Positions 1-64,000 of a DNA stretch of 64,000 bases are shown here, one piece after another. Made by a program: the position numbers and the translations under genes. Within the stretch, counting starts at the first letter, position 1; the number at the start of each line of letters is the position of its first letter. The notes beneath the pieces are model-generated. The model ran no database searches. It saw only the letters and a program-made list of their open reading frames with translations, and was not told where the DNA came from. This stretch comes from an uncultured Gammaproteobacteria bacterium (GTDB taxonomy: Bacteria > Patescibacteriota > Microgenomatia > JAMCZE01), in assembly GCA_964641255.1 (NCBI GenBank), contig CAZXMM010000001.1:246973-310972 (forward strand), read 5' to 3'.

Positions 1-1266
1 AAGTGTTGGGTTTGTTTGCCACGCGTCTCGCAGTTGAGTTTTATTAGTTCCTCCAGAATATTTTGGGAAATAGTCCCATTGCATAAATACTGTAGACAAA
101 ATATGAGTTCCGATACTGGCCAAAAAAAAGATAAAGAAAGTAAATTTGAAGAGTTGGTTTTTAGAAAACCGAATATACACAATTGACAGATATATTATAA
201 AAATTGGCAACGCTTCCAAAAGGTAGCGAGCCTCTAAAGAAGTCCCCCCTACCCAGTAGTGCCAAGTGCTAGCCAGAAGAATAAACAGTCCAAGGGTGCT
301 AAGTAAACTCAAGCTTAGCTGCTTTTCGCTCGGTGAAATTTTGTCGCGAATAGTAAACATTAGTAAGGTTAACAGAAGGATTGGACTGAAAGTAAAAAGA
401 CCCACATTAGGGCTGATAAACAGAGAAATAAACGCCAAGAAAACGTGTGGCCCCAGTCTTTGGATAGATAGAATTATTTCCTCGTGATAACCAAATGGGA
501 TATCAAAAAACCTGAATGTGAGGAAAAAAGGAACATAAGTTAGTAATATTCCAATTGCAAAAAGGGTGGCTTTACTGGTAAAGTTTTTGGATTTTTTTGT
601 TTCTAAGTATAAGTAAATTAACCCAAATGCTCCGTAAAAAATATTGGTCATTCGTATTTGGGCCAATACTCCTAATACTAATCCGCTGATCAAAACCGAG
701 CGCTTGGTTTTTTCTTTGAGAAAAACCCAGAGGAAAAGATTAATAAAAAATACAGAAATGGCGTGTTGCCAATTTGCCTGAGCGGCTGTACTCAAAATAC
801 TTGTAGCGAAAAGATAAACACAGGTAAGGAGTGTGGAGATCGAGCGGCTTTTAGTGAGCTTTAAAATTGAGAAAAATAACAATACCCCAGAAAATGAAGC
901 ATAAAATGCTGCATTTATTTTTCCCACGTATTGAGAGTAATTACTAAAAACCATCGCGTTATCACTAATCTGGGCAACTCCAAAGTAAGCATTTAGGACA
1001 ACGAATAGGGGAACTGAAATGATACCCAAAAGTGGTGACATCTTGGAAAATGCCTGACCAGAGGAGTTGTAAACCAGAATCCCAGAAATGTGGCGCTCGT
1101 TTATGAAATCTCTAAGATTGGTTAAATCTAATCGTTGGTTAAAAATAAGATTGAGAGCGGTGAGATTGGTGGGATAAGAATCAACCGTATCGAAATAGCG
1201 AACCGAAAAGGTAAAGATAAAGAAGGACAAGAAAAATAGGCAACAGGAAATAAGAAAGTTTTTCAT
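1..1266 (-). CDS. Partial polytopic membrane protein, candidate GT-C (ArnT/PMT-like) glycosyltransferase; C-terminus lies beyond window start
   Basis: Minus-strand frame is open from the ATG at 1264-1266 (MKNFLISCCLFFLSFFIFTFSV...) to position 1 with no stop; many hydrophobic segments; absent from the ORF track presumably because it is edge-truncated. Confidence 0.5.
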   Translation of the reverse strand, partial: MKNFLISCCLFFLSFFIFTFSVRYFDTVDSYPTNLTALNLIFNQRLDLTNLRDFINERHISGILVYNSSGQAFSKMSPLLGIISVPLFVVLNAYFGVAQISDNAMVFSNYSQYVGKINAAFYASFSGVLLFFSILKLTKSRSISTLLTCVYLFATSILSTAAQANWQHAISVFFINLFLWVFLKEKTKRSVLISGLVLGVLAQIRMTNIFYGAFGLIYLYLETKKSKNFTSKATLFAIGILLTYVPFFLTFRFFDIPFGYHEEIILSIQRLGPHVFLAFISLFISPNVGLFTFSPILLLTLLMFTIRDKISPSEKQLSLSLLSTLGLFILLASTWHYWVGGTSLEARYLLEALPIFIIYLSIVYIRFSKNQLFKFTFFIFFLASIGTHILSTVFMQWDYFPKYSGGTNKTQLRDAWQTNPTL

Positions 1267-2102
1267 CAGTTGCTAAAATTATCCAGTTTAAAAAGTAATT
1301 TGGTGAACAAGCTTTGGTGCCAAATAAAACCCGGCGGATAATTGATCTCTTTTCCTCCCCACCTTAATTTAAATTCCGTAAATCCTTTCCAGTCTTTTCT
1401 AAGCCTTGGATACCGTTCATCATAAACTCCCTCAAAGTCAAGAAATGTGTACCCATTTTTCTTGAGAACTTTTATTGCGTCGCCCAGACACTGATATGCT
1501 GCCCACTTCTTTCTCCCCTCGGGTGTCGAGAAAGCATAAAAGTAGTGCGCGGTCTTTTTAAAGCCAGTAATCAAAATTCCTGAGACGATACGGTCTTTAT
1601 CATAAGTGAGGAAAATAAAGCTATCGTTACCAAAGGCACTATAAAGGCCACGTATGTCATTGCCCAGTGGCGCCCAAAACTTTCTAGTCCTCGCGTTTTG
1701 TTCCCAATACTGAATAAAAGTTTCAATATCACTTGAGACTGCAGTGCGAAGATTGTATTTCCTTGCCCTTTGAACACTAGTGGGGATGTGCGGCTTTTTA
1801 AGATCTAGAATGAGTGTCTTTGTGGGCAGAAGCGGCCACAGATCGGCAGACCATGGGAGAGCAATACTTTTAGCATTATTTGCTAAGTCTGGTTCGAGTT
1901 TCACAAACAAGGCACGATACTTTTTTGCCATCGCTCTAACACTCTTTTGATCAAGGCTGCTACAGCGTTGTACTTTTATGACACTAAGAAAAGAAAGCAG
2001 GGGGAGTGGTTTAATAAAAACATTAGTAGATCCGATCCTTTCCACCTTCCAACCGATTTGTTCCATGAATTTTGCATACTGTGGAGATTGGCGAATGTCC
2101 AT
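1266..2102 (-). CDS. FemAB-family (FemX-like) aminoacyl-tRNA-dependent peptidoglycan peptidyltransferase, paralog 1
   Basis: 278 aa; shares the FemAB-family pattern (QIGW..., LEPD, KARYNLR, HYFYAFSTPEG...FLDFEGV) by comparison with FemX from memory; sits directly tandem to a second paralog. Confidence 0.65.
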   Translation of the reverse strand: MDIRQSPQYAKFMEQIGWKVERIGSTNVFIKPLPLLSFLSVIKVQRCSSLDQKSVRAMAKKYRALFVKLEPDLANNAKSIALPWSADLWPLLPTKTLILDLKKPHIPTSVQRARKYNLRTAVSSDIETFIQYWEQNARTRKFWAPLGNDIRGLYSAFGNDSFIFLTYDKDRIVSGILITGFKKTAHYFYAFSTPEGRKKWAAYQCLGDAIKVLKKNGYTFLDFEGVYDERYPRLRKDWKGFTEFKLRWGGKEINYPPGFIWHQSLFTKLLFKLDNFSN

Positions 2103-2103
2103 T

Positions 2104-3168
2104 TTAGATATGAATCATTCTCTTAAGTTTAAGAAGCTGCCAACGAAGAGCGTTGCCCATGACAAATAGAGGATAGAGTGGGGAAAGAGGGATATCAATA
2201 GTTACGGGATAGTGAATTTCTTCTCCGCCAAAGCCCTGTTTCACACGGTAGACTCCCCACCACGGGTCACTTTCACTGGGGGTTTCTTTATAGCTACTCC
2301 AGAGATCAAATATTTCACAATCTAGTTTTTTCCCCAGCCTCATGGTTGCAAAATAGAGCAGTTGTGGTGCCATATAAGACCTAAAGGACATATCAAAGCC
2401 GGCGTAGGCATAATAAATAGTGTTTTTGAATTTCAGTAGCATGGCTCCGGCAATTGGCTTGTCTTTGTTTTCCGGGATGTAGGCATTTAATAAATACACT
2501 TGATGAGCAGGACGCAGTGTGTCCCAAAGCGTGGTGTAATAGTTTCTTGAGTGGGCATAGAATCCTTGCCGAGCCTCAGAAGCTTCTAAAAGAATAACAA
2601 ACTTTTCGACTGCTTCTTTTGAGCTCTCCTCCTTAACGATGACCCCTTTTTTAGTAGCTAGTCTGACGTTATAGCGAGTTTTTTCGTGCATTTGTTTAAG
2701 GAGTTCTTCCTCGCTCTTAGTTAAATCAATGACGATTGTATGGCGAGGTAATAACGGAATTACCTCTTGTGCGCCGGGCAGGGTTAGGGGGTTTGTTTTA
2801 GTAAAGTCGGGTTCAATTTGTAAAAAAAGCGCCCTCTCGGCTTTACATACCGCAACAATTTCTCGCAGCTCCCCAGGAGTAGGAAGCGGACTCCTGGGAA
2901 GATACGCAATCGTAAAACTAACTTTGGGGAGTTTGTGAATAGTGATTTGGAAAGCACGTTTACTATTTCCCATCCGGATGACTTTTTTGACGGAGGGAGT
3001 TTTACTGCGAAACTCTCCCCACTGCCACGATTGAGTAATGTGGTGAGACAGAGTGTTGTAATGGTCTTTGTTTTCAAGATGGGAAAGCGTAGGTGTAACT
3101 TTTGGCATACCTATATTATATATGTTTACAAAGACGAGTTTGTGAAATGGACGTTTTTTAAAAACCAA
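2104..3168 (-). CDS. FemAB-family (FemX-like) peptidyltransferase, paralog 2
   Basis: 354 aa; QWGEF, LQIEPDF, TRYNVRLATKKG, YYAYAGFD...FDLWS motifs parallel the paralog 1 and FemX pattern. Confidence 0.65.
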   Translation of the reverse strand: MVFKKRPFHKLVFVNIYNIGMPKVTPTLSHLENKDHYNTLSHHITQSWQWGEFRSKTPSVKKVIRMGNSKRAFQITIHKLPKVSFTIAYLPRSPLPTPGELREIVAVCKAERALFLQIEPDFTKTNPLTLPGAQEVIPLLPRHTIVIDLTKSEEELLKQMHEKTRYNVRLATKKGVIVKEESSKEAVEKFVILLEASEARQGFYAHSRNYYTTLWDTLRPAHQVYLLNAYIPENKDKPIAGAMLLKFKNTIYYAYAGFDMSFRSYMAPQLLYFATMRLGKKLDCEIFDLWSSYKETPSESDPWWGVYRVKQGFGGEEIHYPVTIDIPLSPLYPLFVMGNALRWQLLKLKRMIHI

Positions 3169-3228
3169 AGCTAATTTGCGTGAAAGGATGATTGCAGGGC
3201 CAAAGCAGTTGTGCTAGTCTGATAGGTA

Positions 3229-5571
3229 ATGAGCCTGCAGGATCTTGTGTCATCCGTTGCGGGAAAGTTTACTGCCCAGAAAAACACAGGCCGTGGCTAT
3301 TTAGCAGTTAAAATTTCCTCAACTTCAGTTTTATCAACGACATGGTCGGTGGCAGCTGGTGATGTTAAACTGGGGGCAGTAGCTTATGCTGCTCTAACCG
3401 ATGGTTCCTTTGAAAACCTTCTCCAAACGAGCGACAAAGCTGTCTCTGAATCCCTCTCTAATTCTAGTGTCGAAATTAGTCAGGTCGTGTTTGCGGTGCC
3501 TTTTCACTGGATTAGTGAAGGGAAAATTAGCTCAGTAAAGCTCAAGGATCTTAGGGCAATTTGTAAAGAGCTTGATCTTGTCCCCCTTGGGTATGTTTCT
3601 CTAACCGAGGCACTAGAGAGCTACTATAAAGAAGTAGAAGGGGCGCCGTTAACTGCTATTCTCGTAGGTATTGAGGGGCAAAATTCAACGCTGACAATTT
3701 ACCGAGCGGGTAAGCATTTGGGTACACATTTTTTGGGACTCACTGATTACCACGAGGATGTCTTACCGGAAGGCATTGAACGGGCTCTTAAAAAACTAAA
3801 TGTGGGAGATATTCTTCCCTCTCGGATCATTCTTTATGATGGAAAATCGGATCTAACAGCGGCTGTGGCAAAGGTAACTGCCTATCCTTGGACAGCTAAA
3901 CTACCGTTTCTACATTTTCCTAAGGTAGAAACGGCCTCAGCAGAATTTGTAGTTAAAGCTGTGGCTGTAGCAGGTGCCATGCAGCAGGGGGGAAGGTTTG
4001 TAGCTTTTGATCGAGATGGGGAATCGACTGTTGTTGATGTCCCTGTGGTTTCTGACACACCCCCTGTGGCCGCCAGTGCCTTTGAATCAGTAGAAGTTCC
4101 CTCCTTAAAACAAGTGCTTAAAGAACAGGAAGATGAACTGCTGGAAGTGTCTCCGGAGGAAGCGGGGTTTATGTCAGGTAGCGATCTTAATAATGTTATT
4201 GTTTCAGTCGCTTCACCGACTCCTCTGGCGACGACCTCTAGTTTTACTGAGTTTGCCCCACCGACCCCGAGTCCTAAGATTGCTGGGGAATATACAGCTA
4301 GTAATCATAAAGGAGGATTAAATCTTATGACGAGCTTGAGTGGACTTACCAAAAAAATACCATCATTCTCATTTAAAAAGAAAGCTCTCGACTCCGGAGC
4401 ACGAACGACGCCAGAGATTGGTGGTATCTCTAAGGGTAGAAAGTTCCCCCTCATTGCTTTCCCTATTATTTTTGTTGTGCTGCTCATCGGAGCTACCGGA
4501 GCTCTTGCATACTTTGTACCAAAAGCGGAAATTTTTGTCACTGTGGCGACCGAAAGCTTCTCTCATGATCTTGATGTTACAGTAGTTACGGATCGCGATT
4601 CTACATCTTCTGGCCAGATTCTATTGGGTAGTTACGTGACTACCAGCGAGGTCGGTAGTCGAAGAGCAGTAGCGACGGGAAACAAGCTGGTCGGTGATAG
4701 AGCTAAAGGCACTGTTACGATCTATAATTCAGCGTCGGCTCGGACTTTTCCGGCAGGAACAGTCCTGACGGGCAACGGTTTAAAATTTACTACTGATACC
4801 GAAGTAAGTGTAGCTTCCAGTTCTGGCATTGCTGACCAGATTACGGTGAAAGTGGGGGTGACCGCTGCTGATATTGGCGAAAAATACAATCTTCCCCCAG
4901 GAGTAACGTTCTCGGTTGGTTCCTTACCAACGAGTTCTTATCAAGGGAAAAATGAAGCGGCGTTAGCTGGGGGAAATAGTCACCAGGCAACTGTAGTTAC
5001 TAAAGGGGATCAGGATAGACTTCTTACTACCCTTTCGGGGGAACTGACGGAGCAAGCGCAAAAAGCTCTGGAAGCGAAGCTAGGGGCTAGCGATACCCTT
5101 CTTCCCAAAGCTATTACATCAGCGACAATCAAGAAGAAATTCACTCATGATATTGATGCCGAAGCAGATACCTTTGGTCTTGATTTGACTCTCGACTTTA
5201 AAGGGGTAACCTTTGCTAAGGACGATCTAGTCGAGCTCTTTAAACAAAATTTTCAATCAGCTATTGCAGAAGGGTTTGAACTCTCGAGCGACTCTGTCCA
5301 GTTTGAAGTCAAAGAAGCAAAAACTGACAAAGCCGGGAATATTGTTCTTAAGGTGCATCTTGATGGACAAATTGTCCCCAAGATCGCGGTTGAGCAAATT
5401 GTGACTGATTCTGCAGGAAAAAGCCTGGGCCAGGCAACTAGCTCCATTGCCAAGCTTCCTGGAGTAACTGGAGTTAGAGTAGAAATCAATCCTAAGATCG
5501 CCTCCCCCCTCGCCACTTTTGCGCTTCCCTGGAATAAAAAACACATTTCGGTAGATATTGTCAGAGAATAA
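3229..5571 (+). CDS. Hypothetical 780-aa membrane protein: N-terminal degenerate actin-like (PilM/FtsA-like) domain, central TM helix, large extracytoplasmic C-terminal domain
   Basis: N-terminal ~250 aa has phosphate-1/phosphate-2-like motifs of the actin/Hsp70 fold (YLAVKISSTSV...; AILVGIEGQNSTLTI); TM segment FPLIAFPIIFVVLLIGATGALAYFV around residue 420; Thr/Ser/Val-rich C-terminus; no LPXTG. Confidence 0.4.
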   Translation: MSLQDLVSSVAGKFTAQKNTGRGYLAVKISSTSVLSTTWSVAAGDVKLGAVAYAALTDGSFENLLQTSDKAVSESLSNSSVEISQVVFAVPFHWISEGKISSVKLKDLRAICKELDLVPLGYVSLTEALESYYKEVEGAPLTAILVGIEGQNSTLTIYRAGKHLGTHFLGLTDYHEDVLPEGIERALKKLNVGDILPSRIILYDGKSDLTAAVAKVTAYPWTAKLPFLHFPKVETASAEFVVKAVAVAGAMQQGGRFVAFDRDGESTVVDVPVVSDTPPVAASAFESVEVPSLKQVLKEQEDELLEVSPEEAGFMSGSDLNNVIVSVASPTPLATTSSFTEFAPPTPSPKIAGEYTASNHKGGLNLMTSLSGLTKKIPSFSFKKKALDSGARTTPEIGGISKGRKFPLIAFPIIFVVLLIGATGALAYFVPKAEIFVTVATESFSHDLDVTVVTDRDSTSSGQILLGSYVTTSEVGSRRAVATGNKLVGDRAKGTVTIYNSASARTFPAGTVLTGNGLKFTTDTEVSVASSSGIADQITVKVGVTAADIGEKYNLPPGVTFSVGSLPTSSYQGKNEAALAGGNSHQATVVTKGDQDRLLTTLSGELTEQAQKALEAKLGASDTLLPKAITSATIKKKFTHDIDAEADTFGLDLTLDFKGVTFAKDDLVELFKQNFQSAIAEGFELSSDSVQFEVKEAKTDKAGNIVLKVHLDGQIVPKIAVEQIVTDSAGKSLGQATSSIAKLPGVTGVRVEINPKIASPLATFALPWNKKHISVDIVRE

Positions 5572-5572
5572 T

Positions 5573-6343
5573 ATGGCGCTCTATGTTTATGTTAAGGGCC
5601 AACCCGGCAAATTTAAATTAAAGGCTCCCAAGAGAGTCTCGGCTCGTTCGCGCAAAGTCATGCGTCTTATTTCAGGAACCTGTTTAACACTAGGGCTTCT
5701 TATTGTGGCCCAGGTTGTTTATCCTATTGTGGGTTGGTATCTCTTTGTAGTTCCAAGTGTTGGTTCGGGAATCACTTCGCCTTTGGCGACTACTTTTAGG
5801 CCAGAAACCTCTCCACTTTTCCCAACTTTAGTACGGGCATCAGAGACTCTAGCTGGCGAAACCAATGCGACTCTTTATCAGCCCTCAAGTTGGTTTGTGG
5901 GGACTAAGGTGGTTAAAGCGGTTAATACGTCTCTTAAAGATTACACACTCAGTATTCCCAGGCTAAAGATTAAAGATGCCCATGTGGTAAATGGGGGTGA
6001 AGATCTAAAAAAGAATCTTATCGCTTGGCCAACCTCAGTTATTCCTGGAGCTTACGGTAGCATTATCATCTTTGGTCATTCTTCTCTTCCCCAGCTTAGC
6101 AATCCCGCTAGTTACTCCAGTATGTTTACTCATTTAATGTCTCTTGAAGAAGATGACGAGATTATAGTCAATTATGATGGGCTAACTTATATCTATCGAG
6201 TTGTAGACAAAAAGATCGTAAGTCCTACGGATTTATCCGTACTGGAACAACGTTTTGACGCGCCCTATATTGAACTGATTACGTGCGAACCTCCTGGGAC
6301 TGTTTGGATGAGAGGTGTAGTAAGAGCCCGACTTGTAGACTAA
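5573..6343 (+). CDS. Sortase (transpeptidase)
   Basis: N-terminal TM anchor; catalytic His context IIIFGHSS; TLxTC-type Cys motif ELITCEP; conserved Arg downstream. ATG at 5573 preferred over the TTG at 5558 to avoid overlapping the upstream stop at 5569-5571. Confidence 0.75.
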   Translation: MALYVYVKGQPGKFKLKAPKRVSARSRKVMRLISGTCLTLGLLIVAQVVYPIVGWYLFVVPSVGSGITSPLATTFRPETSPLFPTLVRASETLAGETNATLYQPSSWFVGTKVVKAVNTSLKDYTLSIPRLKIKDAHVVNGGEDLKKNLIAWPTSVIPGAYGSIIIFGHSSLPQLSNPASYSSMFTHLMSLEEDDEIIVNYDGLTYIYRVVDKKIVSPTDLSVLEQRFDAPYIELITCEPPGTVWMRGVVRARLVD

Positions 6344-6345
6344 GT

Positions 6346-6708
6346 ATGATTGTTGGTGTTGATTATGGTCTTAAGCATATAGGACTCGCAACTTCGGAAG
6401 GAGACTTTGCGAGCCCATTAACTGAGTTTGATACTGACACACCAGGGGGAGCAATTACAAAAATTAAAGCAGTGACCCAAGCTTTAGATGTGGAAAAATT
6501 CGTTGTGGGAATTTCCGAAGGAAAAAGCAAGGATCAAGCGCAAAGCTTCGGAAAAACACTTTCCAATATGCTACAATTACCAGTAGAGTTTGTAGATGAA
6601 ACGCTAACAACTTTTGAGGCGGAACGCACTCACAATCGGCGCCAAAACGAAAGTGGGTCACACGCCAGAGCAGCAGCTTTCATCCTGCAACGTTATTTAG
6701 ACAAGTAA
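6346..6708 (+). CDS. ruvX: Holliday-junction resolvase-like YqgF/RuvX (pre-16S rRNA nuclease)
   Basis: MIVGVDYGLKHIGLA N-terminus, DETLTT(F)EA, AAAFILQRYL C-terminus; ATG at 6346 lies after the sortase stop at 6341-6343. Confidence 0.85.
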   Translation: MIVGVDYGLKHIGLATSEGDFASPLTEFDTDTPGGAITKIKAVTQALDVEKFVVGISEGKSKDQAQSFGKTLSNMLQLPVEFVDETLTTFEAERTHNRRQNESGSHARAAAFILQRYLDK

Positions 6709-6715
6709 AGCTAGC

Positions 6716-6901
6716 ATGGCAATTTTTAAACAAGTTATTTCCCCTTTGCAGGCCTGGTTACTTTCCCAAGGGAAATGTGTGGGGTGTGGTATGTCTCTGT
6801 CCAAGGGGATAAAATCAGAAAACAAAGTAACCTGTAAATGTGGTCGAATTTATATTGCCGAGGGACAGTCGTTCAGACGGGCTAGGTTTGAGGAGGTATG
6901 A
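6716..6901 (+). CDS. Small zinc-ribbon protein (CxxC...CxC), hypothetical
   Basis: 61 aa with CVGCG...CKCG; 4-nt ATGA overlap with mltG suggests translational coupling. Confidence 0.4.
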   Translation: MAIFKQVISPLQAWLLSQGKCVGCGMSLSKGIKSENKVTCKCGRIYIAEGQSFRRARFEEV

Positions 6902-7872
6902 AGCTCCGCCCGATAGTTTTCGTAATCGGTGTCGTTATTGTGTTTTGTGGCATAAGTTTGTTGTGGTGGCGTCTTAGTCTGGCTCCGGCTAATGAACGAG
7001 ACACCAAAACAGTAAATTTTTCAGTTGACCGGGGCGATGGGGTTAGAGAAATTGCCAATAAACTTCACGAGGCCGGGTTAATTAAAGATTCTGTAGGTTT
7101 TTTTCTTCTGGTCAAAAAATTGGGAATTGAAAAGAATATTCAAGCTGGGGATTTCCAGCTCTCTCCCTCTTGGGGAGCTAATGATATTGCTCGTGCCTTA
7201 ACAATTGGAACTGAGGACTTGTGGATTACTATTCCAGAAGGCTTACGAAGCGAAGAAATCTTAGCATACCTGCAAAAAACCAATCCTGACCAATGGGAAA
7301 GTACCCTTAGTACCCAAATGGCTTGGAAAAAAGATGAGGGGAGATTGTTCCCAGAAACGTACCGGGTTCCAGCAGGGCACACCCTTGATGAAATTCGAGA
7401 GCTCTTGGTTACGACTTTTGATAAGAGTGTGTCTGAACAAATGAGGACGGACGCCCAAAAAGGTGGTTTCACACTTAAAGACCGTCTGATTGTTGCCTCC
7501 CTTATTGAGCGTGAAGTTAAACACGCTGAGGATCGACCCATTGTAGCGGGGATAATATATAACCGGCTTAAAGAAGATATGCGCCTAGATATTGACGCGA
7601 CGGTTCAGTATGCAATAGGAAATTCTCAGAATGGCTGGTGGAAAAAAAATCTCACTCAGCAGGATTTAGAAGTTGATTCCCCTTACAATACGCGTTTACA
7701 CGGAGGACTACCGCCTACACCGATTTGTAATCCTGGGGTAGCTTCCATTCGGGCGGCTATTTATCCCGCCGAAACAGACTTTCTCTATTATGTTTCCGAT
7801 GCTAACGGGGTTAACCATTATGCCAAAACTCTGGAGGAACACAACAGAAATGTTGCTAAATACCTAAGATAG
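6898..7872 (+). CDS. mltG: Endolytic murein transglycosylase MltG (YceG-like)
   Basis: N-terminal TM; YceG-like signature YNTRLHGGLPPTPICNPG; conserved ruvX-mltG adjacency. Confidence 0.85.
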   Translation: MKLRPIVFVIGVVIVFCGISLLWWRLSLAPANERDTKTVNFSVDRGDGVREIANKLHEAGLIKDSVGFFLLVKKLGIEKNIQAGDFQLSPSWGANDIARALTIGTEDLWITIPEGLRSEEILAYLQKTNPDQWESTLSTQMAWKKDEGRLFPETYRVPAGHTLDEIRELLVTTFDKSVSEQMRTDAQKGGFTLKDRLIVASLIEREVKHAEDRPIVAGIIYNRLKEDMRLDIDATVQYAIGNSQNGWWKKNLTQQDLEVDSPYNTRLHGGLPPTPICNPGVASIRAAIYPAETDFLYYVSDANGVNHYAKTLEEHNRNVAKYLR

Positions 7873-7896
7873 TAGCTAAGTACACAAGGTTGATAA

Positions 7897-9357
7897 ATGA
7901 CTGTTTTTAGGTGCAAAAAACTTGGAAGTTTACTTATTCTGGTTTTAATTATTCTCCTTGGGGCTATCCTTAGACTTTACCGCCTTCCGGAACTGTCAAC
8001 ATTTCGGAGCGATCAGGTAATTGAGCTCACTAGTACTGCAGATATTCTACGGGGTGATTTCACCCTGATTGGGATTAAAACCTCCAACTCAGAAGTAAGA
8101 AATGGAGCAGTGATGTACTACCTGATGGCCCCATTTCTTTTAGCCATGAAGTTTAGCCCACTTGCGGGAGCTCTGGTTCAGATACTGTTGTCGCTGGGAA
8201 CTATCGTCCTAGTGTATGCCACTGCCAAAAAGTTCTTCGTTTCTCATCTTGCTCTCCTTGCCGCTTTTTCCATTGCTACTTCATCACTTCTTGTCCAGTT
8301 TTCAAGGCAAACACTTCTTGCTTATTATCCCTTATTTTTTAGCGCGCTTTTTTTGTGTTTTGCGTTAAAGGTCATTAAAAAAAGCAGTTTACTGACGGTT
8401 GGAATCTTGGGGACACTTTGTGGATTCTCATTACAAGTCCACTATGCCACCCTGGCTCTTTTTGTTTGTGCACTGTTCCTTCCTGCTTTGTTTAAAGCAG
8501 AAAGCCTTAAAGAAACTTTTATCTATTGGGGGAGTCTATTTTTGGGCCTTTTCTTAGGACTAGCACCGATGCTTTTATTTGAAATTCGCAATGAGTTTTT
8601 TAATTCCAAGATGCTGTGGAACTATGTGACTGAATCAGGAGGGGGTCACGAGGGGTTTAACCTGCTTAACTATCTCGTTAATTCTCTGGCTCAATACTTC
8701 TTTGGGGGCTCAGTGATTCTTACCTGTGTTGCAATTATAGTTTTAGTCTATACATTAATGAGGGTACGAAAGAGCTTGGGAACGTTAGAAAAACTTTGTC
8801 TACTTCAGCTCGGCTGTGTTTTCCTTTTTATTATCTTTCTGGTTCACGAAGATATCCCGCACTATCTATTACCAGCCGTCCCCAGTTTGGTGCTCCTAAC
8901 TGGGAGAATATTAGCCAAAACTAAAAATCCCATGCTAAGTAAATTTCTCGCCGTTGGTCTCGCTGTGGTATTTTTTCTTATTAATATTCCTCACTACCGT
9001 TTAGCCGACAGTCACGGCTGGACTATGGCTGAGGGGTGGAATCTAGTAGGAGTGGAGAAAGCGGCAAGAATTATTGCTAGTGATCTTACCGGCGACCCAT
9101 TTAATGTGGCCATGATTGTTGATCAAGAAAATCAAGGACTGCCCCTGCGCTATTTTTTGCACGTTTGGGGGTATAGTCCTCTTCCCGTTGAGTCCTATGA
9201 CAAGGCGCATTATCTTTATGTTCTTGCTGAGCCGGGGACAGTTCTTTCCCAGGTTACGATGTGGGAAGTAACTGCCTTTGGGTCGTATGAAGTGAGTAAA
9301 AGTTGGCCCATTCAAAACGGCTTTATCCTTTATAAACTTGAAAAAGCAGATGACTAG
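7897..9357 (+). CDS. Polytopic membrane protein, GT-C family (ArnT/PMT-like) glycosyltransferase candidate
   Basis: 486 aa, more than 10 predicted TM helices; LRLYRL motif after the first TM helix is typical of GT39/GT83 enzymes. Confidence 0.5.
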   Translation: MTVFRCKKLGSLLILVLIILLGAILRLYRLPELSTFRSDQVIELTSTADILRGDFTLIGIKTSNSEVRNGAVMYYLMAPFLLAMKFSPLAGALVQILLSLGTIVLVYATAKKFFVSHLALLAAFSIATSSLLVQFSRQTLLAYYPLFFSALFLCFALKVIKKSSLLTVGILGTLCGFSLQVHYATLALFVCALFLPALFKAESLKETFIYWGSLFLGLFLGLAPMLLFEIRNEFFNSKMLWNYVTESGGGHEGFNLLNYLVNSLAQYFFGGSVILTCVAIIVLVYTLMRVRKSLGTLEKLCLLQLGCVFLFIIFLVHEDIPHYLLPAVPSLVLLTGRILAKTKNPMLSKFLAVGLAVVFFLINIPHYRLADSHGWTMAEGWNLVGVEKAARIIASDLTGDPFNVAMIVDQENQGLPLRYFLHVWGYSPLPVESYDKAHYLYVLAEPGTVLSQVTMWEVTAFGSYEVSKSWPIQNGFILYKLEKADD

Positions 9358-10084
9358 CAGTAAGGACCTTACATTAAAAAGAGTAATTGCCCTCCATAAA
9401 CTTTTTAAGGAAGGGATGATTCCTACTCTATCCCAACATGAGGTAAATCCAGGTCACGAAAAGGGTAGTAGAGAAAATTACCTCTACTTCACACTGGCCT
9501 CCTGTATTAACTTTCAGCGAAACTCTCCTGCCATGTGGGCTTCGGCCCTTAAAACATATAACGATCCAGAAACTCGTTACCTTTTTTTGCCTGAAGAAGT
9601 GGTGAAAAAAGATCGAGAGCAGATTCAACGAGATTTACTAAAACATAAATTGGGACTGCAGAAAAACAAACATACTGATATTTGGATTATTATTTCAAGA
9701 GCTCTTCACGAACTCTTTAATGATGATCCAAGAGAACTTCTCAAAAAAGGTGACTGGGATGTAATAAAGATTCAGGAGCTGTTACAAAAAACCCACCGCA
9801 AAGAACTTCCATATATTAGTGGTCCCAAGCTTAGTAACTATTGGCTCTATATTCTTACCCACTATACCGATGCAAAGTTTACTAATATGGAAGCGATCTC
9901 CATTATTCCCGATACACATGTGTTGCAGGGAACATTAAAATTGGGATTATCAACAGATGCTGTGTCTCCGTTAATTGCTGCAGAACTTTGGAGAGAACTT
10001 CTTGAAGGAAGTGGCGTTTCGCCAGTCGAGATGCACCCGGTACTTTGGAATTGGAGCCGCAATAACTTTCAACCAGAAGTATGA
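9338..10084 (+). CDS. Hypothetical protein, possibly a helix-hairpin-helix DNA-binding/glycosylase-like protein
   Basis: 248 aa; PYISGPKLSNYWLYIL resembles an HhH-GPD element; sits next to a clear HhH-GPD glycosylase. Confidence 0.35.
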   Translation: MKKQMTSSKDLTLKRVIALHKLFKEGMIPTLSQHEVNPGHEKGSRENYLYFTLASCINFQRNSPAMWASALKTYNDPETRYLFLPEEVVKKDREQIQRDLLKHKLGLQKNKHTDIWIIISRALHELFNDDPRELLKKGDWDVIKIQELLQKTHRKELPYISGPKLSNYWLYILTHYTDAKFTNMEAISIIPDTHVLQGTLKLGLSTDAVSPLIAAELWRELLEGSGVSPVEMHPVLWNWSRNNFQPEV

Positions 10085-11061
10085 AAAACCCTAAGAGGCT
10101 AACGCTCGCTAACACTATCACCATTGTTCCGACTGCACCGTTTGATTTCGATTCTACTTTTCATAAACCCGACCATTTCACTACAGGTGACAATGTTTGG
10201 GAGCTGGGAATAAAATGGCAGACATGGAATGTTGATAAACAAAATTTGGGAATAAAGTTTGTTAACAAAGGAACTAGGATTGACCCTAAAATAACTATGG
10301 CTATATATAGTGCGAGCCAGCTCTCTGGTAGTTTCCTTGATCAATTGTCTACAGAAGTTATTTATCGCTATAATCTCAAGCTCGATCTTACGGACTTCTA
10401 CGAACAATCAGAAAAGGATTCAGTACTATCTCCAATCATTAAACGTCTGGAGGGCATGAGACCGGGACATCCGAGTTCGCTCTACGAATACTTGATCATT
10501 GGCATTATGCTCCAGAATGCTAGCATCAGACGGTCAATCCAAATGTTTAAGAACCTTTTAGAACAGTACGGCACTCCAGTGGAATTTGATGGTAAACAGT
10601 TGTGGTCATTTTGGGACATTGGAAGGCTACAGGAGGTGAGTGAAGATGAACTCAGAGCGTTAAAAGTCGGGTACCGTGCCAAGTCAATTAAAAAAGTTGA
10701 TGACCAGTTTGCCCAAGGATTGCTTGATGAGATGAAACTTAGAAAAGAGGCACGAGAAGTTCAAATGGCTGAACTGCTTAAACTGTACGGGGTGGGACCC
10801 GCCACAGTGTGGTACTTATTATTTGATGTTTTTCATCACTGGGATTTCTTCAACCACATTTCTCCTTGGGAACAAAAAATTTATTCGAAAGTATTTTTTG
10901 ATGTAGATCCCGAAACTCCTGTTCCAGTAGAAAAACTTCTTAAACTCTTTGACAAATACGGGAGCTATAAACAGCTCGCCGTCCACTATATTTGGGAAGA
11001 TTTATGGTGGCGACGTAAAACTGAATCAATTCCGTGGTTAGAAAAACAAATTCGGGTGTAA
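10081..11061 (+). CDS. HhH-GPD superfamily DNA glycosylase (Ogg/AlkA-like)
   Basis: LLKLYGVGPATVWYLLFD helix-hairpin-helix/Gly-Val-Gly motif followed by an Asp; 326 aa. Confidence 0.55.
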   Translation: MKNPKRLTLANTITIVPTAPFDFDSTFHKPDHFTTGDNVWELGIKWQTWNVDKQNLGIKFVNKGTRIDPKITMAIYSASQLSGSFLDQLSTEVIYRYNLKLDLTDFYEQSEKDSVLSPIIKRLEGMRPGHPSSLYEYLIIGIMLQNASIRRSIQMFKNLLEQYGTPVEFDGKQLWSFWDIGRLQEVSEDELRALKVGYRAKSIKKVDDQFAQGLLDEMKLRKEAREVQMAELLKLYGVGPATVWYLLFDVFHHWDFFNHISPWEQKIYSKVFFDVDPETPVPVEKLLKLFDKYGSYKQLAVHYIWEDLWWRRKTESIPWLEKQIRV

Positions 11062-11069
11062 ATTATCCT

Positions 11070-11693
11070 ATGGCTAAACAAAGACCGGGGTTTGCCGCCC
11101 CAGATGATCCTATTTTAACAATCCGGGCCGAAGAAATTCCTGCTGTGCAAATTACCCTTCCAGCGACTCAGGCCATTGTGACGCAGTTGTTAACTTATGC
11201 TCTTGGGGAGCAGCTAGATAGCCAGAAGCCCCTATTGGTGGGCCTAGCCGCTCCTCAAGTTAAAATATCCAAGCGCATTATTCTCGTCGACGTCTTGGCC
11301 AATGGTAAGGGCTTAGTTGGTGATCTGCGACTCTATATTAATCCGGAGATTATCTGGCGTTCGGAAGAAAAAAACGAATGGTACGAAGGTTGCTTTAGCA
11401 CTGATCGGGTGTGCGGTATTGTCTCTAGACCGACAAAAATAAAAATTCGGGCTTATACTAAGGAGGGAAAACAGGTTGAGGAGTCATACGAAGGTTATAC
11501 CGCCCGAATTTTCCAGCACGAGATTGATCATCTGGATGGCAAAGAATTCACGACCCATATTACAAATGATAGTAATCTGCACTGGGTAGAAGACGAGGAA
11601 TTTCCGCTGTATCGTAACAATGGGGGCTGGCGTGCCTGGCCCAATAAGTGTCCCAGAGAAAAATGGGAGAAGATTAAAGGAATTAAAATATAG
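11070..11693 (+). CDS. def: Peptide deformylase
   Basis: GLAAPQV, EGCFS, QHEIDHLDG motifs; start taken at MAKQRPG (ATG at 11070). Confidence 0.85.
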   Translation: MAKQRPGFAAPDDPILTIRAEEIPAVQITLPATQAIVTQLLTYALGEQLDSQKPLLVGLAAPQVKISKRIILVDVLANGKGLVGDLRLYINPEIIWRSEEKNEWYEGCFSTDRVCGIVSRPTKIKIRAYTKEGKQVEESYEGYTARIFQHEIDHLDGKEFTTHITNDSNLHWVEDEEFPLYRNNGGWRAWPNKCPREKWEKIKGIKI

Positions 11694-11695
11694 TC

Positions 11696-12121
11696 ATGGA
11701 TATAACTAAAAACATTAGAAAATCAGCTGCCATTCTTCTAAAAGACCGTAAACTGCTAGTGGTAAAGGAGAAGGACAAGGAGTTTTTCATTTCTCCAGGG
11801 GGCAAACCAGAACCGGGCGAAAGCCTGGAAGAAACGCTGATTCGAGAGCTAAGAGAGGAGCTAGGGCTTGAGACAACCCCTGAGCAGTTTGAGCTCTTTG
11901 GAACTTTTACTGCCACAGCAGCTGGCCACGATAATGTGATAGTTGAGATAACGGCTTTTCTTGTAAACAATTGGAATCCCGAGAGTATCAAACTTAATCC
12001 GCACGATAAGGTGAACGAATACTGCTGGGTCGATACTAGCTCCGCCACGAGTATTGAACTCGGTTCCATTTTTAAACACGAAGTCGTGCCCAAACTTAAA
12101 AACCTAGATTTACTAGATTAG
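11696..12121 (+). CDS. Nudix hydrolase
   Basis: Nudix box GGKPEPGESLEETLIRELREELG. Confidence 0.8.
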   Translation: MDITKNIRKSAAILLKDRKLLVVKEKDKEFFISPGGKPEPGESLEETLIRELREELGLETTPEQFELFGTFTATAAGHDNVIVEITAFLVNNWNPESIKLNPHDKVNEYCWVDTSSATSIELGSIFKHEVVPKLKNLDLLD

Positions 12122-12128
12122 TCTCACT

Positions 12129-12147
12129 CAAATCTCCCCCCTTGCAT
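12129..12147 (+). promoter_or_regulatory. 17-nt motif CAAATCTCCCCCCTTGC ending in a -35-like TTGCAT, upstream of rpoB; second copy upstream of tuf
   Basis: Exact 17-nt identity with 24720-24736; each is about 130-150 nt upstream of the ORF. Confidence 0.45.
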
Positions 12148-12221
12148 CCATTTAAACTTGTGTTAAACTTATTCTCAGCTCAATAGATTTTTTAGGCGTA
12201 CATATTGTGGGTACGCTTCTT

Positions 12222-12248
12222 ATTGTCGTGCAAAACGACAATGTTTTT
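12222..12248 (+). terminator. Perfect 8-bp hairpin (ATTGTCGT-gcaaa-ACGACAAT) plus GTTTTTG, 29 nt upstream of rpoB ATG; candidate attenuator
   Basis: Inverted repeat read directly; lies downstream of the putative promoter motif and upstream of rpoB. Confidence 0.5.
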
Positions 12249-12276
12249 GTACACCCTGCCAGCTAGACGTTACTGA

Positions 12277-15200
12277 ATGGCTAAACAAACTCAAAAATCA
12301 TCTGTTACTCCTCCTGCTTATAATGCGAAGCCGCGTTTGTATTGGGGTCGAACCTACCCGTCACTTCCGGAAATGGATTTTGTCTCCATCCAAAGAGAAT
12401 CCTACGAGCAGTTTCTTAAAGAAGGAATGCGTAGTCTCATTGACGAAGTGTCTCCTATTTCAGATTTTACTGGCAAAAACTGGGAGCTTACTCTAGGAGA
12501 ATATACTTTTGGTAAGCCCAAATATACGGCAGAGTCGTCTGAGCTGAAAGGCGTCACCTATGATATGCCGGTTCGCATCGAGGCTAGGCTTCTTAACAAA
12601 CAAACCGGCGAGGTGACGACTCAAGAAGTTTTCTTTGGCGAGCTTCCAGTAATGACTCCCCAGGGAACCTTTGTTATTAATGGTATTGAGCGGGTGGTCG
12701 TGAACCAACTCGTGCGCTCGGCCGGAGTATATTTTTTGGGCGATGTTGATACGGTATCGGGTCGATTACTCTATTTTGCCGAAATTCGGCCCTCCTTCAA
12801 GGGGAGCTGGTTAGAGTTTAATATTTCCCGTAATAATGTCATTTCGGTTCGGATTGACCGTCGTCGCAAGTTTCCTGTAACTACGTTTTTACGATCAATT
12901 GGTTATGGATCAGATGAGGAAATCAGAAAACTTTTTGCTGAAGTTGATACTGGGGCAGAATCTTTTATCGAGGCTACTCTCAAAAAAGACGTGACTCATG
13001 GGTCGTCTGAGGGAGCAATGGAGATTTACAAGAAAATGCGTCCTGGAGAGCCAGTGGTAGCCGAAACTGCCATGGCTTTTATTAACGATATGTTCTTTAA
13101 CCTCAGACGTTACAACTTGGGTAAAGTGGGTCGCTATAAGCTTAATAAACGTTTAAATTTGGACATCCCCAACACCCCGGAATTTGGGGTACTTCGTCCC
13201 GAAGATATTGTCGAAACGATCAAATATTTAATTCGTTTACAAAAGAATGACCCAAATGTTTACACTGATGATATTGATCATCTAGCAAACCGGCGGTTGC
13301 GTCGAGTTGGAGAATTAGTAGGGACAATTTCGTTCCGGCTGGGGCTGGCTCGATTAGAGAAAGCTGTAAAGGAGCGAATGAGTCTCCTCGATCCCAAAAC
13401 TCGGGTTATGCCCAATCAGGTGATCAATGCCCGTCCCCTTATTTCTGCAGTTAATGAATTTTTCCGGACTTCCCAATTATCTTCTATTCTTGATCAGACT
13501 AACCCTTTGTCAGAAGTTGATACTTTAAGAAAATTGACAGTAATGGGTATGGGAGGGATTTCTAGAGAACGGGCCAGTTTTTCCATTCGCGACATTAACG
13601 CTTCTCAGTACAGTCGTATCTGTCCAGTCCGCTCCCCTGAGGGGCCAAATATTGGACTGGTAACTTATATGAGTCTATACGCAAGAGTAGACGAATTTGG
13701 TTTTTTGCTTGCCCCTTACCGCAAGGTTCGTCACAGTGGTGACCAAGTACAGTTAACGGAAGAAATTGTTTATCTCTCAGCCGATGATGAGCGAGAATTG
13801 AGGATAACTCACGCTGGGGTCACCGTTGATGACCGGGGTTATATTTTGGATAAGCGCGTGCCGGTTCGTTTCCGAGACGACTTTTTAGAAGTAAGTATTG
13901 GGGAGGTCGATCTGATTGACGTATTGCCACGCCAGGTAGTGGGAACCGCCGCTGCACTTATTCCCTTCCTGCAACATGATGATGGTATTCGTGCTTTGAT
14001 GGCTGCCAATATGCAAGCTCAGGCAGTGCCATTAGTCAAAGCGGAAGCTCCGGTGGTAGGAACCGGTGTAGAAAAAGAAGTAGCCGGGGCGATGGGCTGG
14101 GTACTACGGGCTAGGCACGATGGCGAAGTTATTTTTAGTGATGGTTCAAAAGTAACTTTAAAACTAACTAAGACACCTGATAAGGAAGAGCAGAAACAAT
14201 CACAAAACCCCAATATCAAACTAACCGGAGGAACAGAGACCTATTTTACCACCAAGTTTAAAAGAACTAATCCCAATGGTTCGTGTTACAACCAACGGGT
14301 AGTTGTCAATGTAGGGGACAATATCAAAGCTGGAGATATTCTAATTGATGGACCAGCCGCTGTTGGTGGAGAACTCGCCCTTGGTATCAATCTTACCATT
14401 GCTTACGCTCATTTTGAGGGCTTTGGTTACGAAGATGCCATTATTATCTCTGAACGCCTGGTTCGCGAAGATCTCTTAACCAGCATCCACATTGAAGAAT
14501 ACGAGTGTGAAGTGGTTGATACTAAATTGGGGGTCGAGGAACTAACTCGAGATATTCCTAATGTAGGCGAGTCTGATTTGGCTATGCTCGATGAGGAGGG
14601 TATTGTTGTCGTGGGTGCAGAAGTCGGTCCTAACGACATTTTGGTAGGCAAGATTGCTCCCAAAGGCGAAACCGAACTGTCCGCAGAAGAGCGACTACTG
14701 CGAGCTATATTTGGAGAGAAGGCCAGAGAAGTTAGAGATACTTCGCTGCGGATGCCACACGGGGAGCGAGGAACAGTAATTGGGATCAATATTTTATCAA
14801 AGGCTAACGGGGACGAACTTACACCCGGAACAAACCAGTTGATTAAAGTTAAGGTGGCCCAAATGCGCAAAATTTCCGTCGGAGATAAGGTTAAAGGCCG
14901 CCACGGCAACAAAGGAGTCATTAGTCGAATTGTGGCTATGGCAGACATGCCCTATCTAGCCGATGGTCGACCAGTTGACATTATCATTTCTTCTTTGTCA
15001 GTCCTTAGCCGAATGAATTTAGGCCAACTGTTGGAAGCCCATCTTGGTTGGGCAATGACTGAGTTGACTGATAAGGTTACCGTGCCCGTATTTGAAAATA
15101 TAGCCGAAGAGTTAATTGCCGGTGCTCTTAGGAAAGCCAATCTGCCAATTGATGGCAAAGCTATAGTCTATGACGGTCGAACCGGTGAAGCCTTTGCTAA

Positions 15201-15762
15201 CCCAATCGTTGTGGGCACAACCTATATTCTCAAACTACATCACATGGTCGAGGATAAGACCCACGCTCGCTCGACTGGGCCTTATTCTTTGGTAACTCAG
15301 CAGCCCCTGGGTGGTAAAGCTCAAATGGGAGGTCAGCGCGTTGGAGAAATGGAAGTGTGGGCTCTTGAGGCCCACCGTGCTGCCTACACTCTGCAAGAAA
15401 TGTTGACCATTAAATCTGATGATGTAGTCGGAAGAGCTAAGGCTTTTGAAGCCATTGTCAAAGGTACGGATATTCCCCAGTCGACTATTCCAGAATCGTT
15501 TAAAGTTTTAGTTAAAGAGCTGCAGAGCCTCGGACTATCCATTAAACCCGTGGGTGTGATAACATCAGCCCAAGCAGCTGATGATACCGCTTCCCCAACA
15601 CCAACAGCGTCTAGCACTGATGACACAGTCCAAAAAGAAGTCGCCGAGTTGGAAAAGGTCTTGGATGCCGATGTTTTAGAGGCTACTGACAGCGAACTAC
15701 CTGCGGCGGGTATGGAAATCGAAACAACTGACGAGGTTAAAGTAGAGAGCAAAGACGAGTAA
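12277..15762 (+). CDS. rpoB: DNA-directed RNA polymerase beta subunit
   Basis: 1161 aa; RpoB-like sequence throughout, typical length. Confidence 0.97.
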   Translation: MAKQTQKSSVTPPAYNAKPRLYWGRTYPSLPEMDFVSIQRESYEQFLKEGMRSLIDEVSPISDFTGKNWELTLGEYTFGKPKYTAESSELKGVTYDMPVRIEARLLNKQTGEVTTQEVFFGELPVMTPQGTFVINGIERVVVNQLVRSAGVYFLGDVDTVSGRLLYFAEIRPSFKGSWLEFNISRNNVISVRIDRRRKFPVTTFLRSIGYGSDEEIRKLFAEVDTGAESFIEATLKKDVTHGSSEGAMEIYKKMRPGEPVVAETAMAFINDMFFNLRRYNLGKVGRYKLNKRLNLDIPNTPEFGVLRPEDIVETIKYLIRLQKNDPNVYTDDIDHLANRRLRRVGELVGTISFRLGLARLEKAVKERMSLLDPKTRVMPNQVINARPLISAVNEFFRTSQLSSILDQTNPLSEVDTLRKLTVMGMGGISRERASFSIRDINASQYSRICPVRSPEGPNIGLVTYMSLYARVDEFGFLLAPYRKVRHSGDQVQLTEEIVYLSADDERELRITHAGVTVDDRGYILDKRVPVRFRDDFLEVSIGEVDLIDVLPRQVVGTAAALIPFLQHDDGIRALMAANMQAQAVPLVKAEAPVVGTGVEKEVAGAMGWVLRARHDGEVIFSDGSKVTLKLTKTPDKEEQKQSQNPNIKLTGGTETYFTTKFKRTNPNGSCYNQRVVVNVGDNIKAGDILIDGPAAVGGELALGINLTIAYAHFEGFGYEDAIIISERLVREDLLTSIHIEEYECEVVDTKLGVEELTRDIPNVGESDLAMLDEEGIVVVGAEVGPNDILVGKIAPKGETELSAEERLLRAIFGEKAREVRDTSLRMPHGERGTVIGINILSKANGDELTPGTNQLIKVKVAQMRKISVGDKVKGRHGNKGVISRIVAMADMPYLADGRPVDIIISSLSVLSRMNLGQLLEAHLGWAMTELTDKVTVPVFENIAEELIAGALRKANLPIDGKAIVYDGRTGEAFANPIVVGTTYILKLHHMVEDKTHARSTGPYSLVTQQPLGGKAQMGGQRVGEMEVWALEAHRAAYTLQEMLTIKSDDVVGRAKAFEAIVKGTDIPQSTIPESFKVLVKELQSLGLSIKPVGVITSAQAADDTASPTPTASSTDDTVQKEVAELEKVLDADVLEATDSELPAAGMEIETTDEVKVESKDE

Positions 15763-15765
15763 GCT

Positions 15766-18700
15766 ATGCAAAAACCACAAGACAACATCGCTCATATTGT
15801 TGACTTTAAGGGTCTTAAGGTTTCTCTGGCTTCGGCGGCCGAAATGCTGTCTTGGTCTCATGGAGAGGTTACTAAGCCGGAGACAATCAATTACCGGACC
15901 CTAAAACCAGAAAAAGACGGGTTGTTCTCTGAAAACATCTTCGGTCCAACCAAAGACTGGGAGTGTTATTGTGGCAAATATAAACGGATTCGCTACCGTG
16001 GCATTATTTGTGACAAATGTGGGGTTGAGGTGACTCAATCAAAAGTTCGCCGTGAGCGGATGGGACACATTACGTTGGCTGTTCCAGTAGTTCATGTCTG
16101 GTATTTTAAAGGAGCGCCGTCAAAAATTTCTCTTTTATTAGATATTCCTCCCCGGGCCTTAGAAAATGTCATCTATTTTGCTTCTTATCTAGTTCTGGGG
16201 GTCAATGAGAACGAACGAGATACAGTAGTAAGCAATTTAAAGAAGACCATGGAAGAGCGTCAAAAAGCGCTAGAAGCGGCTTTTAACGAGAAAATTACTG
16301 AGGAGAAAAAAGTAGCTCTAGAAAAGGAAACGGAACAAAAAGCCAAGGTCCATCACGACAAAGCCCAGTTTGACCTGATTCTCAGTGAGATTGAGTTGTC
16401 CCGAAAACAAAAAATCGCCAAACTCGAAGAAGAATATGCTCTTGAGAAAAATCGTTTGGGTGAGATTTATCGTGCTCTTTCCGATTTGGTTAAAAGTGTT
16501 AAACCCCTCGCCCAGCTTACTGAAGAAGAATATCTCAAGCTGGATGAGTATGGAGCTGCTCAATTTTTGCAGGTGGGTATGGGAGCCGAAGCAGTCTTAG
16601 AAGCTCTCAAACTTATTAATTTAGACAAGATGGCGGCAGAATTACGTGAAGAACTAGTTGATGCTAGCACCCAACGCCGGGTGAAGGCCATTAAGCAGTT
16701 ACGTATTGTTGATGGGCTAAGAAAAGCCAACATTCGTCCCGAGTGGATGGTTCTTGAGATTCTACCAGTAATTCCCCCAGATCTAAGACCGATGGTGCAG
16801 CTTTCTGGAGGCAGATTCGCCACTTCCGACCTTAACGATTTGTATCGTCGAGTCATTAATCGTAATAATCGTCTGAAGCATCTTATCGACTTGGGAGCTC
16901 CAGAAATTATTCTGCGTAACGAAAAGCGAATGCTCCAGGAGGCAGTCGATTCTCTAATCGATACCGCTCAAAGACCAAGTACTCGCTCTAATGCCGCTGA
17001 ATTAAAAAGTCTATCTGAGATGCTACGTGGTAAGCAAGGACGTTTCCGCCAAAATCTTCTCGGCAAACGGGTTGACTATTCTGGTCGGTCAGTTATTGTC
17101 GCTGGTCCTCACTTAAGACTAAATCAATGCGGTATTCCCAAGGAGATGGCTCTGGAAATGTTCAAACCCTTTGTACTACGGGAGCTAATCGTTCGGGGCT
17201 TCGCTCCCAATGTCAGATCGGCTAAATACATTTTGGATCGGCGCACTCCGGAAGTTTTTGATATTTTGGAAGAAATTACCAAAAATCATCCCGTACTTCT
17301 CAATCGGGCGCCCACTCTTCATAAACTAAGTATTCAAGCCTTTTATCCAATTCTTATTGAAGGGTCCGCTATTCAGGTTCACCCCCTCGTGTGCAGTGGT
17401 TTTAACGCTGATTTTGACGGTGATCAAATGGCGGTTCACGTACCGCTAAGCAGCGCTGCTCGAGCTGAGGCCGCTAATCTTATGATGGCCGAACACAACC
17501 TTCTTAAACCCTCAGATGGGTCGCCAGTTGGGTTGCCTAATAAAGAGATGATTCTAGGACTCTATTTCTTCACCTCTATCGATGAGCGTCTTACACCCCC
17601 ACCCACCATTTTTGCTGACTTTTCTGAGGCCGTTGTAGCTTATCAAGAGAGAAAGATTCAATTGCGACAGGTGATTAAGATCATGATTGGAAAGAATATT
17701 GTCGAGACCACGGTGGGTCGGGTTTTACTCAACGAATTTATTCCCACTCAACTTGGCTTTATCAACGAAACCATTAATTCTAGTAGGATCAAGTCTCTCA
17801 TGTCTCGGGCGATGGATTTGTGCTCAAGAGAAGAAGTAGCCACTCTTCTTGATAATGTTAAAGCGGTGGGTTTCCAAGGAGCCACTATTTCTGGAGTCTC
17901 GGTCGGAATGTTTGATTTAGTCATGATTGGCAATAAGGGGGAGATGATCGGCGAAGCGGAGTTACAGGCTACTGAAATTGAGGAAAATTATCGATCGGGA
18001 CTAATTACTGCTGAGGAAATGCACCGTCTCCAAAATGATGTCTGGATGGACGCTACGGACGAAATTGCTGAACTCACTTGGAATGCTTATACCAAAGATA
18101 ATCCCGTTAAGGTGATTTTGGAAGCAGGAGCCGGACGATCTAGTCGAGATAATCTTAAGCAGATCTCGGGTATGCGGGGGTTGATGGTTGATCCTATGGG
18201 TCGGCTGATTCCGATGCCGACCAAATCCAATTTCCGCCAGGGACTAAATGTTTTTGAATACATCACTGGAACGCGAGGCACACGCAAGTCTCTTGCTGAT
18301 ACGGCTCTACGCACCGCCGATGCTGGCTATCTGACTCGTCGTCTCGTCGATGTGTCTCATGACGCGATTATCCGCATGGTTGATTGTGGTACCAAGCAGG
18401 GTATTGAAATTTCTCGCGAAGAACACCGTCAAGCCACTTTTGCGCAGCGAATTTTGGGTCGTTTTCTGGCTGCAGATGTCAAAGATAACAAGCGGGTTAT
18501 AGCGAGGGCGGGGGACAATATTGATGAATTGGTTTTAGCAGAAATCGAAGCTGCTAAAGTAGCTAGTGTATTTGTTAGGTCACCACTTACCTGCCAAGCC
18601 CATTATGGTCTATGCCAAACTTGCTATGGTCGCGATATTGCTACTCGGGTTTTAGTCGAACTTGGTACACCAGTTGGTGTCATCGCCGCGCAATCAATTG

Positions 18701-19497
18701 GAGAGCAAGGGATTCAGCTGACTTTACGTACTAAACACTCGGGCGGGATTGTCGTTGCTCAGGATGTAACTCAGGGTTTACCTCGGGTTGAGGAGCTCTT
18801 TGAAGCGCGGTCTCCCAAGATTCTTTCGCCGATTGCCGAGATCGCCGGTAAAGTAGAGGTGGCCGAAATGGTCGACGGCTTTAAGGTCAGAGTTCGTACG
18901 ACCACCAAACCAGTTGAAGAACGGGAATATTTAATTCCCTTAACCGCTCAGTTAAAGGTCAGTGATGGTGACTTGGTGGTCGCTGGAACGCAACTGTCGA
19001 CCGGGTCCCTAGATCTTAAAGACGTCCTAGCGGTGCGGGGATTAGCTGGTGCTCAGCGCTATCTCATTGATCAGCTGCAGGAGGTGTATGAATCACAGGG
19101 AATTGGTATCAACGACAAGCACTTTGAAACCATTGTGAGAAAGATGTCTGACAAGGTCAGAATTGAGACCTCGGGTGATACGATTTTCCTTCCCGGCGAA
19201 TTTATTGATCGCACTAGATTTGAGGATGAGAATGCTAGGGTGTTGGCTGCCGGAGGAGAGCCATCCTCTGCCGAACTGACTATTTTGGGCGTAACTAGAG
19301 CCTCACTCTATACTCCTTCGTGGTTATCGGCGGCTTCGTTCGAACGGGTGACTCAAGTCTTAACGGATGCCGCTCTTCGTGGAGCTGAAGATTCATTGCT
19401 AGGGTTAAAAGAAAATGTTATTATTGGGCGCCTTATCCCCACCTCTGCTGAACGAGCCAGGTTGGAGGGTAATGAGCCAGTAGTTCTAGAAGCCTAA
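15766..19497 (+). CDS. rpoC: DNA-directed RNA polymerase beta-prime subunit
   Basis: 1243 aa; NADFDGDQMAVH catalytic motif; zinc-binding Cys near the N-terminus. Confidence 0.97.
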   Translation: MQKPQDNIAHIVDFKGLKVSLASAAEMLSWSHGEVTKPETINYRTLKPEKDGLFSENIFGPTKDWECYCGKYKRIRYRGIICDKCGVEVTQSKVRRERMGHITLAVPVVHVWYFKGAPSKISLLLDIPPRALENVIYFASYLVLGVNENERDTVVSNLKKTMEERQKALEAAFNEKITEEKKVALEKETEQKAKVHHDKAQFDLILSEIELSRKQKIAKLEEEYALEKNRLGEIYRALSDLVKSVKPLAQLTEEEYLKLDEYGAAQFLQVGMGAEAVLEALKLINLDKMAAELREELVDASTQRRVKAIKQLRIVDGLRKANIRPEWMVLEILPVIPPDLRPMVQLSGGRFATSDLNDLYRRVINRNNRLKHLIDLGAPEIILRNEKRMLQEAVDSLIDTAQRPSTRSNAAELKSLSEMLRGKQGRFRQNLLGKRVDYSGRSVIVAGPHLRLNQCGIPKEMALEMFKPFVLRELIVRGFAPNVRSAKYILDRRTPEVFDILEEITKNHPVLLNRAPTLHKLSIQAFYPILIEGSAIQVHPLVCSGFNADFDGDQMAVHVPLSSAARAEAANLMMAEHNLLKPSDGSPVGLPNKEMILGLYFFTSIDERLTPPPTIFADFSEAVVAYQERKIQLRQVIKIMIGKNIVETTVGRVLLNEFIPTQLGFINETINSSRIKSLMSRAMDLCSREEVATLLDNVKAVGFQGATISGVSVGMFDLVMIGNKGEMIGEAELQATEIEENYRSGLITAEEMHRLQNDVWMDATDEIAELTWNAYTKDNPVKVILEAGAGRSSRDNLKQISGMRGLMVDPMGRLIPMPTKSNFRQGLNVFEYITGTRGTRKSLADTALRTADAGYLTRRLVDVSHDAIIRMVDCGTKQGIEISREEHRQATFAQRILGRFLAADVKDNKRVIARAGDNIDELVLAEIEAAKVASVFVRSPLTCQAHYGLCQTCYGRDIATRVLVELGTPVGVIAAQSIGEQGIQLTLRTKHSGGIVVAQDVTQGLPRVEELFEARSPKILSPIAEIAGKVEVAEMVDGFKVRVRTTTKPVEEREYLIPLTAQLKVSDGDLVVAGTQLSTGSLDLKDVLAVRGLAGAQRYLIDQLQEVYESQGIGINDKHFETIVRKMSDKVRIETSGDTIFLPGEFIDRTRFEDENARVLAAGGEPSSAELTILGVTRASLYTPSWLSAASFERVTQVLTDAALRGAEDSLLGLKENVIIGRLIPTSAERARLEGNEPVVLEA

Positions 19498-19500
19498 TTT

Positions 19501-19959
19501 ATGCCCACAATCAACCAACTAGTTAAACGCGGTCGCAAAAGCAAGAGTCGAAAAATTCGTGCTACTGCCCTGCATAAGTTTTTTAATTCTAAAGACCGCT
19601 CAAGCAAAATGATTGCCTCGCCTTTTAAGCGGGGAGTCTGTACGGTGGTCAAAACTATGACTCCTAAGAAACCTAACTCGGCCCTGCGTAAAGTAGCTCG
19701 AGTCCGTCTAAGTAATCGCCAGGAAGTGACAGCTTATATTCAAGGAATTGGCCACGAGCTAGCCGAACACTCGATTGTAATGGTGCGGGGCGGGCGGGTA
19801 CGGGATCTCGTTGGTATTAAATACCATATTATTCGCGGTAAATTTGATACCACAGGAGTTAAGGGTCGCAAGCAGTCCAGAAGTAAGTATGGTACTAAAA
19901 AGGGTGATGGTGGAGGAACTGCAGCGGTAGTTAAGCCGTCTGCTACTCCGGCCGCTTAA
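19501..19959 (+). CDS. rpsL: 30S ribosomal protein S12, with Gly-rich C-terminal extension
   Basis: [13 protein letters not shown]...[11 protein letters not shown]; 152 aa versus about 124 typical. Confidence 0.95.
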
Positions 19960-19968
19960 TCAAAGACT

Positions 19969-20451
19969 ATGCCAAGATCAAAAAAAATCATTAAAAAAAT
20001 CACTCCCTTGGACCCGGTCTATAGTAACCGGTTGGTGACTAAGCTTATCAACAAAACCATGCACGATGGGAAAAAGAGTACCGCTGCCAAGCAAGTCTAT
20101 CGAGCCTTAGAAATTGTTAAGGAAAAAATGCCTGAGAGTGATCCTGTTAAGACCTTTGAGTTAGTTATCAATACCATTGGACCGAAGATGGAAGTGCGCT
20201 CCAGGAGAGTGGGTGGAGCTTCTTACCAAGTTCCCTCTGAAGTTCGGGGTGATAGAAAAGTTCACCTAGCCATTATTTGGCTTTTGGACGCGGCTCGAAA
20301 AAGATCGAACAAGGAATATCATACCTTTGCTGAGAAATTAGCTGCAGAAATGATTGATTCGACAAATGGGTTGGGAAATGCCATCAAGAAACGCGACATG
20401 GTTCATAAAATGGCCGAAGCGAATCGCGCCTTTGCCCACCTTCGGTGGTAG
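19969..20451 (+). CDS. rpsG: 30S ribosomal protein S7
   Basis: MPRSKKIIKK...; S7-like throughout; follows rpsL. Confidence 0.95.
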   Translation: MPRSKKIIKKITPLDPVYSNRLVTKLINKTMHDGKKSTAAKQVYRALEIVKEKMPESDPVKTFELVINTIGPKMEVRSRRVGGASYQVPSEVRGDRKVHLAIIWLLDAARKRSNKEYHTFAEKLAAEMIDSTNGLGNAIKKRDMVHKMAEANRAFAHLRW

Positions 20452-20961
20452 TTAGTCTGTCTTCGCCAGCCACTCCTTAGTAGCCTCAAGACATAATTCT
20501 AAACGGTGGGGAAAATCCTTGTCGGTTAAGTGAATATCAATTGTGTCTTTATGATTAGCCACAAACTTATTGTGGTCGACAATCCAGTCGTCAAGGTATT
20601 GAAACTGATCATATTTTTTGGCTTTCCAGATTTTCACTAACAGTTCTTTAGTAAAATCTAAGCTAATGACAAAGTGCCGGTAGCCAAACTTCTTAAGATT
20701 TTCTTTAGTTTCCGACCAATTACGATCAACACTGATATCTAAGATAAAGCTGCGACTAGAGTTAAGGAGCGCACTAATTCGGGTGTGAGCTCGGCTGTGG
20801 GTTTCCTCCTCGCTGCTAACTAGTAAATCTTCTTTGACCTCGGTACGAATAGCATCTTTATTAAAGATAGGTAGGTTTAGTTGGCAACTCAAGTACGTGG
20901 CAATGGGGGTTTTGGAACTGCCAGGCGGACCAGCAAAAGTGATGCAAAATTTATTTTTCAT
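20452..20961 (-). CDS. Small P-loop NTPase, nucleoside/nucleotide kinase-like (zeta-toxin/AAA_33-like fold), substrate unknown
   Basis: Walker A FAGPPGSSKT; Walker B-like hhhD (FILDIS); 169 aa; encoded antisense, inserted between rpsG and fusA. Confidence 0.5.
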   Translation of the reverse strand: MKNKFCITFAGPPGSSKTPIATYLSCQLNLPIFNKDAIRTEVKEDLLVSSEEETHSRAHTRISALLNSSRSFILDISVDRNWSETKENLKKFGYRHFVISLDFTKELLVKIWKAKKYDQFQYLDDWIVDHNKFVANHKDTIDIHLTDKDFPHRLELCLEATKEWLAKTD

Positions 20962-20976
20962 TTATACTTGTTTTAG

Positions 20977-22536
20977 ATGAAATATCTAACTGCACTTTTC
21001 TTTCCTGCGGCAATTTTACTTTTTTTTACCCTGTCTTTCCACACGGTGACTGACTTTAGTCAAGATTTGGGAAGACATTTACTGATTGGGAAAATAATTA
21101 GAGCTACTGGGGCGATCCCCCAGACTAATTTGCTCTCTTTTACCCACCCCAATTTTCCCTTCACCAATAGTCATTGGTTAGCCGAGGTTGTCTTTTATCT
21201 GCTTAGTAGTCCTCTAAATCTTTTAGGACTCAAGGTAATTATTTTTGTGAGTGCAATGACGCTGACACTTATGACTGCCTGGCAATATTCCAAAAGTCTG
21301 CTAGCAACGGCAGTAGCTTTTTGCCTTCTTGTGCCAGTGCTTTTGGAGCGGACCGATATTCGACCAGAAATATTTTCCTTTCTTTTTGTAGCGGTTTTTA
21401 TGCACCTCTTACTACTTAATAGGACTAAGCTTCTTTTCCTTTTGCCACTTATCGAAATTATTTGGGTCAATACCCACATCTATTTTATTTTAGGGCCAAT
21501 CCTCTGTTTGATCTTTTTTCAAAAGAAATACTGGTATGTTACCTTCCTTACCTGTTTAGCCACAGTGGTTAACCCGAATTTTTTAACCGGAGCGCTGTTC
21601 CCAATTTTCGTGCTGCAAAATTATGGCTACTCGATTGTGGAGAACCAGCAAATTTTCTTTTTACAGCAAGTCACCAGCAACCCAAACATTTGGTACTTTG
21701 AAACAGCCGTGGTTGGCTTAGTGTTAAGCAGCCTTTTTGTGGAATTAAAAAAAATTACGTACCATCACCTCTTACTGGGAGGGTTAATCATTCTCCCTAT
21801 AATCGCCATTCGTAACTTTCCCTTATTTTTTCTCCTGGAACTACCCTTGTTTGCATATATTCTCGCCCACTCTGCTTTACCACTCCGAAGATATGAGAAA
21901 TTTATTTTTTGCTTGGTTCTGGCCCTAACCTTACTTCGGGCTGGCCGGCTTTGGACCAACCAATACTACTTAAGCATCGATTCGGCAAAGCGCTTTGGCT
22001 TCTTCGTCGAAGAGCCCGGAAAAAAAGCTCTAGATTTTATTACTGATCATAAGCTTTTGGGACCGATCCTTAATAATTTTGACATGGGTAGCTATATTGC
22101 CTACCGCTTGTATCCGAGAGAGAAAGTTTTTGTAGATGGCCGACCGGAGGCCTATCCCAAAGAATTTTTCCAAGAAGTCTATATTCCACTCCAGCAAAGC
22201 CCAGAGAATTTTGCTGTGGCTAAGGAACACTTTAAATTTTCTACCATTATTTTTTCCCACCGTGATGGTACCCCTTGGGCGCAACAGTTTCTCTCTTTTA
22301 TTGTTGCCGATCCCGATTTTCGCCTAGTCTATCTCGATAGCTACGCGGTGGTATTTGCTAAAGATACCAATCTCAAAACGGTGGACCCTGATAGTTTATT
22401 AGCAACTAGTGTTAACTATCTAGATAGTTACTATTTGGCTCGTGTGGCTGCAATTTTTGGCTGGGAAGAAATATCGACCAAGCTGGCGGCTCAGTCAATT
22501 AGTAATCGACCAACTAGATCACTGGTTTTTTTCTAG
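20977..22536 (+). CDS. Polytopic membrane protein with C-terminal soluble domain, GT-C-like glycosyltransferase candidate
   Basis: 519 aa; about 12 TM segments in the first ~330 aa, then a hydrophilic domain. Confidence 0.45.
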   Translation: MKYLTALFFPAAILLFFTLSFHTVTDFSQDLGRHLLIGKIIRATGAIPQTNLLSFTHPNFPFTNSHWLAEVVFYLLSSPLNLLGLKVIIFVSAMTLTLMTAWQYSKSLLATAVAFCLLVPVLLERTDIRPEIFSFLFVAVFMHLLLLNRTKLLFLLPLIEIIWVNTHIYFILGPILCLIFFQKKYWYVTFLTCLATVVNPNFLTGALFPIFVLQNYGYSIVENQQIFFLQQVTSNPNIWYFETAVVGLVLSSLFVELKKITYHHLLLGGLIILPIIAIRNFPLFFLLELPLFAYILAHSALPLRRYEKFIFCLVLALTLLRAGRLWTNQYYLSIDSAKRFGFFVEEPGKKALDFITDHKLLGPILNNFDMGSYIAYRLYPREKVFVDGRPEAYPKEFFQEVYIPLQQSPENFAVAKEHFKFSTIIFSHRDGTPWAQQFLSFIVADPDFRLVYLDSYAVVFAKDTNLKTVDPDSLLATSVNYLDSYYLARVAAIFGWEEISTKLAAQSISNRPTRSLVFF

Positions 22537-22559
22537 TCCTTTCTAGTATAATGGGGTGC

Positions 22560-22585
22560 GTGCCGAAAATCGGCACTCGTTTTTT
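22560..22585 (+). terminator. Hairpin GTGCCG-aaaat-CGGCAC plus TCGTTTTTT, 25 nt upstream of fusA; terminator of the upstream gene and/or fusA leader attenuator
   Basis: Inverted repeat plus T-run; preceded by TATAAT at 22547-22552. Confidence 0.5.
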
Positions 22586-22610
22586 GCAATGATTCCAACA
22601 ATAGAATTTT

Positions 22611-24710
22611 ATGTCTGATGCCAAATCCCGTCTTTATCCTCTAGATCGTATCCGTAACATCGGTATTATTGCTCATATTGATGCTGGTAAGACCACTACT
22701 ACTGAGCGGATCCTTTTTTATACCGGAAAAACCTACAAAATTGGCGATATTGATGATGGTAATACCGTGATGGACTGGATGCCTCAAGAGCGGGAGCGGG
22801 GTATAACTATTGTCTCGGCAGCAACTACGACTTTTTGGAAAGACGTTCGCATCAATATTATTGATACTCCCGGGCACGTGGATTTTACTGCCGAAGTGGA
22901 GCGTTCACTTCGGGTTCTTGATGGGGCAGTAATGGTTTTTGACGGCAAGATGGGGGTGGAGGCCCAGTCAGAAACTGTCTGGCGTCAGGCTGACAAATAT
23001 GACGTTCCTCGAATTTGTTCGGTTAACAAAATCAACGGTATTGGCGGGAGCTTTATCAACTCTTTGAAAGATATTCAAGAAAAGCTCAGCCCCAATGCTG
23101 TAGCCATGATTCTCCCTATTGGACTAGAACACGATCATCGTGGTGTGGTGGATTTACTCACACGCAAGGCCTATACCTACAAAGGCCCAGAAACGGTGGA
23201 ACTGATTGAAGAAGAAATTCCAGCAGACATGAAGACTGAGGTAGAACTTTACCGTACCATGTTGGTTGAAAAAGCTGTCGAAGTCGATGACAAGTTATTG
23301 GAAAAATACCTCGAAGGAAAAGAGCCAACAATTGAAGAGCTTAAGGCTGCTATTCGCAAGGGAACCATCGAAAAGAAATTATTTCCGGTATTCGGTGGGG
23401 ACAATCGGATGTGTACAGTGCGCTTACTTCTTGACGCAATCGTTGACTATCTGCCCACTCCGCTTGACCGCCCAGCTATTACTGGAGTTAACCCTAAAAG
23501 TGGGGAGAGTGAGACGAGAGAACAAAAAACCGATGCTCCTTTTTCTGGACTAGCTTTTAAGATTCAGCTCGATCCTCACGTAGGGAAGCTCTATTATGTT
23601 CGTGTTTATTCGGGAACGATTAAAGCTGGCTCTTATGTTTACAATGCTACTAAAGGTCAACAAGAACGTGTGGGCCGGCTACTATTTATGCACGCTAACG
23701 ATCGAGAAGAGATCCAGGAGGCTTACCCTGGAGAAATCGTGGCTGTTGTGGGGCTTAAAGAAACAAGAACCGGAGATACACTTTCAAACCCTGATCATCC
23801 TATAATTCTTGAAGGGATTTCTTTTGCTGAGCCAGTTATCTCGTTTGCTATCGAGCCAAAGACTAAATCAGACCAAGAAAAAATGGGGTATGCCCTGCAG
23901 CGGGTGATGGAGGAGGACCCCACGATTAGACTTCGGTCCAACAAAGAAACCAATCAGACAATCATTTCTGGTATGGGCGAGTTACATCTTGAAGTCTGGG
24001 TCCGCCGCATGAAAGAAGAAATGGGAGTAGATACGAACGTTGGAGCCCCCCAAGTAGCTTATAAAGAAACAATTACTATGCCAGCCGAGGGTGAAGGGAA
24101 ATATATTCGCCAAACCGGAGGCCGTGGTCAGTATGGTCACGCCATGATTAAGATTGAACCTAAACCCAGGGGCGAGGGGTGGGAATTTATTAATGCCATT
24201 AAAGGTGGGACTGTTCCCGCTGAGTACATTCCCTCAGTAGAAAAGGGGACTAAAGAGTGTGCTAACAATGGGATTCTGGCTGGGTTCCCATTAACTGATA
24301 TTAAAGTTACGTTTTATGACGGCTCTTATCATGATGTGGACTCCAGTGATGTAGCGTTCCAAATTGCCGGATCCATGGCGCTTCAGGATGCCACCAAGAA
24401 AGCCGGACTGGTGCTCCTAGAGCCGATCATGAAGGTGGAAGTAACCACCCCGGACGAATTTATGGGAGATGTCATTGGTGATTTATCCAGCAAGCGGGCC
24501 CAGATTCTCGGTTCCACTAAAAGAGGCAGCGCCACCATTATTATGGCTCTGGTTCCCCTCGCTGAACTGTCGGGATACGCTACCAAACTGCGAAGTATTT
24601 CCCAAGGTCGCGCCAGTTATTACATGGAACCCAGTCATTACGAAGAAACGCCCAGAAATGTCCAGGAGGGAATTGTCGCCAAGTATAGTACTGCTAAAGC
24701 GGGGTCGTAG
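22611..24710 (+). CDS. fusA: Elongation factor G
   Basis: [21 protein letters not shown] GTPase motifs; 699 aa. Confidence 0.97.
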
Positions 24711-24732
24711 TTCTATCACCAAATCTCCCCCC

Positions 24733-24762
24733 TTGCTAAAGAGAGTAAGCACAGTTTATAAT
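24733..24762 (+). promoter_or_regulatory. Sigma70-like promoter for tuf: -35 TTGCTA, 18-nt spacer, -10 TATAAT
   Basis: Hexamers read directly; the -35 is the 3' end of the repeated CAAATCTCCCCCCTTGC motif. Confidence 0.55.
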
Positions 24763-24858
24763 CATTACTAGCCTTACATCGAGGCAGGTCTTTTTTGCCA
24801 AAAAGGCAATCTAGGGAGCAAGAGTTAATTACTTAATTTTTATTAATCTAAAAACAAT

Positions 24859-26046
24859 ATGGCAGACGCAGCAAAATTCAATCGTTCCAAGCCTCACGTT
24901 AATATTGGTACCATGGGTCACGTTGATCATGGAAAAACCACCCTGACCTCAGCGATTACCACGGTACTCGCCAAAAAGGGTTTGTCCAAGGCGATGGCCT
25001 ACGATCAAATCGATAATTCCCCCGAAGAAAAGGCTCGTGGTGTCACTATCAACATTACTCACGTCGAATATGAGACGGAGAATCGGCACTATGCTCATAT
25101 CGATATGCCGGGTCACGCCGACTATATCAAAAACATGATTACCGGAGCCGCCCAGGTTGACGGCGCGATTTTAGTAGTTTCTGCTCCTGATGGCCCGATG
25201 GCCCAGACCAGAGAGCATTTACTACTTGCTAAGCAAGTTAACGTCCCGGCTATTGTAGTCTTCTTAAATAAAGTCGATATGGTTAGCGATCCTGAACTGC
25301 TTGATTTAGTCGAAGAAGAGGTTCGTGAGCTACTGGACAAATACGGGTTCCATGGTAAAGACGTTCCGATTATTCGTGGCTCTGCCCTTAAGGCTACCGA
25401 GGGGGATGCAGAGAATGAGCAGAAGATTATGGACCTAATGGCAGCGGTTGATTCCTATATTCCCACTCCAGTGCGTGAATTAGATAAACCCTTCCTGATG
25501 CCAGTTGAAGACGTTTTCTCAATTAAAGGTCGAGGAACAGTGGTAACGGGGAAAATTGATCGTGGCGTTATTAAAGTCAACGAAGAAGTGGAGATTGTGG
25601 GTCTTAAGGCTACCCAAAAAAGTGTGGTGACCGGAGTAGAAATGTTCCGCAAACAACTTGATGAGGGCCAAGCCGGGGATAACGTTGGGCTGCTTCTAAG
25701 AGGGATCGAAAAAGATCAGGTGGAACGTGGACAAGTACTCGCTAAACCTGGATCAATTACTCCCCACACGGAGTTTGAGGCCGAAGTCTACATTCTTTCT
25801 AAGGAGGAAGGCGGACGTCATACACCATTCTTTACAGGCTATCGTCCCCAGTTCTACATTAGAACTACGGATGTTACCGGTGAAGTTACTCTAAATGAGG
25901 GAGTAGAAATGGTCATGCCGGGAGATAATGCCAAGATGAAAGTGAAGCTGATTCAACCGGTAGCTCTTGAGGATGGAATGCGTTTTGCCATCCGTGAAGG
26001 CGGCCACACCGTAGGAGCCGGAGTGGTTAGTAAAATTATTGCTTAA
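24859..26046 (+). CDS. tuf: Elongation factor Tu
   Basis: [22 protein letters not shown] motifs; 395 aa. Confidence 0.97.
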
Positions 26047-26065
26047 GGATTAGAGCCTTATTTAC

Positions 26066-26092
26066 ACGCCCCGAAAACTTCGGGGCGTTTTT
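26066..26092 (+). terminator. Rho-independent terminator after tuf (ACGCCCCG-aaaactt-CGGGGCGT plus TTTTT)
   Basis: 8-bp GC-rich stem plus U-tract, 20 nt after the tuf stop; only ~40 nt before rpsJ, so rpsJ is probably expressed by read-through. Confidence 0.8.
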
Positions 26093-26132
26093 AGACACTA
26101 AAGCTGTTGGGGACTTTAGTTAATTTAAAAAA

Positions 26133-26441
26133 ATGCCCAAAGGCAGAATTCGTGTACGTTTAAAAGCTTATGACGGGAGAGTGCTTGACTCTACCTGTCA
26201 GTCAATTCTTGACGCAGCCATTCGCACTGGTGCGAGTGTTATTGGTCCCGTCCCTCTTCCCACCGATAAAAGTATGATTACTGTCAACCAGTCTCCCTTT
26301 GTTGATAAAAACTCCCAAGAACACTTCTGGATCAAAGTTCACAAAAGACTGATTGATATCATGGAACCAACCGATAAGACTATTGATTCGCTCATGCATC
26401 TGGAACTGCCGGCGGGAGTAGACATTGAAATTAAGATGTAA
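26133..26441 (+). CDS. rpsJ: 30S ribosomal protein S10
   Basis: MPKGRIRVRLKAYD...; 102 aa. Confidence 0.95.
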   Translation: MPKGRIRVRLKAYDGRVLDSTCQSILDAAIRTGASVIGPVPLPTDKSMITVNQSPFVDKNSQEHFWIKVHKRLIDIMEPTDKTIDSLMHLELPAGVDIEIKM

Positions 26442-26583
26442 CCCCGGAGCCCGAGAAGTGTATATGCTTCAACCTACAAATATTGGACAGTGTTTCCAAC
26501 TACTCATTGTCGCCTCTTGTTTTTGATCGCGTGTTGATTACTATGGATTATTGCAAAAGTAATCCGTTACAAACAAATAATTT

Positions 26584-27687
26584 ATGGAGAGCAAGCATCA
26601 CTACGTTTTAATCATGGCGGGGGGATCAGGAACGAGACTGTATCCTAAATCTCGGGAGAATGCTCCAAAACATCTTTCAAAAATTGTTGGAGACCAGACT
26701 CTTCTTCAACAAACCTTTAAAAGAGTCTCCCAAATAGTCTCAGTAGAAAATATCTATATCTCCACCAATTACAAATACGTTAATCAAATTCTCGAGCAAG
26801 TACCGAAGTTAAAAAAACATCAACTTATTTGTGAACCTGAAAAGAGAAATACCGCCCCAGCGTTAGCTCTAGGAACAAGTGTTATTGCAAGAAGTGACCC
26901 TAAGGCTGTTATTGCTGCAATCTCTTGTGACCACTATGTCCTTAAAGAAAAAAATTTTGTCAATGCGTTTAAACTAGCCTTAGCAGTAATTGAGTCCCAC
27001 CCGGATCGCATTCTAGTACTGGGAATTGAACCAAGCTCCCCCCACACTGGGTACGAATATATTGAGAAAGATGGAATCTTTTGGAAAAAAAATCAAGATC
27101 ACGTTTTTAATGTTAAGCGCTTTGTTGAACGCCCTGCGCATAGGGATATTGCTCAAAAATTTATTGATCAAGGTTACTTATGGAATGCGGGTTATTTCAT
27201 TTTTAGTGCCGAGTGTTTTATGAGTAAGATTAAAGAATTTTTACCAGAAGTCCATGCCGGGTTAGAAGCTATTACTGTCGCTGCAGAGAAAAAAAATTAC
27301 GAGGACGTGCTCAAGGAAGAGTTTTTGAAGTTTTCTGATGCCCAGATTGATAAGGCGGTAATGACTAAAATTGATAATTTAGTCGTGTTACCTGCTGATC
27401 TTGGCTGGTGCGATGTAGGCTCTTGGGATGTGGTCCGGAGTTTAATCGAAGAAAAGAAAAAAGATGAAAACAGCAATTATGCCGATGAAGAATTTATCGC
27501 GGTTGACTCCCACAATGTTACTGTTTTAGGCGATAATAAAGGACAGCTAGTAGCAACCATTGGATTGAGTAATATTACTATCATAAATACAGGAGATGCC
27601 ATTGTGGTAATGGAAAACGGCCGAGGACAGGAAGTTAAAAAGATCGTTGATGAAATTAAAAAAAGAAAGCTAGATTTTCTCTTATAA
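26584..27687 (+). CDS. manC: NDP-sugar pyrophosphorylase, mannose-1-phosphate guanylyltransferase-like
   Basis: LIMAGGSGTRLYPKSR nucleotidyltransferase motif; 367 aa with no C-terminal isomerase domain. Confidence 0.75.
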   Translation: MESKHHYVLIMAGGSGTRLYPKSRENAPKHLSKIVGDQTLLQQTFKRVSQIVSVENIYISTNYKYVNQILEQVPKLKKHQLICEPEKRNTAPALALGTSVIARSDPKAVIAAISCDHYVLKEKNFVNAFKLALAVIESHPDRILVLGIEPSSPHTGYEYIEKDGIFWKKNQDHVFNVKRFVERPAHRDIAQKFIDQGYLWNAGYFIFSAECFMSKIKEFLPEVHAGLEAITVAAEKKNYEDVLKEEFLKFSDAQIDKAVMTKIDNLVVLPADLGWCDVGSWDVVRSLIEEKKKDENSNYADEEFIAVDSHNVTVLGDNKGQLVATIGLSNITIINTGDAIVVMENGRGQEVKKIVDEIKKRKLDFLL

Positions 27688-27692
27688 AGATT

Positions 27693-29051
27693 ATGATTGT
27701 TGACCAAAGTATTTTTAAGGCTTACGACATTCGGGGGATCTATCCCGAGCAAATTAACGCTGAAATGGCCTATGCTATTGGACAGGGATACGCTAGTTAT
27801 GTTAAACCCACGAAACCTGTGGCAGTAGGCTACGATGTTCGCCTTCATTCTCACGAGCTTCAAAAAGAGGTAATCAGGGGATTGATTGACGCTGGTGTCA
27901 GCGTCATTGATGTTGGACTTATCTCAACAGAAATGGTTTATTTTGCTGTGGGCCATTTTGGTTTTGGCGGAGGAATACAGGTTACTGCTTCTCACAATCC
28001 CAAAGAATGGCACGGAATGAAATTCGTCAGAGAGAGTGTTATTCCCCTTTCTGGTGATAATGGAATCAAAGAAATTAAAGAGTTTGTTTTAAAAGGAGAG
28101 AGGATAGTTCTAGGAAAGAAAGGGACTGTAGAGCACCAAAATATTTTGGGAGACTTTTGTAATTATTTGCTCACCTGGATTGATCCAAAGAAACTAAAGC
28201 CGCTAACCATTGTCTATAATCCTAACTTTGGCTTTGCAGGTAAAGTTTTGGAACAACTAGTGGGACTCGGTAAACTTCCTGCAGCAATGATTCCCTTAAA
28301 CGCTGAACCTGATGGAAACTTTCCCAAAGGTAGGCCAGACCCTTTTATCCCAGAAAATAGAGTGGAATTTGCAGCATTAGTAAAAGAGAAGAAAGCCGAC
28401 TTGGGAGTAACATGGGATGCTGATGCTGACCGAGTATTTTTTTGCAGCGATGGAGGAACTTTTATTGAACCATATTTTACTAACGCGATCCTAATCAAGG
28501 CGCTTCTTGCGAAGTATCCAGGAGAAAAGGTTCTATACGATCCCCGCTATGCCTGGGCCCTAATAGATGCTACAGCTGCAGCCGGGGGAAGTTCCTACCT
28601 TGATCGGGTAGGCTATGTTTACATCAAAAGACGGATGCGCCAAGACAATATGGTTTTTTCCGGCGAGTCTAGTGGGCATACCTATTTTCGAGATTTTTGG
28701 TTTTCAGACTCGGGGATGATCCCACTGCTTTTGGTTTGGGAATTGCTGTCGGTAGAAAATAAGACACTCTCACAGTTGGTTAAACCTATTATGCAAAAAT
28801 ATTTTATTTCTGGCGAATTAAATTTTAAGACCGATAAAAAGACAGAAATTATGGCCGAACTCGAAAAAGCCTATTCCAGCACAAAAATTGATCATACAGA
28901 TGGAATTACGCTCGAAAGTACCGACTGGCGAGCTAATGTGCGGGCTTCCAATACCGAGCCTCTCCTGCGATTAAATGTAGAGGCAAGATCCCAAGTAAAA
29001 ATGGAGGAGAAACGTGACGAATTAGTTAGTTTTATCAATCAGAAATCCTAA
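27693..29051 (+). CDS. manB: Phosphomannomutase/phosphoglucomutase
   Basis: Active-site TASHNP; GVTWDADADR metal-binding loop; 452 aa. Confidence 0.8.
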   Translation: MIVDQSIFKAYDIRGIYPEQINAEMAYAIGQGYASYVKPTKPVAVGYDVRLHSHELQKEVIRGLIDAGVSVIDVGLISTEMVYFAVGHFGFGGGIQVTASHNPKEWHGMKFVRESVIPLSGDNGIKEIKEFVLKGERIVLGKKGTVEHQNILGDFCNYLLTWIDPKKLKPLTIVYNPNFGFAGKVLEQLVGLGKLPAAMIPLNAEPDGNFPKGRPDPFIPENRVEFAALVKEKKADLGVTWDADADRVFFCSDGGTFIEPYFTNAILIKALLAKYPGEKVLYDPRYAWALIDATAAAGGSSYLDRVGYVYIKRRMRQDNMVFSGESSGHTYFRDFWFSDSGMIPLLLVWELLSVENKTLSQLVKPIMQKYFISGELNFKTDKKTEIMAELEKAYSSTKIDHTDGITLESTDWRANVRASNTEPLLRLNVEARSQVKMEEKRDELVSFINQKS

Positions 29052-29061
29052 ACGCCAGCTC

Positions 29062-29091
29062 TTGCTTTTGCGCTTGCCTCGATGGTACAAT
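29062..29091 (+). promoter_or_regulatory. Sigma70-like promoter for the rplC-led operon: -35 TTGCTT, 18-nt spacer, extended -10 TGgTACAAT
   Basis: Hexamers read directly, downstream of the manB stop. Confidence 0.5.
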
Positions 29092-29147
29092 ACGCAGGAA
29101 TGCTAGAGTTCTCTAAACTCACTATAGCGTAGTTGGATGTAGAGAGA

Positions 29148-29186
29148 CTTTTACCTTGTAAAAGTCCCGTATCCGGGACTTTTTTT
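29148..29186 (+). promoter_or_regulatory. Leader attenuator candidate: two mutually exclusive hairpins, the second an intrinsic terminator 20 nt upstream of rplC
   Basis: Hairpin A is CTTTTAC-ctt-GTAAAAG (29148-29164); hairpin B is AAGTCCCG-tatc-CGGGACTT plus TTTTTTTG (29162-29186); the arms overlap at 29162-29164. Confidence 0.5.
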
Positions 29187-29206
29187 GTGCTTAACCGAGC
29201 TCAACT

Positions 29207-29848
29207 ATGAATACCTATTTCGGCTATAAAAAAGGACAGTCGCACGCTTTTGACGAGGCGGGTATCCGGGTGCCGGTAACCATGGTTCATATGCCTCCAA
29301 CCATGGTGGTTGGGAAACGTACCCTGGAAAAAAATGGCTATACCTCCTGGCAAATTGCTCTAGGAACCAAAAAGAACCTCACTAAACCAATGCTTGGACT
29401 CCTAAAAAATCTTCAAGAAAAAATTTCTCCCCAACATATCCGCGAAATTGAAATCACCGACCAAGATACTAAAAGCGTTGGAGAAAAAATTTCAGTTGAC
29501 GAAGTTTTTACTGCGGGAGACACTATTAATGTCAGTGGAGTAAGCACTGGAAAAGGATTTGCGGGAGTAGTCAAGCGCTGGGGCTTTCATGGTAGTCCCA
29601 TGACCCATGGAACTTCTAATCGTCAGCGTCATGCTGGATCAATTGGCCAAACCACTACTCCGGGGCGGGTTTATAAAGGCAAGAAAATGGCCGGACACAT
29701 GGGATCAGAAATGATTACCATTCGCAATCTTCGGGTTTTTGCTGTCAAACCAGAAGAAAATATCTTAGTGATTCGTGGGCTGGTTCCTGGAAAAGTAGCC
29801 GGACTGTTAAAGATTACTAAAGTGCCCGCTAAAGCCAAAAAATCATGA
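29207..29848 (+). CDS. rplC: 50S ribosomal protein L3
   Basis: GKGFAGVVKRWGFHG motif. Confidence 0.95.
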   Translation: MNTYFGYKKGQSHAFDEAGIRVPVTMVHMPPTMVVGKRTLEKNGYTSWQIALGTKKNLTKPMLGLLKNLQEKISPQHIREIEITDQDTKSVGEKISVDEVFTAGDTINVSGVSTGKGFAGVVKRWGFHGSPMTHGTSNRQRHAGSIGQTTTPGRVYKGKKMAGHMGSEMITIRNLRVFAVKPEENILVIRGLVPGKVAGLLKITKVPAKAKKS

Positions 29849-30540
29849 AAGTAATTGCTACCAACTTACCAAAAGAATTGTTCGCTCAAAAAGCAGCCCC
29901 GGCTCTAATTTCCCAGGCAGTTCGAGTGTACCTGGCTAACCAGCGCCAAGGCACCCAAAGTGCTCTGACTCGGGCCGAGGTTAATCGCACTGGTAAAAAG
30001 GTTTATAAACAAAAAGGAACCGGTGGAGCTCGCCATGGTTCGAGGAGAGCCCCTATTTACGTTGGGGGTGGAGCCACTTTTGCTCCCAAACCGCGCGACC
30101 ACTCTTTGTCGATGAATATTCGTATGAAGAGAAAAGCACTTTTGGGAGCTCTAAGTGTTCGCGCTGCCGAAAAAAACGTTCTGGTGGTTTCAGGATTAGT
30201 AAGCGCTAGTGGCAAAACTAAAGAACTGGCCCAGTTTATAGCGACCGTTTTGCCAACACCAGTTAGTAATGTACTCATCATCACAGACATTTTAAGAAAT
30301 AACGTGCACCGCGCGGGGAAAAATCTTAGAGGAGTCACAGTGACAACTCTTGAACATTTAACCACGCATGCTGTTGTTCGTTCTAATAAAATTTTAATCA
30401 TGGAAGAAGCTTTAACTCTGACTACTCCCGCTGTCAAGACAGCAGTAAAAGCAGAAGTCAAAGAAAAAAAAGTCGTAAAGGCAGAAAAGAAAGTCGTAAA
30501 AGCGAAGGCTACAGTTAAAAAAGTAGCAGCTAAAAAATAA
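29845..30540 (+). CDS. rplD: 50S ribosomal protein L4, with Lys/Val-rich C-terminal tail
   Basis: KGTGGARHGSRRAPIYVGGG; 4-nt overlap with rplC. Confidence 0.93.
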   Translation: MKVIATNLPKELFAQKAAPALISQAVRVYLANQRQGTQSALTRAEVNRTGKKVYKQKGTGGARHGSRRAPIYVGGGATFAPKPRDHSLSMNIRMKRKALLGALSVRAAEKNVLVVSGLVSASGKTKELAQFIATVLPTPVSNVLIITDILRNNVHRAGKNLRGVTVTTLEHLTTHAVVRSNKILIMEEALTLTTPAVKTAVKAEVKEKKVVKAEKKVVKAKATVKKVAAKK

Positions 30541-30845
30541 TGCATACAATTATTAAAAAACCAGTTATCACCGAACAGTCCATGAGAGAGGCTGCGCTGG
30601 GGCGCTTTACTTTTGTGGTTGAAAAAAGTGCTAATAAAGCTGAAATTGCTCAAGCTATTAAAGAAGCTTTTTCGGTCACCCCCGTCAGGGTACAAACCCA
30701 AATTGTTAAGGGGAAAAGCCAGCGCTCCCGCAAAAGCCGGACTGTAGCAGTGAGCGCTGCCTGGAAGAAAGCCATTATCACTTTAGTCTCTGGGCAAAAA
30801 ATTGATCTCTTTGAGATTGGTGAACAGGCGGCAGTAACAAAGTAA
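30540..30845 (+). CDS. rplW: 50S ribosomal protein L23
   Basis: L23-like 101-aa protein in the expected position after rplD. Confidence 0.9.
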   Translation: MHTIIKKPVITEQSMREAALGRFTFVVEKSANKAEIAQAIKEAFSVTPVRVQTQIVKGKSQRSRKSRTVAVSAAWKKAIITLVSGQKIDLFEIGEQAAVTK

Positions 30846-30873
30846 CCATATGTTAAAACAGAGAAAAGGTGCC

Positions 30874-31680
30874 ATGAGTAATAGATTTATGACCGGACTC
30901 AACTACCGGGCTATTCTCACGGCTACTACACCCGAAGAGTCGTTAATTGAGCTCTTACCTAAGAATTCTGGCCGCAATGCTACCGGCAAGATTACTGTGC
31001 GTCACCAAGGTGGGCGGAACAAACGCATGTACCGGCGTATTGATTTTAAGCGCGACAAGCTAGATATCACTGCTACTGTAGTATCGATTGAATATGATCC
31101 AAACCGGTCTGCCAACATTTCTTTGCTTAAGTATGCCGATGGTGAAAAACGCTACATTATTCACCCTGAAGGTCTAAAAGTCGGAGATAAGGTGATAGCG
31201 TCAAAAACCGCCGAGGCTCGCTTAGGGAATGCTGTGCCGCTAGCTAAACTGCAGATTGGTACCGTTATTCACAATATTGAGCTGGCAGCTGGTCGCGGTG
31301 GTCAAATAGTCAGAGGAGCAGGAACCGGGGCGTCTGTGTTGGCAAAAGAAGGGGACTATGTTACGATTAAGCTCCCTTCAGGGGAACTTCGTCTGATTCA
31401 CAAAGATTGTTTTGCAACAGTTGGAGTCATTGATAACGGCGAGTGGAAAAATGTGGTTTTTGGCAAAGCGGGACGAAATCGCCATATTGGCGTCAGACCG
31501 ACCGTTCGTGGTACTGCCCAAAATCCTCGGACTCATCCACATGGGGGTGGAGAAGGTAGATCAGGAGAGGGTCTTAAGCAGGCCAAAACTCCTTGGGGGA
31601 AGCCCGCTCGTGGGCTACGAACTCGCAACAAAGCGAAGTTTAGTAACCAATATATAGTGGAGCGTAGAAAGAAGCGGTAA
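30874..31680 (+). CDS. rplB: 50S ribosomal protein L2
   Basis: [41 protein letters not shown]; start moved to the ATG at 30874 because AGAAAAGGTG lies 4 nt upstream (ORF track starts at 30850). Confidence 0.93.
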
Positions 31681-31684
31681 TTTT

Positions 31685-31969
31685 ATGGCACGTTCATCCA
31701 AAAAAGGACCATATGTGGACCCCAAGCTACTGATTAAGGCTAATAAGGCCAGGGCAATGGGGGATAAAACGCCCATTAAGACTTGGGCAAGACACAGTCA
31801 GATTCCGCCAGAGTTTGTTGGTCTTAATTTTGGTATCCATAATGGCCGAGTACATGTGCCGGTATTTATAACTGAGGCTATGGTCGGCCATCGGTTAGGA
31901 GAATTCGCTCCGACCCGAACTTTTAGAGGTCATGGTCGGATTGTAGCTCGCATTCTTAGTAAAACTTAA
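31685..31969 (+). CDS. rpsS: 30S ribosomal protein S19
   Basis: [12 protein letters not shown]...[16 protein letters not shown]. Confidence 0.95.
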
Positions 31970-31973
31970 AAAT

Positions 31974-32318
31974 ATGATCGAAGTTAGTGCTATTTCTAAA
32001 TATGTTCGGGTGGCACCACGAAAATTGCGTCTGTTGGCAGACGCCCTGAAAAATAAAGAAGTAGATGCCGCTTTAACAAAACTTAGCTTTTTGCCCAAAA
32101 GTGGTACCGTACCGATGGTGAAAGCCCTGAAATCGGCAGTAGCTAATGCGGTAAACGTTAAGGGTCTTACACGAGCCAATCTTAAAATTAAGAATATTTT
32201 GATTGATGAAGGGTTTAAGATGAAACGTCGAGGCAAAGGACGAAAAGCAACGTCAGGATACGGCGGTGGGGTTATTCAAAAAAGAACCAGTCATATCACA
32301 GTTATTTTACAGGGCTAA
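31974..32318 (+). CDS. rplV: 50S ribosomal protein L22
   Basis: SPRKLRLLADAL...; 114 aa. Confidence 0.92.
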   Translation: MIEVSAISKYVRVAPRKLRLLADALKNKEVDAALTKLSFLPKSGTVPMVKALKSAVANAVNVKGLTRANLKIKNILIDEGFKMKRRGKGRKATSGYGGGVIQKRTSHITVILQG

Positions 32319-32324
32319 AACAGT

Positions 32325-33041
32325 ATGGGAAAAAAGATTCATCCGATCGGATTCAGATTAGGGCCAGTTTATACTTGGACCTCGCGCTGGTTTGCTACTA
32401 AGAATCGTTATAAGACGCTAGTCTTGGAAGACGCCAAGATCCGTAAAGCGCTGATGGCCAAGCTAAAAGCTGCGGGAATCGCGAGGATAGAAATTGAACG
32501 TTCCATTAATAAAATTAGTCTGACATTGTTTGTCTCTCGTCCGGGAGTAGTAATTGGTCGCGGTGGAGCAGGAATGGACGATCTGAAGAAACATATTATC
32601 AGTAACCTACTAACACTTAATCCTGAGGATAAAAATGCCCAAAAAGTTGACATTAAAGTTGAGGCTGTCAAAGAACCTAACCTTGACGCCTATCTAGTGG
32701 CGGTTAATATTGCTGACCAACTAGCCAAGCGTCTTCCCGCCAAGCGGGTAATGAAGCAGAGCGTGGAAAAGGCTATGGTAGCCGGAGCTAAAGGAATTAA
32801 AATTCGCCTTGGAGGACGTATTAATGGAGCGGAAATTGCTCGGGTAGAAAAGGCCAAAGACGGAGTGGTTCCTCTTAGCTCCATTAAAGAGCGTATCGAC
32901 TTTGCTGCGTATCCGGCTTACACCAGGTCGGGCTATATTGGAGTTAAGGTCTGGATTTGTCTGCCTGAGAATGCCGGAATTTTAGGAGGACGAAGTGAAG
33001 CCCAGCCAGTAGTTAACAATAATTCACCTGTAACAAACTAA
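32325..33041 (+). CDS. rpsC: 30S ribosomal protein S3
   Basis: MGKKIHPIGFRLG...KH domain...GRGGAG. Confidence 0.95.
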   Translation: MGKKIHPIGFRLGPVYTWTSRWFATKNRYKTLVLEDAKIRKALMAKLKAAGIARIEIERSINKISLTLFVSRPGVVIGRGGAGMDDLKKHIISNLLTLNPEDKNAQKVDIKVEAVKEPNLDAYLVAVNIADQLAKRLPAKRVMKQSVEKAMVAGAKGIKIRLGGRINGAEIARVEKAKDGVVPLSSIKERIDFAAYPAYTRSGYIGVKVWICLPENAGILGGRSEAQPVVNNNSPVTN

Positions 33042-33042
33042 C

Positions 33043-33462
33043 ATGCCAGTACTTGCACCACGTCGAGTAAAATACCGTCGCACTTTTAAAGGACAGCGTC
33101 CCGGTCTTGCTCAGCGGGGTAACACGGTAAATTTCGGTGACTACGCAATAATTGCTCAGAGTAGGGGTTGGGTCAGCGCTAGACAGATAGAGTCGGCTCG
33201 GAAAACCTTGACCCATTTTACTGCTAAAGGTGGACGAGTGTGGATTAGAATTTTTCCTGATAAGCCGATTACCAAAAAACCGCTGGATGTAAAGTGTGGT
33301 GGTGGTAAAGGTGATTTACTGGAGTATGTAGCGGTAATTAAGCCTGGACATATTCTTTTTGAAATGGCAGGTTTACCTAAAGATCAGGCTCAGGAAGCTA
33401 TTCGCCGAGCAGGACATAAATTAGCAGTCAAAACCAAATTTATCGAGAAAAACGTTAGCTAA
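33043..33462 (+). CDS. rplP: 50S ribosomal protein L16
   Basis: MPVLAPRRVKYRR...VWIRIFPDKP. Confidence 0.95.
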   Translation: MPVLAPRRVKYRRTFKGQRPGLAQRGNTVNFGDYAIIAQSRGWVSARQIESARKTLTHFTAKGGRVWIRIFPDKPITKKPLDVKCGGGKGDLLEYVAVIKPGHILFEMAGLPKDQAQEAIRRAGHKLAVKTKFIEKNVS

Positions 33463-33466
33463 AAAT

Positions 33467-33676
33467 ATGAAACCAAAAGATATTGCTAGTCTAAGAACTA
33501 AAAGTGTTGCCGAGCTTACTAAACGAGCTAGGGAACTTAATGTACAGATGGCTAAGCTTAAGGGGGAAATGACCCTCAGGAGACTTAAAAACGTCAATGC
33601 GGTCAAGAACGTAAAGCGGGAGTTAGCTGTAGTAATGACTATTGTAAGGGCCAATCAATTAAGTAAGCAGAAGTAG
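33467..33676 (+). CDS. rpmC: 50S ribosomal protein L29
   Basis: 69 aa, helical, Lys-rich, between rplP and rpsQ. Confidence 0.9.
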   Translation: MKPKDIASLRTKSVAELTKRARELNVQMAKLKGEMTLRRLKNVNAVKNVKRELAVVMTIVRANQLSKQK

Positions 33677-33677
33677 T

Positions 33678-33908
33678 ATGAAAACATTTACCGCCAAAGT
33701 AGTTGCTAATAAATCAAATCAGACTGTCGCTGTTGAGACAGACGTGTTTCGCGCTCACGCCAAGTATCATAAAATATTGCGTCACACAATTAAGGTCCTA
33801 GCTCACAACACTCTTGAGGGAATTAATGAAGGAGATATGGTAGAAGTTGCCGCTTGTGCACCCAAAAGTGCCAAGAAGCATTTTAGTGTAGTAGCCAAAG
33901 TCAAATAA
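33678..33908 (+). CDS. rpsQ: 30S ribosomal protein S17
   Basis: 76 aa, OB-fold-like, in the expected position. Confidence 0.9.
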
Positions 33909-33909
33909 T

Positions 33910-34284
33910 ATGATTCAGACACATACTGTTTTAAAACCAGCCGACAACACAGGGGCCCATAAGCTCAGGGTGATCCATCTCTATGGTGGTTCCAAGCGGA
34001 AATTTTCTTACGTTGGCGATATTGTCCGCTGCGTTGTGGACGGTGCTAATCCTAATGGGGCAGTCAAAGATTCAGAGATGGTATTTGCAGTTGTGGTCAG
34101 ATGTAAAAAAGAACAGCGTCGTAGTGATGGGAGCTATATTCGTTTTAGCGATAACGCCGGAGTCGTTATTACGGCTAGAGACAACCTGGATCCACTGGGT
34201 AGTCGCGTTTTTGGCCCAATAGCCAGAGAGCTTAAGGAAAAAGGTTTTAACAAAATAGTCTCAATGGCCACCGAAGTAATTTAA
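33910..34284 (+). CDS. rplN: 50S ribosomal protein L14
   Basis: [16 protein letters not shown]... Confidence 0.95.
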
Positions 34285-34295
34285 GTCTAACAACT

Positions 34296-34607
34296 ATGAA
34301 AATGAAACTTAAAAAAGGAGATAAAGTGGTAGTCACGGTCGGTAAAGATCGGGGCAAAGAAGGGGCCGTGGAAAAGGTATGGCTTAAGTCAGGTCGGGTA
34401 AGTGTTGGCGGAGTGAATATTTTTAAACGCCACAGGAAAGCCCGGGGTGAGGGACAAAAGAGCGGCATTATCGATATGGTCAGACCCCTAGCTGTAACCA
34501 GTATAGCCCTAATCTGTCCCAAATGTAAAAAACCAACCCGGATCGGCTACAAAGTAACTAGCAAAGATAAAGTACGTGTCTGTAAAAAATGTGGAGAGGA
34601 AATCTAA
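34296..34607 (+). CDS. rplX: 50S ribosomal protein L24 (KOW) with C-terminal zinc-ribbon extension
   Basis: KKGDKVVVTVGKDRGKEG KOW motif; C-terminal CPKC...CKKC. Confidence 0.9.
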   Translation: MKMKLKKGDKVVVTVGKDRGKEGAVEKVWLKSGRVSVGGVNIFKRHRKARGEGQKSGIIDMVRPLAVTSIALICPKCKKPTRIGYKVTSKDKVRVCKKCGEEI

Positions 34608-34610
34608 ATT

Positions 34611-35156
34611 ATGACTTTAAGAGATAAATACCAAAAGGAATTTGTTACTCGGCTTAAGGAAGAACTACAGCTTGATAATGTAATGTCGGTGCCAAAACTT
34701 ACCAAGATAGTTATCAATGTAGGCGCTAAAGAAGCCTTAACCGACAAAAAGGTTCTAGCTGAGATTAGTGATCAGATTGGACTTATTGCTGGGCAAAAAC
34801 CATCAGTTCGTATCGCTACTAAATCTATTGCCGCTTTTAAGTTGCGAGAGGGTCAAGAAGTTGGGGTGGCCGTGACTCTAAGAGGACAACGCATGTATGA
34901 ATTTTTTGAAAAGCTTGTTAATATCGTCTTTCCTAGAGTTAGGGATTTCCGCGGAGTCAGTGTTAGTGGTTTCGATGGTCGAGGCAATTTCAGTGTTGGA
35001 TTCAAAGAGCAGATTGTGTTTTCTGAGATAGAATACGGAAAAATTGATAGAATACGGGGCCTACAGGTAACAATAGTGACGACAGCAAGAAACGATAAAG
35101 AAGGTAAGGCTCTATTAACAATCCTTGGCATGCCTTTTGAAAAGGCAACTAAATAA
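34611..35156 (+). CDS. rplE: 50S ribosomal protein L5
   Basis: L5-like 181 aa in the expected position. Confidence 0.95.
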   Translation: MTLRDKYQKEFVTRLKEELQLDNVMSVPKLTKIVINVGAKEALTDKKVLAEISDQIGLIAGQKPSVRIATKSIAAFKLREGQEVGVAVTLRGQRMYEFFEKLVNIVFPRVRDFRGVSVSGFDGRGNFSVGFKEQIVFSEIEYGKIDRIRGLQVTIVTTARNDKEGKALLTILGMPFEKATK

Positions 35157-35172
35157 TACAGTTTTTTAACCT

Positions 35173-35358
35173 ATGGCTAGAGTTGGATCAGTAGTAAAAG
35201 CAAATAAAACGCCAAAATTTTCAGTCCGGAGCCACAGCCGTTGTCAGTTGTGTGGCCGTAGTCGGGCTTATATTAGACGATTTGGGTTATGTAGACTTTG
35301 CTTCCGTGAGCTCGCTCATAAAGGAGAGCTTCCTGGAGTTATTCGTGCAACATGGTAA
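35173..35358 (+). CDS. rpsN: 30S ribosomal protein S14 type Z (zinc-binding)
   Basis: 61 aa, CQLCGR...CRLC. Confidence 0.92.
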
Positions 35359-35741
35359 ACGATCCTATCTCTGACATGCTAACTCGTATAAAAAATGGCT
35401 ACATGGCCAAGAGATCTGTCGTGGAAATTCCGTACACCAAAGTAGTCGGGGTGATCGCTAAGGTTCTAGTTGAGAACAAGTATTTAAATTCTATGGAAGT
35501 GACAGGAGATCTTAAAAAAACCCTCGTGGTTACTCTAAGATATGAAGCCAAAGAGCCAGCTATCACCGAGATTCGCCGCGTCAGTCGACCAAGTCTTAGG
35601 GTGTATGCTGGTAATAAGAAGTTACCCAAGGTACTGGGGGGGATGGGTAAGGCCCTTATTTCAACACCGGCGGGAGTCATGACCGATCATCAGGCCAGGA
35701 AAGCCAATTTGGGTGGTGAAGTAATTTGTGAAGTATGGTAG
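35352..35741 (+). CDS. rpsH: 30S ribosomal protein S8
   Basis: [13 protein letters not shown]... Confidence 0.95.
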
Positions 35742-35750
35742 CCAAATTAT

Positions 35751-36302
35751 ATGAGTAGAATCGGAAAAAAACCAGTTAAAATTCCCGAAGGAGTGACCAT
35801 TAGTCAAGAGGGAGCAGTGATAACCGTAATTGGTCCGAAGGGAACACTGACCCAATCTTTTAGACCAGAAATTGAACTAGTGATTGAGAATGGCAAAGTT
35901 CTTGTCAATCGGGTAGCGGAGACTCCTAAGGCCAAGTCTTTACATGGTTTGTCCCGAACACTTTTAGAAAACATGATGCAGGGAGTAAGTAGTGGTTGGA
36001 ATAAGGGGTTGGAATTAGTTGGGGTGGGGTACCGAGCCTCGCTAGAGGGAACTACCCTAGTTTTAACTCTAGGTTTTTCCCATCCGGTTAAAGTGGTGCC
36101 ACCGCCAGGGATTGTTTTTGAGGTCATGGAGAACGTGAGAATAAATGTTAAAGGTGTAGATAAACAGCAGGTTGGCGAAATAGCTGCTCAAATTAGGCGT
36201 GTCAAGCCACCAGAGCCCTACAAAGGCAAGGGAATCAGATATATTGGCGAAGTCGTTAGGCGTAAGGCTGGAAAAGCGGCAAAAGCCGCAGGGACAAAGT
36301 AA
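35751..36302 (+). CDS. rplF: 50S ribosomal protein L6
   Basis: MSRIGKKPVKIPEGVT... Confidence 0.95.
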   Translation: MSRIGKKPVKIPEGVTISQEGAVITVIGPKGTLTQSFRPEIELVIENGKVLVNRVAETPKAKSLHGLSRTLLENMMQGVSSGWNKGLELVGVGYRASLEGTTLVLTLGFSHPVKVVPPPGIVFEVMENVRINVKGVDKQQVGEIAAQIRRVKPPEPYKGKGIRYIGEVVRRKAGKAAKAAGTK

Positions 36303-36315
36303 TTCATAGAAACCT

Positions 36316-36621
36316 ATGAACAAGATTGACAAAAGACGAGCACAAACCAGAAAAACCATCCGTGGTACGGCAGAGAAGCCAAGACTAGTAGTTTTTGCTT
36401 CCAACCGCTATTTCTATGGGCAAATTATTGACGATGACAAACGAGTTACTTTGGTTTCGGTTAATAAGATGACTGACGCCACGGAAGCGGGCAAAGCCTT
36501 GGCAGAGGCGGCAAAAATTAAAAAAATTACTACAATTGTTTTTGACCGAGCGGGAATGCGTTATCACGGCAATATCAAAAAGTTTGCTGAAGGTGCTCGT
36601 GAGGCCGGGCTTGTTTTTTAA
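36316..36621 (+). CDS. rplR: 50S ribosomal protein L18
   Basis: PRLVVFASNRYFYGQIIDD... Confidence 0.92.
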   Translation: MNKIDKRRAQTRKTIRGTAEKPRLVVFASNRYFYGQIIDDDKRVTLVSVNKMTDATEAGKALAEAAKIKKITTIVFDRAGMRYHGNIKKFAEGAREAGLVF

Positions 36622-36634
36622 CTATTAAAACATT

Positions 36635-37219
36635 ATGGCACAATACTCAACTGAACCAAAAGAATTTGAAGAAAAAGTTGTCCAAGTAAATCGAGTGTCT
36701 AAAAAGACTGCCGGTGGCAGTGTGATGCGTTTTAGTGTCCTGGTAGTGGTTGGAGACCGTAAAAGTCGAGTGGGAGTAGGTTTGGGCCAGGCCCTAGAAG
36801 TTCAAAGTGCGGTTCGTAAGGCAGTGGCCTATGCTAAAAAGCATCTTTTTACAGTCCCTATGAAAGGGACGACTATTCCTCATGAAGTGTTGGCCAAGTT
36901 TGGAGCAGCTAAAGTTTTACTTAGACCGGCCCCCCCAGGCTCTGGTGTTATTGCCGGCGGGGCAGTCAGGGCGGTAGTAGAGGCGGCGGGGATTCGTGAT
37001 ATCAGTAGTAAGGTACTTGGTACCGACAACCAAGCTAACAATGTGTATGCGACTCTGGAGGGGCTGAAAAAACTCAAGGTTGGGAGGCTTGGCCAAGCAC
37101 CCCAGGGTCAGAAGTTAGCAGTTACTGAGGCTGGTGTTCCCGAGACCGAGGTCCTTCCCGTGGTAAAGATTCCAGTAGAGCCAGCGAAGAAGCCCAAGAA
37201 GTTTAAGAAGCACTTATGA
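36635..37219 (+). CDS. rpsE: 30S ribosomal protein S5, with C-terminal extension
   Basis: dsRBD plus S5 domain 2-like motifs; 194 aa; 4-nt overlap with rplO leaves no room for rpmD. Confidence 0.95.
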
Positions 37220-37656
37220 ATCTAGCTACTCTTTCCAAAATAGTACAAAAATCTTACCGTCGAGTGGGTAGGGGGCACGGTTCTGGTCGAGTTAAAACCT
37301 CTGGTCGTGGTACCAAGGGACAAAAAGCTCGGGGAACGATTCCGGTAGCATTTGCTGGTTCATCCCTCCAAGCCTCTTGGTTAAAGCGCCTTCCTTTAAT
37401 GCGGGGCAAGGGGAAGAACAAATCTTTTCAAAAAGACGTGGAAGTCCTAAATCTCAACCGTCTTAACAAATTTAAGGCGGGGTCCACTATTACTCTAGTC
37501 ACTCTCATCGAAGCCGGGGTTATAAATAAACTCGCCACCAGAGTTAAGATTGTTGACAACGGCGAAATCACCGTTGCCCTACGGGTCAAAGTTCCTGCTT
37601 CAGCGGGAGCTGCTAAGAAAATTGAGAAAGCTGGTGGTAGCGTGGAGCCTATTTAG
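37216..37656 (+). CDS. rplO: 50S ribosomal protein L15
   Basis: [23 protein letters not shown]. Confidence 0.95.
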
Positions 37657-38057
37657 TTCTTTTCTTTGTCTTTTTCCAGTTGCGAAGTACACTGTGGACA
37701 CCTAATTGCCTTAACTGCAACTAAGGATTGACAATAAGGACAGATTTTCTGCTCGGGTGGTTTTTCAGACTCGCTTCTAGATCTATTCATTTGTTTTACT
37801 ACCAGAAAGATCACAAAACTGACAATCAGAAAATTGACTACCGTATTAATAAAGGTGCCGTAGTTGATGCTGGCAGTTCCTACTTGAAACTTTAAGTCTG
37901 TGAAATCCACTCGACCCAAGACGATGCCAAATGGCGGCATTAAAATATCATCTACCAAAGAAGAGACGATCTTACCGAAGGCCGTTCCAATTATGACCCC
38001 AATTGCGAGGTCGACGACATTGCCTTTTAGAGCAAACTTCTTGAATTCTTCTAGCAT
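37653..38057 (-). CDS. mscL: Large-conductance mechanosensitive channel MscL with C-terminal zinc-ribbon extension
   Basis: MLEEFKKFALKGNVVDLAIGVIIGTAFGKIV MscL TM1 signature; second TM; C-terminal CPYC...CPQC; start moved to the ATG at 38055-38057 (ORF track starts at a TTG at 38099). Confidence 0.8.
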   Translation of the reverse strand: MLEEFKKFALKGNVVDLAIGVIIGTAFGKIVSSLVDDILMPPFGIVLGRVDFTDLKFQVGTASINYGTFINTVVNFLIVSFVIFLVVKQMNRSRSESEKPPEQKICPYCQSLVAVKAIRCPQCTSQLEKDKEKN

Positions 38058-38080
38058 GATAGTGATTGTACCATTTTGCT

Positions 38081-38110
38081 TTCTTGCAATATCTTGCAAT
38101 ATCTTGCAAT
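38081..38110. repeat. Three tandem 10-bp direct repeats (tTCTTGCAAT / ATCTTGCAAT x2), each containing the palindromic hexamer TTGCAA; divergent mscL/fic intergenic region
   Basis: Read directly; extended -10 TGgTACAAT for mscL just beyond on the minus strand; fic ATG 12 nt downstream. Confidence 0.8.
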
Positions 38111-38121
38111 ATTAATGAATA

Positions 38122-39141
38122 ATGAAGATTCTCCAAATTCCCCCATCTTACCGTCTTTCCAAGACCGCTATCCGATTGCTCTCGGAGATTGAGTCTAATA
38201 GTGCCGTTATCAGTGAAATTTCTCTTCCTCTCGAAGTAGAAAGAAATATTCGTCGTCAATCAGTATTAGGCAGTGCTTTGTTCTCAGCTCGTATAGAAGG
38301 AAACACCCTGACGAGAGCCGAGGTAGAAAATTTCACTAAGCTACCTAGAAAAGATCAGCAACAGGTTGAAGTGGAAAATCTTAGTCGGGTAATAGAGAGA
38401 ATTCTATCTCAATGGGCTAATCCCAACAAGAAAATAACCAAGACGGATCTTTTGGATTGGCAGGGGCAGGCGATGCGAAACATTTTGGATACAGAATTCT
38501 CAAGTAGCTTTAGAACTGGCCATGAAGGACTTTTTGATAGAGCCGGGACTCTTTATTATCATGCTCCCCCGCCAGCCTACATCCCCGCTCTTGTTGACGA
38601 GTTACTCCTCTTTGTAAATAGTAAAAAAGAAAAACTCGTTCCCGTTCGAGCTATTCTTGCCCATTTAGTCTTTGAAAAGATTCACCCTTTTGTTGATGGT
38701 AATGGTCGGGTAGGAAGACTTTTACAGCTCGCGATATTAACTAGGGGTGGCTATGCGATGAAAGGACTGGCAGTTATCGAAGAGGAAATTGAGAAACAGC
38801 GCCAGTTATACTACAGAGCTATTGAACGGAGCAATAATTCTGATGCGACCCCCTTTGTTATGCTAATGCTTGAGCTTATTCGTGACGCCTCCCTAAAAGC
38901 AAAGAAGACTCTTCTTGCCAAGAAAAATAATCCTTCCCAACTTGATGTCTTATCTCCCAGGCGTCAAGAGATTGTCCAAATGGTTTACGACCAACGACTT
39001 ATCTCGTTTGATTCTATTCATAGACGTTTTATCAGGATGAGTTCTCGGCAAATTGCCTACGATCTGGAGTTCTTAATAAAACGTGGCTATCTCACCAAGG
39101 TTGGCACTACCCGGGGAGCTCTCTATGCTCCAAAAGAATAA
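38122..39141 (+). CDS. fic: Fic-family adenylyltransferase (AMPylase), class II (internal inhibitory helix), with C-terminal winged-HTH-like domain
   Basis: Canonical Fic motif HPFVDGNGRVGR; inhibitory motif (S/T)xxxE(G/N) = SARIEGN about 140 aa upstream; C-terminal ~70 aa wHTH-like. Confidence 0.85.
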   Translation: MKILQIPPSYRLSKTAIRLLSEIESNSAVISEISLPLEVERNIRRQSVLGSALFSARIEGNTLTRAEVENFTKLPRKDQQQVEVENLSRVIERILSQWANPNKKITKTDLLDWQGQAMRNILDTEFSSSFRTGHEGLFDRAGTLYYHAPPPAYIPALVDELLLFVNSKKEKLVPVRAILAHLVFEKIHPFVDGNGRVGRLLQLAILTRGGYAMKGLAVIEEEIEKQRQLYYRAIERSNNSDATPFVMLMLELIRDASLKAKKTLLAKKNNPSQLDVLSPRRQEIVQMVYDQRLISFDSIHRRFIRMSSRQIAYDLEFLIKRGYLTKVGTTRGALYAPKE

Positions 39142-39159
39142 GTGTGCTAAGATAAGGGC

Positions 39160-40446
39160 GTGAATCGAGTAGTAAATACCCTAATCCAAACCTGGAACAC
39201 TCCAGAGCTGAGAAAGAAGATTATCTTCACTTTGGTCATCTTTTTTGTTTTTCGGCTGTTTGCTCATATTCCCGTTCCGGGAGTTGATTTGGTCAGTCTT
39301 AAAAATCTGTTTGCCCAAAATCAGTTTTTGGGTTTACTTGACATTTTTTCCGGGGGTACTTTGGCTAATTTTTCTGTCATGGCCTTAGGACTTAATCCGT
39401 ACATTAATGCCACCATTATTATGCAGCTCCTACAGATGGTAGTTCCAGAACTTGAGGCTCTGGCTAAAGAGGGAGAATCAGGGCGAATGAAAATTAATCA
39501 GTATTCTCGAATGATTACCGTGCCTTTGGCCGCCCTTCAGGCGCTAGGAACCTACGCTTTATTAAAAAATCAAAATATAATTGGGGCACTTGACCCACTG
39601 ACTCTAGTCTCTCTTATTCTTACATTGACAGCAGGAACACTGCTACTTATGTGGCTGGGTGAGCTCATTACTGAATACGGGATTGGTAACGGTATTTCTA
39701 TGTTGATCTTTGGTGGTATCGTCGGAAGGTTTCCGGTGCTTTTCGGTCAAACGGTATCTATCATTACTGGCGATCAACTCTTTAACATTATTATTTTTGG
39801 AGGGGTAGCACTGCTCGTTATAGCGGGAATTGTTATGGTCAATGAAGCCGCTAGACAAATTCCGGTAGTTTACGCTAGGCGGGTACGAGGCAACAAGATG
39901 TACGGTGGTCAGTCGACTTTTCTTCCCCTTCGGGTAAATCAAGCGGGAGTGATTCCGATTATCTTTGCTGTTTCTTTAGTTCTCTTACCTTCTCTCCTTG
40001 GTCAATATTTGGGGCAAATTCCCAATCCACTGGTGTCCCGAGTAGCTTTGGGACTAAGTAGTGCTTTCGATCCAAGAAGCTGGGTCTATAATGTCTTTTA
40101 TTTTCTACTGGTGATTGGTTTTACCTATTTTTATACAGCTATAACTTTTAACCCGGCCAAAATTGCAGAAGAAGTGCAAAAGCATGGTGGCTTTATTCCT
40201 GGTATTCGTCCAGGAACACCCACTACTCAGTATCTTAACTATATCTTGACCAGGATTACTCTAGCTGGAGCCGTCTTTTTAGGATTGGTGGCTGTTTTAC
40301 CCTCTCTTGTCCAGGGGGTCAGTAGTGTAGCTACACTAACTGTTGGTGGCACAGGAGTGTTAATTGTAGTTTCGGTGGTTTTAGAAACCACTAGACAATT
40401 TGAAACCATGCTAGTTACACGCAACTACGACAATTTTGCTCGATGA
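39160..40446 (+). CDS. secY: Preprotein translocase SecY
   Basis: 10 TM segments, SecY-like; conserved position after rplO. Confidence 0.95.
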
Positions 40447-41006
40447 ACCTAATAGTTCTTGGTCCTCCCGGCTCTGGTAAATCCACTCAGTCAAAGCTTC
40501 TTAGTGAATTCTTATCAGTTACCCATATTGTTTCTGGAGATATCGCTCGAGAGATAGCGACAGCCGATAACCCTCTTGGCTCTAAAGTTAAAAAAGATAT
40601 TAAAGACGGGCAGCTGATTCCCACCGAACTGTTGTTTCCCAAAATCAGTGGGGCAATTTTAGAAGCGGTTAAGAAGGGGGGCTTTGTCCTTGATGGCTAC
40701 CCCAGGGACCAAAAAGAAGCCCAAAGGCTGAGTTCTTTTTTGCAAGAAAAGAACATCGAGATTAAAAGTGTGATCGTTATAGTGGTAAGCGCGGCAAATA
40801 TTTTGGCCAGACTAGCCAAGCGGGCAGCGGTGGAAATGAGAAGTGATGACACCCCCTCGGCTATTAATGAACGCCTGGCAATTTATAACAACCAAACCCA
40901 AGAAGTGATTAGCAGCTTTAGGGGTCAGGGGTTAGTCAGAGAAGTAAACGGAGATGGGACAATTGCCAATGTTTGGACACAGGTAATTAGCCTAATTACT
41001 CCATGA
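40443..41006 (+). CDS. adk: Adenylate kinase (short form)
   Basis: [11 protein letters not shown]; 187 aa. Confidence 0.9.
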
Positions 41007-41779
41007 TCGCTATTTATTCCCCAAGTGACCACGACAAAATTCGCCTCTGTGGCAAAACTACGGCTGAGGCGATGCAAGCGGTTATAGCCGCCGCTAAAGC
41101 GGGGGTAACAACTTTGGAGCTCGATGCTTTAGCCGAGAAAGTGATTGTTGCTAGAGGGGCTAAGCCGTCTTTTAAAATGGAAAAGGATTATCTCTTTACC
41201 ACCTGTCTATGTGTTAACGATGCGGTAGTACACGCCATTCCCACTAACCGACCGCTAGAAGTTGGGGACAGGCTAGGAATTGATCTGGGTAGTTACCAGG
41301 GAGGCTTCCACACCGATGCTAGTTGGTCGATTATTGTAGGCTCAAAGACCAGCAGTAATCTTCCCCCCCCTCCCCAGCTAGTAAAGTTTCTAAGTGTCGG
41401 TGAGAGGGCTCTTAAAAAGGCAATTACTGCCTGCAGAGTGGGCAACCATATTGGAGATATTTCAGCAGCGATCCAAGAAACTATCGAGGGTGCGGGTTAT
41501 AGCTGTGTCAAACAGTTAGTAGGTCACGGGGTAGGAAGAATGCTTCACGAGGATCCAGAAATCCCCTGCTATGTGCGGGGGAAGATTGCGCAGACTCCGG
41601 AGATTAAAGCGGGAATGGTGTTAGCTCTCGAAGCTATCTATAATGCAGGAAGCTCACCCGTAGTTTACGATGACAGTGGAGACGGCTGGACGATCGTTAG
41701 TCGCGATGGCTCGGTTTCCGGACTCTTTGAACATACTGTGATCGTGACTGCCCGGGGGGCAGAAGTAGTCACAGCCTAA
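41003..41779 (+). CDS. map: Methionine aminopeptidase type I
   Basis: Metal-ligand pattern (D...D...H...E...E) and position after adk. Confidence 0.9.
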   Translation: MIAIYSPSDHDKIRLCGKTTAEAMQAVIAAAKAGVTTLELDALAEKVIVARGAKPSFKMEKDYLFTTCLCVNDAVVHAIPTNRPLEVGDRLGIDLGSYQGGFHTDASWSIIVGSKTSSNLPPPPQLVKFLSVGERALKKAITACRVGNHIGDISAAIQETIEGAGYSCVKQLVGHGVGRMLHEDPEIPCYVRGKIAQTPEIKAGMVLALEAIYNAGSSPVVYDDSGDGWTIVSRDGSVSGLFEHTVIVTARGAEVVTA

Positions 41780-41785
41780 GAAGGC

Positions 41786-41814
41786 TTGCGTGATCGCGCT
41801 CTCTCGCGTATAAT
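41786..41814 (+). promoter_or_regulatory. Sigma70-like promoter for infA: -35 TTGCGT, 17-nt spacer, -10 TATAAT
   Basis: Hexamers read directly. Confidence 0.55.
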
Positions 41815-41868
41815 AGTAATTAGTCTCAAGAACAACTCTTGGGTGGTCGTTTTGGCCACTTTTTCTTT

Positions 41869-42087
41869 ATGGCACATCAAGGAACAACAGAATTCGAGGG
41901 ACAAGTTCTTGAAAACTTGCCCAACGCGATGTTTAAAATTCAGCTGTCCGACGGACGAGTTGTACTGTGTGCTTTATCGGGGAAAATGCGACTACATTAT
42001 ATTAAGATTTTCCCCGGAGATAAGGTGAGAGTTGAGATGACAGCTTACGATGATAATCGAGGAAGAATAGTTTATCGAATGAAATAA
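41869..42087 (+). CDS. infA: Translation initiation factor IF-1
   Basis: S1-like OB fold [24 protein letters not shown]...; start at MAHQG (ATG at 41869). Confidence 0.9.
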
Positions 42088-42088
42088 C

Positions 42089-42202
42089 ATGAAAGTTCAA
42101 GCTAGTGTTAAGCCCAGATGTGCCAAATGCAAAACCATTCGTCGAAAGGGACGAGTTTATGTAATTTGCGATAACCCTCGACATAAGCAGAGGCAGGGAT
42201 AA
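42089..42202 (+). CDS. rpmJ: 50S ribosomal protein L36 (zinc ribbon)
   Basis: Translated by hand: [37 protein letters not shown]; below the ORF-track size cutoff. Confidence 0.9.
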
Positions 42203-42216
42203 ATTTAAGATTTTAT

Positions 42217-42630
42217 ATGCCACGTATTGCTGGACTAGATTTAGATAATAACAAGCGAGTGGATATTGCTCTTACCAAGCTCTACGGTGTTGGTCGACAC
42301 AACGTAGTGTCTTTATTAGTCAAAGCTGAAGTGATGGCTGCCAAAAGAGTTAAAGATTTGACCGATGAAGAAATCAACCGGATACAAAAGATCGTGGATA
42401 CCTCTCCGGTGGAGGGGGAGCTAAGATCTGTTGTTCACGGTAACATCGCGGTTTTAAAACAAATTGGTAGTTATCGAGGAAACCGTCACACTAGAGGTTT
42501 GCCAGTCCGTGGTCAGCGAACCAAATCAAACGCCAGGACCAAAAGAGGTAAGCGCGTTACTATCGGCGCTATTCGCAAAGAGTTAGCTGATAAAACCGCC
42601 GGAACACCCAAGGTAGAAGAAAAAAAGTAG
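42217..42630 (+). CDS. rpsM: 30S ribosomal protein S13
   Basis: MPRIAGLDLDNNKRVDIALTKLYGVG... Confidence 0.95.
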   Translation: MPRIAGLDLDNNKRVDIALTKLYGVGRHNVVSLLVKAEVMAAKRVKDLTDEEINRIQKIVDTSPVEGELRSVVHGNIAVLKQIGSYRGNRHTRGLPVRGQRTKSNARTKRGKRVTIGAIRKELADKTAGTPKVEEKK

Positions 42631-42646
42631 TTAGCAAATTTGATTT

Positions 42647-43045
42647 ATGCCAGAAGAAGCAAAACCCGCCGCGGTAAAAAAAATTCGCAATAAACGCGAT
42701 GTGAGTAATGGTCGGGTGTATGTTACGGCAACCTTTAATAACACCTTAGTAACAATCACCGATGCAGTTGGTAATACACTTTTAACTAGTAGTTCTGGTG
42801 CTGCTGGCTTTAAAGGAGCGAGAAAATCTACTCCTTTTGCTGCTACAACTGCAGTGGAAATTGTTGGCCGGAAAGCGATGGAACTGGGTATGCGGGATGT
42901 TGAAATTTACATTAAGGGTCCGGGGGCCGGGAGAGATGCTACCTTAAGAGCCTTAAAGACACTAGGCTTTAACATAACTCTCATTGCTGATGTGACTCCC
43001 ATCCCTCACAATGGGCCTCGTCCCAAGAAGAAGAGGCGAGTTTAA
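42647..43045 (+). CDS. rpsK: 30S ribosomal protein S11
   Basis: S11-like 132 aa. Confidence 0.95.
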
Positions 43046-43058
43046 CAAGGAGAAGTTT

Positions 43059-43667
43059 ATGGCAAAATACAATGGACCAAAACATCGTTTAGCTCGCCGC
43101 GAAGCGACTAATATCTTTGAAAAAGGCAGCAGCGCTTTACAGAGGAGACTTAATGTCCCCCCTGGTGTTCATGGGCCAAAAGGTAGAAAAGGTAAAGTAT
43201 CTGACTTTGGTCGAGAGTTGCGAGAGAAACAAAAAGCCAAGCGGTCTTATGGATTACTCGAGAAGCAGTTCCGTCGCTATTTTGATAAAGCTACTAAAGT
43301 TCGGGGCAAAACTGGCGAGGCCTTGCTTCAGGCGCTGGAAAGGCGCTTAGATAATACCGTCTATCGACTCGGTTTTACCACCTCTCGAACCATGGCTAGA
43401 CAATTAGTTTCTCATGGACATGTACAAGTTAATGGTCATAAGGTAACTATTCCCTCGTATGCTTTAAAGATTGATGAGGTAGTGAGTCTGTCTACGAAGG
43501 CCATGGAAATTCCAGCAGTCAAAAAATTATTATCGCAAGAAGAAACCAAGATCCCTAGCTATTATGAGCGCAAAGCGGCAGCAGGTAGACTAATTAGGAT
43601 TCCTGTACGGGAAGAAATTCCCACCGAAGTCAACGAACAGTTAATTATTGAATATTATTCAAGATAG
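43059..43667 (+). CDS. rpsD: 30S ribosomal protein S4
   Basis: MAKYNGPKHRLARRE...; start at ATG 43059 rather than 43011. Confidence 0.93.
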   Translation: MAKYNGPKHRLARREATNIFEKGSSALQRRLNVPPGVHGPKGRKGKVSDFGRELREKQKAKRSYGLLEKQFRRYFDKATKVRGKTGEALLQALERRLDNTVYRLGFTTSRTMARQLVSHGHVQVNGHKVTIPSYALKIDEVVSLSTKAMEIPAVKKLLSQEETKIPSYYERKAAAGRLIRIPVREEIPTEVNEQLIIEYYSR

Positions 43668-43728
43668 CGTTAACTTTTTAAAAAAACCAGACGGCCTTTT
43701 TTTAAAGAGTTAAGCAAGAAAGAATTAT

Positions 43729-44652
43729 ATGTTTGAACCAAGTTTCAAGGTCAAGGTGGACCAACAGACAGAAACCTACGGAAGGTTTGTTATTGAACCA
43801 CTAGAGACGGGCTATGCTCACACTCTAGGTAACGCTCTGAGGCGAGTGTTGTTGTCCTCATTTCCTGGGGCAGCAGTAACTAGCATTACAATCGACGGTG
43901 TTAAACACCAGTTTCAAACCCTGGAAGGTTTAAGAGAGGATGTAGTCGAGTTTGTTCTCAATGTTAAAAAGCTACGGGTACGACTTCTCTCTGGTGATAC
44001 AGCCGTAATTACTCTAAAAGCTAGTGGACCGGGAGCTGTCACCGCTGCTTCTATTGAAGAGAGTTCTGACGTGGAAGTGGTTAACAAAGATCTCTACTTG
44101 GGGACACTAGCTGACAAAAAGTCGACTATTACCGCCCAGCTGACCGTAGGAAAGGGCTACGGCTATAGCTTTGGAGAAGAGCGGAAAAATGATTCTGCGG
44201 TGGGAATTATCCCCCTAGATGCGGTTTTTACACCAATAGTACGAGTCAATTTCAGTCAGGAGGCAACTCGGGTGGGGCGACAGACTAATTTCGACCGATT
44301 AATTATGGAAATTTGGACTGACGGAACGATTAGTCCGGCAGATAGTCTGAAAATGGCGGCTAGGACGCTTGTTAGCTATTTTGCTCAAGTTTATGAGCCA
44401 AAAGCTGAAGAGGGAGGAGTAAGTGTTAGTATAAGTTCATCCGTTTCGGACGATGTCTTAAAAATGTTGGTCGAGGAGTTGGATTTGCCAACTCGTTTGG
44501 AGAATGCGCTAAAAAATGGCAATATCGAAACTGTGGGCCAGTTACTTTCTACTCCGCGCAAGGAATTGATGAAAATCAAAAACCTTGGTGGTAAGTCTCT
44601 CTCAATCGTCGAAGACAAACTTCGCGAAAAGGGCGTGACTTTAACAATCTAA
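43729..44652 (+). CDS. rpoA: DNA-directed RNA polymerase alpha subunit
   Basis: N-terminal dimerisation domain plus C-terminal alpha-CTD-like domain; 307 aa. Confidence 0.95.
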   Translation: MFEPSFKVKVDQQTETYGRFVIEPLETGYAHTLGNALRRVLLSSFPGAAVTSITIDGVKHQFQTLEGLREDVVEFVLNVKKLRVRLLSGDTAVITLKASGPGAVTAASIEESSDVEVVNKDLYLGTLADKKSTITAQLTVGKGYGYSFGEERKNDSAVGIIPLDAVFTPIVRVNFSQEATRVGRQTNFDRLIMEIWTDGTISPADSLKMAARTLVSYFAQVYEPKAEEGGVSVSISSSVSDDVLKMLVEELDLPTRLENALKNGNIETVGQLLSTPRKELMKIKNLGGKSLSIVEDKLREKGVTLTI

Positions 44653-44656
44653 TAGT

Positions 44657-45133
44657 ATGCGTCACCGTGTTGCCGGTAATAAATTAGGCAGACGAACCAA
44701 CGTCGTTAAGGCGCTCTATAGAAGTATTGTCTTTGAGTTGTTCGAACATGGTCGGATTGAAACTACCGTTGCTAAGGCGAAAGCGATTCGTGGAATGGTT
44801 GATAAACTGGTGACTCTTGGTAAAAGTGATTCACCAAACAACCGCAGAATGATTGCAAAGATCATGGGCCACGAACATCTTTTAGATCGTATCTTTAAGG
44901 AAGTATCACCCGCTCTTATTAGCAGAAATTCTGGCTTTACTCGCATCATTCGGACTGGGAAGAGACTGTCAGATACTGCCGAGATGGGGATTCTCGAGTT
45001 TGTTGAACCTATTGCTACCAAAGCACCGGCGGTTAAGGCCGAAGTGGTTAACACTGAAGTAGAACCAGCAGTAGAAACCAAGAAGGTAGTACCAAAGGCA
45101 AAGAAGAAGATAGCAGCTAAAAAGAAAGCCTAG
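44657..45133 (+). CDS. rplQ: 50S ribosomal protein L17, with Lys/Ala-rich C-terminal tail
   Basis: MRHRVAGNKLGRRTN... Confidence 0.93.
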   Translation: MRHRVAGNKLGRRTNVVKALYRSIVFELFEHGRIETTVAKAKAIRGMVDKLVTLGKSDSPNNRRMIAKIMGHEHLLDRIFKEVSPALISRNSGFTRIIRTGKRLSDTAEMGILEFVEPIATKAPAVKAEVVNTEVEPAVETKKVVPKAKKKIAAKKKA

Positions 45134-45147
45134 TTTAAAGAAGCTAT

Positions 45148-45522
45148 ATGAAGAGTACTAAAGTATCTGACATCGCTCACAACAAACACCAGCTTGACGC
45201 TAAAGGCGCTATCTTGGGTCGTCTTGCGAGTAAGGCTGCCCAGCTATTAGTAGGCAAAAGTAAGCCGTATTTCGTCCGCCATCTTGACTGTGGGGATTTT
45301 GTCACGATAATAAACGCTAAAGACATTAAGGTTACTGGCAACAAAGAAAGTCAAAAAACCTACGGACACTATTCTGGATATCCAGGAGGACTCAAAGTTA
45401 AACCCCTGAAAAAGATTCGTGAGGAGAATCCTGCCGAAATACTAACACACGCGATTTCGGGAATGCTTCCTAATAACAAACTGCGCGATCAATGGATGAA
45501 AAGACTTATTGTGATAGCTTAA
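45148..45522 (+). CDS. rplM: 50S ribosomal protein L13
   Basis: LGRLASKAAQLL...; placed directly after rplQ. Confidence 0.9.
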   Translation: MKSTKVSDIAHNKHQLDAKGAILGRLASKAAQLLVGKSKPYFVRHLDCGDFVTIINAKDIKVTGNKESQKTYGHYSGYPGGLKVKPLKKIREENPAEILTHAISGMLPNNKLRDQWMKRLIVIA

Positions 45523-45529
45523 AAAATCT

Positions 45530-46057
45530 ATGGCAAAAGAAAAAAAGACCATTGTTAAAAAAGAAAAAAAGGAAACTCCTGTCGTCACCGAAGAAATGGC
45601 AGTAGCTCCCGCCACCGAAAACAAAGCCAATAATAAAGGATTCTTTTATGGTTTTGGACGCAGGAAAACAGCTACAGCTAGAGCTCGACTCTATCTTCCC
45701 ACAGAAGAAATCGTTATTAATGGCACTAAATTAAATCGCGGAGATATCTACGTCAATAATCAACCAATTGATGTGTATTTCAATGATCGTTTCACCAAAG
45801 CTATCTACACGGAAGTCTACAGAACTACGAATACTGTAGGACGTTTCATCACTACGATCGTGGTCAGTGGATCTGGAGCCACCGGACAAAGTGGAGCGGC
45901 AGTACTGGCTATCTCTCGGGCTCTTTGTGCTGTTGATCCTAAATTTAAAGCTACTCTTCGTAAAAAAGGATTCATGACCCGCGATCCCCGAATGAAGGAG
46001 CGCAAAAAGCCCGGTCTGATGGGCGCGCGCAAGCAGAAATCTTCACCAAAGCGCTAA
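45530..46057 (+). CDS. rpsI: 30S ribosomal protein S9, with Lys/Glu-rich N-terminal extension
   Basis: GFGRRKTATARARL ... KKPGLMGARKQKSSPKR. Confidence 0.93.
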   Translation: MAKEKKTIVKKEKKETPVVTEEMAVAPATENKANNKGFFYGFGRRKTATARARLYLPTEEIVINGTKLNRGDIYVNNQPIDVYFNDRFTKAIYTEVYRTTNTVGRFITTIVVSGSGATGQSGAAVLAISRALCAVDPKFKATLRKKGFMTRDPRMKERKKPGLMGARKQKSSPKR

Positions 46058-46065
46058 GCCGATAC

Positions 46066-46722
46066 TTAACTGAGTGAGAGTTTTGCATGTGCAAAGATTC
46101 TATTCAATAAGTTATAGCCAGCAACCATTGAAGGGATCACATTTGAATTCTCTTCGTCAACCTTATCTGTGTCTACCCCATAGTGATGGGCTTCAGCTGT
46201 TCGACAGGCATTGTTAAGATCCTCCACTATTTGTAAATCATTTTTAGGGAATATATTTTCTATGCTCACATTGATCCGCTTTCTAAAAGCATTCAATTTC
46301 TTATCGGATTTGTCGAAGGAATCGTATTGGGGATTATTAAAAAGATAAATTAATAAATGAAAAATCTTGTCATAGTCTGCCCTTATTCTAAGGGAAAGAT
46401 TAAATAATAATTCTTTACGCTTCAGAATGAGCCAACATCGACTACTTGCCTTGAGTTTGGAAAACTCAGGGCTATTAATGAGTTGGTTACTAGCACTGAA
46501 TAAAACAATGTCTTTTCTTATAAGGTAAAAGTTTATAACACTATCAAAAAATATATTAGCGAGCCTCCTATCGGTCGCTAAATATTGACTGTATGTAGCT
46601 TGAGTTTTATTAGAAAAGAAATCGTCAATTACTGGATTAAAACCGAATTCGGGGTATTTTATAACGGTTTCAGTCTTAAGAAACTCTGCAAGATTACTTA
46701 GTAGAAGCTCTTTATCAATCAT
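46066..46722 (-). CDS. Hypothetical AT-rich orphan protein with a possible HEPN-like Rx4H motif; candidate Abi/defence-type RNase
   Basis: 218 aa; conspicuously lower GC than its neighbours; CRTAEAHHYG fits R-x4-H; starts 21 nt downstream of tRNA-Pro on the same strand; convergent with rpsI (8-nt gap). Confidence 0.35.
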   Translation of the reverse strand: MIDKELLLSNLAEFLKTETVIKYPEFGFNPVIDDFFSNKTQATYSQYLATDRRLANIFFDSVINFYLIRKDIVLFSASNQLINSPEFSKLKASSRCWLILKRKELLFNLSLRIRADYDKIFHLLIYLFNNPQYDSFDKSDKKLNAFRKRINVSIENIFPKNDLQIVEDLNNACRTAEAHHYGVDTDKVDEENSNVIPSMVAGYNLLNRIFAHAKLSLS

Positions 46723-46743
46723 TTATGAATTTGTTTCAAAACT

Positions 46744-46818
46744 TGGTCGGGGCGAGAGGAATTGAACCTCCCACTTCTCGGACCCCATCCGAGCGGTCTA
46801 CCGATGACCTACGCCCCG
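46744..46818 (-). tRNA. tRNA-Pro (anticodon GGG), CCA encoded
   Basis: Hand-folded 75-nt cloverleaf: acceptor CGGGGCG/CGCCCCG with C1:G72, D-stem GGTC/GACC, anticodon stem CTCGG/CCGAG, loop AUGGGGU, G37, T-loop TTCAATT, discriminator A plus CCA. Confidence 0.85.
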
Positions 46819-46832
46819 TAACACAGTAATTT

Positions 46833-46845
46833 TATCATAATGATA
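46833..46845. promoter_or_regulatory. Inverted repeat TATCAT-a-ATGATA in the divergent tRNA-Pro/recA promoter region; extra TTATCAT half-site at 46863-46869; candidate operator
   Basis: Read directly; lies between the -35 and -10 of the minus-strand tRNA promoter and about 25 nt upstream of the recA -35. Confidence 0.35.
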
Positions 46846-46868
46846 GTGTATTGATACAGTTTTTATCA

Positions 46869-46897
46869 TTGACACGTTATCCCATAAAAGGTTTAAT
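46869..46897 (+). promoter_or_regulatory. Sigma70-like promoter for recA: -35 TTGACA, 17-nt spacer, -10 TTTAAT
   Basis: Hexamers read directly. Confidence 0.5.
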
Positions 46898-46907
46898 GCG
46901 GCTATCT

Positions 46908-47996
46908 ATGGCAAAGCAAAAAGTCACAACAGATACTGCTCCCGCCCCATCTTCTGATAATAGTCCTAAGACATCCGCGATTCGGCTGGCGATGGAACAG
47001 ATTGAAAAACAATACGGCAAAGGTTCGATCATGAAGATGAACGAAGCCGCCTCTCGCATGAATACTGAAGTTATTTCCACCGGGGTTCTTCCTCTCGATC
47101 TTGCCTTGGGAGTCGGAGGTCTGCCAAGGGGAAGAATCATCGAAATTTACGGGCCGGAAGCCTCTGGGAAAACCAGTGTCATGCTTTCGGTCATTGCCCA
47201 GGCACAAAAAGCGGGAGGGGTAGCCGCCTTTATTGATGCGGAGCACGCACTTGACCCGGTATGGGCAGCGAAGCTGGGAGTGGATCTTAATGAGCTGCTC
47301 ATCTCGCAACCAGATACGGGAGAACAGGCGTTAGAGATTGCTGAACGTTTGATTAGTTCAGCAGCTATTGATGTTATTGTCATCGACTCTGTTGCAGCCC
47401 TTGTTCCTAAAGCGGAAATTGAAGGGGAAATGGGTGATTCCATGATGGGACTACAAGCCAGACTCATGTCTCAAGCCTTGCGCAAATTAACTGGGGTCAT
47501 TAACAAATCCAAAACAGTAGTGATCTTTACCAATCAACTCCGCCAAAAAATTGGGGTGATGTTTGGTAATCCCGAAACTACCCCTGGGGGTCTGGCAATG
47601 AAATTTTATGCATCAGTTCGTTTGGACATTCGCAAGATCGAACAACTTAAAGATGGAGATGTTTCCATTGGGAGTCGGCACCGCGTTAAAGTAGTGAAGA
47701 ACAAAGTGGCCCCACCTTTCCGGGTAGCTGAATTTAACATTTATTCTGCTACCGGCATTTCCTACGAAGACGGTCTGATTGACGTCGGAGTGGAACTGGG
47801 TGTCATTACCAAATCAGGAGCGTTCCTGCGCTATAAAGAAGAGATGTTAGGCCAAGGTAGAGAAGCCGCCAGGCAATATTTGCAGGAAAACCCCAGTACC
47901 GCCAAATTAATTGAAAAAGAGATCATGGCAATGGCCAAGGCAGGAGAAACTGCGGAAAAAGTAGTGCTAGGGGAAGAAGAGGATAAAGAAGAATAG
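46908..47996 (+). CDS. recA: Recombinase RecA
   Basis: GPEASGKTS Walker A, RecA-like throughout; start at MAKQKV (ATG 46908). Confidence 0.95.
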
Positions 47997-48040
47997 TCCT
48001 TCCTTGCACAAGGCATAATATCTCACTACAATCTTCGGTA

Positions 48041-48706
48041 ATGACAATAACAGATCAACTCCTGGCTAATTCGCGGTTTCTTGAATTAATGAGGCTCAAC
48101 GAAGAAGTTGATGAGGCTCATGATTTGAGTCATTTTAAGCGGGTAACAAAGTATGCTTTAGAGATTGGCCAAGAAGAGGGTGCGGATTTAGAAATACTAG
48201 AAGCGGCCGGAATGTTGCACGATATAGCGAGAGGGCTAGAGACTTCAGGAAAGGTTACTGACCATCTTGTTGCTGGTGCAGAATTGACCACAGAAATACT
48301 TAGCGAATTAGAGTTCCCGCCAGAAAAAATTACCAGCGTTGCCTACGCGGTTTCAATTCATCAAAGAAGAGTAGGAACTGAGGCTAAAACTCTTGAGGCT
48401 AAGATTATTCAAGATGCTGATCTTCTAGATACTTTTGGTTTAATCTACGCCACGCGCTCTTTGGTCTGGGGGGTGCAATCAAAAAAATATAGGCGTCCTG
48501 TTTTTGTCGACGAACACCTTGAAAATTGGGACGACCGATACAAAAATCTCTCTACCATACATTATCTTTTGTACCGACTTAATGACCCACTCTACGATCC
48601 CAAAACACTTCACACTTCAAAGGCACAATCGTTGGCTACAGAGAAGAAGAAACTACTTCATGAATTTGTATCAAATTTTATTAAAGAAGCCAGGGGACAA
48701 ATTTAA
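48041..48706 (+). CDS. HD-domain phosphohydrolase
   Basis: H...HDIAR...D pattern; 221 aa. Confidence 0.7.
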   Translation: MTITDQLLANSRFLELMRLNEEVDEAHDLSHFKRVTKYALEIGQEEGADLEILEAAGMLHDIARGLETSGKVTDHLVAGAELTTEILSELEFPPEKITSVAYAVSIHQRRVGTEAKTLEAKIIQDADLLDTFGLIYATRSLVWGVQSKKYRRPVFVDEHLENWDDRYKNLSTIHYLLYRLNDPLYDPKTLHTSKAQSLATEKKKLLHEFVSNFIKEARGQI

Positions 48707-48715
48707 CTTTTAGTT

Positions 48716-49288
48716 ATGGATAGTAAATATGTATCTCGTGGTGGAACCAAACTTGAGCACGCCCTAAGGGAATTTAACCTAAAGTGTACGGGACTCATTT
48801 GCTTTGATATTGGCAGTTCCACCGGCGGATTTGTTGATTGTCTCCTCCAACAGGGGGCTATAAAAGTTTACAGTCTAGATACTGCTTACGGAGAACTTGC
48901 CTGGAAACTTCGCCAAGACGAACGAGTGGTAGTAATGGAGAAAACAAATATTCTTCACTTTACTGATTTTCCAGCTCCAGTTGATTTGGTAACTATTGAT
49001 GTAACCTTTACTCCTCTTAAAAAGATCCTTCCGGTAGCCAAAAACTTTCTTAAGGAGGGGGGGAAAGTGGTTGCCCTTCTTAAGCCCCAGTATGAAGATC
49101 AAAAAGTTGCCATGAAGCACAAAAATAGAGGAGTAGTACCGAGCGAAGATCGTGATAAGATACTAGCTGATAGCCTTAAAGCTATTGCTGCTTTAGGATG
49201 GGTAATTGAAAACCAAACTACCTCACCTATTACTGGAACTGGAGGAAACACTGAGTACCTTGTACTGCTTAGTCAAGTGTCACCATGA
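48716..49288 (+). CDS. tlyA: TlyA-like FtsJ-type rRNA 2'-O-methyltransferase (no S4 domain)
   Basis: YVSRGGTKLEHAL...CFDIGSSTGGFVDCLLQQGA...VYSLD. Confidence 0.75.
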   Translation: MDSKYVSRGGTKLEHALREFNLKCTGLICFDIGSSTGGFVDCLLQQGAIKVYSLDTAYGELAWKLRQDERVVVMEKTNILHFTDFPAPVDLVTIDVTFTPLKKILPVAKNFLKEGGKVVALLKPQYEDQKVAMKHKNRGVVPSEDRDKILADSLKAIAALGWVIENQTTSPITGTGGNTEYLVLLSQVSP

Positions 49289-49953
49289 GAATAACAAAGC
49301 TTGAGTATCAAAAAGACGACCCTAGTAGAGTCAGTGTTTTCATTGATGGTAAGTTTGCCGTGGGGCTTAACACCAATGACGTTTTGACTTTAAAAATTTA
49401 TCAGAATAAGGAAATTACTCCCGAAGAATTCACTGCTCTACTCTCCGTCAGCGAATTGGGGAGACTTTTTAATGACGCTCTTAGTTTTCTTAGTTTCCGG
49501 CCCAGAAGCGAATGGGAAATCCGAAATCATTTAAGTAAAAAGAATCAAGTGGCTAAAGCAAAGGGCAAAGGTAAAGAAGATGGGGCGTTAAATGCGTACA
49601 TTGACCAAATTATTGACAAACTGACCGCCATGGGGCAGGTAAATGACAAAGCCTTCACCGAGTGGTTTCTGGATCAGCGCCAGAGTTTTAAGCCCAAAGG
49701 CAAAAGAGCGCTTGTTTTTGAACTCAGTCAAAAGGGCGTAGCTAGGCGAATTGTTGAAGAGGTGTTAGAAGACCGGGAAACCTTGGGTACAGCTGTCTCC
49801 GAGCTGTCACAGGCCACCATTTTGGCAGAAAAGAAGTTTGGGGGTAAGCTACTGGTAGAACAAAAAGCGAAATTGGCGCGTTTTTTGAGTAGCCGGGGAT
49901 ACGGCTGGGATGTGATTTCTGAAGTGATAGCAAAACTTGCTAAAAAGGAGTAG
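49285..49953 (+). CDS. recX: Regulatory protein RecX
   Basis: RecX-like three-repeat helical protein; 4-nt overlap with upstream gene; near recA. Confidence 0.7.
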   Translation: MRITKLEYQKDDPSRVSVFIDGKFAVGLNTNDVLTLKIYQNKEITPEEFTALLSVSELGRLFNDALSFLSFRPRSEWEIRNHLSKKNQVAKAKGKGKEDGALNAYIDQIIDKLTAMGQVNDKAFTEWFLDQRQSFKPKGKRALVFELSQKGVARRIVEEVLEDRETLGTAVSELSQATILAEKKFGGKLLVEQKAKLARFLSSRGYGWDVISEVIAKLAKKE

Positions 49954-50107
49954 AATAATCACTAGAAACATTATTATATTTTTAATTTTTTCGCAGGTAA
50001 ATGAGAAATTATCGTGAAGGATTTCTAGGCTACGTGATCCAGCTCCCCAGCTAGTGCTCGGGTAGTTTTTCCTTCTCTTTTTCCCACTTCTCTGCAGACT
50101 GACTCAT

Positions 50108-51646
50108 ATGTCCTTTTTTTCACGGATTACTAGAACCATTAATAAAAAGCCGAGTAGTTTCCAGGCGAAGAGGCCACCGGTTAACGAACCCAGCCTCAAA
50201 GTTACTAAAGCAGCTAAAGGAGGGGCCCCAACTCCTCAAGTTGATCAGGTAGAAGCGCAGCGACTTATTTTTGAAGCTCAAACTCAGGCTAGAGACATCG
50301 TCTTTAGTGCTAAAGAAGAAGCGATTAAGCTTAAGACTGCAGCTGAGCAGGAAAGTCGCCACTTAAGAGAAGAAGTAGTCGCGTTAGAAAAACGTATTGT
50401 TCAAAAAGAAGAGACACTTGATACACGTTTGAAAGCGACTCTCGCAAAAGAGGCGGAACTTACTACGCTGGGTGAAGAACTAGAAAAACTCAAACAAGAA
50501 CAACTAGTAAAGCTGCAAAAAATTGCCAATCTTTCCCTTGAGGAAGCCAAAGAAAAGATTCTTGCTGCAGTAGAGGAGAAAAGTCGTAACGAGGCTGGGA
50601 AAATTATTCGAGATGTTTTAGATGCAGCTAAAGTTGAAGCGGCCAAAAAAGCCAGAGAGATCCTGGTTTCCGAAATGTTGCATGGGGCGACTGATTACGT
50701 TGCTGAATACACCGTTTCCACAATTAATGTCGCTAGCGAAGAGGTCAAGGGACGGATCATTGGTAAGGAGGGACGCAATATTAGAGCGTTCGAGCAAGCG
50801 ACCGGAGTCGATGTCAACTTTGATGAAGAGGGAGTCATTAGGCTTTCTTGCTTTGATTCAGTAAGACGCGAAATCGCCCGAGTGGCTTTAGAGCGACTTA
50901 TTAAGGACTCTCGTATCCAGCCTAGCCGTATCGAAGAGGTGGTAAATCAAGTTAAAAAAGAAGTAGAACGGATCATGTTTGAAGAAGGGGAAAAGCTCTG
51001 TCATATGGTGGGTGTTTACAATCTTCCCAGGCCTATCATGGAGGTTTTGGGTAAATTTAAGTACCGTTTCTCCTATGGTCAAAATATGATTGTTCATACC
51101 CTCGAAGAGACCAAACTGGGTATTGCTCTTGCCCAAGAAGTAGGAGCTGATGTTAATGTGGTGAGACTGGGTTGTCTGCTTCATGACATTGGGAAAGTCA
51201 TTGAGTCAGAAGAGGGGTCTCATGTTACTCTCGGTGCGCAATATTTGCGCAAGATGGGACTACCCGAAAATGTCGTGGCGTGTGTTGAAGAGCACCATGA
51301 AGATAGACCTTTCTCTTCAGTGGAGTCCATGCTTGTTTATCTTGGTGACGCCATTTCTGGTAGCCGGCCAGGGGCCCGCTACGAGGATGTGGGAAAATAT
51401 CTGGAGCGCATGAAGCAGCTCGAAGATCTTTGCCGCAGTTTTGACGGAGTCAATGAGGCTTGGGTATTCCAAGCCGGTCGCGAAATTAGGGTCCTAACGA
51501 GTCCTGAAAAGATGACTGACAACGAGACGGCAGTTCTAGCACAGAAGATTCGGGAAAAGATCGAACTAGAAGTCAAAGATTTTCCTGGTCAGATAAAAGT
51601 GACTGTCATTCGTGAGCTTCGAGTCACTCAAACGACTCGGAGTTAG
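50108..51646 (+). CDS. rny: Ribonuclease Y (KH plus HD domains), apparently lacking the N-terminal TM anchor
   Basis: Coiled-coil region, KH motif IIGKEGRNIRAFEQATGV, HD motif LLHDIGK; N-terminus is basic and hydrophilic rather than hydrophobic. Confidence 0.85.
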   Translation: MSFFSRITRTINKKPSSFQAKRPPVNEPSLKVTKAAKGGAPTPQVDQVEAQRLIFEAQTQARDIVFSAKEEAIKLKTAAEQESRHLREEVVALEKRIVQKEETLDTRLKATLAKEAELTTLGEELEKLKQEQLVKLQKIANLSLEEAKEKILAAVEEKSRNEAGKIIRDVLDAAKVEAAKKAREILVSEMLHGATDYVAEYTVSTINVASEEVKGRIIGKEGRNIRAFEQATGVDVNFDEEGVIRLSCFDSVRREIARVALERLIKDSRIQPSRIEEVVNQVKKEVERIMFEEGEKLCHMVGVYNLPRPIMEVLGKFKYRFSYGQNMIVHTLEETKLGIALAQEVGADVNVVRLGCLLHDIGKVIESEEGSHVTLGAQYLRKMGLPENVVACVEEHHEDRPFSSVESMLVYLGDAISGSRPGARYEDVGKYLERMKQLEDLCRSFDGVNEAWVFQAGREIRVLTSPEKMTDNETAVLAQKIREKIELEVKDFPGQIKVTVIRELRVTQTTRS

Positions 51647-51659
51647 TTTTTAAAACCCT

Positions 51660-52541
51660 ATGCGCATTCTTGGGAAAAAAATCGCTTTGGTTTTTAGTGT
51701 GGTTTTATTACTTATCTTGAGTGTTTTTGTTGTCAAACTTTCATTTTTTGATAAAGAGCCAACACTAGCGGCGATACAGGTTGACTCGTTCCCCAGGGCT
51801 GAAGTTCTCATAAACGGCCGTAAAGTAGGGACTACCCCGTACACTCAAGAAAAAATGACGGTGGGAGAATATCATGTTCGGTTAATTCCCATTGGCAGCG
51901 GTGGGACTTTTTACATCTGGGAAGGAAAAGTACCACTGTTTGGCGGGGGACTTACTTACATCAGTCGTGATTTAGGCAGCACTCCTAGTAACGGTGCTGG
52001 TCAAATGCTTTACCAGCGGCGGGGAGTAAACTCTTCGACGGGCGAACTAATCGTGGTCTCTACTCCGGATGGGGCACAGGTGGCGGTTGATGGGATAGTC
52101 AAAGGTAAAGCTTCAACGATAATTAAAAACCTTGACCGAGGCAATCACGACATCACTATCACGTTGACCGGTTTTGCCGACCAGATAGTGCCAGCTAAGA
52201 TCGAGCCCGGTTACCGCTTACATGTTTTTGTTGATCTGGCCCCCCTCCAGCTTGATTTTTTAGCTGCTGACGGTTCAGCCTCAGCTAGGCCTACAGCTGA
52301 TTTGCTTGACCCGTCTATTGCTACCTCTGGTGGTCTAGTTAAACCGTACGTAGTAATACTGGATACCCCACTGGGATTTCTTAGGCTTCGAAAGGACCCC
52401 TTCATCACTAGTCCGGAAATTGGCCAGGTGCTTCCCAAGGAACAGTTTCCACTTTTAAATGAGGAGTCTGGTTGGGTAAGGATTAAGCGGGCGAGTGATT
52501 CTGGTTGGGTGAGTGATCAATATGTAGAAGTGATCAAGTAG
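51660..52541 (+). CDS. Membrane-anchored PEGA-domain protein with C-terminal SH3b-like domain
   Basis: N-terminal TM; two PEGA-like repeats (VLINGRKVGTTPY; VAVDGIVKGKAST); C-terminal GWVRIKRASDSGWV. Confidence 0.55.
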   Translation: MRILGKKIALVFSVVLLLILSVFVVKLSFFDKEPTLAAIQVDSFPRAEVLINGRKVGTTPYTQEKMTVGEYHVRLIPIGSGGTFYIWEGKVPLFGGGLTYISRDLGSTPSNGAGQMLYQRRGVNSSTGELIVVSTPDGAQVAVDGIVKGKASTIIKNLDRGNHDITITLTGFADQIVPAKIEPGYRLHVFVDLAPLQLDFLAADGSASARPTADLLDPSIATSGGLVKPYVVILDTPLGFLRLRKDPFITSPEIGQVLPKEQFPLLNEESGWVRIKRASDSGWVSDQYVEVIK

Positions 52542-52568
52542 GTAGGAAGAAGACGGGGAGGCTGCTAA

Positions 52569-53519
52569 CTACTTTCCAATCACGTACACAATGAGAAACA
52601 GAGCCACACCCAAGACCAACGCGGTAATGACTAGGGGTCTATCACTCAGGAGTACTTTCTCGGGAGACTCGCCCTCATTTTTCTCATAGATCAGTTGCAG
52701 GTAACGCATAATGCCGTAAATGACTATAGGAATTGTAAGCATCAGCCATTTACGTTCCTGAAAAAGATAGAGGGTACTTTCATCAAAGAGTAGATCGCCG
52801 ATAGTTTTTCTCAGAACTGGAGGTTGTTGCAGGAAACTGTAAAAAGCGTAAGTTAACCAAGTAGAATTAGCAAACATCGAGATATAGACGTCTAGCATTT
52901 TTTCACTATAGTGATTAAGAGTAGTTCGCGTTTTTGAAGGGATAGCTCCGTGCCAACCAGAGAGGAGAGTTAATTCCGAGCGGCGTTTGCCAATGGCAAT
53001 GAAAAGTGCTCCGGAAATGACGGTGTAGAACAGCCAGATATCGATATGATAGCCAGTGGCCACTTCTCCCGCGAAGACTCTCAGCAGAAATCCGGCGGCA
53101 ATAGCAAAAATATCTAAGAGAATGATATTTTTGAGATAGAAGGAATAAGAGACCTGGAGGGCAAAATAAACAAGGACAATGATCACAAACGATGACGAAA
53201 CTAATGTTCCCAAAAAAAGGGCCAGTGCAGTCAGAATAACGGTAGCTAAAATTCCGGTCCGGCGGGATAGTTTCCCTGACGCTAGTGGCCGATTTTTTTT
53301 AAAGGGATGGAGTCGGTCCTTATCAATATCAGCCAGGTCGTTAACAATGTAAATTGCTGATGAAGTGGCACAAAAGGAAAGGAAGGCCAAGATAGTACTT
53401 CCCAGGAGAGTAAGATCAAGGAGTTGGCCGCTGAAAAAAATTGCCGCGAAAACTGCCCCATTCTTTATCCATTGCCGCGGTCTAATTTCTTTAAAAAGGT
53501 AGAAGAGTGTTTGAGCCAT
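52569..53519 (-). CDS. UbiA-family prenyltransferase (decaprenyl-phosphate phosphoribosyltransferase-like)
   Basis: NDLADIDKDRLHP Asp-rich motif; 8-9 TM segments. Confidence 0.7.
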   Translation of the reverse strand: MAQTLFYLFKEIRPRQWIKNGAVFAAIFFSGQLLDLTLLGSTILAFLSFCATSSAIYIVNDLADIDKDRLHPFKKNRPLASGKLSRRTGILATVILTALALFLGTLVSSSFVIIVLVYFALQVSYSFYLKNIILLDIFAIAAGFLLRVFAGEVATGYHIDIWLFYTVISGALFIAIGKRRSELTLLSGWHGAIPSKTRTTLNHYSEKMLDVYISMFANSTWLTYAFYSFLQQPPVLRKTIGDLLFDESTLYLFQERKWLMLTIPIVIYGIMRYLQLIYEKNEGESPEKVLLSDRPLVITALVLGVALFLIVYVIGK

Positions 53520-54580
53520 AATATCAGGGCGACCACCGCGACCGCAACGACAACAATGGCAAAGAATTTTTGCGTTGCGTTCACCGAGAGTGCGATCACT
53601 GCTAATATAGCAGATACTCCCCAGTAGAACAAGGCAATATGAGCTTTACTGACTCCAACTGCCAATAGTCGGTGATGGAGAAAACTTCTTGTCCCTAGGG
53701 TAGGATTCTTACCTTGGAGAATTTGCCCGAGTTTAACGTAGAGCGAATCAACGATAGGTATACCAAGGACCAAGATTGCCGTGCCAATTTTGGCAGTGGA
53801 TAATATGGCTAGGGTTGCCAGTAAATAACCGGCTAAGGACTTGCCTCCATAGCCAGGCATGATTTTTTGGGGAAAAAAGTTCCAGGGCATAAAGCCGAAA
53901 TAGATTCCCGCAGTGATGAAGGCTAAAGTTGTACCGGTCCAAGCAGGAAAGTTGGCGATAGAGATTTGGGTAAAGGAGAGGAGCCCAATGGTAAAGGCGG
54001 CTATAGTGACGAACCCAGGTAGTTGGCCGTCAACTCCCCCACTCCAGCCGACCATGTTCATGGTCCAGCTGATCCAGAGAATAGCTATTAAGTCAGCAAT
54101 CGGTAAAATGCTGTGTTCTCCCATAAAGACAAAAGTCCACCGGATACTATCGAGATGGATAACTCCACCGGTTAGGGGATTAGTGATAAACGGTATCCCA
54201 GCCCCTCCAGCTACTGCGAGGCTAGCGGCAATGATATTGGTGGCTAGTCGAAGATAGGGGTGGACATCGTGGTAGTCATCAATTAATCCAACAATAGCCA
54301 GAATAAGGGCCCCGAGCAAAATTCCCGCCAGTTCCTTAGTAATGGGAATAAAAATTAAACAGGTGACAACTAGCCCGGAGATAAGTGCCAATCCTCCCGC
54401 TCGAGGAACAACCCGAGTTTCTGTGTGTGCTGGATGGGGTCTAATGGCTGGGTCGTCGACGAGTCGGAAATACTTGGCGATTTCGATAACCGCCGGTAGT
54501 GTTATGGTGGTGATTAGTGCAGCTACTACAAAAGGTATCAAAGCTATGTTGCGAAAAATTGGGAAAATTAGCTCAAACAT
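53465..54580 (-). CDS. Polyprenyl-phosphate N-acetylhexosamine-1-phosphate transferase (MraY/WecA family, GT4)
   Basis: Multi-TM; VGLIDDYHDV motif; 371 aa; 55-nt overlap with the downstream UbiA-like gene. Confidence 0.7.
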   Translation of the reverse strand: MFELIFPIFRNIALIPFVVAALITTITLPAVIEIAKYFRLVDDPAIRPHPAHTETRVVPRAGGLALISGLVVTCLIFIPITKELAGILLGALILAIVGLIDDYHDVHPYLRLATNIIAASLAVAGGAGIPFITNPLTGGVIHLDSIRWTFVFMGEHSILPIADLIAILWISWTMNMVGWSGGVDGQLPGFVTIAAFTIGLLSFTQISIANFPAWTGTTLAFITAGIYFGFMPWNFFPQKIMPGYGGKSLAGYLLATLAILSTAKIGTAILVLGIPIVDSLYVKLGQILQGKNPTLGTRSFLHHRLLAVGVSKAHIALFYWGVSAILAVIALSVNATQKFFAIVVVAVAVVALILWLKHSSTFLKKLDRGNG

Positions 54581-55035
54581 TAACTCATTAAGTTAACAAT
54601 TCTAAACGTGGTGATAGCGGCTAAAATGGCGACTAACGAGGCGATGCCCACCAAAATATAGGCAGCGATTTTATCTCGGCTATGTAATGACGTAGCCAGT
54701 CCAAAGTTTATAAGTCCAATAGTCAGGGCTCCGCCAAGAGGAAGATAAATTAATTGATTTCTGGCCACCTGCAGTTCTCCCCAGGGCCGGCTGTAAAAAA
54801 GGGGAATTTCCAGGGGGAGATTGGTTTGGGCGAGAGCTGTAAAGATAACTACTGTTGCTAGAGGGAGAATCCAGCCAACAAAGGCACTGATCATTAACCG
54901 ATCTTTAGTAGCGCTTTCTGACCAACTGGAAAATCGCTCTCGCGTCTTATTGAGAGAGTAAAATTGTTTAGGTATCTCCGTTTTGGGAGTAATGATTTCG
55001 AACCGGAAAGTGTCTTTTCGATTGGAAGTGGCCAT
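54580..55035 (-). CDS. Small hypothetical membrane protein
   Basis: 151 aa, 3-4 TM segments. Confidence 0.4.
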   Translation of the reverse strand: MATSNRKDTFRFEIITPKTEIPKQFYSLNKTRERFSSWSESATKDRLMISAFVGWILPLATVVIFTALAQTNLPLEIPLFYSRPWGELQVARNQLIYLPLGGALTIGLINFGLATSLHSRDKIAAYILVGIASLVAILAAITTFRIVNLMS

Positions 55036-55041
55036 AGTGCT

Positions 55042-57192
55042 TTAGTCCAATTTACCGTAAATTCGCCGAATCCCGGCAGCCACAGATTCCTCTTTAATTA
55101 TATGAAACTTCCCCATATGTAAGGTATATTCAACGTGAGGGCCACCGCAAATTTCTCTACTCACTACATTACCACCACTATCGCTAAAGGTGTAAACCGT
55201 GACTTTGTCAGGATACCTTTCTTTAAAGAAAGCCAGCGCTCCCTTTTTAAGAGCCTCATTGTAGTCCATTGTTTCAACGGTGCGAACGAGATTTTTCTCA
55301 ATTTGCTCATTCACAAAATCCTCCACTGCTTTTACTTGTTCAGGCGTTAGTTTTTCTCCATGAGAGAAGTCAAAACGAAGCCGCTCGGCAGTAAGATTGG
55401 ACCCTTCTTGACGAATGTGGGGTCCCAGCACTTTCCTTAGTCCAGCTTGCAAAAGGTGAGTAGCACTGTGGTACCTAGTAACAATTTCGGAATGATCAGC
55501 TAGCCCTCCTTTAAATTTACCTTCAGTGGCTGATCTTGAAAGAAGTCGATGTTCATTAATCAGTTTTTCTAATCCGGCAGTATCAATGGCCAATCCTTTA
55601 TCATTCATTATTTCTTGAAGTATTTCGATAGGTACTCCATAAGTTGTTATAAATTTAAATGCCCAATATGAATTGAGCGTAATTTTATGATATCGAAAGC
55701 TGTTGATAAGTTCACGAAATCTTGTTTCATCATCTTTTGAAATTATAATTGGTTTTTTTATCTCTTCGAGATTGGTTGAGTAGGGTTTCCCTCCGTTTTT
55801 CGTATATAGCTGGTACAATTCTATTAGACGGTCACGTTGTTCCTCCACAATAAAAGTGTTAATGACGCCCTCTTTAGTGGCAAGTAACGAAAGATTGGAA
55901 AAAAAGGAATTTTTTGTCAGAAAATCGACTGTTTTTTGAACTTCGTATACTTCTTCGATTTCCTTCATTATCACTGAGGGAATATCTTTTGGAGTTTTAT
56001 TTATTGCCGCGATTAGAGGAGTGATTTTTTCAATTTCGTTCATGCCTTTGGCTAATGAATTCCTGAACTTATCTTCTTCCTCCCTTAATATATTTTTAAT
56101 CAGTTCTTGGTTATTAAGTAACTCAGGATACACGACTTTGTAAATAGCAATATTGCTGTCGGCAATAATTGGAGTGAATGAGTCTTGAATTTGTAGCTCT
56201 CTTGCAAAACGGATCGAACGCCTGATTAGTCTTCGTAAAATGTAGCCACGGTCCACGTTAGAGGGTCTTACGCCTTCTGAAATAAGAAATACTGATGATT
56301 TAATATGGTCGGCAATAACACGAAACATAAGGGTGACTCTTTCATCTTTACCATATTTTTTACCAGATATTCTTTCTAACTCTTGAATGTTTTTATAGTG
56401 GATGTCAGTGAGATAGAAATCCGGATTGTCATTTAAGACAGATAGGGTTCGTTCAAATCCACCACCAAAGTCAACATTTTTCTGAGAGAGTTCGGTCAAA
56501 TCTCCGTTTTCTTGTTTTTGATATTGTATGAAGACTGAATTACCAATTTCTAAAAACCTACCACAGTCACAATTAGGATGACATTCGTCATTAGAGAACT
56601 TTGACGTTTCATGTATCTTTCTATCTTGGCCAAAGTCATAAAAAACTTCTGAATCAGGACCACCTATTTCTCCTACGGGCATTTCCGATGGGGTTCCACT
56701 TCTAGACCACCAATTTTTTCTAAAATCATAATAATGAATCCGATTTTCTGGGATTCCTAGAGATTTCCATATTTTTTCGGATTCCTCATCTTTTGGAACG
56801 CTAGCGCTCCCTTTGAAACAAGATACATGCAACTTCTTTAAGGGGATACTGAGGACTTTAGTCAAATACTCTAGATACCAACTGAGTTGTTCATTTTTAA
56901 AATAATCTCCTAACGACCAGTTACCATACATTTCGAAAAAAGTATCATGGCGATTGTCTCCCACCTCTTCAATGTCTTGTCCTCGGAAGCATTTCTGAAT
57001 ATCTACCAGTCTAGTGCCTAGCGGATGGGGTTGGCCAAGAAGATACGGAATCAAAGGCTGCATGCCCGAGCCGGTAAAAAGTGTGGTAGGGTCGTTGTCA
57101 GGAACCAGTGAACTCGAATGAATATGCACGTGGTTTCTGGGGGCCTCCTGCCAAAACTTGAAATATTTATCGCGCAATTCTAAATGTGTCAT
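55042..57192 (-). CDS. alaS: Alanine--tRNA ligase, short form lacking C-terminal C-Ala domain
   Basis: Catalytic core (FTGSGMQPLIPY, FEMYGNWSLGDYF); editing domain HSATHLL...HxxxH...CGGPHV; start moved to the ATG at 57190-57192 (ORF track starts at a TTG at 57222). Confidence 0.9.
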   Translation of the reverse strand: MTHLELRDKYFKFWQEAPRNHVHIHSSSLVPDNDPTTLFTGSGMQPLIPYLLGQPHPLGTRLVDIQKCFRGQDIEEVGDNRHDTFFEMYGNWSLGDYFKNEQLSWYLEYLTKVLSIPLKKLHVSCFKGSASVPKDEESEKIWKSLGIPENRIHYYDFRKNWWSRSGTPSEMPVGEIGGPDSEVFYDFGQDRKIHETSKFSNDECHPNCDCGRFLEIGNSVFIQYQKQENGDLTELSQKNVDFGGGFERTLSVLNDNPDFYLTDIHYKNIQELERISGKKYGKDERVTLMFRVIADHIKSSVFLISEGVRPSNVDRGYILRRLIRRSIRFARELQIQDSFTPIIADSNIAIYKVVYPELLNNQELIKNILREEEDKFRNSLAKGMNEIEKITPLIAAINKTPKDIPSVIMKEIEEVYEVQKTVDFLTKNSFFSNLSLLATKEGVINTFIVEEQRDRLIELYQLYTKNGGKPYSTNLEEIKKPIIISKDDETRFRELINSFRYHKITLNSYWAFKFITTYGVPIEILQEIMNDKGLAIDTAGLEKLINEHRLLSRSATEGKFKGGLADHSEIVTRYHSATHLLQAGLRKVLGPHIRQEGSNLTAERLRFDFSHGEKLTPEQVKAVEDFVNEQIEKNLVRTVETMDYNEALKKGALAFFKERYPDKVTVYTFSDSGGNVVSREICGGPHVEYTLHMGKFHIIKEESVAAGIRRIYGKLD

Positions 57193-57388
57193 ACCAACAA
57201 AAAAACTCGTCTGTGTAACCAAATACTCACTTTGGGTTACAAGGACGAGTCAAACTCGTGGTACCACCTTGTTTTACCCTCCAAAGCCTTGGCGACGGAG
57301 GGCCTCTCTTGTCTAATTTATACAGTAGACCTCTGTAAAGCTCCCGGGGTGGCCTTTCCTGACAGGAATTCTTCCCGATCAACGCTCA
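57193..57388 (-). promoter_or_regulatory. T-box riboswitch leader upstream of alaS (candidate Ala specifier GCC)
   Basis: Minus strand reads ...CAAGG-UGGUACC-ACGAG-UUUGA-CUCGU-CCUUG..., the canonical antiterminator with 7-nt UGGNACC bulge (+57255..57270); overlapping long terminator hairpin plus U7 (+57199..57250); upstream stem GGAGGG/CCCUCC; possible specifier ...GAAAG-GCC-A. Confidence 0.7.
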
Positions 57389-57394
57389 CCCTGT

Positions 57395-57423
57395 ATTGTA
57401 CGCCCCCTGGGACCCGTGGTCAA
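57395..57423 (-). promoter_or_regulatory. Sigma70-like promoter for the alaS leader: -35 TTGACC, 17-nt spacer, -10 TACAAT
   Basis: Read on the minus strand; the -35 overlaps the stop of the upstream YtxH-like gene. Confidence 0.55.
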
Positions 57424-57424
57424 A

Positions 57425-57778
57425 TTATTTTGTTTTTTTACTGCTTGCCACCACCCGGGCTTTTTTGAGGGGGATAGTCTCAATCTGAGGGGGGAGGATT
57501 TTACCTTCCTGTACGTCAGTTGGCCTCGTTTGGGGAGCGGTAGCCTCTGAGATCAGCAGTTTGACGTCATCAAGGAGACTTGCTGGCAGGTCCTGCAAAA
57601 GACCTTTTGAGTTTTGCACCATATCATCGACGGTAGTAAAGACTCCGGGGAGCTTGTTACGCAAATCCCTGCGCACCTTTTTACCTTCTTCCGTTCCAAA
57701 AAGAAATGCGGCGGCAACACCAAGAGTAGCACCGGCAATTATTCCGCCTAACAGTGGGAGCCGTTTGTCTATTGCCAT
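57425..57778 (-). CDS. YtxH-like small membrane/stress protein
   Basis: N-terminal GGIIAGATLGVAAAFLF glycine-zipper TM followed by a charged helical region. Confidence 0.5.
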   Translation of the reverse strand: MAIDKRLPLLGGIIAGATLGVAAAFLFGTEEGKKVRRDLRNKLPGVFTTVDDMVQNSKGLLQDLPASLLDDVKLLISEATAPQTRPTDVQEGKILPPQIETIPLKKARVVASSKKTK

Positions 57779-57788
57779 AGGAGAAAGC

Positions 57789-58055
57789 CTACTTCTTATC
57801 TTTGGTAAGTAGCTTGATAATACTAGACCAGCCCTTTACTCCTGTTAGCATCGTTGAGATCATGCTGACTGGTTTACTGACCGATTCTGAGATTACTCCG
57901 GTATCATCTAAAACCTTGTTGGTTTTTGCTAAAGTAAGTCGGAACTCTTTGAGAACAAAATAAAGTTGCGTCGCCACCACTCCTAACATAATAGTAATTG
58001 CTACTAGAGCTGCAATAAAGATAACCTGAGTTAGATCCATACTTGTTTCCAGCAT
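57789..58055 (-). CDS. DUF948-like small membrane protein
   Basis: 88 aa; single N-terminal TM plus coiled region. Confidence 0.45.
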   Translation of the reverse strand: MLETSMDLTQVIFIAALVAITIMLGVVATQLYFVLKEFRLTLAKTNKVLDDTGVISESVSKPVSMISTMLTGVKGWSSIIKLLTKDKK

Positions 58056-58088
58056 AGTCTAAACAGAGCTTGAATGCAACCTTCAGAG

Positions 58089-58721
58089 CTACTGTTCCAG
58101 CCGAACTGTTCGTATAACAGTTGACTGCTTCTTAAATTTATTGGTGGCGACGATTTTTAGAGTGTTAATTCCTCGGCGAAGCGTCAGCTTCTGGCTAAAT
58201 GTTCCAGCTTCATTGACTCCGACCACTTCGTCATTAATTGTTAAGGCGGCTTCTGGATCAATTTTCCCCTTTATCTCTATAACTTCAGCTTTGGTAACGG
58301 TATTATTTTGCGGGGAGTCAACGTTTAAAACGGGTGCTCCTGCAAACTTAACGTAGGAATAGACCAAATAACCGAAGAAAAGTAGGAGAAGAATTGCTAT
58401 TGACGTAGAGGCGAAGAGTTGGGGGGTAAGGCTAAACGTAGGTTTTATTCTATCTTTTCTAGTGGGACTTAAAACCTCCGGTTGTTCGATTGTTGTTTGC
58501 CTTCGGTAAAAAGCTAAAGCGTCTTCCGGGGAGATTCCCAGAAATGTAGCGTAGTTTTTAATGAAACCGCGAACGAATGCACCCGGCGGCATGCTGGCAA
58601 AGTCGTTTTTTTCAATAGCCTCCAGAAATTTAGCTCTGATTTTAATGGCTACCTCTACCTGGGTAATTGACAGGTGTTTTTTTTCCCGAGCCAAGCGCAG
58701 AATTTCACCAACAGTGGTCAT
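58089..58721 (-). CDS. rodZ: RodZ-like cytoskeleton protein (N-terminal HTH, TM, C-terminal domain)
   Basis: XRE-type HTH LSITQVEVAIKIRAKFLEAIE, central TM, C-terminal beta-rich domain. Confidence 0.65.
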   Translation of the reverse strand: MTTVGEILRLAREKKHLSITQVEVAIKIRAKFLEAIEKNDFASMPPGAFVRGFIKNYATFLGISPEDALAFYRRQTTIEQPEVLSPTRKDRIKPTFSLTPQLFASTSIAILLLLFFGYLVYSYVKFAGAPVLNVDSPQNNTVTKAEVIEIKGKIDPEAALTINDEVVGVNEAGTFSQKLTLRRGINTLKIVATNKFKKQSTVIRTVRLEQ

Positions 58722-60904
58722 GAGGTTTGACTAGCTTCTGTTCGACTAGCAAAATATTCATCAGCGTTTCTAACCAGTACGTCTCGGGGTTTACTGCCCT
58801 CTCCTGGACCAACTATCCCTAGCTCCTCAAGCGTATCTAAGATCCGCGCGGCTCGAGCGTAACCAATTGACAACTTACGCTGAAGCAGGGAGGCTGAAGC
58901 TCGGTCAAATTGGCACAGAATTCTAATCGCCTCGTCAATAAGTTGGTCGCCACCACCGGCGGCTGTTCCTTTTTGACCGGGTCGTTGTTGTATTGTGTGC
59001 ATGCTGGTAACCTCCTCTGTGTATTGAACAGGTCCCCCTTTAGCTTTAAGAAAATCAACCAATCGATGAACCTCAGAGTCGGAGATGAATGCTCCTTGAA
59101 TACGACTGGGCCTGCTTTGGTCGGGGGGAATATAGAGCATGTCTCCCCTGCCTAAGAGTTTTTCCGCTCCCGGAGCATCAATGATTACTCGCGAATCAAT
59201 CATTGAAGTAACGTTAAAAGCGATTCGACAGGGAATGTTAGCTTTAATTAACCCGGTGATGACGTCAACGCTTGGTCTTTGGGTGGACAGGATTAGGTGA
59301 ATGCCAGTAGCCCGGGCCATTTGGGCTAGGCGACAAACGGCGTCTTCGACTTCAACGGGAGCAAACATCATTACGTCAGCCATCTCATCAATGACTATAA
59401 TCAAGTAGGGTAGGGCTTGAAAACCAGCCAGTTCGTTATACCCTTCCATATTGCGTACTCCCACCGAGGCAAATAATTTATATCTTCTTTCCATTTCCGT
59501 GATTGCCCATTTTAAGGCAGAGAGCACCTTGTCCACTTCAACAATCACTGGCGTTAGCAAGTGAGGAATCCCATTGTAAAGTGATAGTTCGACTCGTTTG
59601 GGATCGACAAGTATCAATTTTAGTTCTGCAGGTGAGTTGCGATACAACAGGGAGGCCAGTAACGCATTGATAGAAACGGACTTACCAGATCCGGTAGCTC
59701 CAGCAATAAGGGCGTGGGGCATTTTGGCAATGTCTGCCACTTGAGCTTGTCCTGAAACATTTAGTCCGAGAGCAATAGTCAGCTTGCTGGCGGACTGCGC
59801 AAAAGCGGGCGAATCAAGAATCTGCTTAACAGTAACAGATTCGGGAGTGCGATTGGGGATTTCAATTCCTACTAGTGACCGACCGGGGATGGGAGCTTCG
59901 ATGCGGATTTGACCAGGAGCAGCCAATGCTAAGGCCAGGTCGTTTTGTAAAGTCATGATTTTTGACAGTTTAGTCCCCACGGCAATTTCGAGAGCGTATT
60001 GGGTCACGGCTGGTCCTCTGTTGACTTCGGCTACCCGAGCGGTAATTCCAAAAGCTTCCAAGGTTTTTTCAATAATGGCAGCGTTTTGATTGACATCGCC
60101 CCGGTCAGCTTTCCCCCCAGGAGTATCAGAAAAAAGGTTGATTGGAGGGTACTCCCACAGCTTGGTTTCTTCCTGTGTGTTTTGTAGGCCATCACTAGTG
60201 GCAATACTGGCAGTAACACTGGCGGTGGATGGTGGTTGACCCGTTGACGGTTTTGGGTTAGCTTGGGAAGTGACGGGACTAACCGAGTTATCCGAAATTG
60301 CCCCCGCTGCCTGCTGAGAGAGAAAGTCAGTTCCCACCCCTTTTTGACTATTGCTGACTGTTGTCAAATTATCTTTGACAAAAACAGGTTTAGCTTTACT
60401 AGCAAAGTGAAAGTATTTTTGAAAAAATGCCTTAAGAGTAGCAGCTGTTTCCTGAATGATCTTGGCTGCTTCCCCAAGAGAAATGTTCAAAAATACTGTT
60501 AGGCCGAAAAGCGCTACTAAGAGAAAAACGAAAAAGACGGCAAACCCCACAGGGAGAAGAGAATAGAGTCCGGCAAACAGGCTTTCTCCAAAGCTTCCCG
60601 ATGTTGAGAGTGCCCAAAGTGACAAACTAACGAGCGACAGCCCAATAATACTATTGGCTTTAGCTATCGAAATTTTAAATTTGGCGAGGGCCAAAGCGAG
60701 TTGAACCATGATGATGGCGAGTAAGATTCTCCCCCAACCAAAATTACTACTAAAGAAATGGTTGATTCTACCAAGGAACTGACCATTAGGTATTACTACG
60801 GCGATGAGAAGTAGCCCGGCACTACCAAATAGCGCTAGGGAAAAAAGCGAATAAACTGTCTGTTTGCGGAGTTTGAGTTTAAAAAGAGATCTTCTTCTGG
60901 CCAT
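58718..60904 (-). CDS. ftsK: DNA translocase FtsK/SpoIIIE
   Basis: N-terminal TM segments, Pro/Ser-rich linker, motor domain AGATGSGKS, C-terminal gamma domain LLQRKLSIGYARAARILD. Confidence 0.92.
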   Translation of the reverse strand: MARRRSLFKLKLRKQTVYSLFSLALFGSAGLLLIAVVIPNGQFLGRINHFFSSNFGWGRILLAIIMVQLALALAKFKISIAKANSIIGLSLVSLSLWALSTSGSFGESLFAGLYSLLPVGFAVFFVFLLVALFGLTVFLNISLGEAAKIIQETAATLKAFFQKYFHFASKAKPVFVKDNLTTVSNSQKGVGTDFLSQQAAGAISDNSVSPVTSQANPKPSTGQPPSTASVTASIATSDGLQNTQEETKLWEYPPINLFSDTPGGKADRGDVNQNAAIIEKTLEAFGITARVAEVNRGPAVTQYALEIAVGTKLSKIMTLQNDLALALAAPGQIRIEAPIPGRSLVGIEIPNRTPESVTVKQILDSPAFAQSASKLTIALGLNVSGQAQVADIAKMPHALIAGATGSGKSVSINALLASLLYRNSPAELKLILVDPKRVELSLYNGIPHLLTPVIVEVDKVLSALKWAITEMERRYKLFASVGVRNMEGYNELAGFQALPYLIIVIDEMADVMMFAPVEVEDAVCRLAQMARATGIHLILSTQRPSVDVITGLIKANIPCRIAFNVTSMIDSRVIIDAPGAEKLLGRGDMLYIPPDQSRPSRIQGAFISDSEVHRLVDFLKAKGGPVQYTEEVTSMHTIQQRPGQKGTAAGGGDQLIDEAIRILCQFDRASASLLQRKLSIGYARAARILDTLEELGIVGPGEGSKPRDVLVRNADEYFASRTEASQTS

Positions 60905-60956
60905 GGCAGATTAAAATATACTCTTATTTTAGCAAGAAAACTGCATCTTTGCAGAA

Positions 60957-61313
60957 ATGAGTAGTTTGTATATGATCACTACTATGACAATCGGCAGATT
61001 ATTAACCTTTATCCACGCTGAAAACGATCGGTTGGATAAAAAGTATCGGTTTTCTACCAAGCTAGAAGCGCTTCTGGCTAAGACAGTTAAAATGGGCGAG
61101 GAATTGGGCGAGTTGTATGGTGAAATTCTTGGGACAAGTAAACTCGTTCGTAAAGAAAAGTTGGGAAGATACTCAAGAAGCACCATCGAAGATGAAATTG
61201 CCGACTGCATCATAACCACTCTCCTTGTGGCTGACAGTCTTGGAGTCGACGTAAGCAAGGCACTTGAGAAGAAAATAGAAAAGATAAACCAGCGTTATTC
61301 TAGACTTCCATAA
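60957..61313 (+). CDS. MazG-like nucleotide pyrophosphohydrolase (single domain)
   Basis: EELGELYGEIL...EDEIADCIITTL EExxE/D metal-binding helices. Confidence 0.6.
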   Translation: MSSLYMITTMTIGRLLTFIHAENDRLDKKYRFSTKLEALLAKTVKMGEELGELYGEILGTSKLVRKEKLGRYSRSTIEDEIADCIITTLLVADSLGVDVSKALEKKIEKINQRYSRLP

Positions 61314-62991
61314 TAACCGGAAGGATTAGAGGTCTTCGGTGAGTAGCTTCAAACAAAAACTTTTCCAGCGACTCGCTGATGCGGCGTCTTAGAAATCGCA
61401 TATCACTGTTTTGCGGTGGGTGCTTTTGCACCACCTCCCTAACTAGTTGTTTGGCTTCACCGATAAGTTCCTCAGATTCCTTCATATACACAAAACCCCT
61501 GGAAACAATATCAACGTCTCCCACCACTTCTCCAGTGGCTTTTTCAAAAGGTATTATAGCCATAACTACACCATCGGCAGACATTGTCAGTCGGTCGCGA
61601 AGGACTACGTTGCCAACGTCTCCAATACCCAGCCCGTCAATAAGAACGTTTTTAATTTCCGCTTTTCCAGCCAATCTTACTTTGCCATTTTGAAATTCGT
61701 GAATTGAACCCTCCTCGGGGTTAACAATTTGCTCCTCTGTATAGCCCATTCCCATAACCATTTTAGAATAGCGCTTAATCTGTCTTAAATTTCCCCCAAT
61801 CGGCCAGACAAATTTTGGTTTAGTCAAATTTAACATCAGCTTTAGCCCATCGGCAGCTTCGTGTCCAGAGACATGGAGATCGTCCAAGATTCCAGAATAG
61901 TAGACCTCAGCCCCAACTCTAAAGAGCGTGTTAATGAGTTCGTCAACTGCGTTTTCGCTTCCTGGAATTGGATCCTGGGAGAAGATAACCATATCGCCTT
62001 CAGTGATTCTGATTTTGTGTTCACCGTTGGCAATACGTGATAGGGCAGCGTTGTCTTGTCCTTGAGCTCCGGTAGCCAGCACCATAACCTGATTGGGAGG
62101 GAGAGCGTTTACTTGTTCAGCTTTAATAATAATTTGGCGCGGCAGGGTTAAAAATCCCAACTTCACTGCAGTTTCGGCATTTTGTTCCATACTGCGTCCA
62201 GCAAAGGCGACCTTTCGTCCGTGGCGCTGGGCAACATTGATCGCTTGTTGAATGCGACTAATGTTGGATGACGTCGTAGTCATAATAAATTTCCCTTTAC
62301 ACTTTTGAATTTGCTGTTCAAAGGTTTCTTCAATCATTCTTTCAGACAGTGTATAGCCTGATTTTTCCACCCGGAGACAATCACTAAGGAGACACAAGAT
62401 TCCTTGTTTTCCCACTTCTGCGATACGCTGAACATCGGTGGGAAAGTTGTCAACCGGAGTCCAGTCAAACTTGAAATCAGAGCCGTGGTAGATGACTCCC
62501 GCTGGGGTGGTAATGATTAAATTTGCCGCGTCAGGAATTGAATGAGTCACATGGACAAACTCGACTTTAAAATCCCCAGCCCCGATAGGTTGTCCATAGA
62601 GTCCCTCTCTAAAGTCTACTTTAAGCCCCGCCTCTTCGCATTTGTGTTTAGCAAGTCCGATCGTCAGTTTGGTGCCATAAACAGGAATACTCGGAAGTTC
62701 TGGCAAAATATAGGGCAGGGATCCGCGGTGATCCTCGTGGCCGTGGGTTAAAAAGATGCCTCTAATTTTGTCTTTTTTGTCAAGGAGGTAGGTAATATCA
62801 GGGATGATAAGGTCAATTCCCGGCATGTTCTCGTCAGGAAAAGCAATCCCACAATCGACAATAATAATGTCCCGCTCCGTCTCATAAACGTACATATTAC
62901 GGTTGACCTCCATCCCACCCAAAGAGAGGACGCGAACCTTACCTCCAAATGAAGCCTGTCGTTGATTTTGATTTGGTGTGAATAAATCCAT
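61300..62991 (-). CDS. rnj: Ribonuclease J (metallo-beta-lactamase/beta-CASP)
   Basis: HGHEDH motif; beta-CASP region; 563 aa. Confidence 0.9.
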   Translation of the reverse strand: MDLFTPNQNQRQASFGGKVRVLSLGGMEVNRNMYVYETERDIIIVDCGIAFPDENMPGIDLIIPDITYLLDKKDKIRGIFLTHGHEDHRGSLPYILPELPSIPVYGTKLTIGLAKHKCEEAGLKVDFREGLYGQPIGAGDFKVEFVHVTHSIPDAANLIITTPAGVIYHGSDFKFDWTPVDNFPTDVQRIAEVGKQGILCLLSDCLRVEKSGYTLSERMIEETFEQQIQKCKGKFIMTTTSSNISRIQQAINVAQRHGRKVAFAGRSMEQNAETAVKLGFLTLPRQIIIKAEQVNALPPNQVMVLATGAQGQDNAALSRIANGEHKIRITEGDMVIFSQDPIPGSENAVDELINTLFRVGAEVYYSGILDDLHVSGHEAADGLKLMLNLTKPKFVWPIGGNLRQIKRYSKMVMGMGYTEEQIVNPEEGSIHEFQNGKVRLAGKAEIKNVLIDGLGIGDVGNVVLRDRLTMSADGVVMAIIPFEKATGEVVGDVDIVSRGFVYMKESEELIGEAKQLVREVVQKHPPQNSDMRFLRRRISESLEKFLFEATHRRPLILPVIMEV

Positions 62992-62997
62992 ATGATT

Positions 62998-63639
62998 TTA
63001 GACTAATTGTAACTGTTCTCCGCCTTTTTTGCTGCTCGAGTTGGTCTCGGCTTCTTTGGGGGTAGGAGATAACAGTTCTTTGAGTTTGATAAAATCTTGC
63101 TCAAACGTATGTAACAGGTTGGTGGCTCTTAGTGCAGCGGCCGGATGATACATGGGATAGACCAGAAGGGGACGTCCATCCCATTCGATAGTATGGGGTT
63201 GGCCGTGAATCCTACTAATACTGACTCCCTCACCCAAGAATTTGTACATGGAAAACCTGCCTAGGGTCACTACTACCTTGGGGGCGATGGTTTTAATCTG
63301 CTTATCAAGAAATGGCTTAAAAAAAGCAATTTCTTCCGGAGTAGGATCCCTGTTCTCTGGCGGACGGAACTTAACGATGTTAGTAATATAAACTTCTCTT
63401 TCATCAAACCCATTCTTAGCGAGCTCTTTTCGCAGCAGTTTTCCGGCTTGTCCGACAAAGGGTCGCCCCTGCTGGTTTTCGTTAAATCCTGGGGCTTCTC
63501 CTATAAAGAGAATTTCTGCATCTGGATTACCCTCTCCTGGTACTGGATTAACATTGGGCCCTGCGAGAGGTCCCCCGTTAGTGGCGGCTATTTCTTTGGC
63601 AATGTCATTTAGCTGGGATAGTTTGCTCTTAGCGTCCAT
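62998..63639 (-). CDS. Uracil-DNA glycosylase, family 4/5 type
   Basis: GEGNPDAEILFIGEAPGFNE...GRPFVGQAG. Confidence 0.8.
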   Translation of the reverse strand: MDAKSKLSQLNDIAKEIAATNGGPLAGPNVNPVPGEGNPDAEILFIGEAPGFNENQQGRPFVGQAGKLLRKELAKNGFDEREVYITNIVKFRPPENRDPTPEEIAFFKPFLDKQIKTIAPKVVVTLGRFSMYKFLGEGVSISRIHGQPHTIEWDGRPLLVYPMYHPAAALRATNLLHTFEQDFIKLKELLSPTPKEAETNSSSKKGGEQLQLV

Positions 63640-63655
63640 AGTCCCATTCTAGCAA

Positions 63656-64000
63656 TTAAGAAGGAAGGAATTCCGACAAATTAGCCTCATTAATTACTAC
63701 CGCTTTATTGTTACTGGTCACAATTTTCTTGGCGGCTTTTCGCACCATTCCTCCAATTGTGCGCTCAAGAGTACGAATCCCCCCGTCAAAGCCCAACGGT
63801 CTAACAACTTTTGACCAGACTGTGGGATCAATCTGAAGAGAATCTGGGGGGAGACCAGAATCCTTCATAATTCTGGGAAGGACATAGTCTCTTGCGATGG
63901 TGGTTTTTTCCTCATCCGAGTAGGAGGGCATGGTAATAGGTTCGAGACGGTCAAGGACGGCGGTACTAATGTGGGAGGTGTTGTTACTGGTGGCAATAAA
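63656..64000 (-). CDS. lon: Lon protease, C-terminal end of the AAA+ region and following helical region only; gene runs off the window edge
   Basis: Frame open to position 64000: FIATSNNTSHISTAVLDRLEPITMPSYSDEEKTTIARDYVLPRI parallels Lon FIATAN...LLDRMEVI...EDEK..IAKRHLLPK. Confidence 0.75.
   Translation of the reverse strand, partial: FIATSNNTSHISTAVLDRLEPITMPSYSDEEKTTIARDYVLPRIMKDSGLPPDSLQIDPTVWSKVVRPLGFDGGIRTLERTIGGMVRKAAKKIVTSNNKAVVINEANLSEFLPS

Follow-up and report, generated by a model that had tools for sequence, protein, structure and literature searches.

A divergent member of a small HEPN-like protein family encoded behind tRNA-Pro(GGG) in the variable interval between rpsI and recA of a CPR bacterium

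Gene organization and base composition

The window analysed here, a stretch of DNA of 64 kb, contains the genes rpoA-rplQ-rplM-rpsI, then an ORF and a tRNA-Pro gene, and then recA-HD-FtsJ-recX-rny. The range 46066-46818 that had been singled out in a first-pass annotation of the sequence comprises the ORF plus the tRNA (Table 1). The relatives of the encoded S9 and RecA proteins are found in the Microgenomates group of the CPR bacteria, the closest named ones being Gottesmanbacteria and Daviesbacteria. The tRNA is the single one detected by ARAGORN in the 64 kb, and besides it no Rfam elements were found at the locus. The ORF coordinates and the ARAGORN and Rfam results confirm that the ORF starts at the claimed distance behind the 3′ end of a tRNA-Pro(GGG) gene on the same strand.

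Table 1. Positions of the genes, motifs and putative signals at the locus (window numbering)
Feature	Position	Strand	Remarks
rpsI	45530..46057	+	Convergent with the ORF
rpsI/ORF gap	46058..46065		8 nt between the convergent stop codons, without terminator
ORF (218 aa)	46066..46722	minus	ATG start; divergent member of a small uncurated HEPN-like family
R174-T-A-E-A-H179 codons	46186..46203	minus	Rx4H motif, predicted catalytic site; within CRTAEAHHYG
L111-R-I-R-A-D-Y-D-K119 codons	46366..46392	minus	Second conserved block, predicted core helix 2, includes acidic D118
tRNA-ORF spacer	46723..46743	minus	21 nt, from the tRNA 3′ end to the ATG
tRNA-Pro(GGG)	46744..46818	minus	ARAGORN; Rfam tRNA, 55.5 bits; CCA encoded
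TGATAAAAT extended −10-like box	46829..46837	minus	About 10 nt upstream of the tRNA 5′ end
recA	starts 46911	+	Beyond tRNA-Pro

An in-frame TAA is located directly before the ATG of the ORF, which makes an upstream start impossible. At the composition of the ORF the chance of finding an open frame of 218 codons is ~6e-8 and the ORF is therefore a real gene. Its GC content is 0.338, compared with a mean of 0.439 for the window. The ORF is the lowest-GC stretch of 657 nt in the 64 kb, with only 0.13% of the sliding windows being as low, and it ranks last in GC among the 58 ORFs of at least 120 aa (z = −3.5; GC3 z = −2.1). The earlier remark that the ORF is more AT-rich than its surroundings is thus borne out. 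The gene with the second-lowest GC content in the window is the housekeeping gene alaS. Furthermore, genes of the family to which the ORF belongs (see below) were 2-8 GC points below their own flanks at all 11 loci tested. L, N, I, K and F are abundant in the ORF protein. The low GC content throughout the family and the second rank of alaS indicate that the AT-richness of the ORF is partly intrinsic to the protein. A recent transfer deduced from low GC alone was rejected on the same grounds.

A rare family with invariant residues

The ORF had initially been called an orphan. Searches of Pfam, NCBIfam, PHROGs and PADLOC gave no match, except for a sub-threshold and irrelevant one to DUF5659, and a word-indexed search of 5.8 billion proteins returned only the ORF itself. 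An exhaustive phmmer search of 1.84 billion representatives gave two weak relatives (E = 1e-5 and 2e-4). A profile built from the ORF and these two sequences recovered three further members, and a pattern scan of JGI metagenome contigs produced 17 loci. Among more than 15 billion proteins the family is represented by about 20 sequences, every one of them annotated as 'hypothetical'. The label of orphan therefore holds with respect to the curated collections but not with respect to the relatives found by profile and pattern searches.

The distribution of the family is patchy and extends across distant phyla. One named member is OGR05708.1, a 'hypothetical protein' of Deltaproteobacteria bacterium RIFOXYD12_FULL_50_9. 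No relatives were found among the viral contigs of IMG/VR, the phages of INPHARED or the plasmids of PLSDB, and an origin from a phage or plasmid is thus unsupported. The motif strings of the family did not occur in the literature searched.

In an alignment of 17 sequences (A3) the members were 16-23% identical to the window protein, which is the most divergent one. Fourteen columns are invariant, corresponding to D60, R112, R114, A115, D118, K119, Y133, F146, R174, T175, E177, A178, H179 and N204. All 14 residues are kept in the window protein, while the near-invariant G182 and K186 are missing from it. The family signature can be written as LRYRAlWDK ... F(D/N)xxFRTxEAHGxGxxRK.

The first-pass annotation had drawn attention to the R-x4-H motif in the sequence CRTAEAHHYG, which is indeed present and spans R174 to H179. 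By itself an Rx4H motif is weak evidence: it appeared in 18% of shuffles of the ORF protein, and Rx4-6H in 46%. The motif gains weight because none of the 17 members deviates at R174, T175, E177, A178 or H179. The conservation of R174 and H179 in homologs, on which the earlier proposal of a HEPN-like protein depended, is thereby verified, and the same pair also occurs in further fragments outside the 17-sequence alignment.

Predicted structure and relation to HEPN proteins

Structures were predicted with AF2 for the window protein (model 1, P0001; pLDDT 70, pTM 0.65) and for another family member (model 2, P0122; pLDDT 82, pTM 0.81). Both models are all-alpha with an identical order of elements. 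An N-terminal helical region, a long helix with D60, and a long helix with R112, R114, D118 and K119 come first. Two short inserted helices are then followed by helix 3, a low-confidence loop with the T-x-E-A-H residues (pLDDT <50 in both models) and a final long helix with N204. The LRxRAxxDK block is predicted to be part of helix 92-128 in model 1 and of helix 97-132 in model 2. The arginine of the Rx4H motif is predicted to come just after a helix in both proteins, R174 following helix 160-172 in P0001 and R180 following helix 162-178 in P0122.

HEPN domains are defined as four-helix bundles in which helices 2 and 3 are often separated by inserts and helix 2 has an acidic residue (PMC3710099). 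The Rx4-6H motif of HEPN proteins is found at the end of helix 3 or at the beginning of the loop toward helix 4, the residue after R usually being N, D or H, and the acidic motif of helix 2 is typically E-x3-K/R (PMC3710099). With respect to inserts, motif place and the acidic residue of helix 2 the predicted topology of the family is compatible with this description, and in the models an Rx4-6H motif occupies the position that is characteristic of HEPN proteins. The details deviate in two respects. The residue after R is the invariant T175, which is polar but not N, D or H, and the helix-2 acidic residue belongs to an invariant R114-x3-D118-K119, giving the pattern R-x3-D-K instead of E-x3-K/R.

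Structure prediction, which had been proposed as a check on the HEPN assignment, thus gave a bundle of four helices that is compatible with HEPN, the motif being at its canonical position. The fold search with these models was not discriminating. Foldseek returned nothing below E = 0.1 from the PDB; the rows of highest probability, none of them significant, were the HEPN-MNT toxins 7bxo_F and 5yep_B. Also with the better model HEPN and generic helical bundles were not separated, and the predicted similarity in fold to HEPN is best described as compatible but non-discriminating. The proposed search with profile HMMs turned out negative. When 17 members were scanned against the curated HEPN profiles of Pfam, NCBIfam and PADLOC no significant match was obtained, and the best one was HEPN_Cthe2314 with E = 0.042 in a single member (P0002). 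A PDB sequence search with the family profiles gave spurious matches only (L9, thyroxine-binding globulin and similar). At the level of sequence profiles the family would thus stand apart from the curated HEPN families. Since the motif and predicted topology agree with HEPN, the fold comparison does not discriminate and the profiles do not match, we use the name HEPN-like for the family.

Genomic context of the homologs

The genes surrounding the homologs were inspected for functional clues. In the RIFOXYD12_FULL_50_9 genome (L107) the order is PglZ (PADLOC, E = 0), BrxL (2e-298), the family member, and an AbiU2 HEPN gene (Pfam, 1e-22); farther on there are more genes and then a recombinase that is XerD-like by eye. 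Such an arrangement is typical of defence islands. In locus L098 a 112-aa membrane protein, the family member and a Phd/ParE pair precede mutL-mutS. The first two of these genes are kept in the related genome of L097, where other cargo replaces the toxin-antitoxin pair, including a PDC-S63 candidate (DUF6933) two ORFs away from the member and ~1.5 kb downstream. The member of L083 is located between a weakly AbiU2-like ORF (E = 0.064) and a 249-aa ORF with the sequence RNNLSFH, and in L093 a DUF2188 gene overlaps the start of the member.

A defence context was found in only about 4 of 12 informative loci, and in the window we found no other defence gene adjoining the ORF. No partner gene is conserved across the homolog loci, which suggests that the protein acts by itself. 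There is also no room for a second gene beside the ORF, from which rpsI is 8 nt and the tRNA 21 nt away.

The most serious alternative to a HEPN-type RNase, on which these neighbourhoods bear, is in our view rather unlikely. The protein could be a four-helix bundle with some other role, for example as a regulator that binds nucleotides or ligands, as a HEPN-like adaptor without catalysis or as an enzyme with a substrate other than RNA. Its conserved R, H, D and K residues would then serve that role, and the Rx4H spacing would be coincidental. The frequency of chance Rx4H motifs in the shuffles, the lack of matches to HEPN profiles and the lack of significant Foldseek matches agree with such a protein. 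Furthermore, the invariant D60, R112, R114, D118, K119, Y133, F146 and N204 exceed the minimal HEPN signature. However, the HEPN layout is reproduced in the predicted models, where the motif comes at the end of helix 3, an insert separates helices 2 and 3 and helix 2 carries an acidic residue, and the occurrence of homologs beside AbiU2, BREX, a toxin-antitoxin pair and PDC-S63 also argues against another function.

The interval between rpsI and recA in related bacteria

Related contigs were fetched via S9 homologs. A RecA-based scan of GTDB was unspecific since RecA is too conserved, and its sole useful locus was L002 from Daviesbacteria. The locus L090, of which the RecA is 82% identical to that of the window, has rpsI, tRNA-Pro(GGG) on the plus strand, a 206-aa ORF and recA-FtsJ-recX-rny. 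The 206-aa ORF begins 3 nt past the tRNA, contains a DxDxT motif and is HAD-like by eye. Other loci have an MGMT gene and a beta-helix protein (L087), a DUF2298 gene on the minus strand (L109), or a DUF5652 gene and a 466-aa ORF, both on the minus strand (L110), between rpsI and a tRNA-Pro that is followed by recA; this tRNA is on the minus strand in L087 and L110 and on the plus strand in L109. In L089 rpsI is followed by four unrelated ORFs and tRNA-Pro on the minus strand, and the fetched stretch is without recA. A Bro-N ORF comes after rpsI in L108 and a 193-aa ORF in L088. In L002 tRNA-Pro lies on the minus strand about 1 kb upstream of recA.

The frame rpsI ... tRNA-Pro(GGG)-recA is conserved and the cargo is different each time. 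With tRNA-Pro(GGG) adjoining recA in L002, L087, L090, L109 and L110, the tRNA is native to this frame in the lineage. A search of the slot loci of the relatives with the family HMM revealed no member in any of them, and the ORF was missing from the slot in 9 of the 9 examined, as expected for the single-gene insertion proposed in the first-pass annotation. Since unrelated genes come after the same tRNA in relatives (the HAD-like ORF, a MazG-like ORF and DUF2298), the adjacency of tRNA and ORF is to be ascribed to the slot rather than to the gene.

Behind the tRNA, the loci L089 (two copies), L110 and L002 contain perfect short repeats of its 3′ end, some of them including a few trailer bases. 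L110 contains in addition a 34-nt fragment of the tRNA 5′ half. We interpret these sequences as marks of site-specific integration at tRNA-Pro. In the window no second copy of the tRNA 3′ end was detected even when 3 mismatches were allowed, and no integrase was found. The classification of the ORF as a defence or abortive-infection module accordingly receives mixed support: homologs near BREX/AbiU2, Phd/ParE and PDC-S63 and the att-like repeats in relatives agree with it, while the window itself lacks an integrase and an att repeat.

The tRNA genes at the locus are of two types, which are ~65-70% identical to each other and alternate out of step with the relatedness of RecA. This discordance points to recurrent replacement. 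The tRNA of the window shares 88% identity with that of Daviesbacteria and 69-71% with those of closer relatives. The idea that the tRNA is a xenolog that arrived together with the ORF is weakened by L109, which is close by RecA and has the same type of tRNA.

Transcription of the ORF

The 21-nt spacer between the tRNA and the ORF contains neither a promoter-like site nor a Shine-Dalgarno sequence. A Shine-Dalgarno-like match (GGAG, GAGG or AGGA) was also lacking upstream of each of nine neighbouring genes (0/9), which means that its absence at the ORF is not unusual. The TGATAAAAT box upstream of the tRNA is kept in front of tRNA-Pro(GGG) in five lineages (alignment A5), and this box may well function as the promoter. 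The short gap and the lack of a promoter in it suggest that the ORF forms a trailer of the tRNA precursor. It would then probably be co-transcribed with the tRNA, by read-through from the tRNA promoter. The 206-aa ORF of L090, only 3 nt behind the same tRNA, agrees with such an arrangement.

On the other side of the ORF, the gap to rpsI contained 0 terminator-like sites, and a stable hairpin was absent (z = 0.05). Read-through from the ribosomal operon may dampen the ORF by antisense transcription.

Discussion

We propose that the ORF encodes a stand-alone HEPN-like RNase that serves as a toxin or abortive-infection protein, that was acquired horizontally and that is likely driven by the tRNA promoter; we estimate the probability of this explanation at roughly 0.55. 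The protein would be a divergent member of a rare unnamed family with a HEPN-type four-helix bundle, and by analogy with other HEPN proteins it would be a metal-independent endoribonuclease that is active as a dimer. RNA cleavage would be carried out by R174 and H179, aided by T175, E177 and the helix-2 residues R114, D118 and K119. A trigger, for example a phage, would lead to cleavage and thereby to growth arrest or abortive infection. The gene, which appears to stand alone without a conserved partner, would have entered horizontally into a hypervariable slot that Microgenomates-type CPR bacteria have behind tRNA-Pro(GGG), in the interval from rpsI to recA. Transcription would start from the conserved TGATAAAAT box and yield the ORF as the 3′ trailer of the tRNA-Pro precursor, and unterminated convergent transcription from the ribosomal-protein operon may lower its expression. 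What the data show is a real gene of odd composition, a family with a conserved motif, a HEPN-compatible predicted topology, homologs in defence neighbourhoods and a variable slot; the RNase chemistry, the toxicity, the role in defence, the co-transcription and the antisense damping are inferred.

Among known systems, AbiU2 (PF18734) and AbiD/AbiF (Abi_2) resemble the family in being single-gene, all-alpha proteins of ~200 aa with an R-x4-6-H motif near the C-terminal third. They share with it the occurrence in defence islands, and the member in L107 directly adjoins a bona fide AbiU2. There is nevertheless no profile-level similarity in Pfam or PADLOC, and hhalign gave no relationship between the family and this neighbouring AbiU2 protein (probability 0.1). 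The motif of the family is RTxEAH, as opposed to R-N/x-K-x-x-A-H in AbiU2 and the Abi proteins, and the family has the invariant LRxRAxxDK block in addition.

The only curated family that was touched by the searches is that of the Cthe_2314-like HEPN proteins (PF18730). Residues 132-231 of P0002, a region that holds both conserved blocks, align with positions 51-148 of the 174 in the profile. The match scores 14.3 bits, compared with a cut-off of 27.1 bits, and the window protein gives no match. Cthe_2314-like HEPN proteins are bacterial, have a conserved Rx4-6H motif and are without known operon partners (PMC3710099).

The differences from other HEPN systems are larger. Csm6 and Csx1 belong to type III CRISPR systems, whereas the family lacks a CARF domain and a CRISPR-cas context. 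HEPN-MNT toxins are proteins of ~130 aa that are paired with a minimal nucleotidyltransferase antitoxin, which AMPylates the toxin; we take the structures 5yep (SO_3166), 7ae2, 7bxo and 8xdj to represent this group. The window protein, in contrast, is 218 aa long and has an additional helical region at its N terminus, and an MNT gene is adjacent in no locus.

With respect to its position, the slot is similar to integration hotspots at tRNA genes in that varying cargo is found downstream of one tRNA and 3′-end repeats occur in L089, L110 and L002. It differs in that the window contains no integrase or repeat, the 'island' is a single gene of 657 bp, and the tRNA of the slot flips its orientation, being on the plus strand in L090 and L109 and on the minus strand elsewhere.

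The absence of integrase and att repeat would also be expected if an old insertion at tRNA-Pro had left the ORF behind as a decaying or silent relic, open in frame but without function in this genome. The divergence of the window protein (16-23% identity, G182 and K186 missing), the pLDDT of 70 as compared with 82 for P0122, and the lack of a Shine-Dalgarno sequence and of an own promoter could be understood in the same way. We nonetheless consider such decay improbable. The frame is intact over its full length at 34% GC, for which the chance would be ~6e-8 if it were unconstrained, and 14 of the 14 family-invariant residues are kept. Bona fide neighbouring genes likewise lack a Shine-Dalgarno sequence, and the identical protein is present in two independent assemblies.

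A more elaborate and quite improbable version of the proposed stand-alone toxin is that the tRNA, the ORF and the convergent operon form one regulatory cassette. The toxin mRNA would then exist only as the trailer of tRNA-Pro(GGG), with its level set by RNase P and 3′ trimming and with antisense transcription as a growth-rate-dependent brake, and the nuclease might have tRNA as its target. Highly improbable is a functional unit in which an anticodon-type HEPN nuclease is coupled, in expression or specificity, to the processing of tRNA-Pro(GGG): the 21-nt spacing without a promoter in between, the alternation of two divergent tRNA types discordant with RecA, the L082 member ~450 nt upstream of tRNA-Cys and tRNA-Leu, the tRNA-Arg and tRNA-Pro(TGG) within 3 kb in L093 and the precedent of the known HEPN anticodon nucleases PrrC and RloC (PMC3710099) would fit, but most family members have no nearby tRNA, unrelated genes follow the tRNA in relatives, and an ATPase/sensor domain of the PrrC/RloC type is absent.

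The preferred explanation, a stand-alone HEPN-like toxin, extends existing concepts and does not alter them. The ORF plausibly represents an effectively new small family within the known class of HEPN toxins and not a new kind of system. A rare and formerly unnamed family thereby joins the HEPN-type predicted RNases, and its sharp signature, LRxRAxWDK ... FRTxEAHGxG, could serve to build a profile for the annotation of defence islands. If RNase activity and tRNA-linked expression hold true, the locus would be a compact example of a toxin under a tRNA promoter, and if the entire arrangement is a regulatory cassette as outlined above, a CPR bacterium with a minimal genome would have a stand-alone toxin coupled directly to the condition of its translation machinery. 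The comparison of related loci further indicates that CPR genomes of ~1 Mb, too, retain a hypervariable cargo slot, located at tRNA-Pro(GGG) on the junction between the ribosomal supercluster and recA.

Sequence features of the tRNA-Pro locus

The tRNA-Pro(GGG) gene of the window was compared with its counterparts in six related-lineage loci (L002, L087, L089, L090, L109 and L110). Two clearly distinct sequence types occupy this recA-adjacent locus: that of the window, L002 and L109 (81-88% identity within the group) and that of L087, L089, L090 and L110 (79-97%), with only 61-75% identity between the types. Either orientation is found, and the distribution of the types is out of step with RecA identity. 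Downstream of tRNA-Pro, L089, L110 and L002 carry perfect 16-17-nt direct repeats of the tRNA 3' end. Together with the 34-nt fragment of the tRNA 5' half in L110, these repeats are att-like scars, which indicate that integration has recurred at tRNA-Pro. No such scars were found in the 64-kb window.

The divergent tRNA-Pro/recA intergenic region of the window contains the palindrome ATGATAGTGTATTGATACAGTTTTTATCAT, which has a promoter-like score on both strands. This palindrome is a candidate shared operator or bidirectional promoter element, which may serve recA and tRNA-Pro.

Positions of the features discussed
Locus	Feature	Position	Strand	Match or motif
Window	tRNA-Pro(GGG)	46744-46818	minus	
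Window	Palindrome	46840-46869		
Window	Alanyl-tRNA synthetase	55042-57222	minus	
Window	MscL channel gene	37653-38057	minus	
Window	Fic-domain protein, 339 aa	38122-39141	plus	PDB 4rgl Fic, E = 4e-22
L089	tRNA-Pro 3'-end repeats	9443-9459; 9594-9609		
L110	tRNA-Pro 3'-end repeat	7892-7908		
L110	34-nt fragment of tRNA 5' half	8091-8124		
L002	tRNA-Pro 3'-end repeat	4771-4787		
L083	ORF	1247-1771		RDKYVAH; weak AbiU2, E = 0.064
L083	ORF	2705-3454		RNNLSFH (Rx5H)

Genomic context

A Shine-Dalgarno-like GGAG, GAGG or AGGA sequence within 30 nt upstream was absent from all nine consecutive genes around the 218-aa ORF (gene starts at 43700-49300). An identical start context, ATCTATGGCAAA, is shared by rpsI and recA. 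These observations suggest Shine-Dalgarno-independent initiation in this genome. Low GC by itself was ruled out as a sign of foreign DNA in the window, because the second-lowest value (0.386) belongs to a housekeeping gene, that of alanyl-tRNA synthetase.

The ribosomal supercluster is interrupted between rplO and secY by the MscL and Fic genes (37653-39141). This is a second non-ribosomal insertion in the operon region of the 218-aa ORF, possibly of toxin type. The metagenomic locus L083, which carries a homolog of the ORF, has two further small ORFs, one on either side of the homolog and each with its own Rx5H motif. Three different HEPN-like genes may be clustered there.

What the first reader, a model, noticed from the sequence alone, without database searches (positions are those of the whole stretch)
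57193..57424. Canonical T-box antiterminator/terminator leader upstream of alaS
On the minus strand the about 196-nt leader contains helix CAAGG/CCUUG interrupted by the exact 7-nt T-box bulge UGGUACC. The N of UGGN is U, matching the tRNA-Ala discriminator A. A second helix ACGAG/CUCGU follows, and downstream is a long mutually exclusive terminator hairpin plus U7 ending 6 nt before the alaS ATG. A near-consensus promoter (TTGACC-N17-TACAAT) lies at the right distance. A GGAGGG/CCCUCC stem precedes the T-box sequence as stem III would. GCC followed by A in ...GAAAGGCCA... is a plausible Ala specifier. This would be tRNA-Ala-sensing control of an unusually short AlaRS (726 aa, no C-Ala domain).
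Basis: partly seen in the sequence, partly recalled or inferred. Interest (0 to 1): 0.6.

Follow-up and report, generated by a model that had tools for sequence, protein, structure and literature searches.

The report
Stripped-down alanine T-box riboswitch
The leader of the alanyl-tRNA synthetase gene in this tiny-genome (Patescibacteria/CPR) bacterium is a real tRNA-sensing T-box riboswitch, but a stripped-down one that lacks the tRNA-elbow platform thought to be needed by T-boxes that act through a transcription terminator.

Summary
On the minus strand, 57388..57199 holds a T-box leader. Rfam RF00230 matches it at 54.6 bits, E = 3.7e-9 for the whole window.

It is not canonical. Stem I is truncated: a K-turn, a specifier internal loop and a 5-bp cap, with no AG-bulge/distal-loop platform. 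No S-turn-bearing Stem II is present, only a small pseudoknot where IIA/B would sit.

Homologous leaders precede alaS in six of the eleven closest Microgenomates relatives examined. None was found in about 70 other Patescibacteria alaS loci. Two relatives carry the GCC specifier in a terminal loop ("ultrashort" Stem I). All keep a hairpin followed by U6-7.

The genome barely uses Shine-Dalgarno sites (4 of 63 genes), so attenuation of transcription is the likely output.

Similar short-Stem-I, terminator-type T-boxes turned up in low-GC metagenome contigs, next to ileS, proline-synthesis genes, serS, and with a Trp specifier. One of the ileS contigs was placed in Paceibacterota.

The literature I could read ties short Stem I to translational, actinobacterial ileS T-boxes.

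Verdict: a real T-box and a new variant of a known kind. Interest is moderate to high.

The parts
57395..57423 (-). Sigma-70-type promoter TTGACC-N17-TACAAT. The inferred transcription start is near 57388, right at the foot of Stem I.
   Evidence: 10 of 12 matches. It is one of three 10/12 sites in 44001..64000. Comparable -10 or extended -10 boxes lie at the same place in L083, L089 and L091 (sequences).
57339..57386 (-). Truncated Stem I. It consists of a C-stem AGC/GCU, a K-turn-like GUU bulge with tandem GA/GA, an NC stem UCGGG/CCCGG, a specifier internal loop (5' AAGAA, 3' AGGCCAC) and a 5-bp cap UUCCU-GUC-AGGAA. There is no AG bulge or distal loop.
   Evidence: Rfam alignment: model positions 24-94 are replaced by 20 nt. 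Segmentation and pairing were checked. The C-stem, NC stem and cap covary among W, L083, L084 and L087.
57351..57353 (-). Specifier codon GCC (Ala), followed by the conserved purine A at 57350.
   Evidence: GCC-A is invariant in all six orthologous alaS leaders, whether it sits in an internal loop or a terminal loop. The downstream gene is alaS.
57311..57337 (-). H-type pseudoknot in the position of Stem IIA/B. The hairpin is UACAG-AGGUCUA-CUGUA, and its loop GUCUA pairs with UAGAC at 57315..57311. No S-turn Stem II lies between Stem I and this element.
   Evidence: L083 has CAG-AUUUCAAA-CUG with loop UUUCAA pairing to UUGAAA. That gives two positions with compensatory double changes (G:C to U:A, U:A to A:U). 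Support rests on only two sequences.
57276..57310 (-). Purine-rich linker (AAGAGAG) followed by Stem III: GCCCUCCG-UC-GC-CAAG-GC-UU-UGGAGGGU. AAAA follows at 57275..57272.
   Evidence: [quoted passage not shown] Stem III has a different sequence but is paired in L083, L084, L087 and L091, and is absent in L089.
57240..57271 (-). T-box sequence and antiterminator: A1 CAAGG/CCUUG, 7-nt bulge UGGUACC (UGGU pairs with the tRNA 3' ACCA), A2 ACGAG-UUUGA-CUCGU.
   Evidence: Local folding energy is -8.7 kcal/mol.
57199..57249 (-). Intrinsic terminator. Its 5' arm CUCGUCCUUG re-uses the 3' strands of A2 and A1. The upper stem is UGUAACC/GGUUACA and the hairpin is followed by U7 at 57205..57199.
   Evidence: -17.1 kcal/mol against -8.7 for the antiterminator. 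RNAalifold on five relatives gives 17 pairs, 6 of them with compensatory changes. A U6-7 run is present in every relative.
55042..57192 (-). alaS, the short-form alanine--tRNA ligase (716 aa; catalytic domain plus editing domain tRNA_SAD; no C-Ala). This is the regulated gene. There is no Shine-Dalgarno sequence in the 6-nt spacer GUUGGU.

Best explanation
This is a tRNA-Ala-responsive T-box riboswitch of reduced architecture. It most likely controls alaS by transcription attenuation.

Proposed sequence of events:
1. Transcription starts near 57388.
2. A short Stem I forms first: a K-turn, then an internal loop that presents GCC-A, capped by 5 bp. It pairs with the anticodon of tRNA-Ala (GGC expected).
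3. A small pseudoknot and Stem III follow.
4. If the bound tRNA is uncharged, its 3' ACCA pairs with UGGU of the 7-nt bulge. This stabilises the weak antiterminator (about -9 kcal/mol), and RNA polymerase reads through into alaS.
5. If the tRNA is charged or absent, the stronger terminator (about -17 kcal/mol, followed by U7) forms and transcription stops 6 nt before the ATG.

The leader has no tRNA-elbow platform (IDTM) and no S-turn Stem II. Recognition must therefore rest on the all-G:C codon-anticodon helix plus the NCCA contact.

What is shown: the sequence elements, their conservation and covariation, and the mutual exclusivity of the two 3' structures.
What is inferred: tRNA binding, dependence on charging, termination as the output, and which tRNA-Ala isoacceptor is read.
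For: - Rfam T-box match: E = 2.3e-11 locally and 3.7e-9 for the whole window.
- All motifs are at the stated coordinates.
- Homologous leaders sit at the same syntenic position (FtsK, HTH protein, small ORF, YtxH-like protein, then the leader and alaS) in relatives P0006, P0009, P0017, P0003, P0033 and P0020. Rfam E-values for the five tested range from 6.7e-10 to 5e-3.
- GCC-A and UGGU are invariant across these leaders, while the helices change sequence and stay paired.
- The terminator hairpins have unrelated upper stems, yet all pair and all are followed by U6-7. RNAalifold finds 6 compensatory pairs.
- The terminator is more stable than the antiterminator in every leader: -13.6 to -25.2 against -8 to -17.9 kcal/mol.
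- Only 4 of 63 genes in the window have a Shine-Dalgarno-like motif. SD sequestration, the mechanism of the known short-Stem-I T-boxes, therefore has nothing to act on here.
- The ultrashort Stem I fold is supported across 21 metagenomic and relative sequences: 92% of cells paired against 65% in shuffles, and a covariation score of 0.68 against 0.17, with 0 of 500 shuffles reaching it.
- GCC:GGC is an all-G:C pairing. Review PMC7583486 uses the same argument to explain why Gly (GGC) T-boxes can do without Stem II.
Against: - There is no experimental evidence of any kind.
[quoted passage not shown] This leader lacks both, so its efficiency as a co-transcriptional switch is uncertain.
- The terminator ends only 6 nt before the ATG, so the hairpin could equally occlude ribosome loading. 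In relative L089 a GAGG sits in the 3' arm exactly 7 nt before the AUG.
- A generic scan shows only modest enrichment of intrinsic-terminator-like sites in this genome: 29 against 20 +/- 5.
- The tRNA-Ala gene set of the organism could not be examined. The window holds only tRNA-Pro.
- The pseudoknot rests on two sequences.
- Five close relatives have no leader at all, so the control is dispensable.
Confidence: 0.75

Rival explanations
1. It is a canonical, full-length T-box of the Bacillus type: long Stem I with an elbow-binding platform, Stem II, IIA/B, Stem III and an antiterminator.
For: The 3' half (Stem III, T-box sequence, antiterminator, terminator) is close to consensus. The base of Stem I has the usual GA/K-turn signature.
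Against: - The Rfam alignment deletes 71 model positions of distal Stem I.
- Only 118 nt separate the foot of Stem I from GGUGG. In a Clostridial alaS T-box that keeps the AGAGA and GGUG distal motifs, the Rfam match spans 211 nt up to the antiterminator.
- The promoter abuts Stem I and the upstream gene ends at 57425, so there is no room for more RNA.
- No S-turn Stem II is present.
Confidence: 0.03
2. The same T-box acts mainly or additionally on translation. The 'terminator' hairpin, which ends 6 nt before the AUG, blocks 30S loading on full-length transcripts. tRNA binding frees the U-rich initiation region. This would make it a sequestrator-type switch like the actinobacterial short-Stem-I T-boxes.
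For: - Short and ultrashort Stem I have so far been linked to translational control (PMC7583486, bioRxiv 10.1101/2023.02.28.530422).
- The hairpin lies within a ribosome footprint of the AUG in W, L083 and L089.
- L089 has GAGG-U7-AUG, with the GAGG inside the 3' arm.
Against: - A U6-7 tract directly after the hairpin is kept in all leaders, even where the AUG is 8-17 nt further on, as in L084, L087 and L091. That is the signature of an intrinsic terminator, not of a sequestrator.
- The genome almost lacks SD sequences (4 of 63), and alaS has none.
- The two mechanisms are not mutually exclusive.
Confidence: 0.2
3. It is a decaying or non-functional remnant, or a chance resemblance sitting next to an ordinary terminator or promoter.
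For: The leader is absent from five of the eleven closest alaS relatives examined and from about 70 other Patescibacteria alaS loci. Its modules are reduced.
Against: - E = 3.7e-9.
- The functional residues (GCC-A, UGGUACC) are invariant across leaders whose AlaRS proteins are only 59-66% identical, while the helices covary.
- Promoter, leader and terminator are intact in every copy.
Confidence: 0.03

Closest known systems
Transcriptional T-box riboswitches of Bacillota (Rfam RF00230), for example B. subtilis tyrS or alaS leaders and the Clostridial short-alaS leaders L002, L005 and L009
   Same: - The T-box sequence.
- A 7-nt UGGN bulge between helices A1 and A2.
- Stem III with flanking purines.
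- A terminator that shares its 5' arm with the antiterminator, followed by a U-run.
- A K-turn at the foot of Stem I.
- A specifier codon followed by a purine that matches the regulated aaRS gene.
   Different: - No distal Stem I, so no AG bulge, distal loop or IDTM.
- No S-turn Stem II.
- The F-box sequence of IIA/B is not conserved.
- The leader is about 60-70 nt shorter.
- The host is a Patescibacteria (Microgenomates) bacterium that hardly uses SD sequences.
Translational short ('intermediate') and ultrashort Stem I T-boxes of Actinobacteria ileS (Sherwood et al. 2015, as described in PMC7583486 and bioRxiv 10.1101/2023.02.28.530422)
   Same: Stem I lacks the elbow platform. The specifier sits in a side loop capped by a short helix (window, L083, L084, L087) or in the terminal loop (L089, L091). 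Helix A2 carries an insertion in L083.
   Different: - The output element is a hairpin plus U6-7 (an intrinsic terminator), not an SD sequestrator.
- The regulated gene is alaS, not ileS.
- The window's leader has no S-turn Stem II, which is reported as essential in the actinobacterial class.
- The phylum is different.
glyQS-type T-boxes (Stem II-less, Gly GGC specifier)
   Same: There is no Stem II. The codon-anticodon helix is all G:C (GCC:GGC here, GGC:GCC there), and that is the published rationale for doing without Stem II. Both are transcriptional, with a terminator.
   Different: glyQS leaders keep the long Stem I with IDTM and lack the IIA/B pseudoknot. This leader has the opposite combination.

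Membership tests
T-box leader (RF00230) | Conserved T-box sequence forming an antiterminator with a 7-nt bulge UGGNACC between helices A1 and A2 | tested here: met
   AAAACAAGGUGGUACCACGAG at 57275..57255, with A1 CAAGG/CCUUG and A2 ACGAG/CUCGU.
T-box leader (RF00230) | An alternative, mutually exclusive terminator hairpin followed by a U-run | tested here: met
   57249..57199. The 5' arm is the 3' strands of A2 and A1. Energy is -17.1 against -8.7 kcal/mol, followed by U7. It covaries in relatives.
T-box leader (RF00230) | Specifier loop in Stem I holding a codon that matches the regulated gene, followed by a purine; UGGN matches the discriminator base | tested here: met
   GCC-A at 57353..57350 upstream of alaS. 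It is invariant in six orthologous leaders. UGGU fits A73 of tRNA-Ala; that rests on general knowledge, because the tRNA gene is not in the window.
T-box leader (RF00230) | GA/K-turn motif at the base of Stem I | tested here: met
   AGC-GUU-GA...GA-GCU. The C-stem and NC stem covary. The three-dimensional K-turn fold itself is inferred.
T-box leader (RF00230) | Distal Stem I platform (AG bulge plus distal loop, IDTM) that stacks on the tRNA elbow | tested here: not met
   71 model positions are replaced by 20 nt. Only a 5-bp cap with a GUC loop remains. The promoter and the upstream stop codon leave no room for more RNA.
T-box leader (RF00230) | Stem II with an S-turn, and a Stem IIA/B pseudoknot with the F-box | tested here: inconclusive
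   No Stem II or S-turn lies between 57338 and 57311. A pseudoknot with two compensatory changes against L083 occupies the IIA/B position, but it lacks the CCGUUA-type F-box. Relatives L084, L087, L089 and L091 do have a short Stem II hairpin and a CGG...CCGUAA IIA/B.
T-box leader (RF00230) | Score at or above Rfam's gathering threshold | tested here: not met
   54.6 bits against 93. A long-Stem-I Clostridial alaS T-box also scores only 52.1, so this threshold does not separate real from false here. E = 3.7e-9.
T-box leader (RF00230) | Binding of uncharged cognate tRNA causes readthrough | not testable with these tools
   Needs in vitro transcription or binding assays.
Translational short/ultrashort-Stem-I T-box class (Actinobacteria ileS) | Stem I without IDTM | tested here: met
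Translational short/ultrashort-Stem-I T-box class (Actinobacteria ileS) | Sequestrator helix that occludes a Shine-Dalgarno sequence, with no terminator U-run | tested here: not met
   There is no SD upstream of alaS. The genome has SD-like motifs at 4 of 63 genes. The hairpin is followed by a U7 tract that is conserved in relatives.
Translational short/ultrashort-Stem-I T-box class (Actinobacteria ileS) | Regulates ileS with an Ile specifier | tested here: not met
   The gene is alaS and the specifier is GCC. The 2023 preprint states that all ultrashort T-boxes regulate ileS.

The most novel reading that the evidence does not exclude
Patescibacteria (CPR) may carry a so far undescribed class of minimal T-boxes that act through intrinsic terminators.

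- They lack the tRNA-elbow platform. In this window's type they also lack Stem II.
- They cover several amino acids: Ala here; Ile, Pro, Trp and Ser in low-GC metagenome contigs.

If this is right, co-transcriptional sensing of tRNA charging can work with only the anticodon and NCCA contacts. The 'short Stem I = translational, ileS, Actinobacteria' rule would then reflect which genomes had been sampled.
Probability: 0.45. Interest if true: 0.75.

Novelty: new variant of a known kind. Interest (0 to 1): 0.6.

Why it matters
T-box reviews argue that terminator-type T-boxes need the Stem I platform (IDTM) to capture tRNA fast enough before RNA polymerase reaches the terminator. They also say that platform-less T-boxes are translational, actinobacterial, ileS-specific and dependent on Stem II.

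This leader and its relatives combine a platform-less Stem I with a classical terminator. The host almost lacks Shine-Dalgarno sites. The amino acid sensed is alanine, and the phylum is one where I found no published T-box report (six full-text searches returned nothing).

If the leader is functional, it is a natural minimal system of about 120-150 nt. It could be used to ask what is really required for co-transcriptional tRNA sensing.

It also shows that annotation thresholded at the Rfam gathering score misses these elements: they score 30-67 bits against a threshold of 93.

Tried and rejected
- **Single-protein scan of genome contigs.** It found no relative. An alignment-based scan was needed instead.
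- **Regex and structure detectors on 80 genome loci.** They found T-boxes only in three Clostridial loci. I therefore dropped the idea that alaS T-boxes are general in Patescibacteria.
- **Unconstrained MFE folding of whole leaders.** It pairs the specifier region GGCCACC with the T-box GGUGG and hides Stem I. I treated this as a likely artefact and used manual segmentation that was checked by script.
- **MAFFT alignment of whole leaders (A2).** It misaligns the variable Stem I and Stem II regions, so I did not use it for pair counts.
- **The generic terminator scan.** It misses the T-box terminator because of its bulge and internal loop.
- **tRNA-Ala search.** I looked for tRNA-Ala genes in the window and in 21 loci and found none.
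- **Primary papers.** Sherwood 2015 and Vitreschak 2008 are not held in the library. The description of the known classes therefore rests on the review PMC7583486, the TBDB paper and a 2023 preprint.
- **The conserved 151-aa ORF downstream of alaS.** I checked whether it is a detached C-Ala domain. It has no Pfam or NCBIfam support.

Full report
**Observation**

I read 57700..56900 on the minus strand and mapped each element by script.

- Promoter TTGACC-N17-TACAAT lies at 57423..57395. It starts two bases after the stop codon of the upstream YtxH-like gene, which ends at 57425.
- The RNA would begin near 57388.
- The T-box sequence AAAACAAGGUGGUACCACGAG runs from 57275 to 57255.
- Helix A1 is CAAGG/CCUUG. 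The bulge is UGGUACC. Helix A2 is ACGAG-UUUGA-CUCGU.
- A 44-nt hairpin (57249..57206) re-uses CUCGUCCUUG as its 5' arm. It is followed by U7 (57205..57199), then GUUGGU, then the ATG at 57192.

Rfam's T-box model (RF00230) matches 57391..57238 at 54.6 bits, with E = 2.3e-11 locally and 3.7e-9 for the whole window. This is below the curated threshold of 93 bits, so the default scan is silent. It is the only T-box in the window by Rfam and by my own antiterminator detector.

**The regulated gene**

The ORF from the ATG at 57192 to 55042 encodes a 716-aa AlaRS.

- Pfam finds tRNA-synt_2c and tRNA_SAD but no C-Ala/DHHA1 domain.
- It meets NCBIfam NF002436, the 595-position short-form alanine--tRNA ligase model.
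- The 726-aa figure comes from a TTG that lies inside the terminator.
- Relatives are 570-640 aa. This protein carries an insert of about 110 aa.
- The names that sources give to homologues place the organism in Patescibacteria, in the Microgenomates group (Gottesman-, Roizman-, Woese- and Levybacteria).
- The source contig is 950 kb.

**What is not canonical**

In the Rfam alignment, 71 model positions of distal Stem I are replaced by 20 nt. Stem I (57386..57339) consists of:

- a C-stem AGC/GCU;
- a GUU bulge with tandem G-A pairs (a K-turn signature);
- an NC stem UCGGG/CCCGG;
- an internal loop with 5' AAGAA and 3' AG-GCC-A-C;
- a 5-bp cap.

There is no AG bulge or distal loop, so the interdigitated T-loop platform (IDTM) that stacks on the tRNA elbow is missing. 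There is also no room for it. Only 118 nt separate the foot of Stem I from GGUGG. By contrast, a Clostridial alaS T-box keeps AGAGA and GGUG in its distal Stem I, and its Rfam match spans 211 nt up to the antiterminator.

Directly after Stem I comes the hairpin UACAG-AGGUCUA-CUGUA. Its loop GUCUA is complementary to UAGAC five bases downstream. No S-turn-bearing Stem II is present.

**Relatives**

I looked up eleven of the closest AlaRS proteins in their contigs. All eleven share the gene order FtsK, HTH protein, small ORF, YtxH-like protein, alaS.

- Six carry a homologous leader: P0006/L083, P0009/L084, P0017/L087, P0003/L218, P0033/L089 and P0020/L091.
- Five do not: P0004, P0019, P0042, P0036 and P0007.
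- Rfam recognises the five leaders tested (L083, L084, L087, L089, L091) with E-values from 6.7e-10 to 5e-3, always below the gathering score.
- In 80 alaS loci from species genomes, only three Clostridial loci have a T-box. None of the roughly 70 Patescibacteria loci does.

The leader is therefore confined to a small Microgenomates clade and is patchy within it.

**Comparative anatomy (every segmentation was checked against the real sequence)**

- GCC-A and UGGUACC are invariant.
- The C-stem varies (AGC/GCU or AAC/GUU).
- The NC stem varies (UCGGG/CCCGG, UUGGG/CCCAG, UUGG/CCAG, UUGGG/CCCAA, UGCCAAAG/CUUUGGCA).
- The Stem I cap, Stem III and the upper terminator all change sequence while staying paired.
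- RNAalifold on five terminators gives 17 pairs, 6 of them with compensatory changes.
- W, L083, L084 and L087 have the specifier in a side loop ('intermediate' Stem I).
- L089 (UUGGG-AUGCCAA-CCCAA) and L091 have it in the terminal loop ('ultrashort').
- L084, L087, L089 and L091 have a short Stem II hairpin with a purine-rich loop, plus a CGG-loop-CCGUAA IIA/B element.
- The window and L083 have only the pseudoknot. Between these two, two positions show double compensatory changes.
- L089 lacks Stem III and needs only 117 nt from the K-turn to the end of A1.

**Mechanism**

In every leader the terminator is more stable than the antiterminator: -13.6 to -25.2 against -8 to -17.9 kcal/mol. In every leader it is followed by U6-7, whatever the distance to the AUG (0-17 nt). 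That pattern is the hallmark of an intrinsic terminator.

Only 4 of 63 genes in the window have GGAG, GAGG or AGGA at -20..-4, and alaS has none. SD sequestration is the mechanism of the known platform-less T-boxes, and it has no target here.

I therefore favour tRNA-Ala-dependent transcription attenuation. Occlusion of the initiation region by the same hairpin is a possible second effect, because the hairpin ends 6 nt from the AUG and L089 has GAGG-U7-AUG.

The effector should be uncharged tRNA-Ala that reads GCC (anticodon GGC) and has A73. I could not check this. The window holds only tRNA-Pro(GGG), and the fetched loci hold no tRNA-Ala.

The all-G:C codon-anticodon helix may explain the loss of Stem II. 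The review makes the same argument for Gly T-boxes (PMC7583486).

**Wider context found along the way**

I scanned metagenomes for the family's antiterminator (GGTGGNACCACGA...CTCGTCCTTG). The scan returned, besides ordinary long-Stem-I T-boxes, many low-GC contigs with K-turn plus ultrashort Stem I leaders that end in a hairpin and a U-run.

| Specifier | Loop or feature | Downstream gene(s) | Loci |
|---|---|---|---|
| Ile | loop NNAUCAC | ileS | L098, L100, L127, L135, L145, L160, L170, L187, L188, L194, L199, L208, L209 |
| Pro | loop UUUCCCGC | class-III aminotransferase, amino-acid kinase, P5C reductase, ArgZ-like | L116, L192, L138, L148 |
| Trp | UGG with bulge UGGC | not assigned | L107, L129, L171 |
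| Ser | not assigned | serS | L205 |

- The IleRS of L199 belongs to Paceibacterota/Nomurabacteria. The taxonomy of the other contigs was not tested.
- Across 21 such Stem I sequences, the proposed fold is paired in 92% of cells against 65% in shuffles. There are 42 double-change cells, and the covariation score is 0.68 against 0.17, with 0 of 500 shuffles reaching it.

**Comparison with what is known**

- TBDB applies its translational covariance model to T-boxes with a truncated Stem I.
- A 2023 preprint (bioRxiv 10.1101/2023.02.28.530422) says all ultrashort T-boxes regulate ileS and are translational.
- Six full-text searches that combined T-box terms with CPR, Patescibacteria, Saccharibacteria or Parcubacteria found no paper. 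The library is incomplete, and the primary papers were not available.

**Verdict**

The element is a member of the T-box family by its defining 3' domain, its specifier logic and its K-turn. It fails the 'canonical' features (IDTM, Stem II). It also does not fit the described short-Stem-I class, because it has a terminator instead of a sequestrator and regulates alaS instead of ileS.

I rate it a new variant of a known kind, with interest 0.6. Confidence that it is a functional Ala T-box is about 0.95. Confidence that it acts chiefly by transcription termination is about 0.75.

Noticed in passing
window, all 63 gene starts (for example 12277, 24859, 57192): The genome almost lacks Shine-Dalgarno motifs. 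Only 4 of 63 genes have GGAG, GAGG or AGGA at -20..-4.
   Followed up: partly
window 55042-57192 (-) and 54580-55035 (-): AlaRS is the short form without C-Ala (NF002436). It carries an insert of about 110 aa (roughly aa 388-540) that is absent from 605-aa relatives. A conserved ORF of about 150 aa with no Pfam or NCBIfam hit follows it directly in most relatives.
   Followed up: partly
L160, L199 (metagenome contigs); proteins P0121-P0240: IleRS proteins in this cluster, several of which sources label Paceibacterota or Nomurabacteria, are about 1150-1220 aa and contain an inserted histidine-phosphatase domain (PF00300).
   Followed up: no
L116, L136, L138, L148, L192: Low-GC contigs carry ultrashort-Stem-I, terminator-type T-boxes with loop UUUCCCGC (Pro). 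They lie upstream of a class-III aminotransferase, an amino-acid kinase, P5C reductase and an ArgZ-like gene, which is an apparent proline-synthesis regulon. The taxonomy of these contigs was not checked.
   Followed up: partly
L171 13052-13400; also L107, L129: Trp-specific minimal T-boxes (UGG specifier, UGGC bulge). In L171 the T-box lies about 165 nt downstream of a tRNA-Trp(CCA) gene and is followed only by a very short ORF. In L107 the leader has just one hairpin between Stem I and the T-box.
   Followed up: no
window 57391-57238; L002 2210-2420; L083-L192: All T-boxes examined score 30-67 bits against an RF00230 gathering score of 93. This includes a long-Stem-I Clostridial alaS leader at 52 bits. 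Annotation thresholded at the gathering score would miss them all.
   Followed up: yes
window 57355-57349 versus 57269-57263 (-): The specifier-loop sequence GGCCACC is complementary to the T-box GGUGG(UACC). Unconstrained MFE folds pair the two in W, L084, L087 and L218. This may be an artefact, or it may be a tRNA-free 'closed' state.
   Followed up: no
window 12221-12243 (+): A 9-bp hairpin followed by TTTTT lies about 30 nt upstream of the rpoB start at 12277. It may be the attenuator between the L7/L12 gene and rpoB.
   Followed up: no
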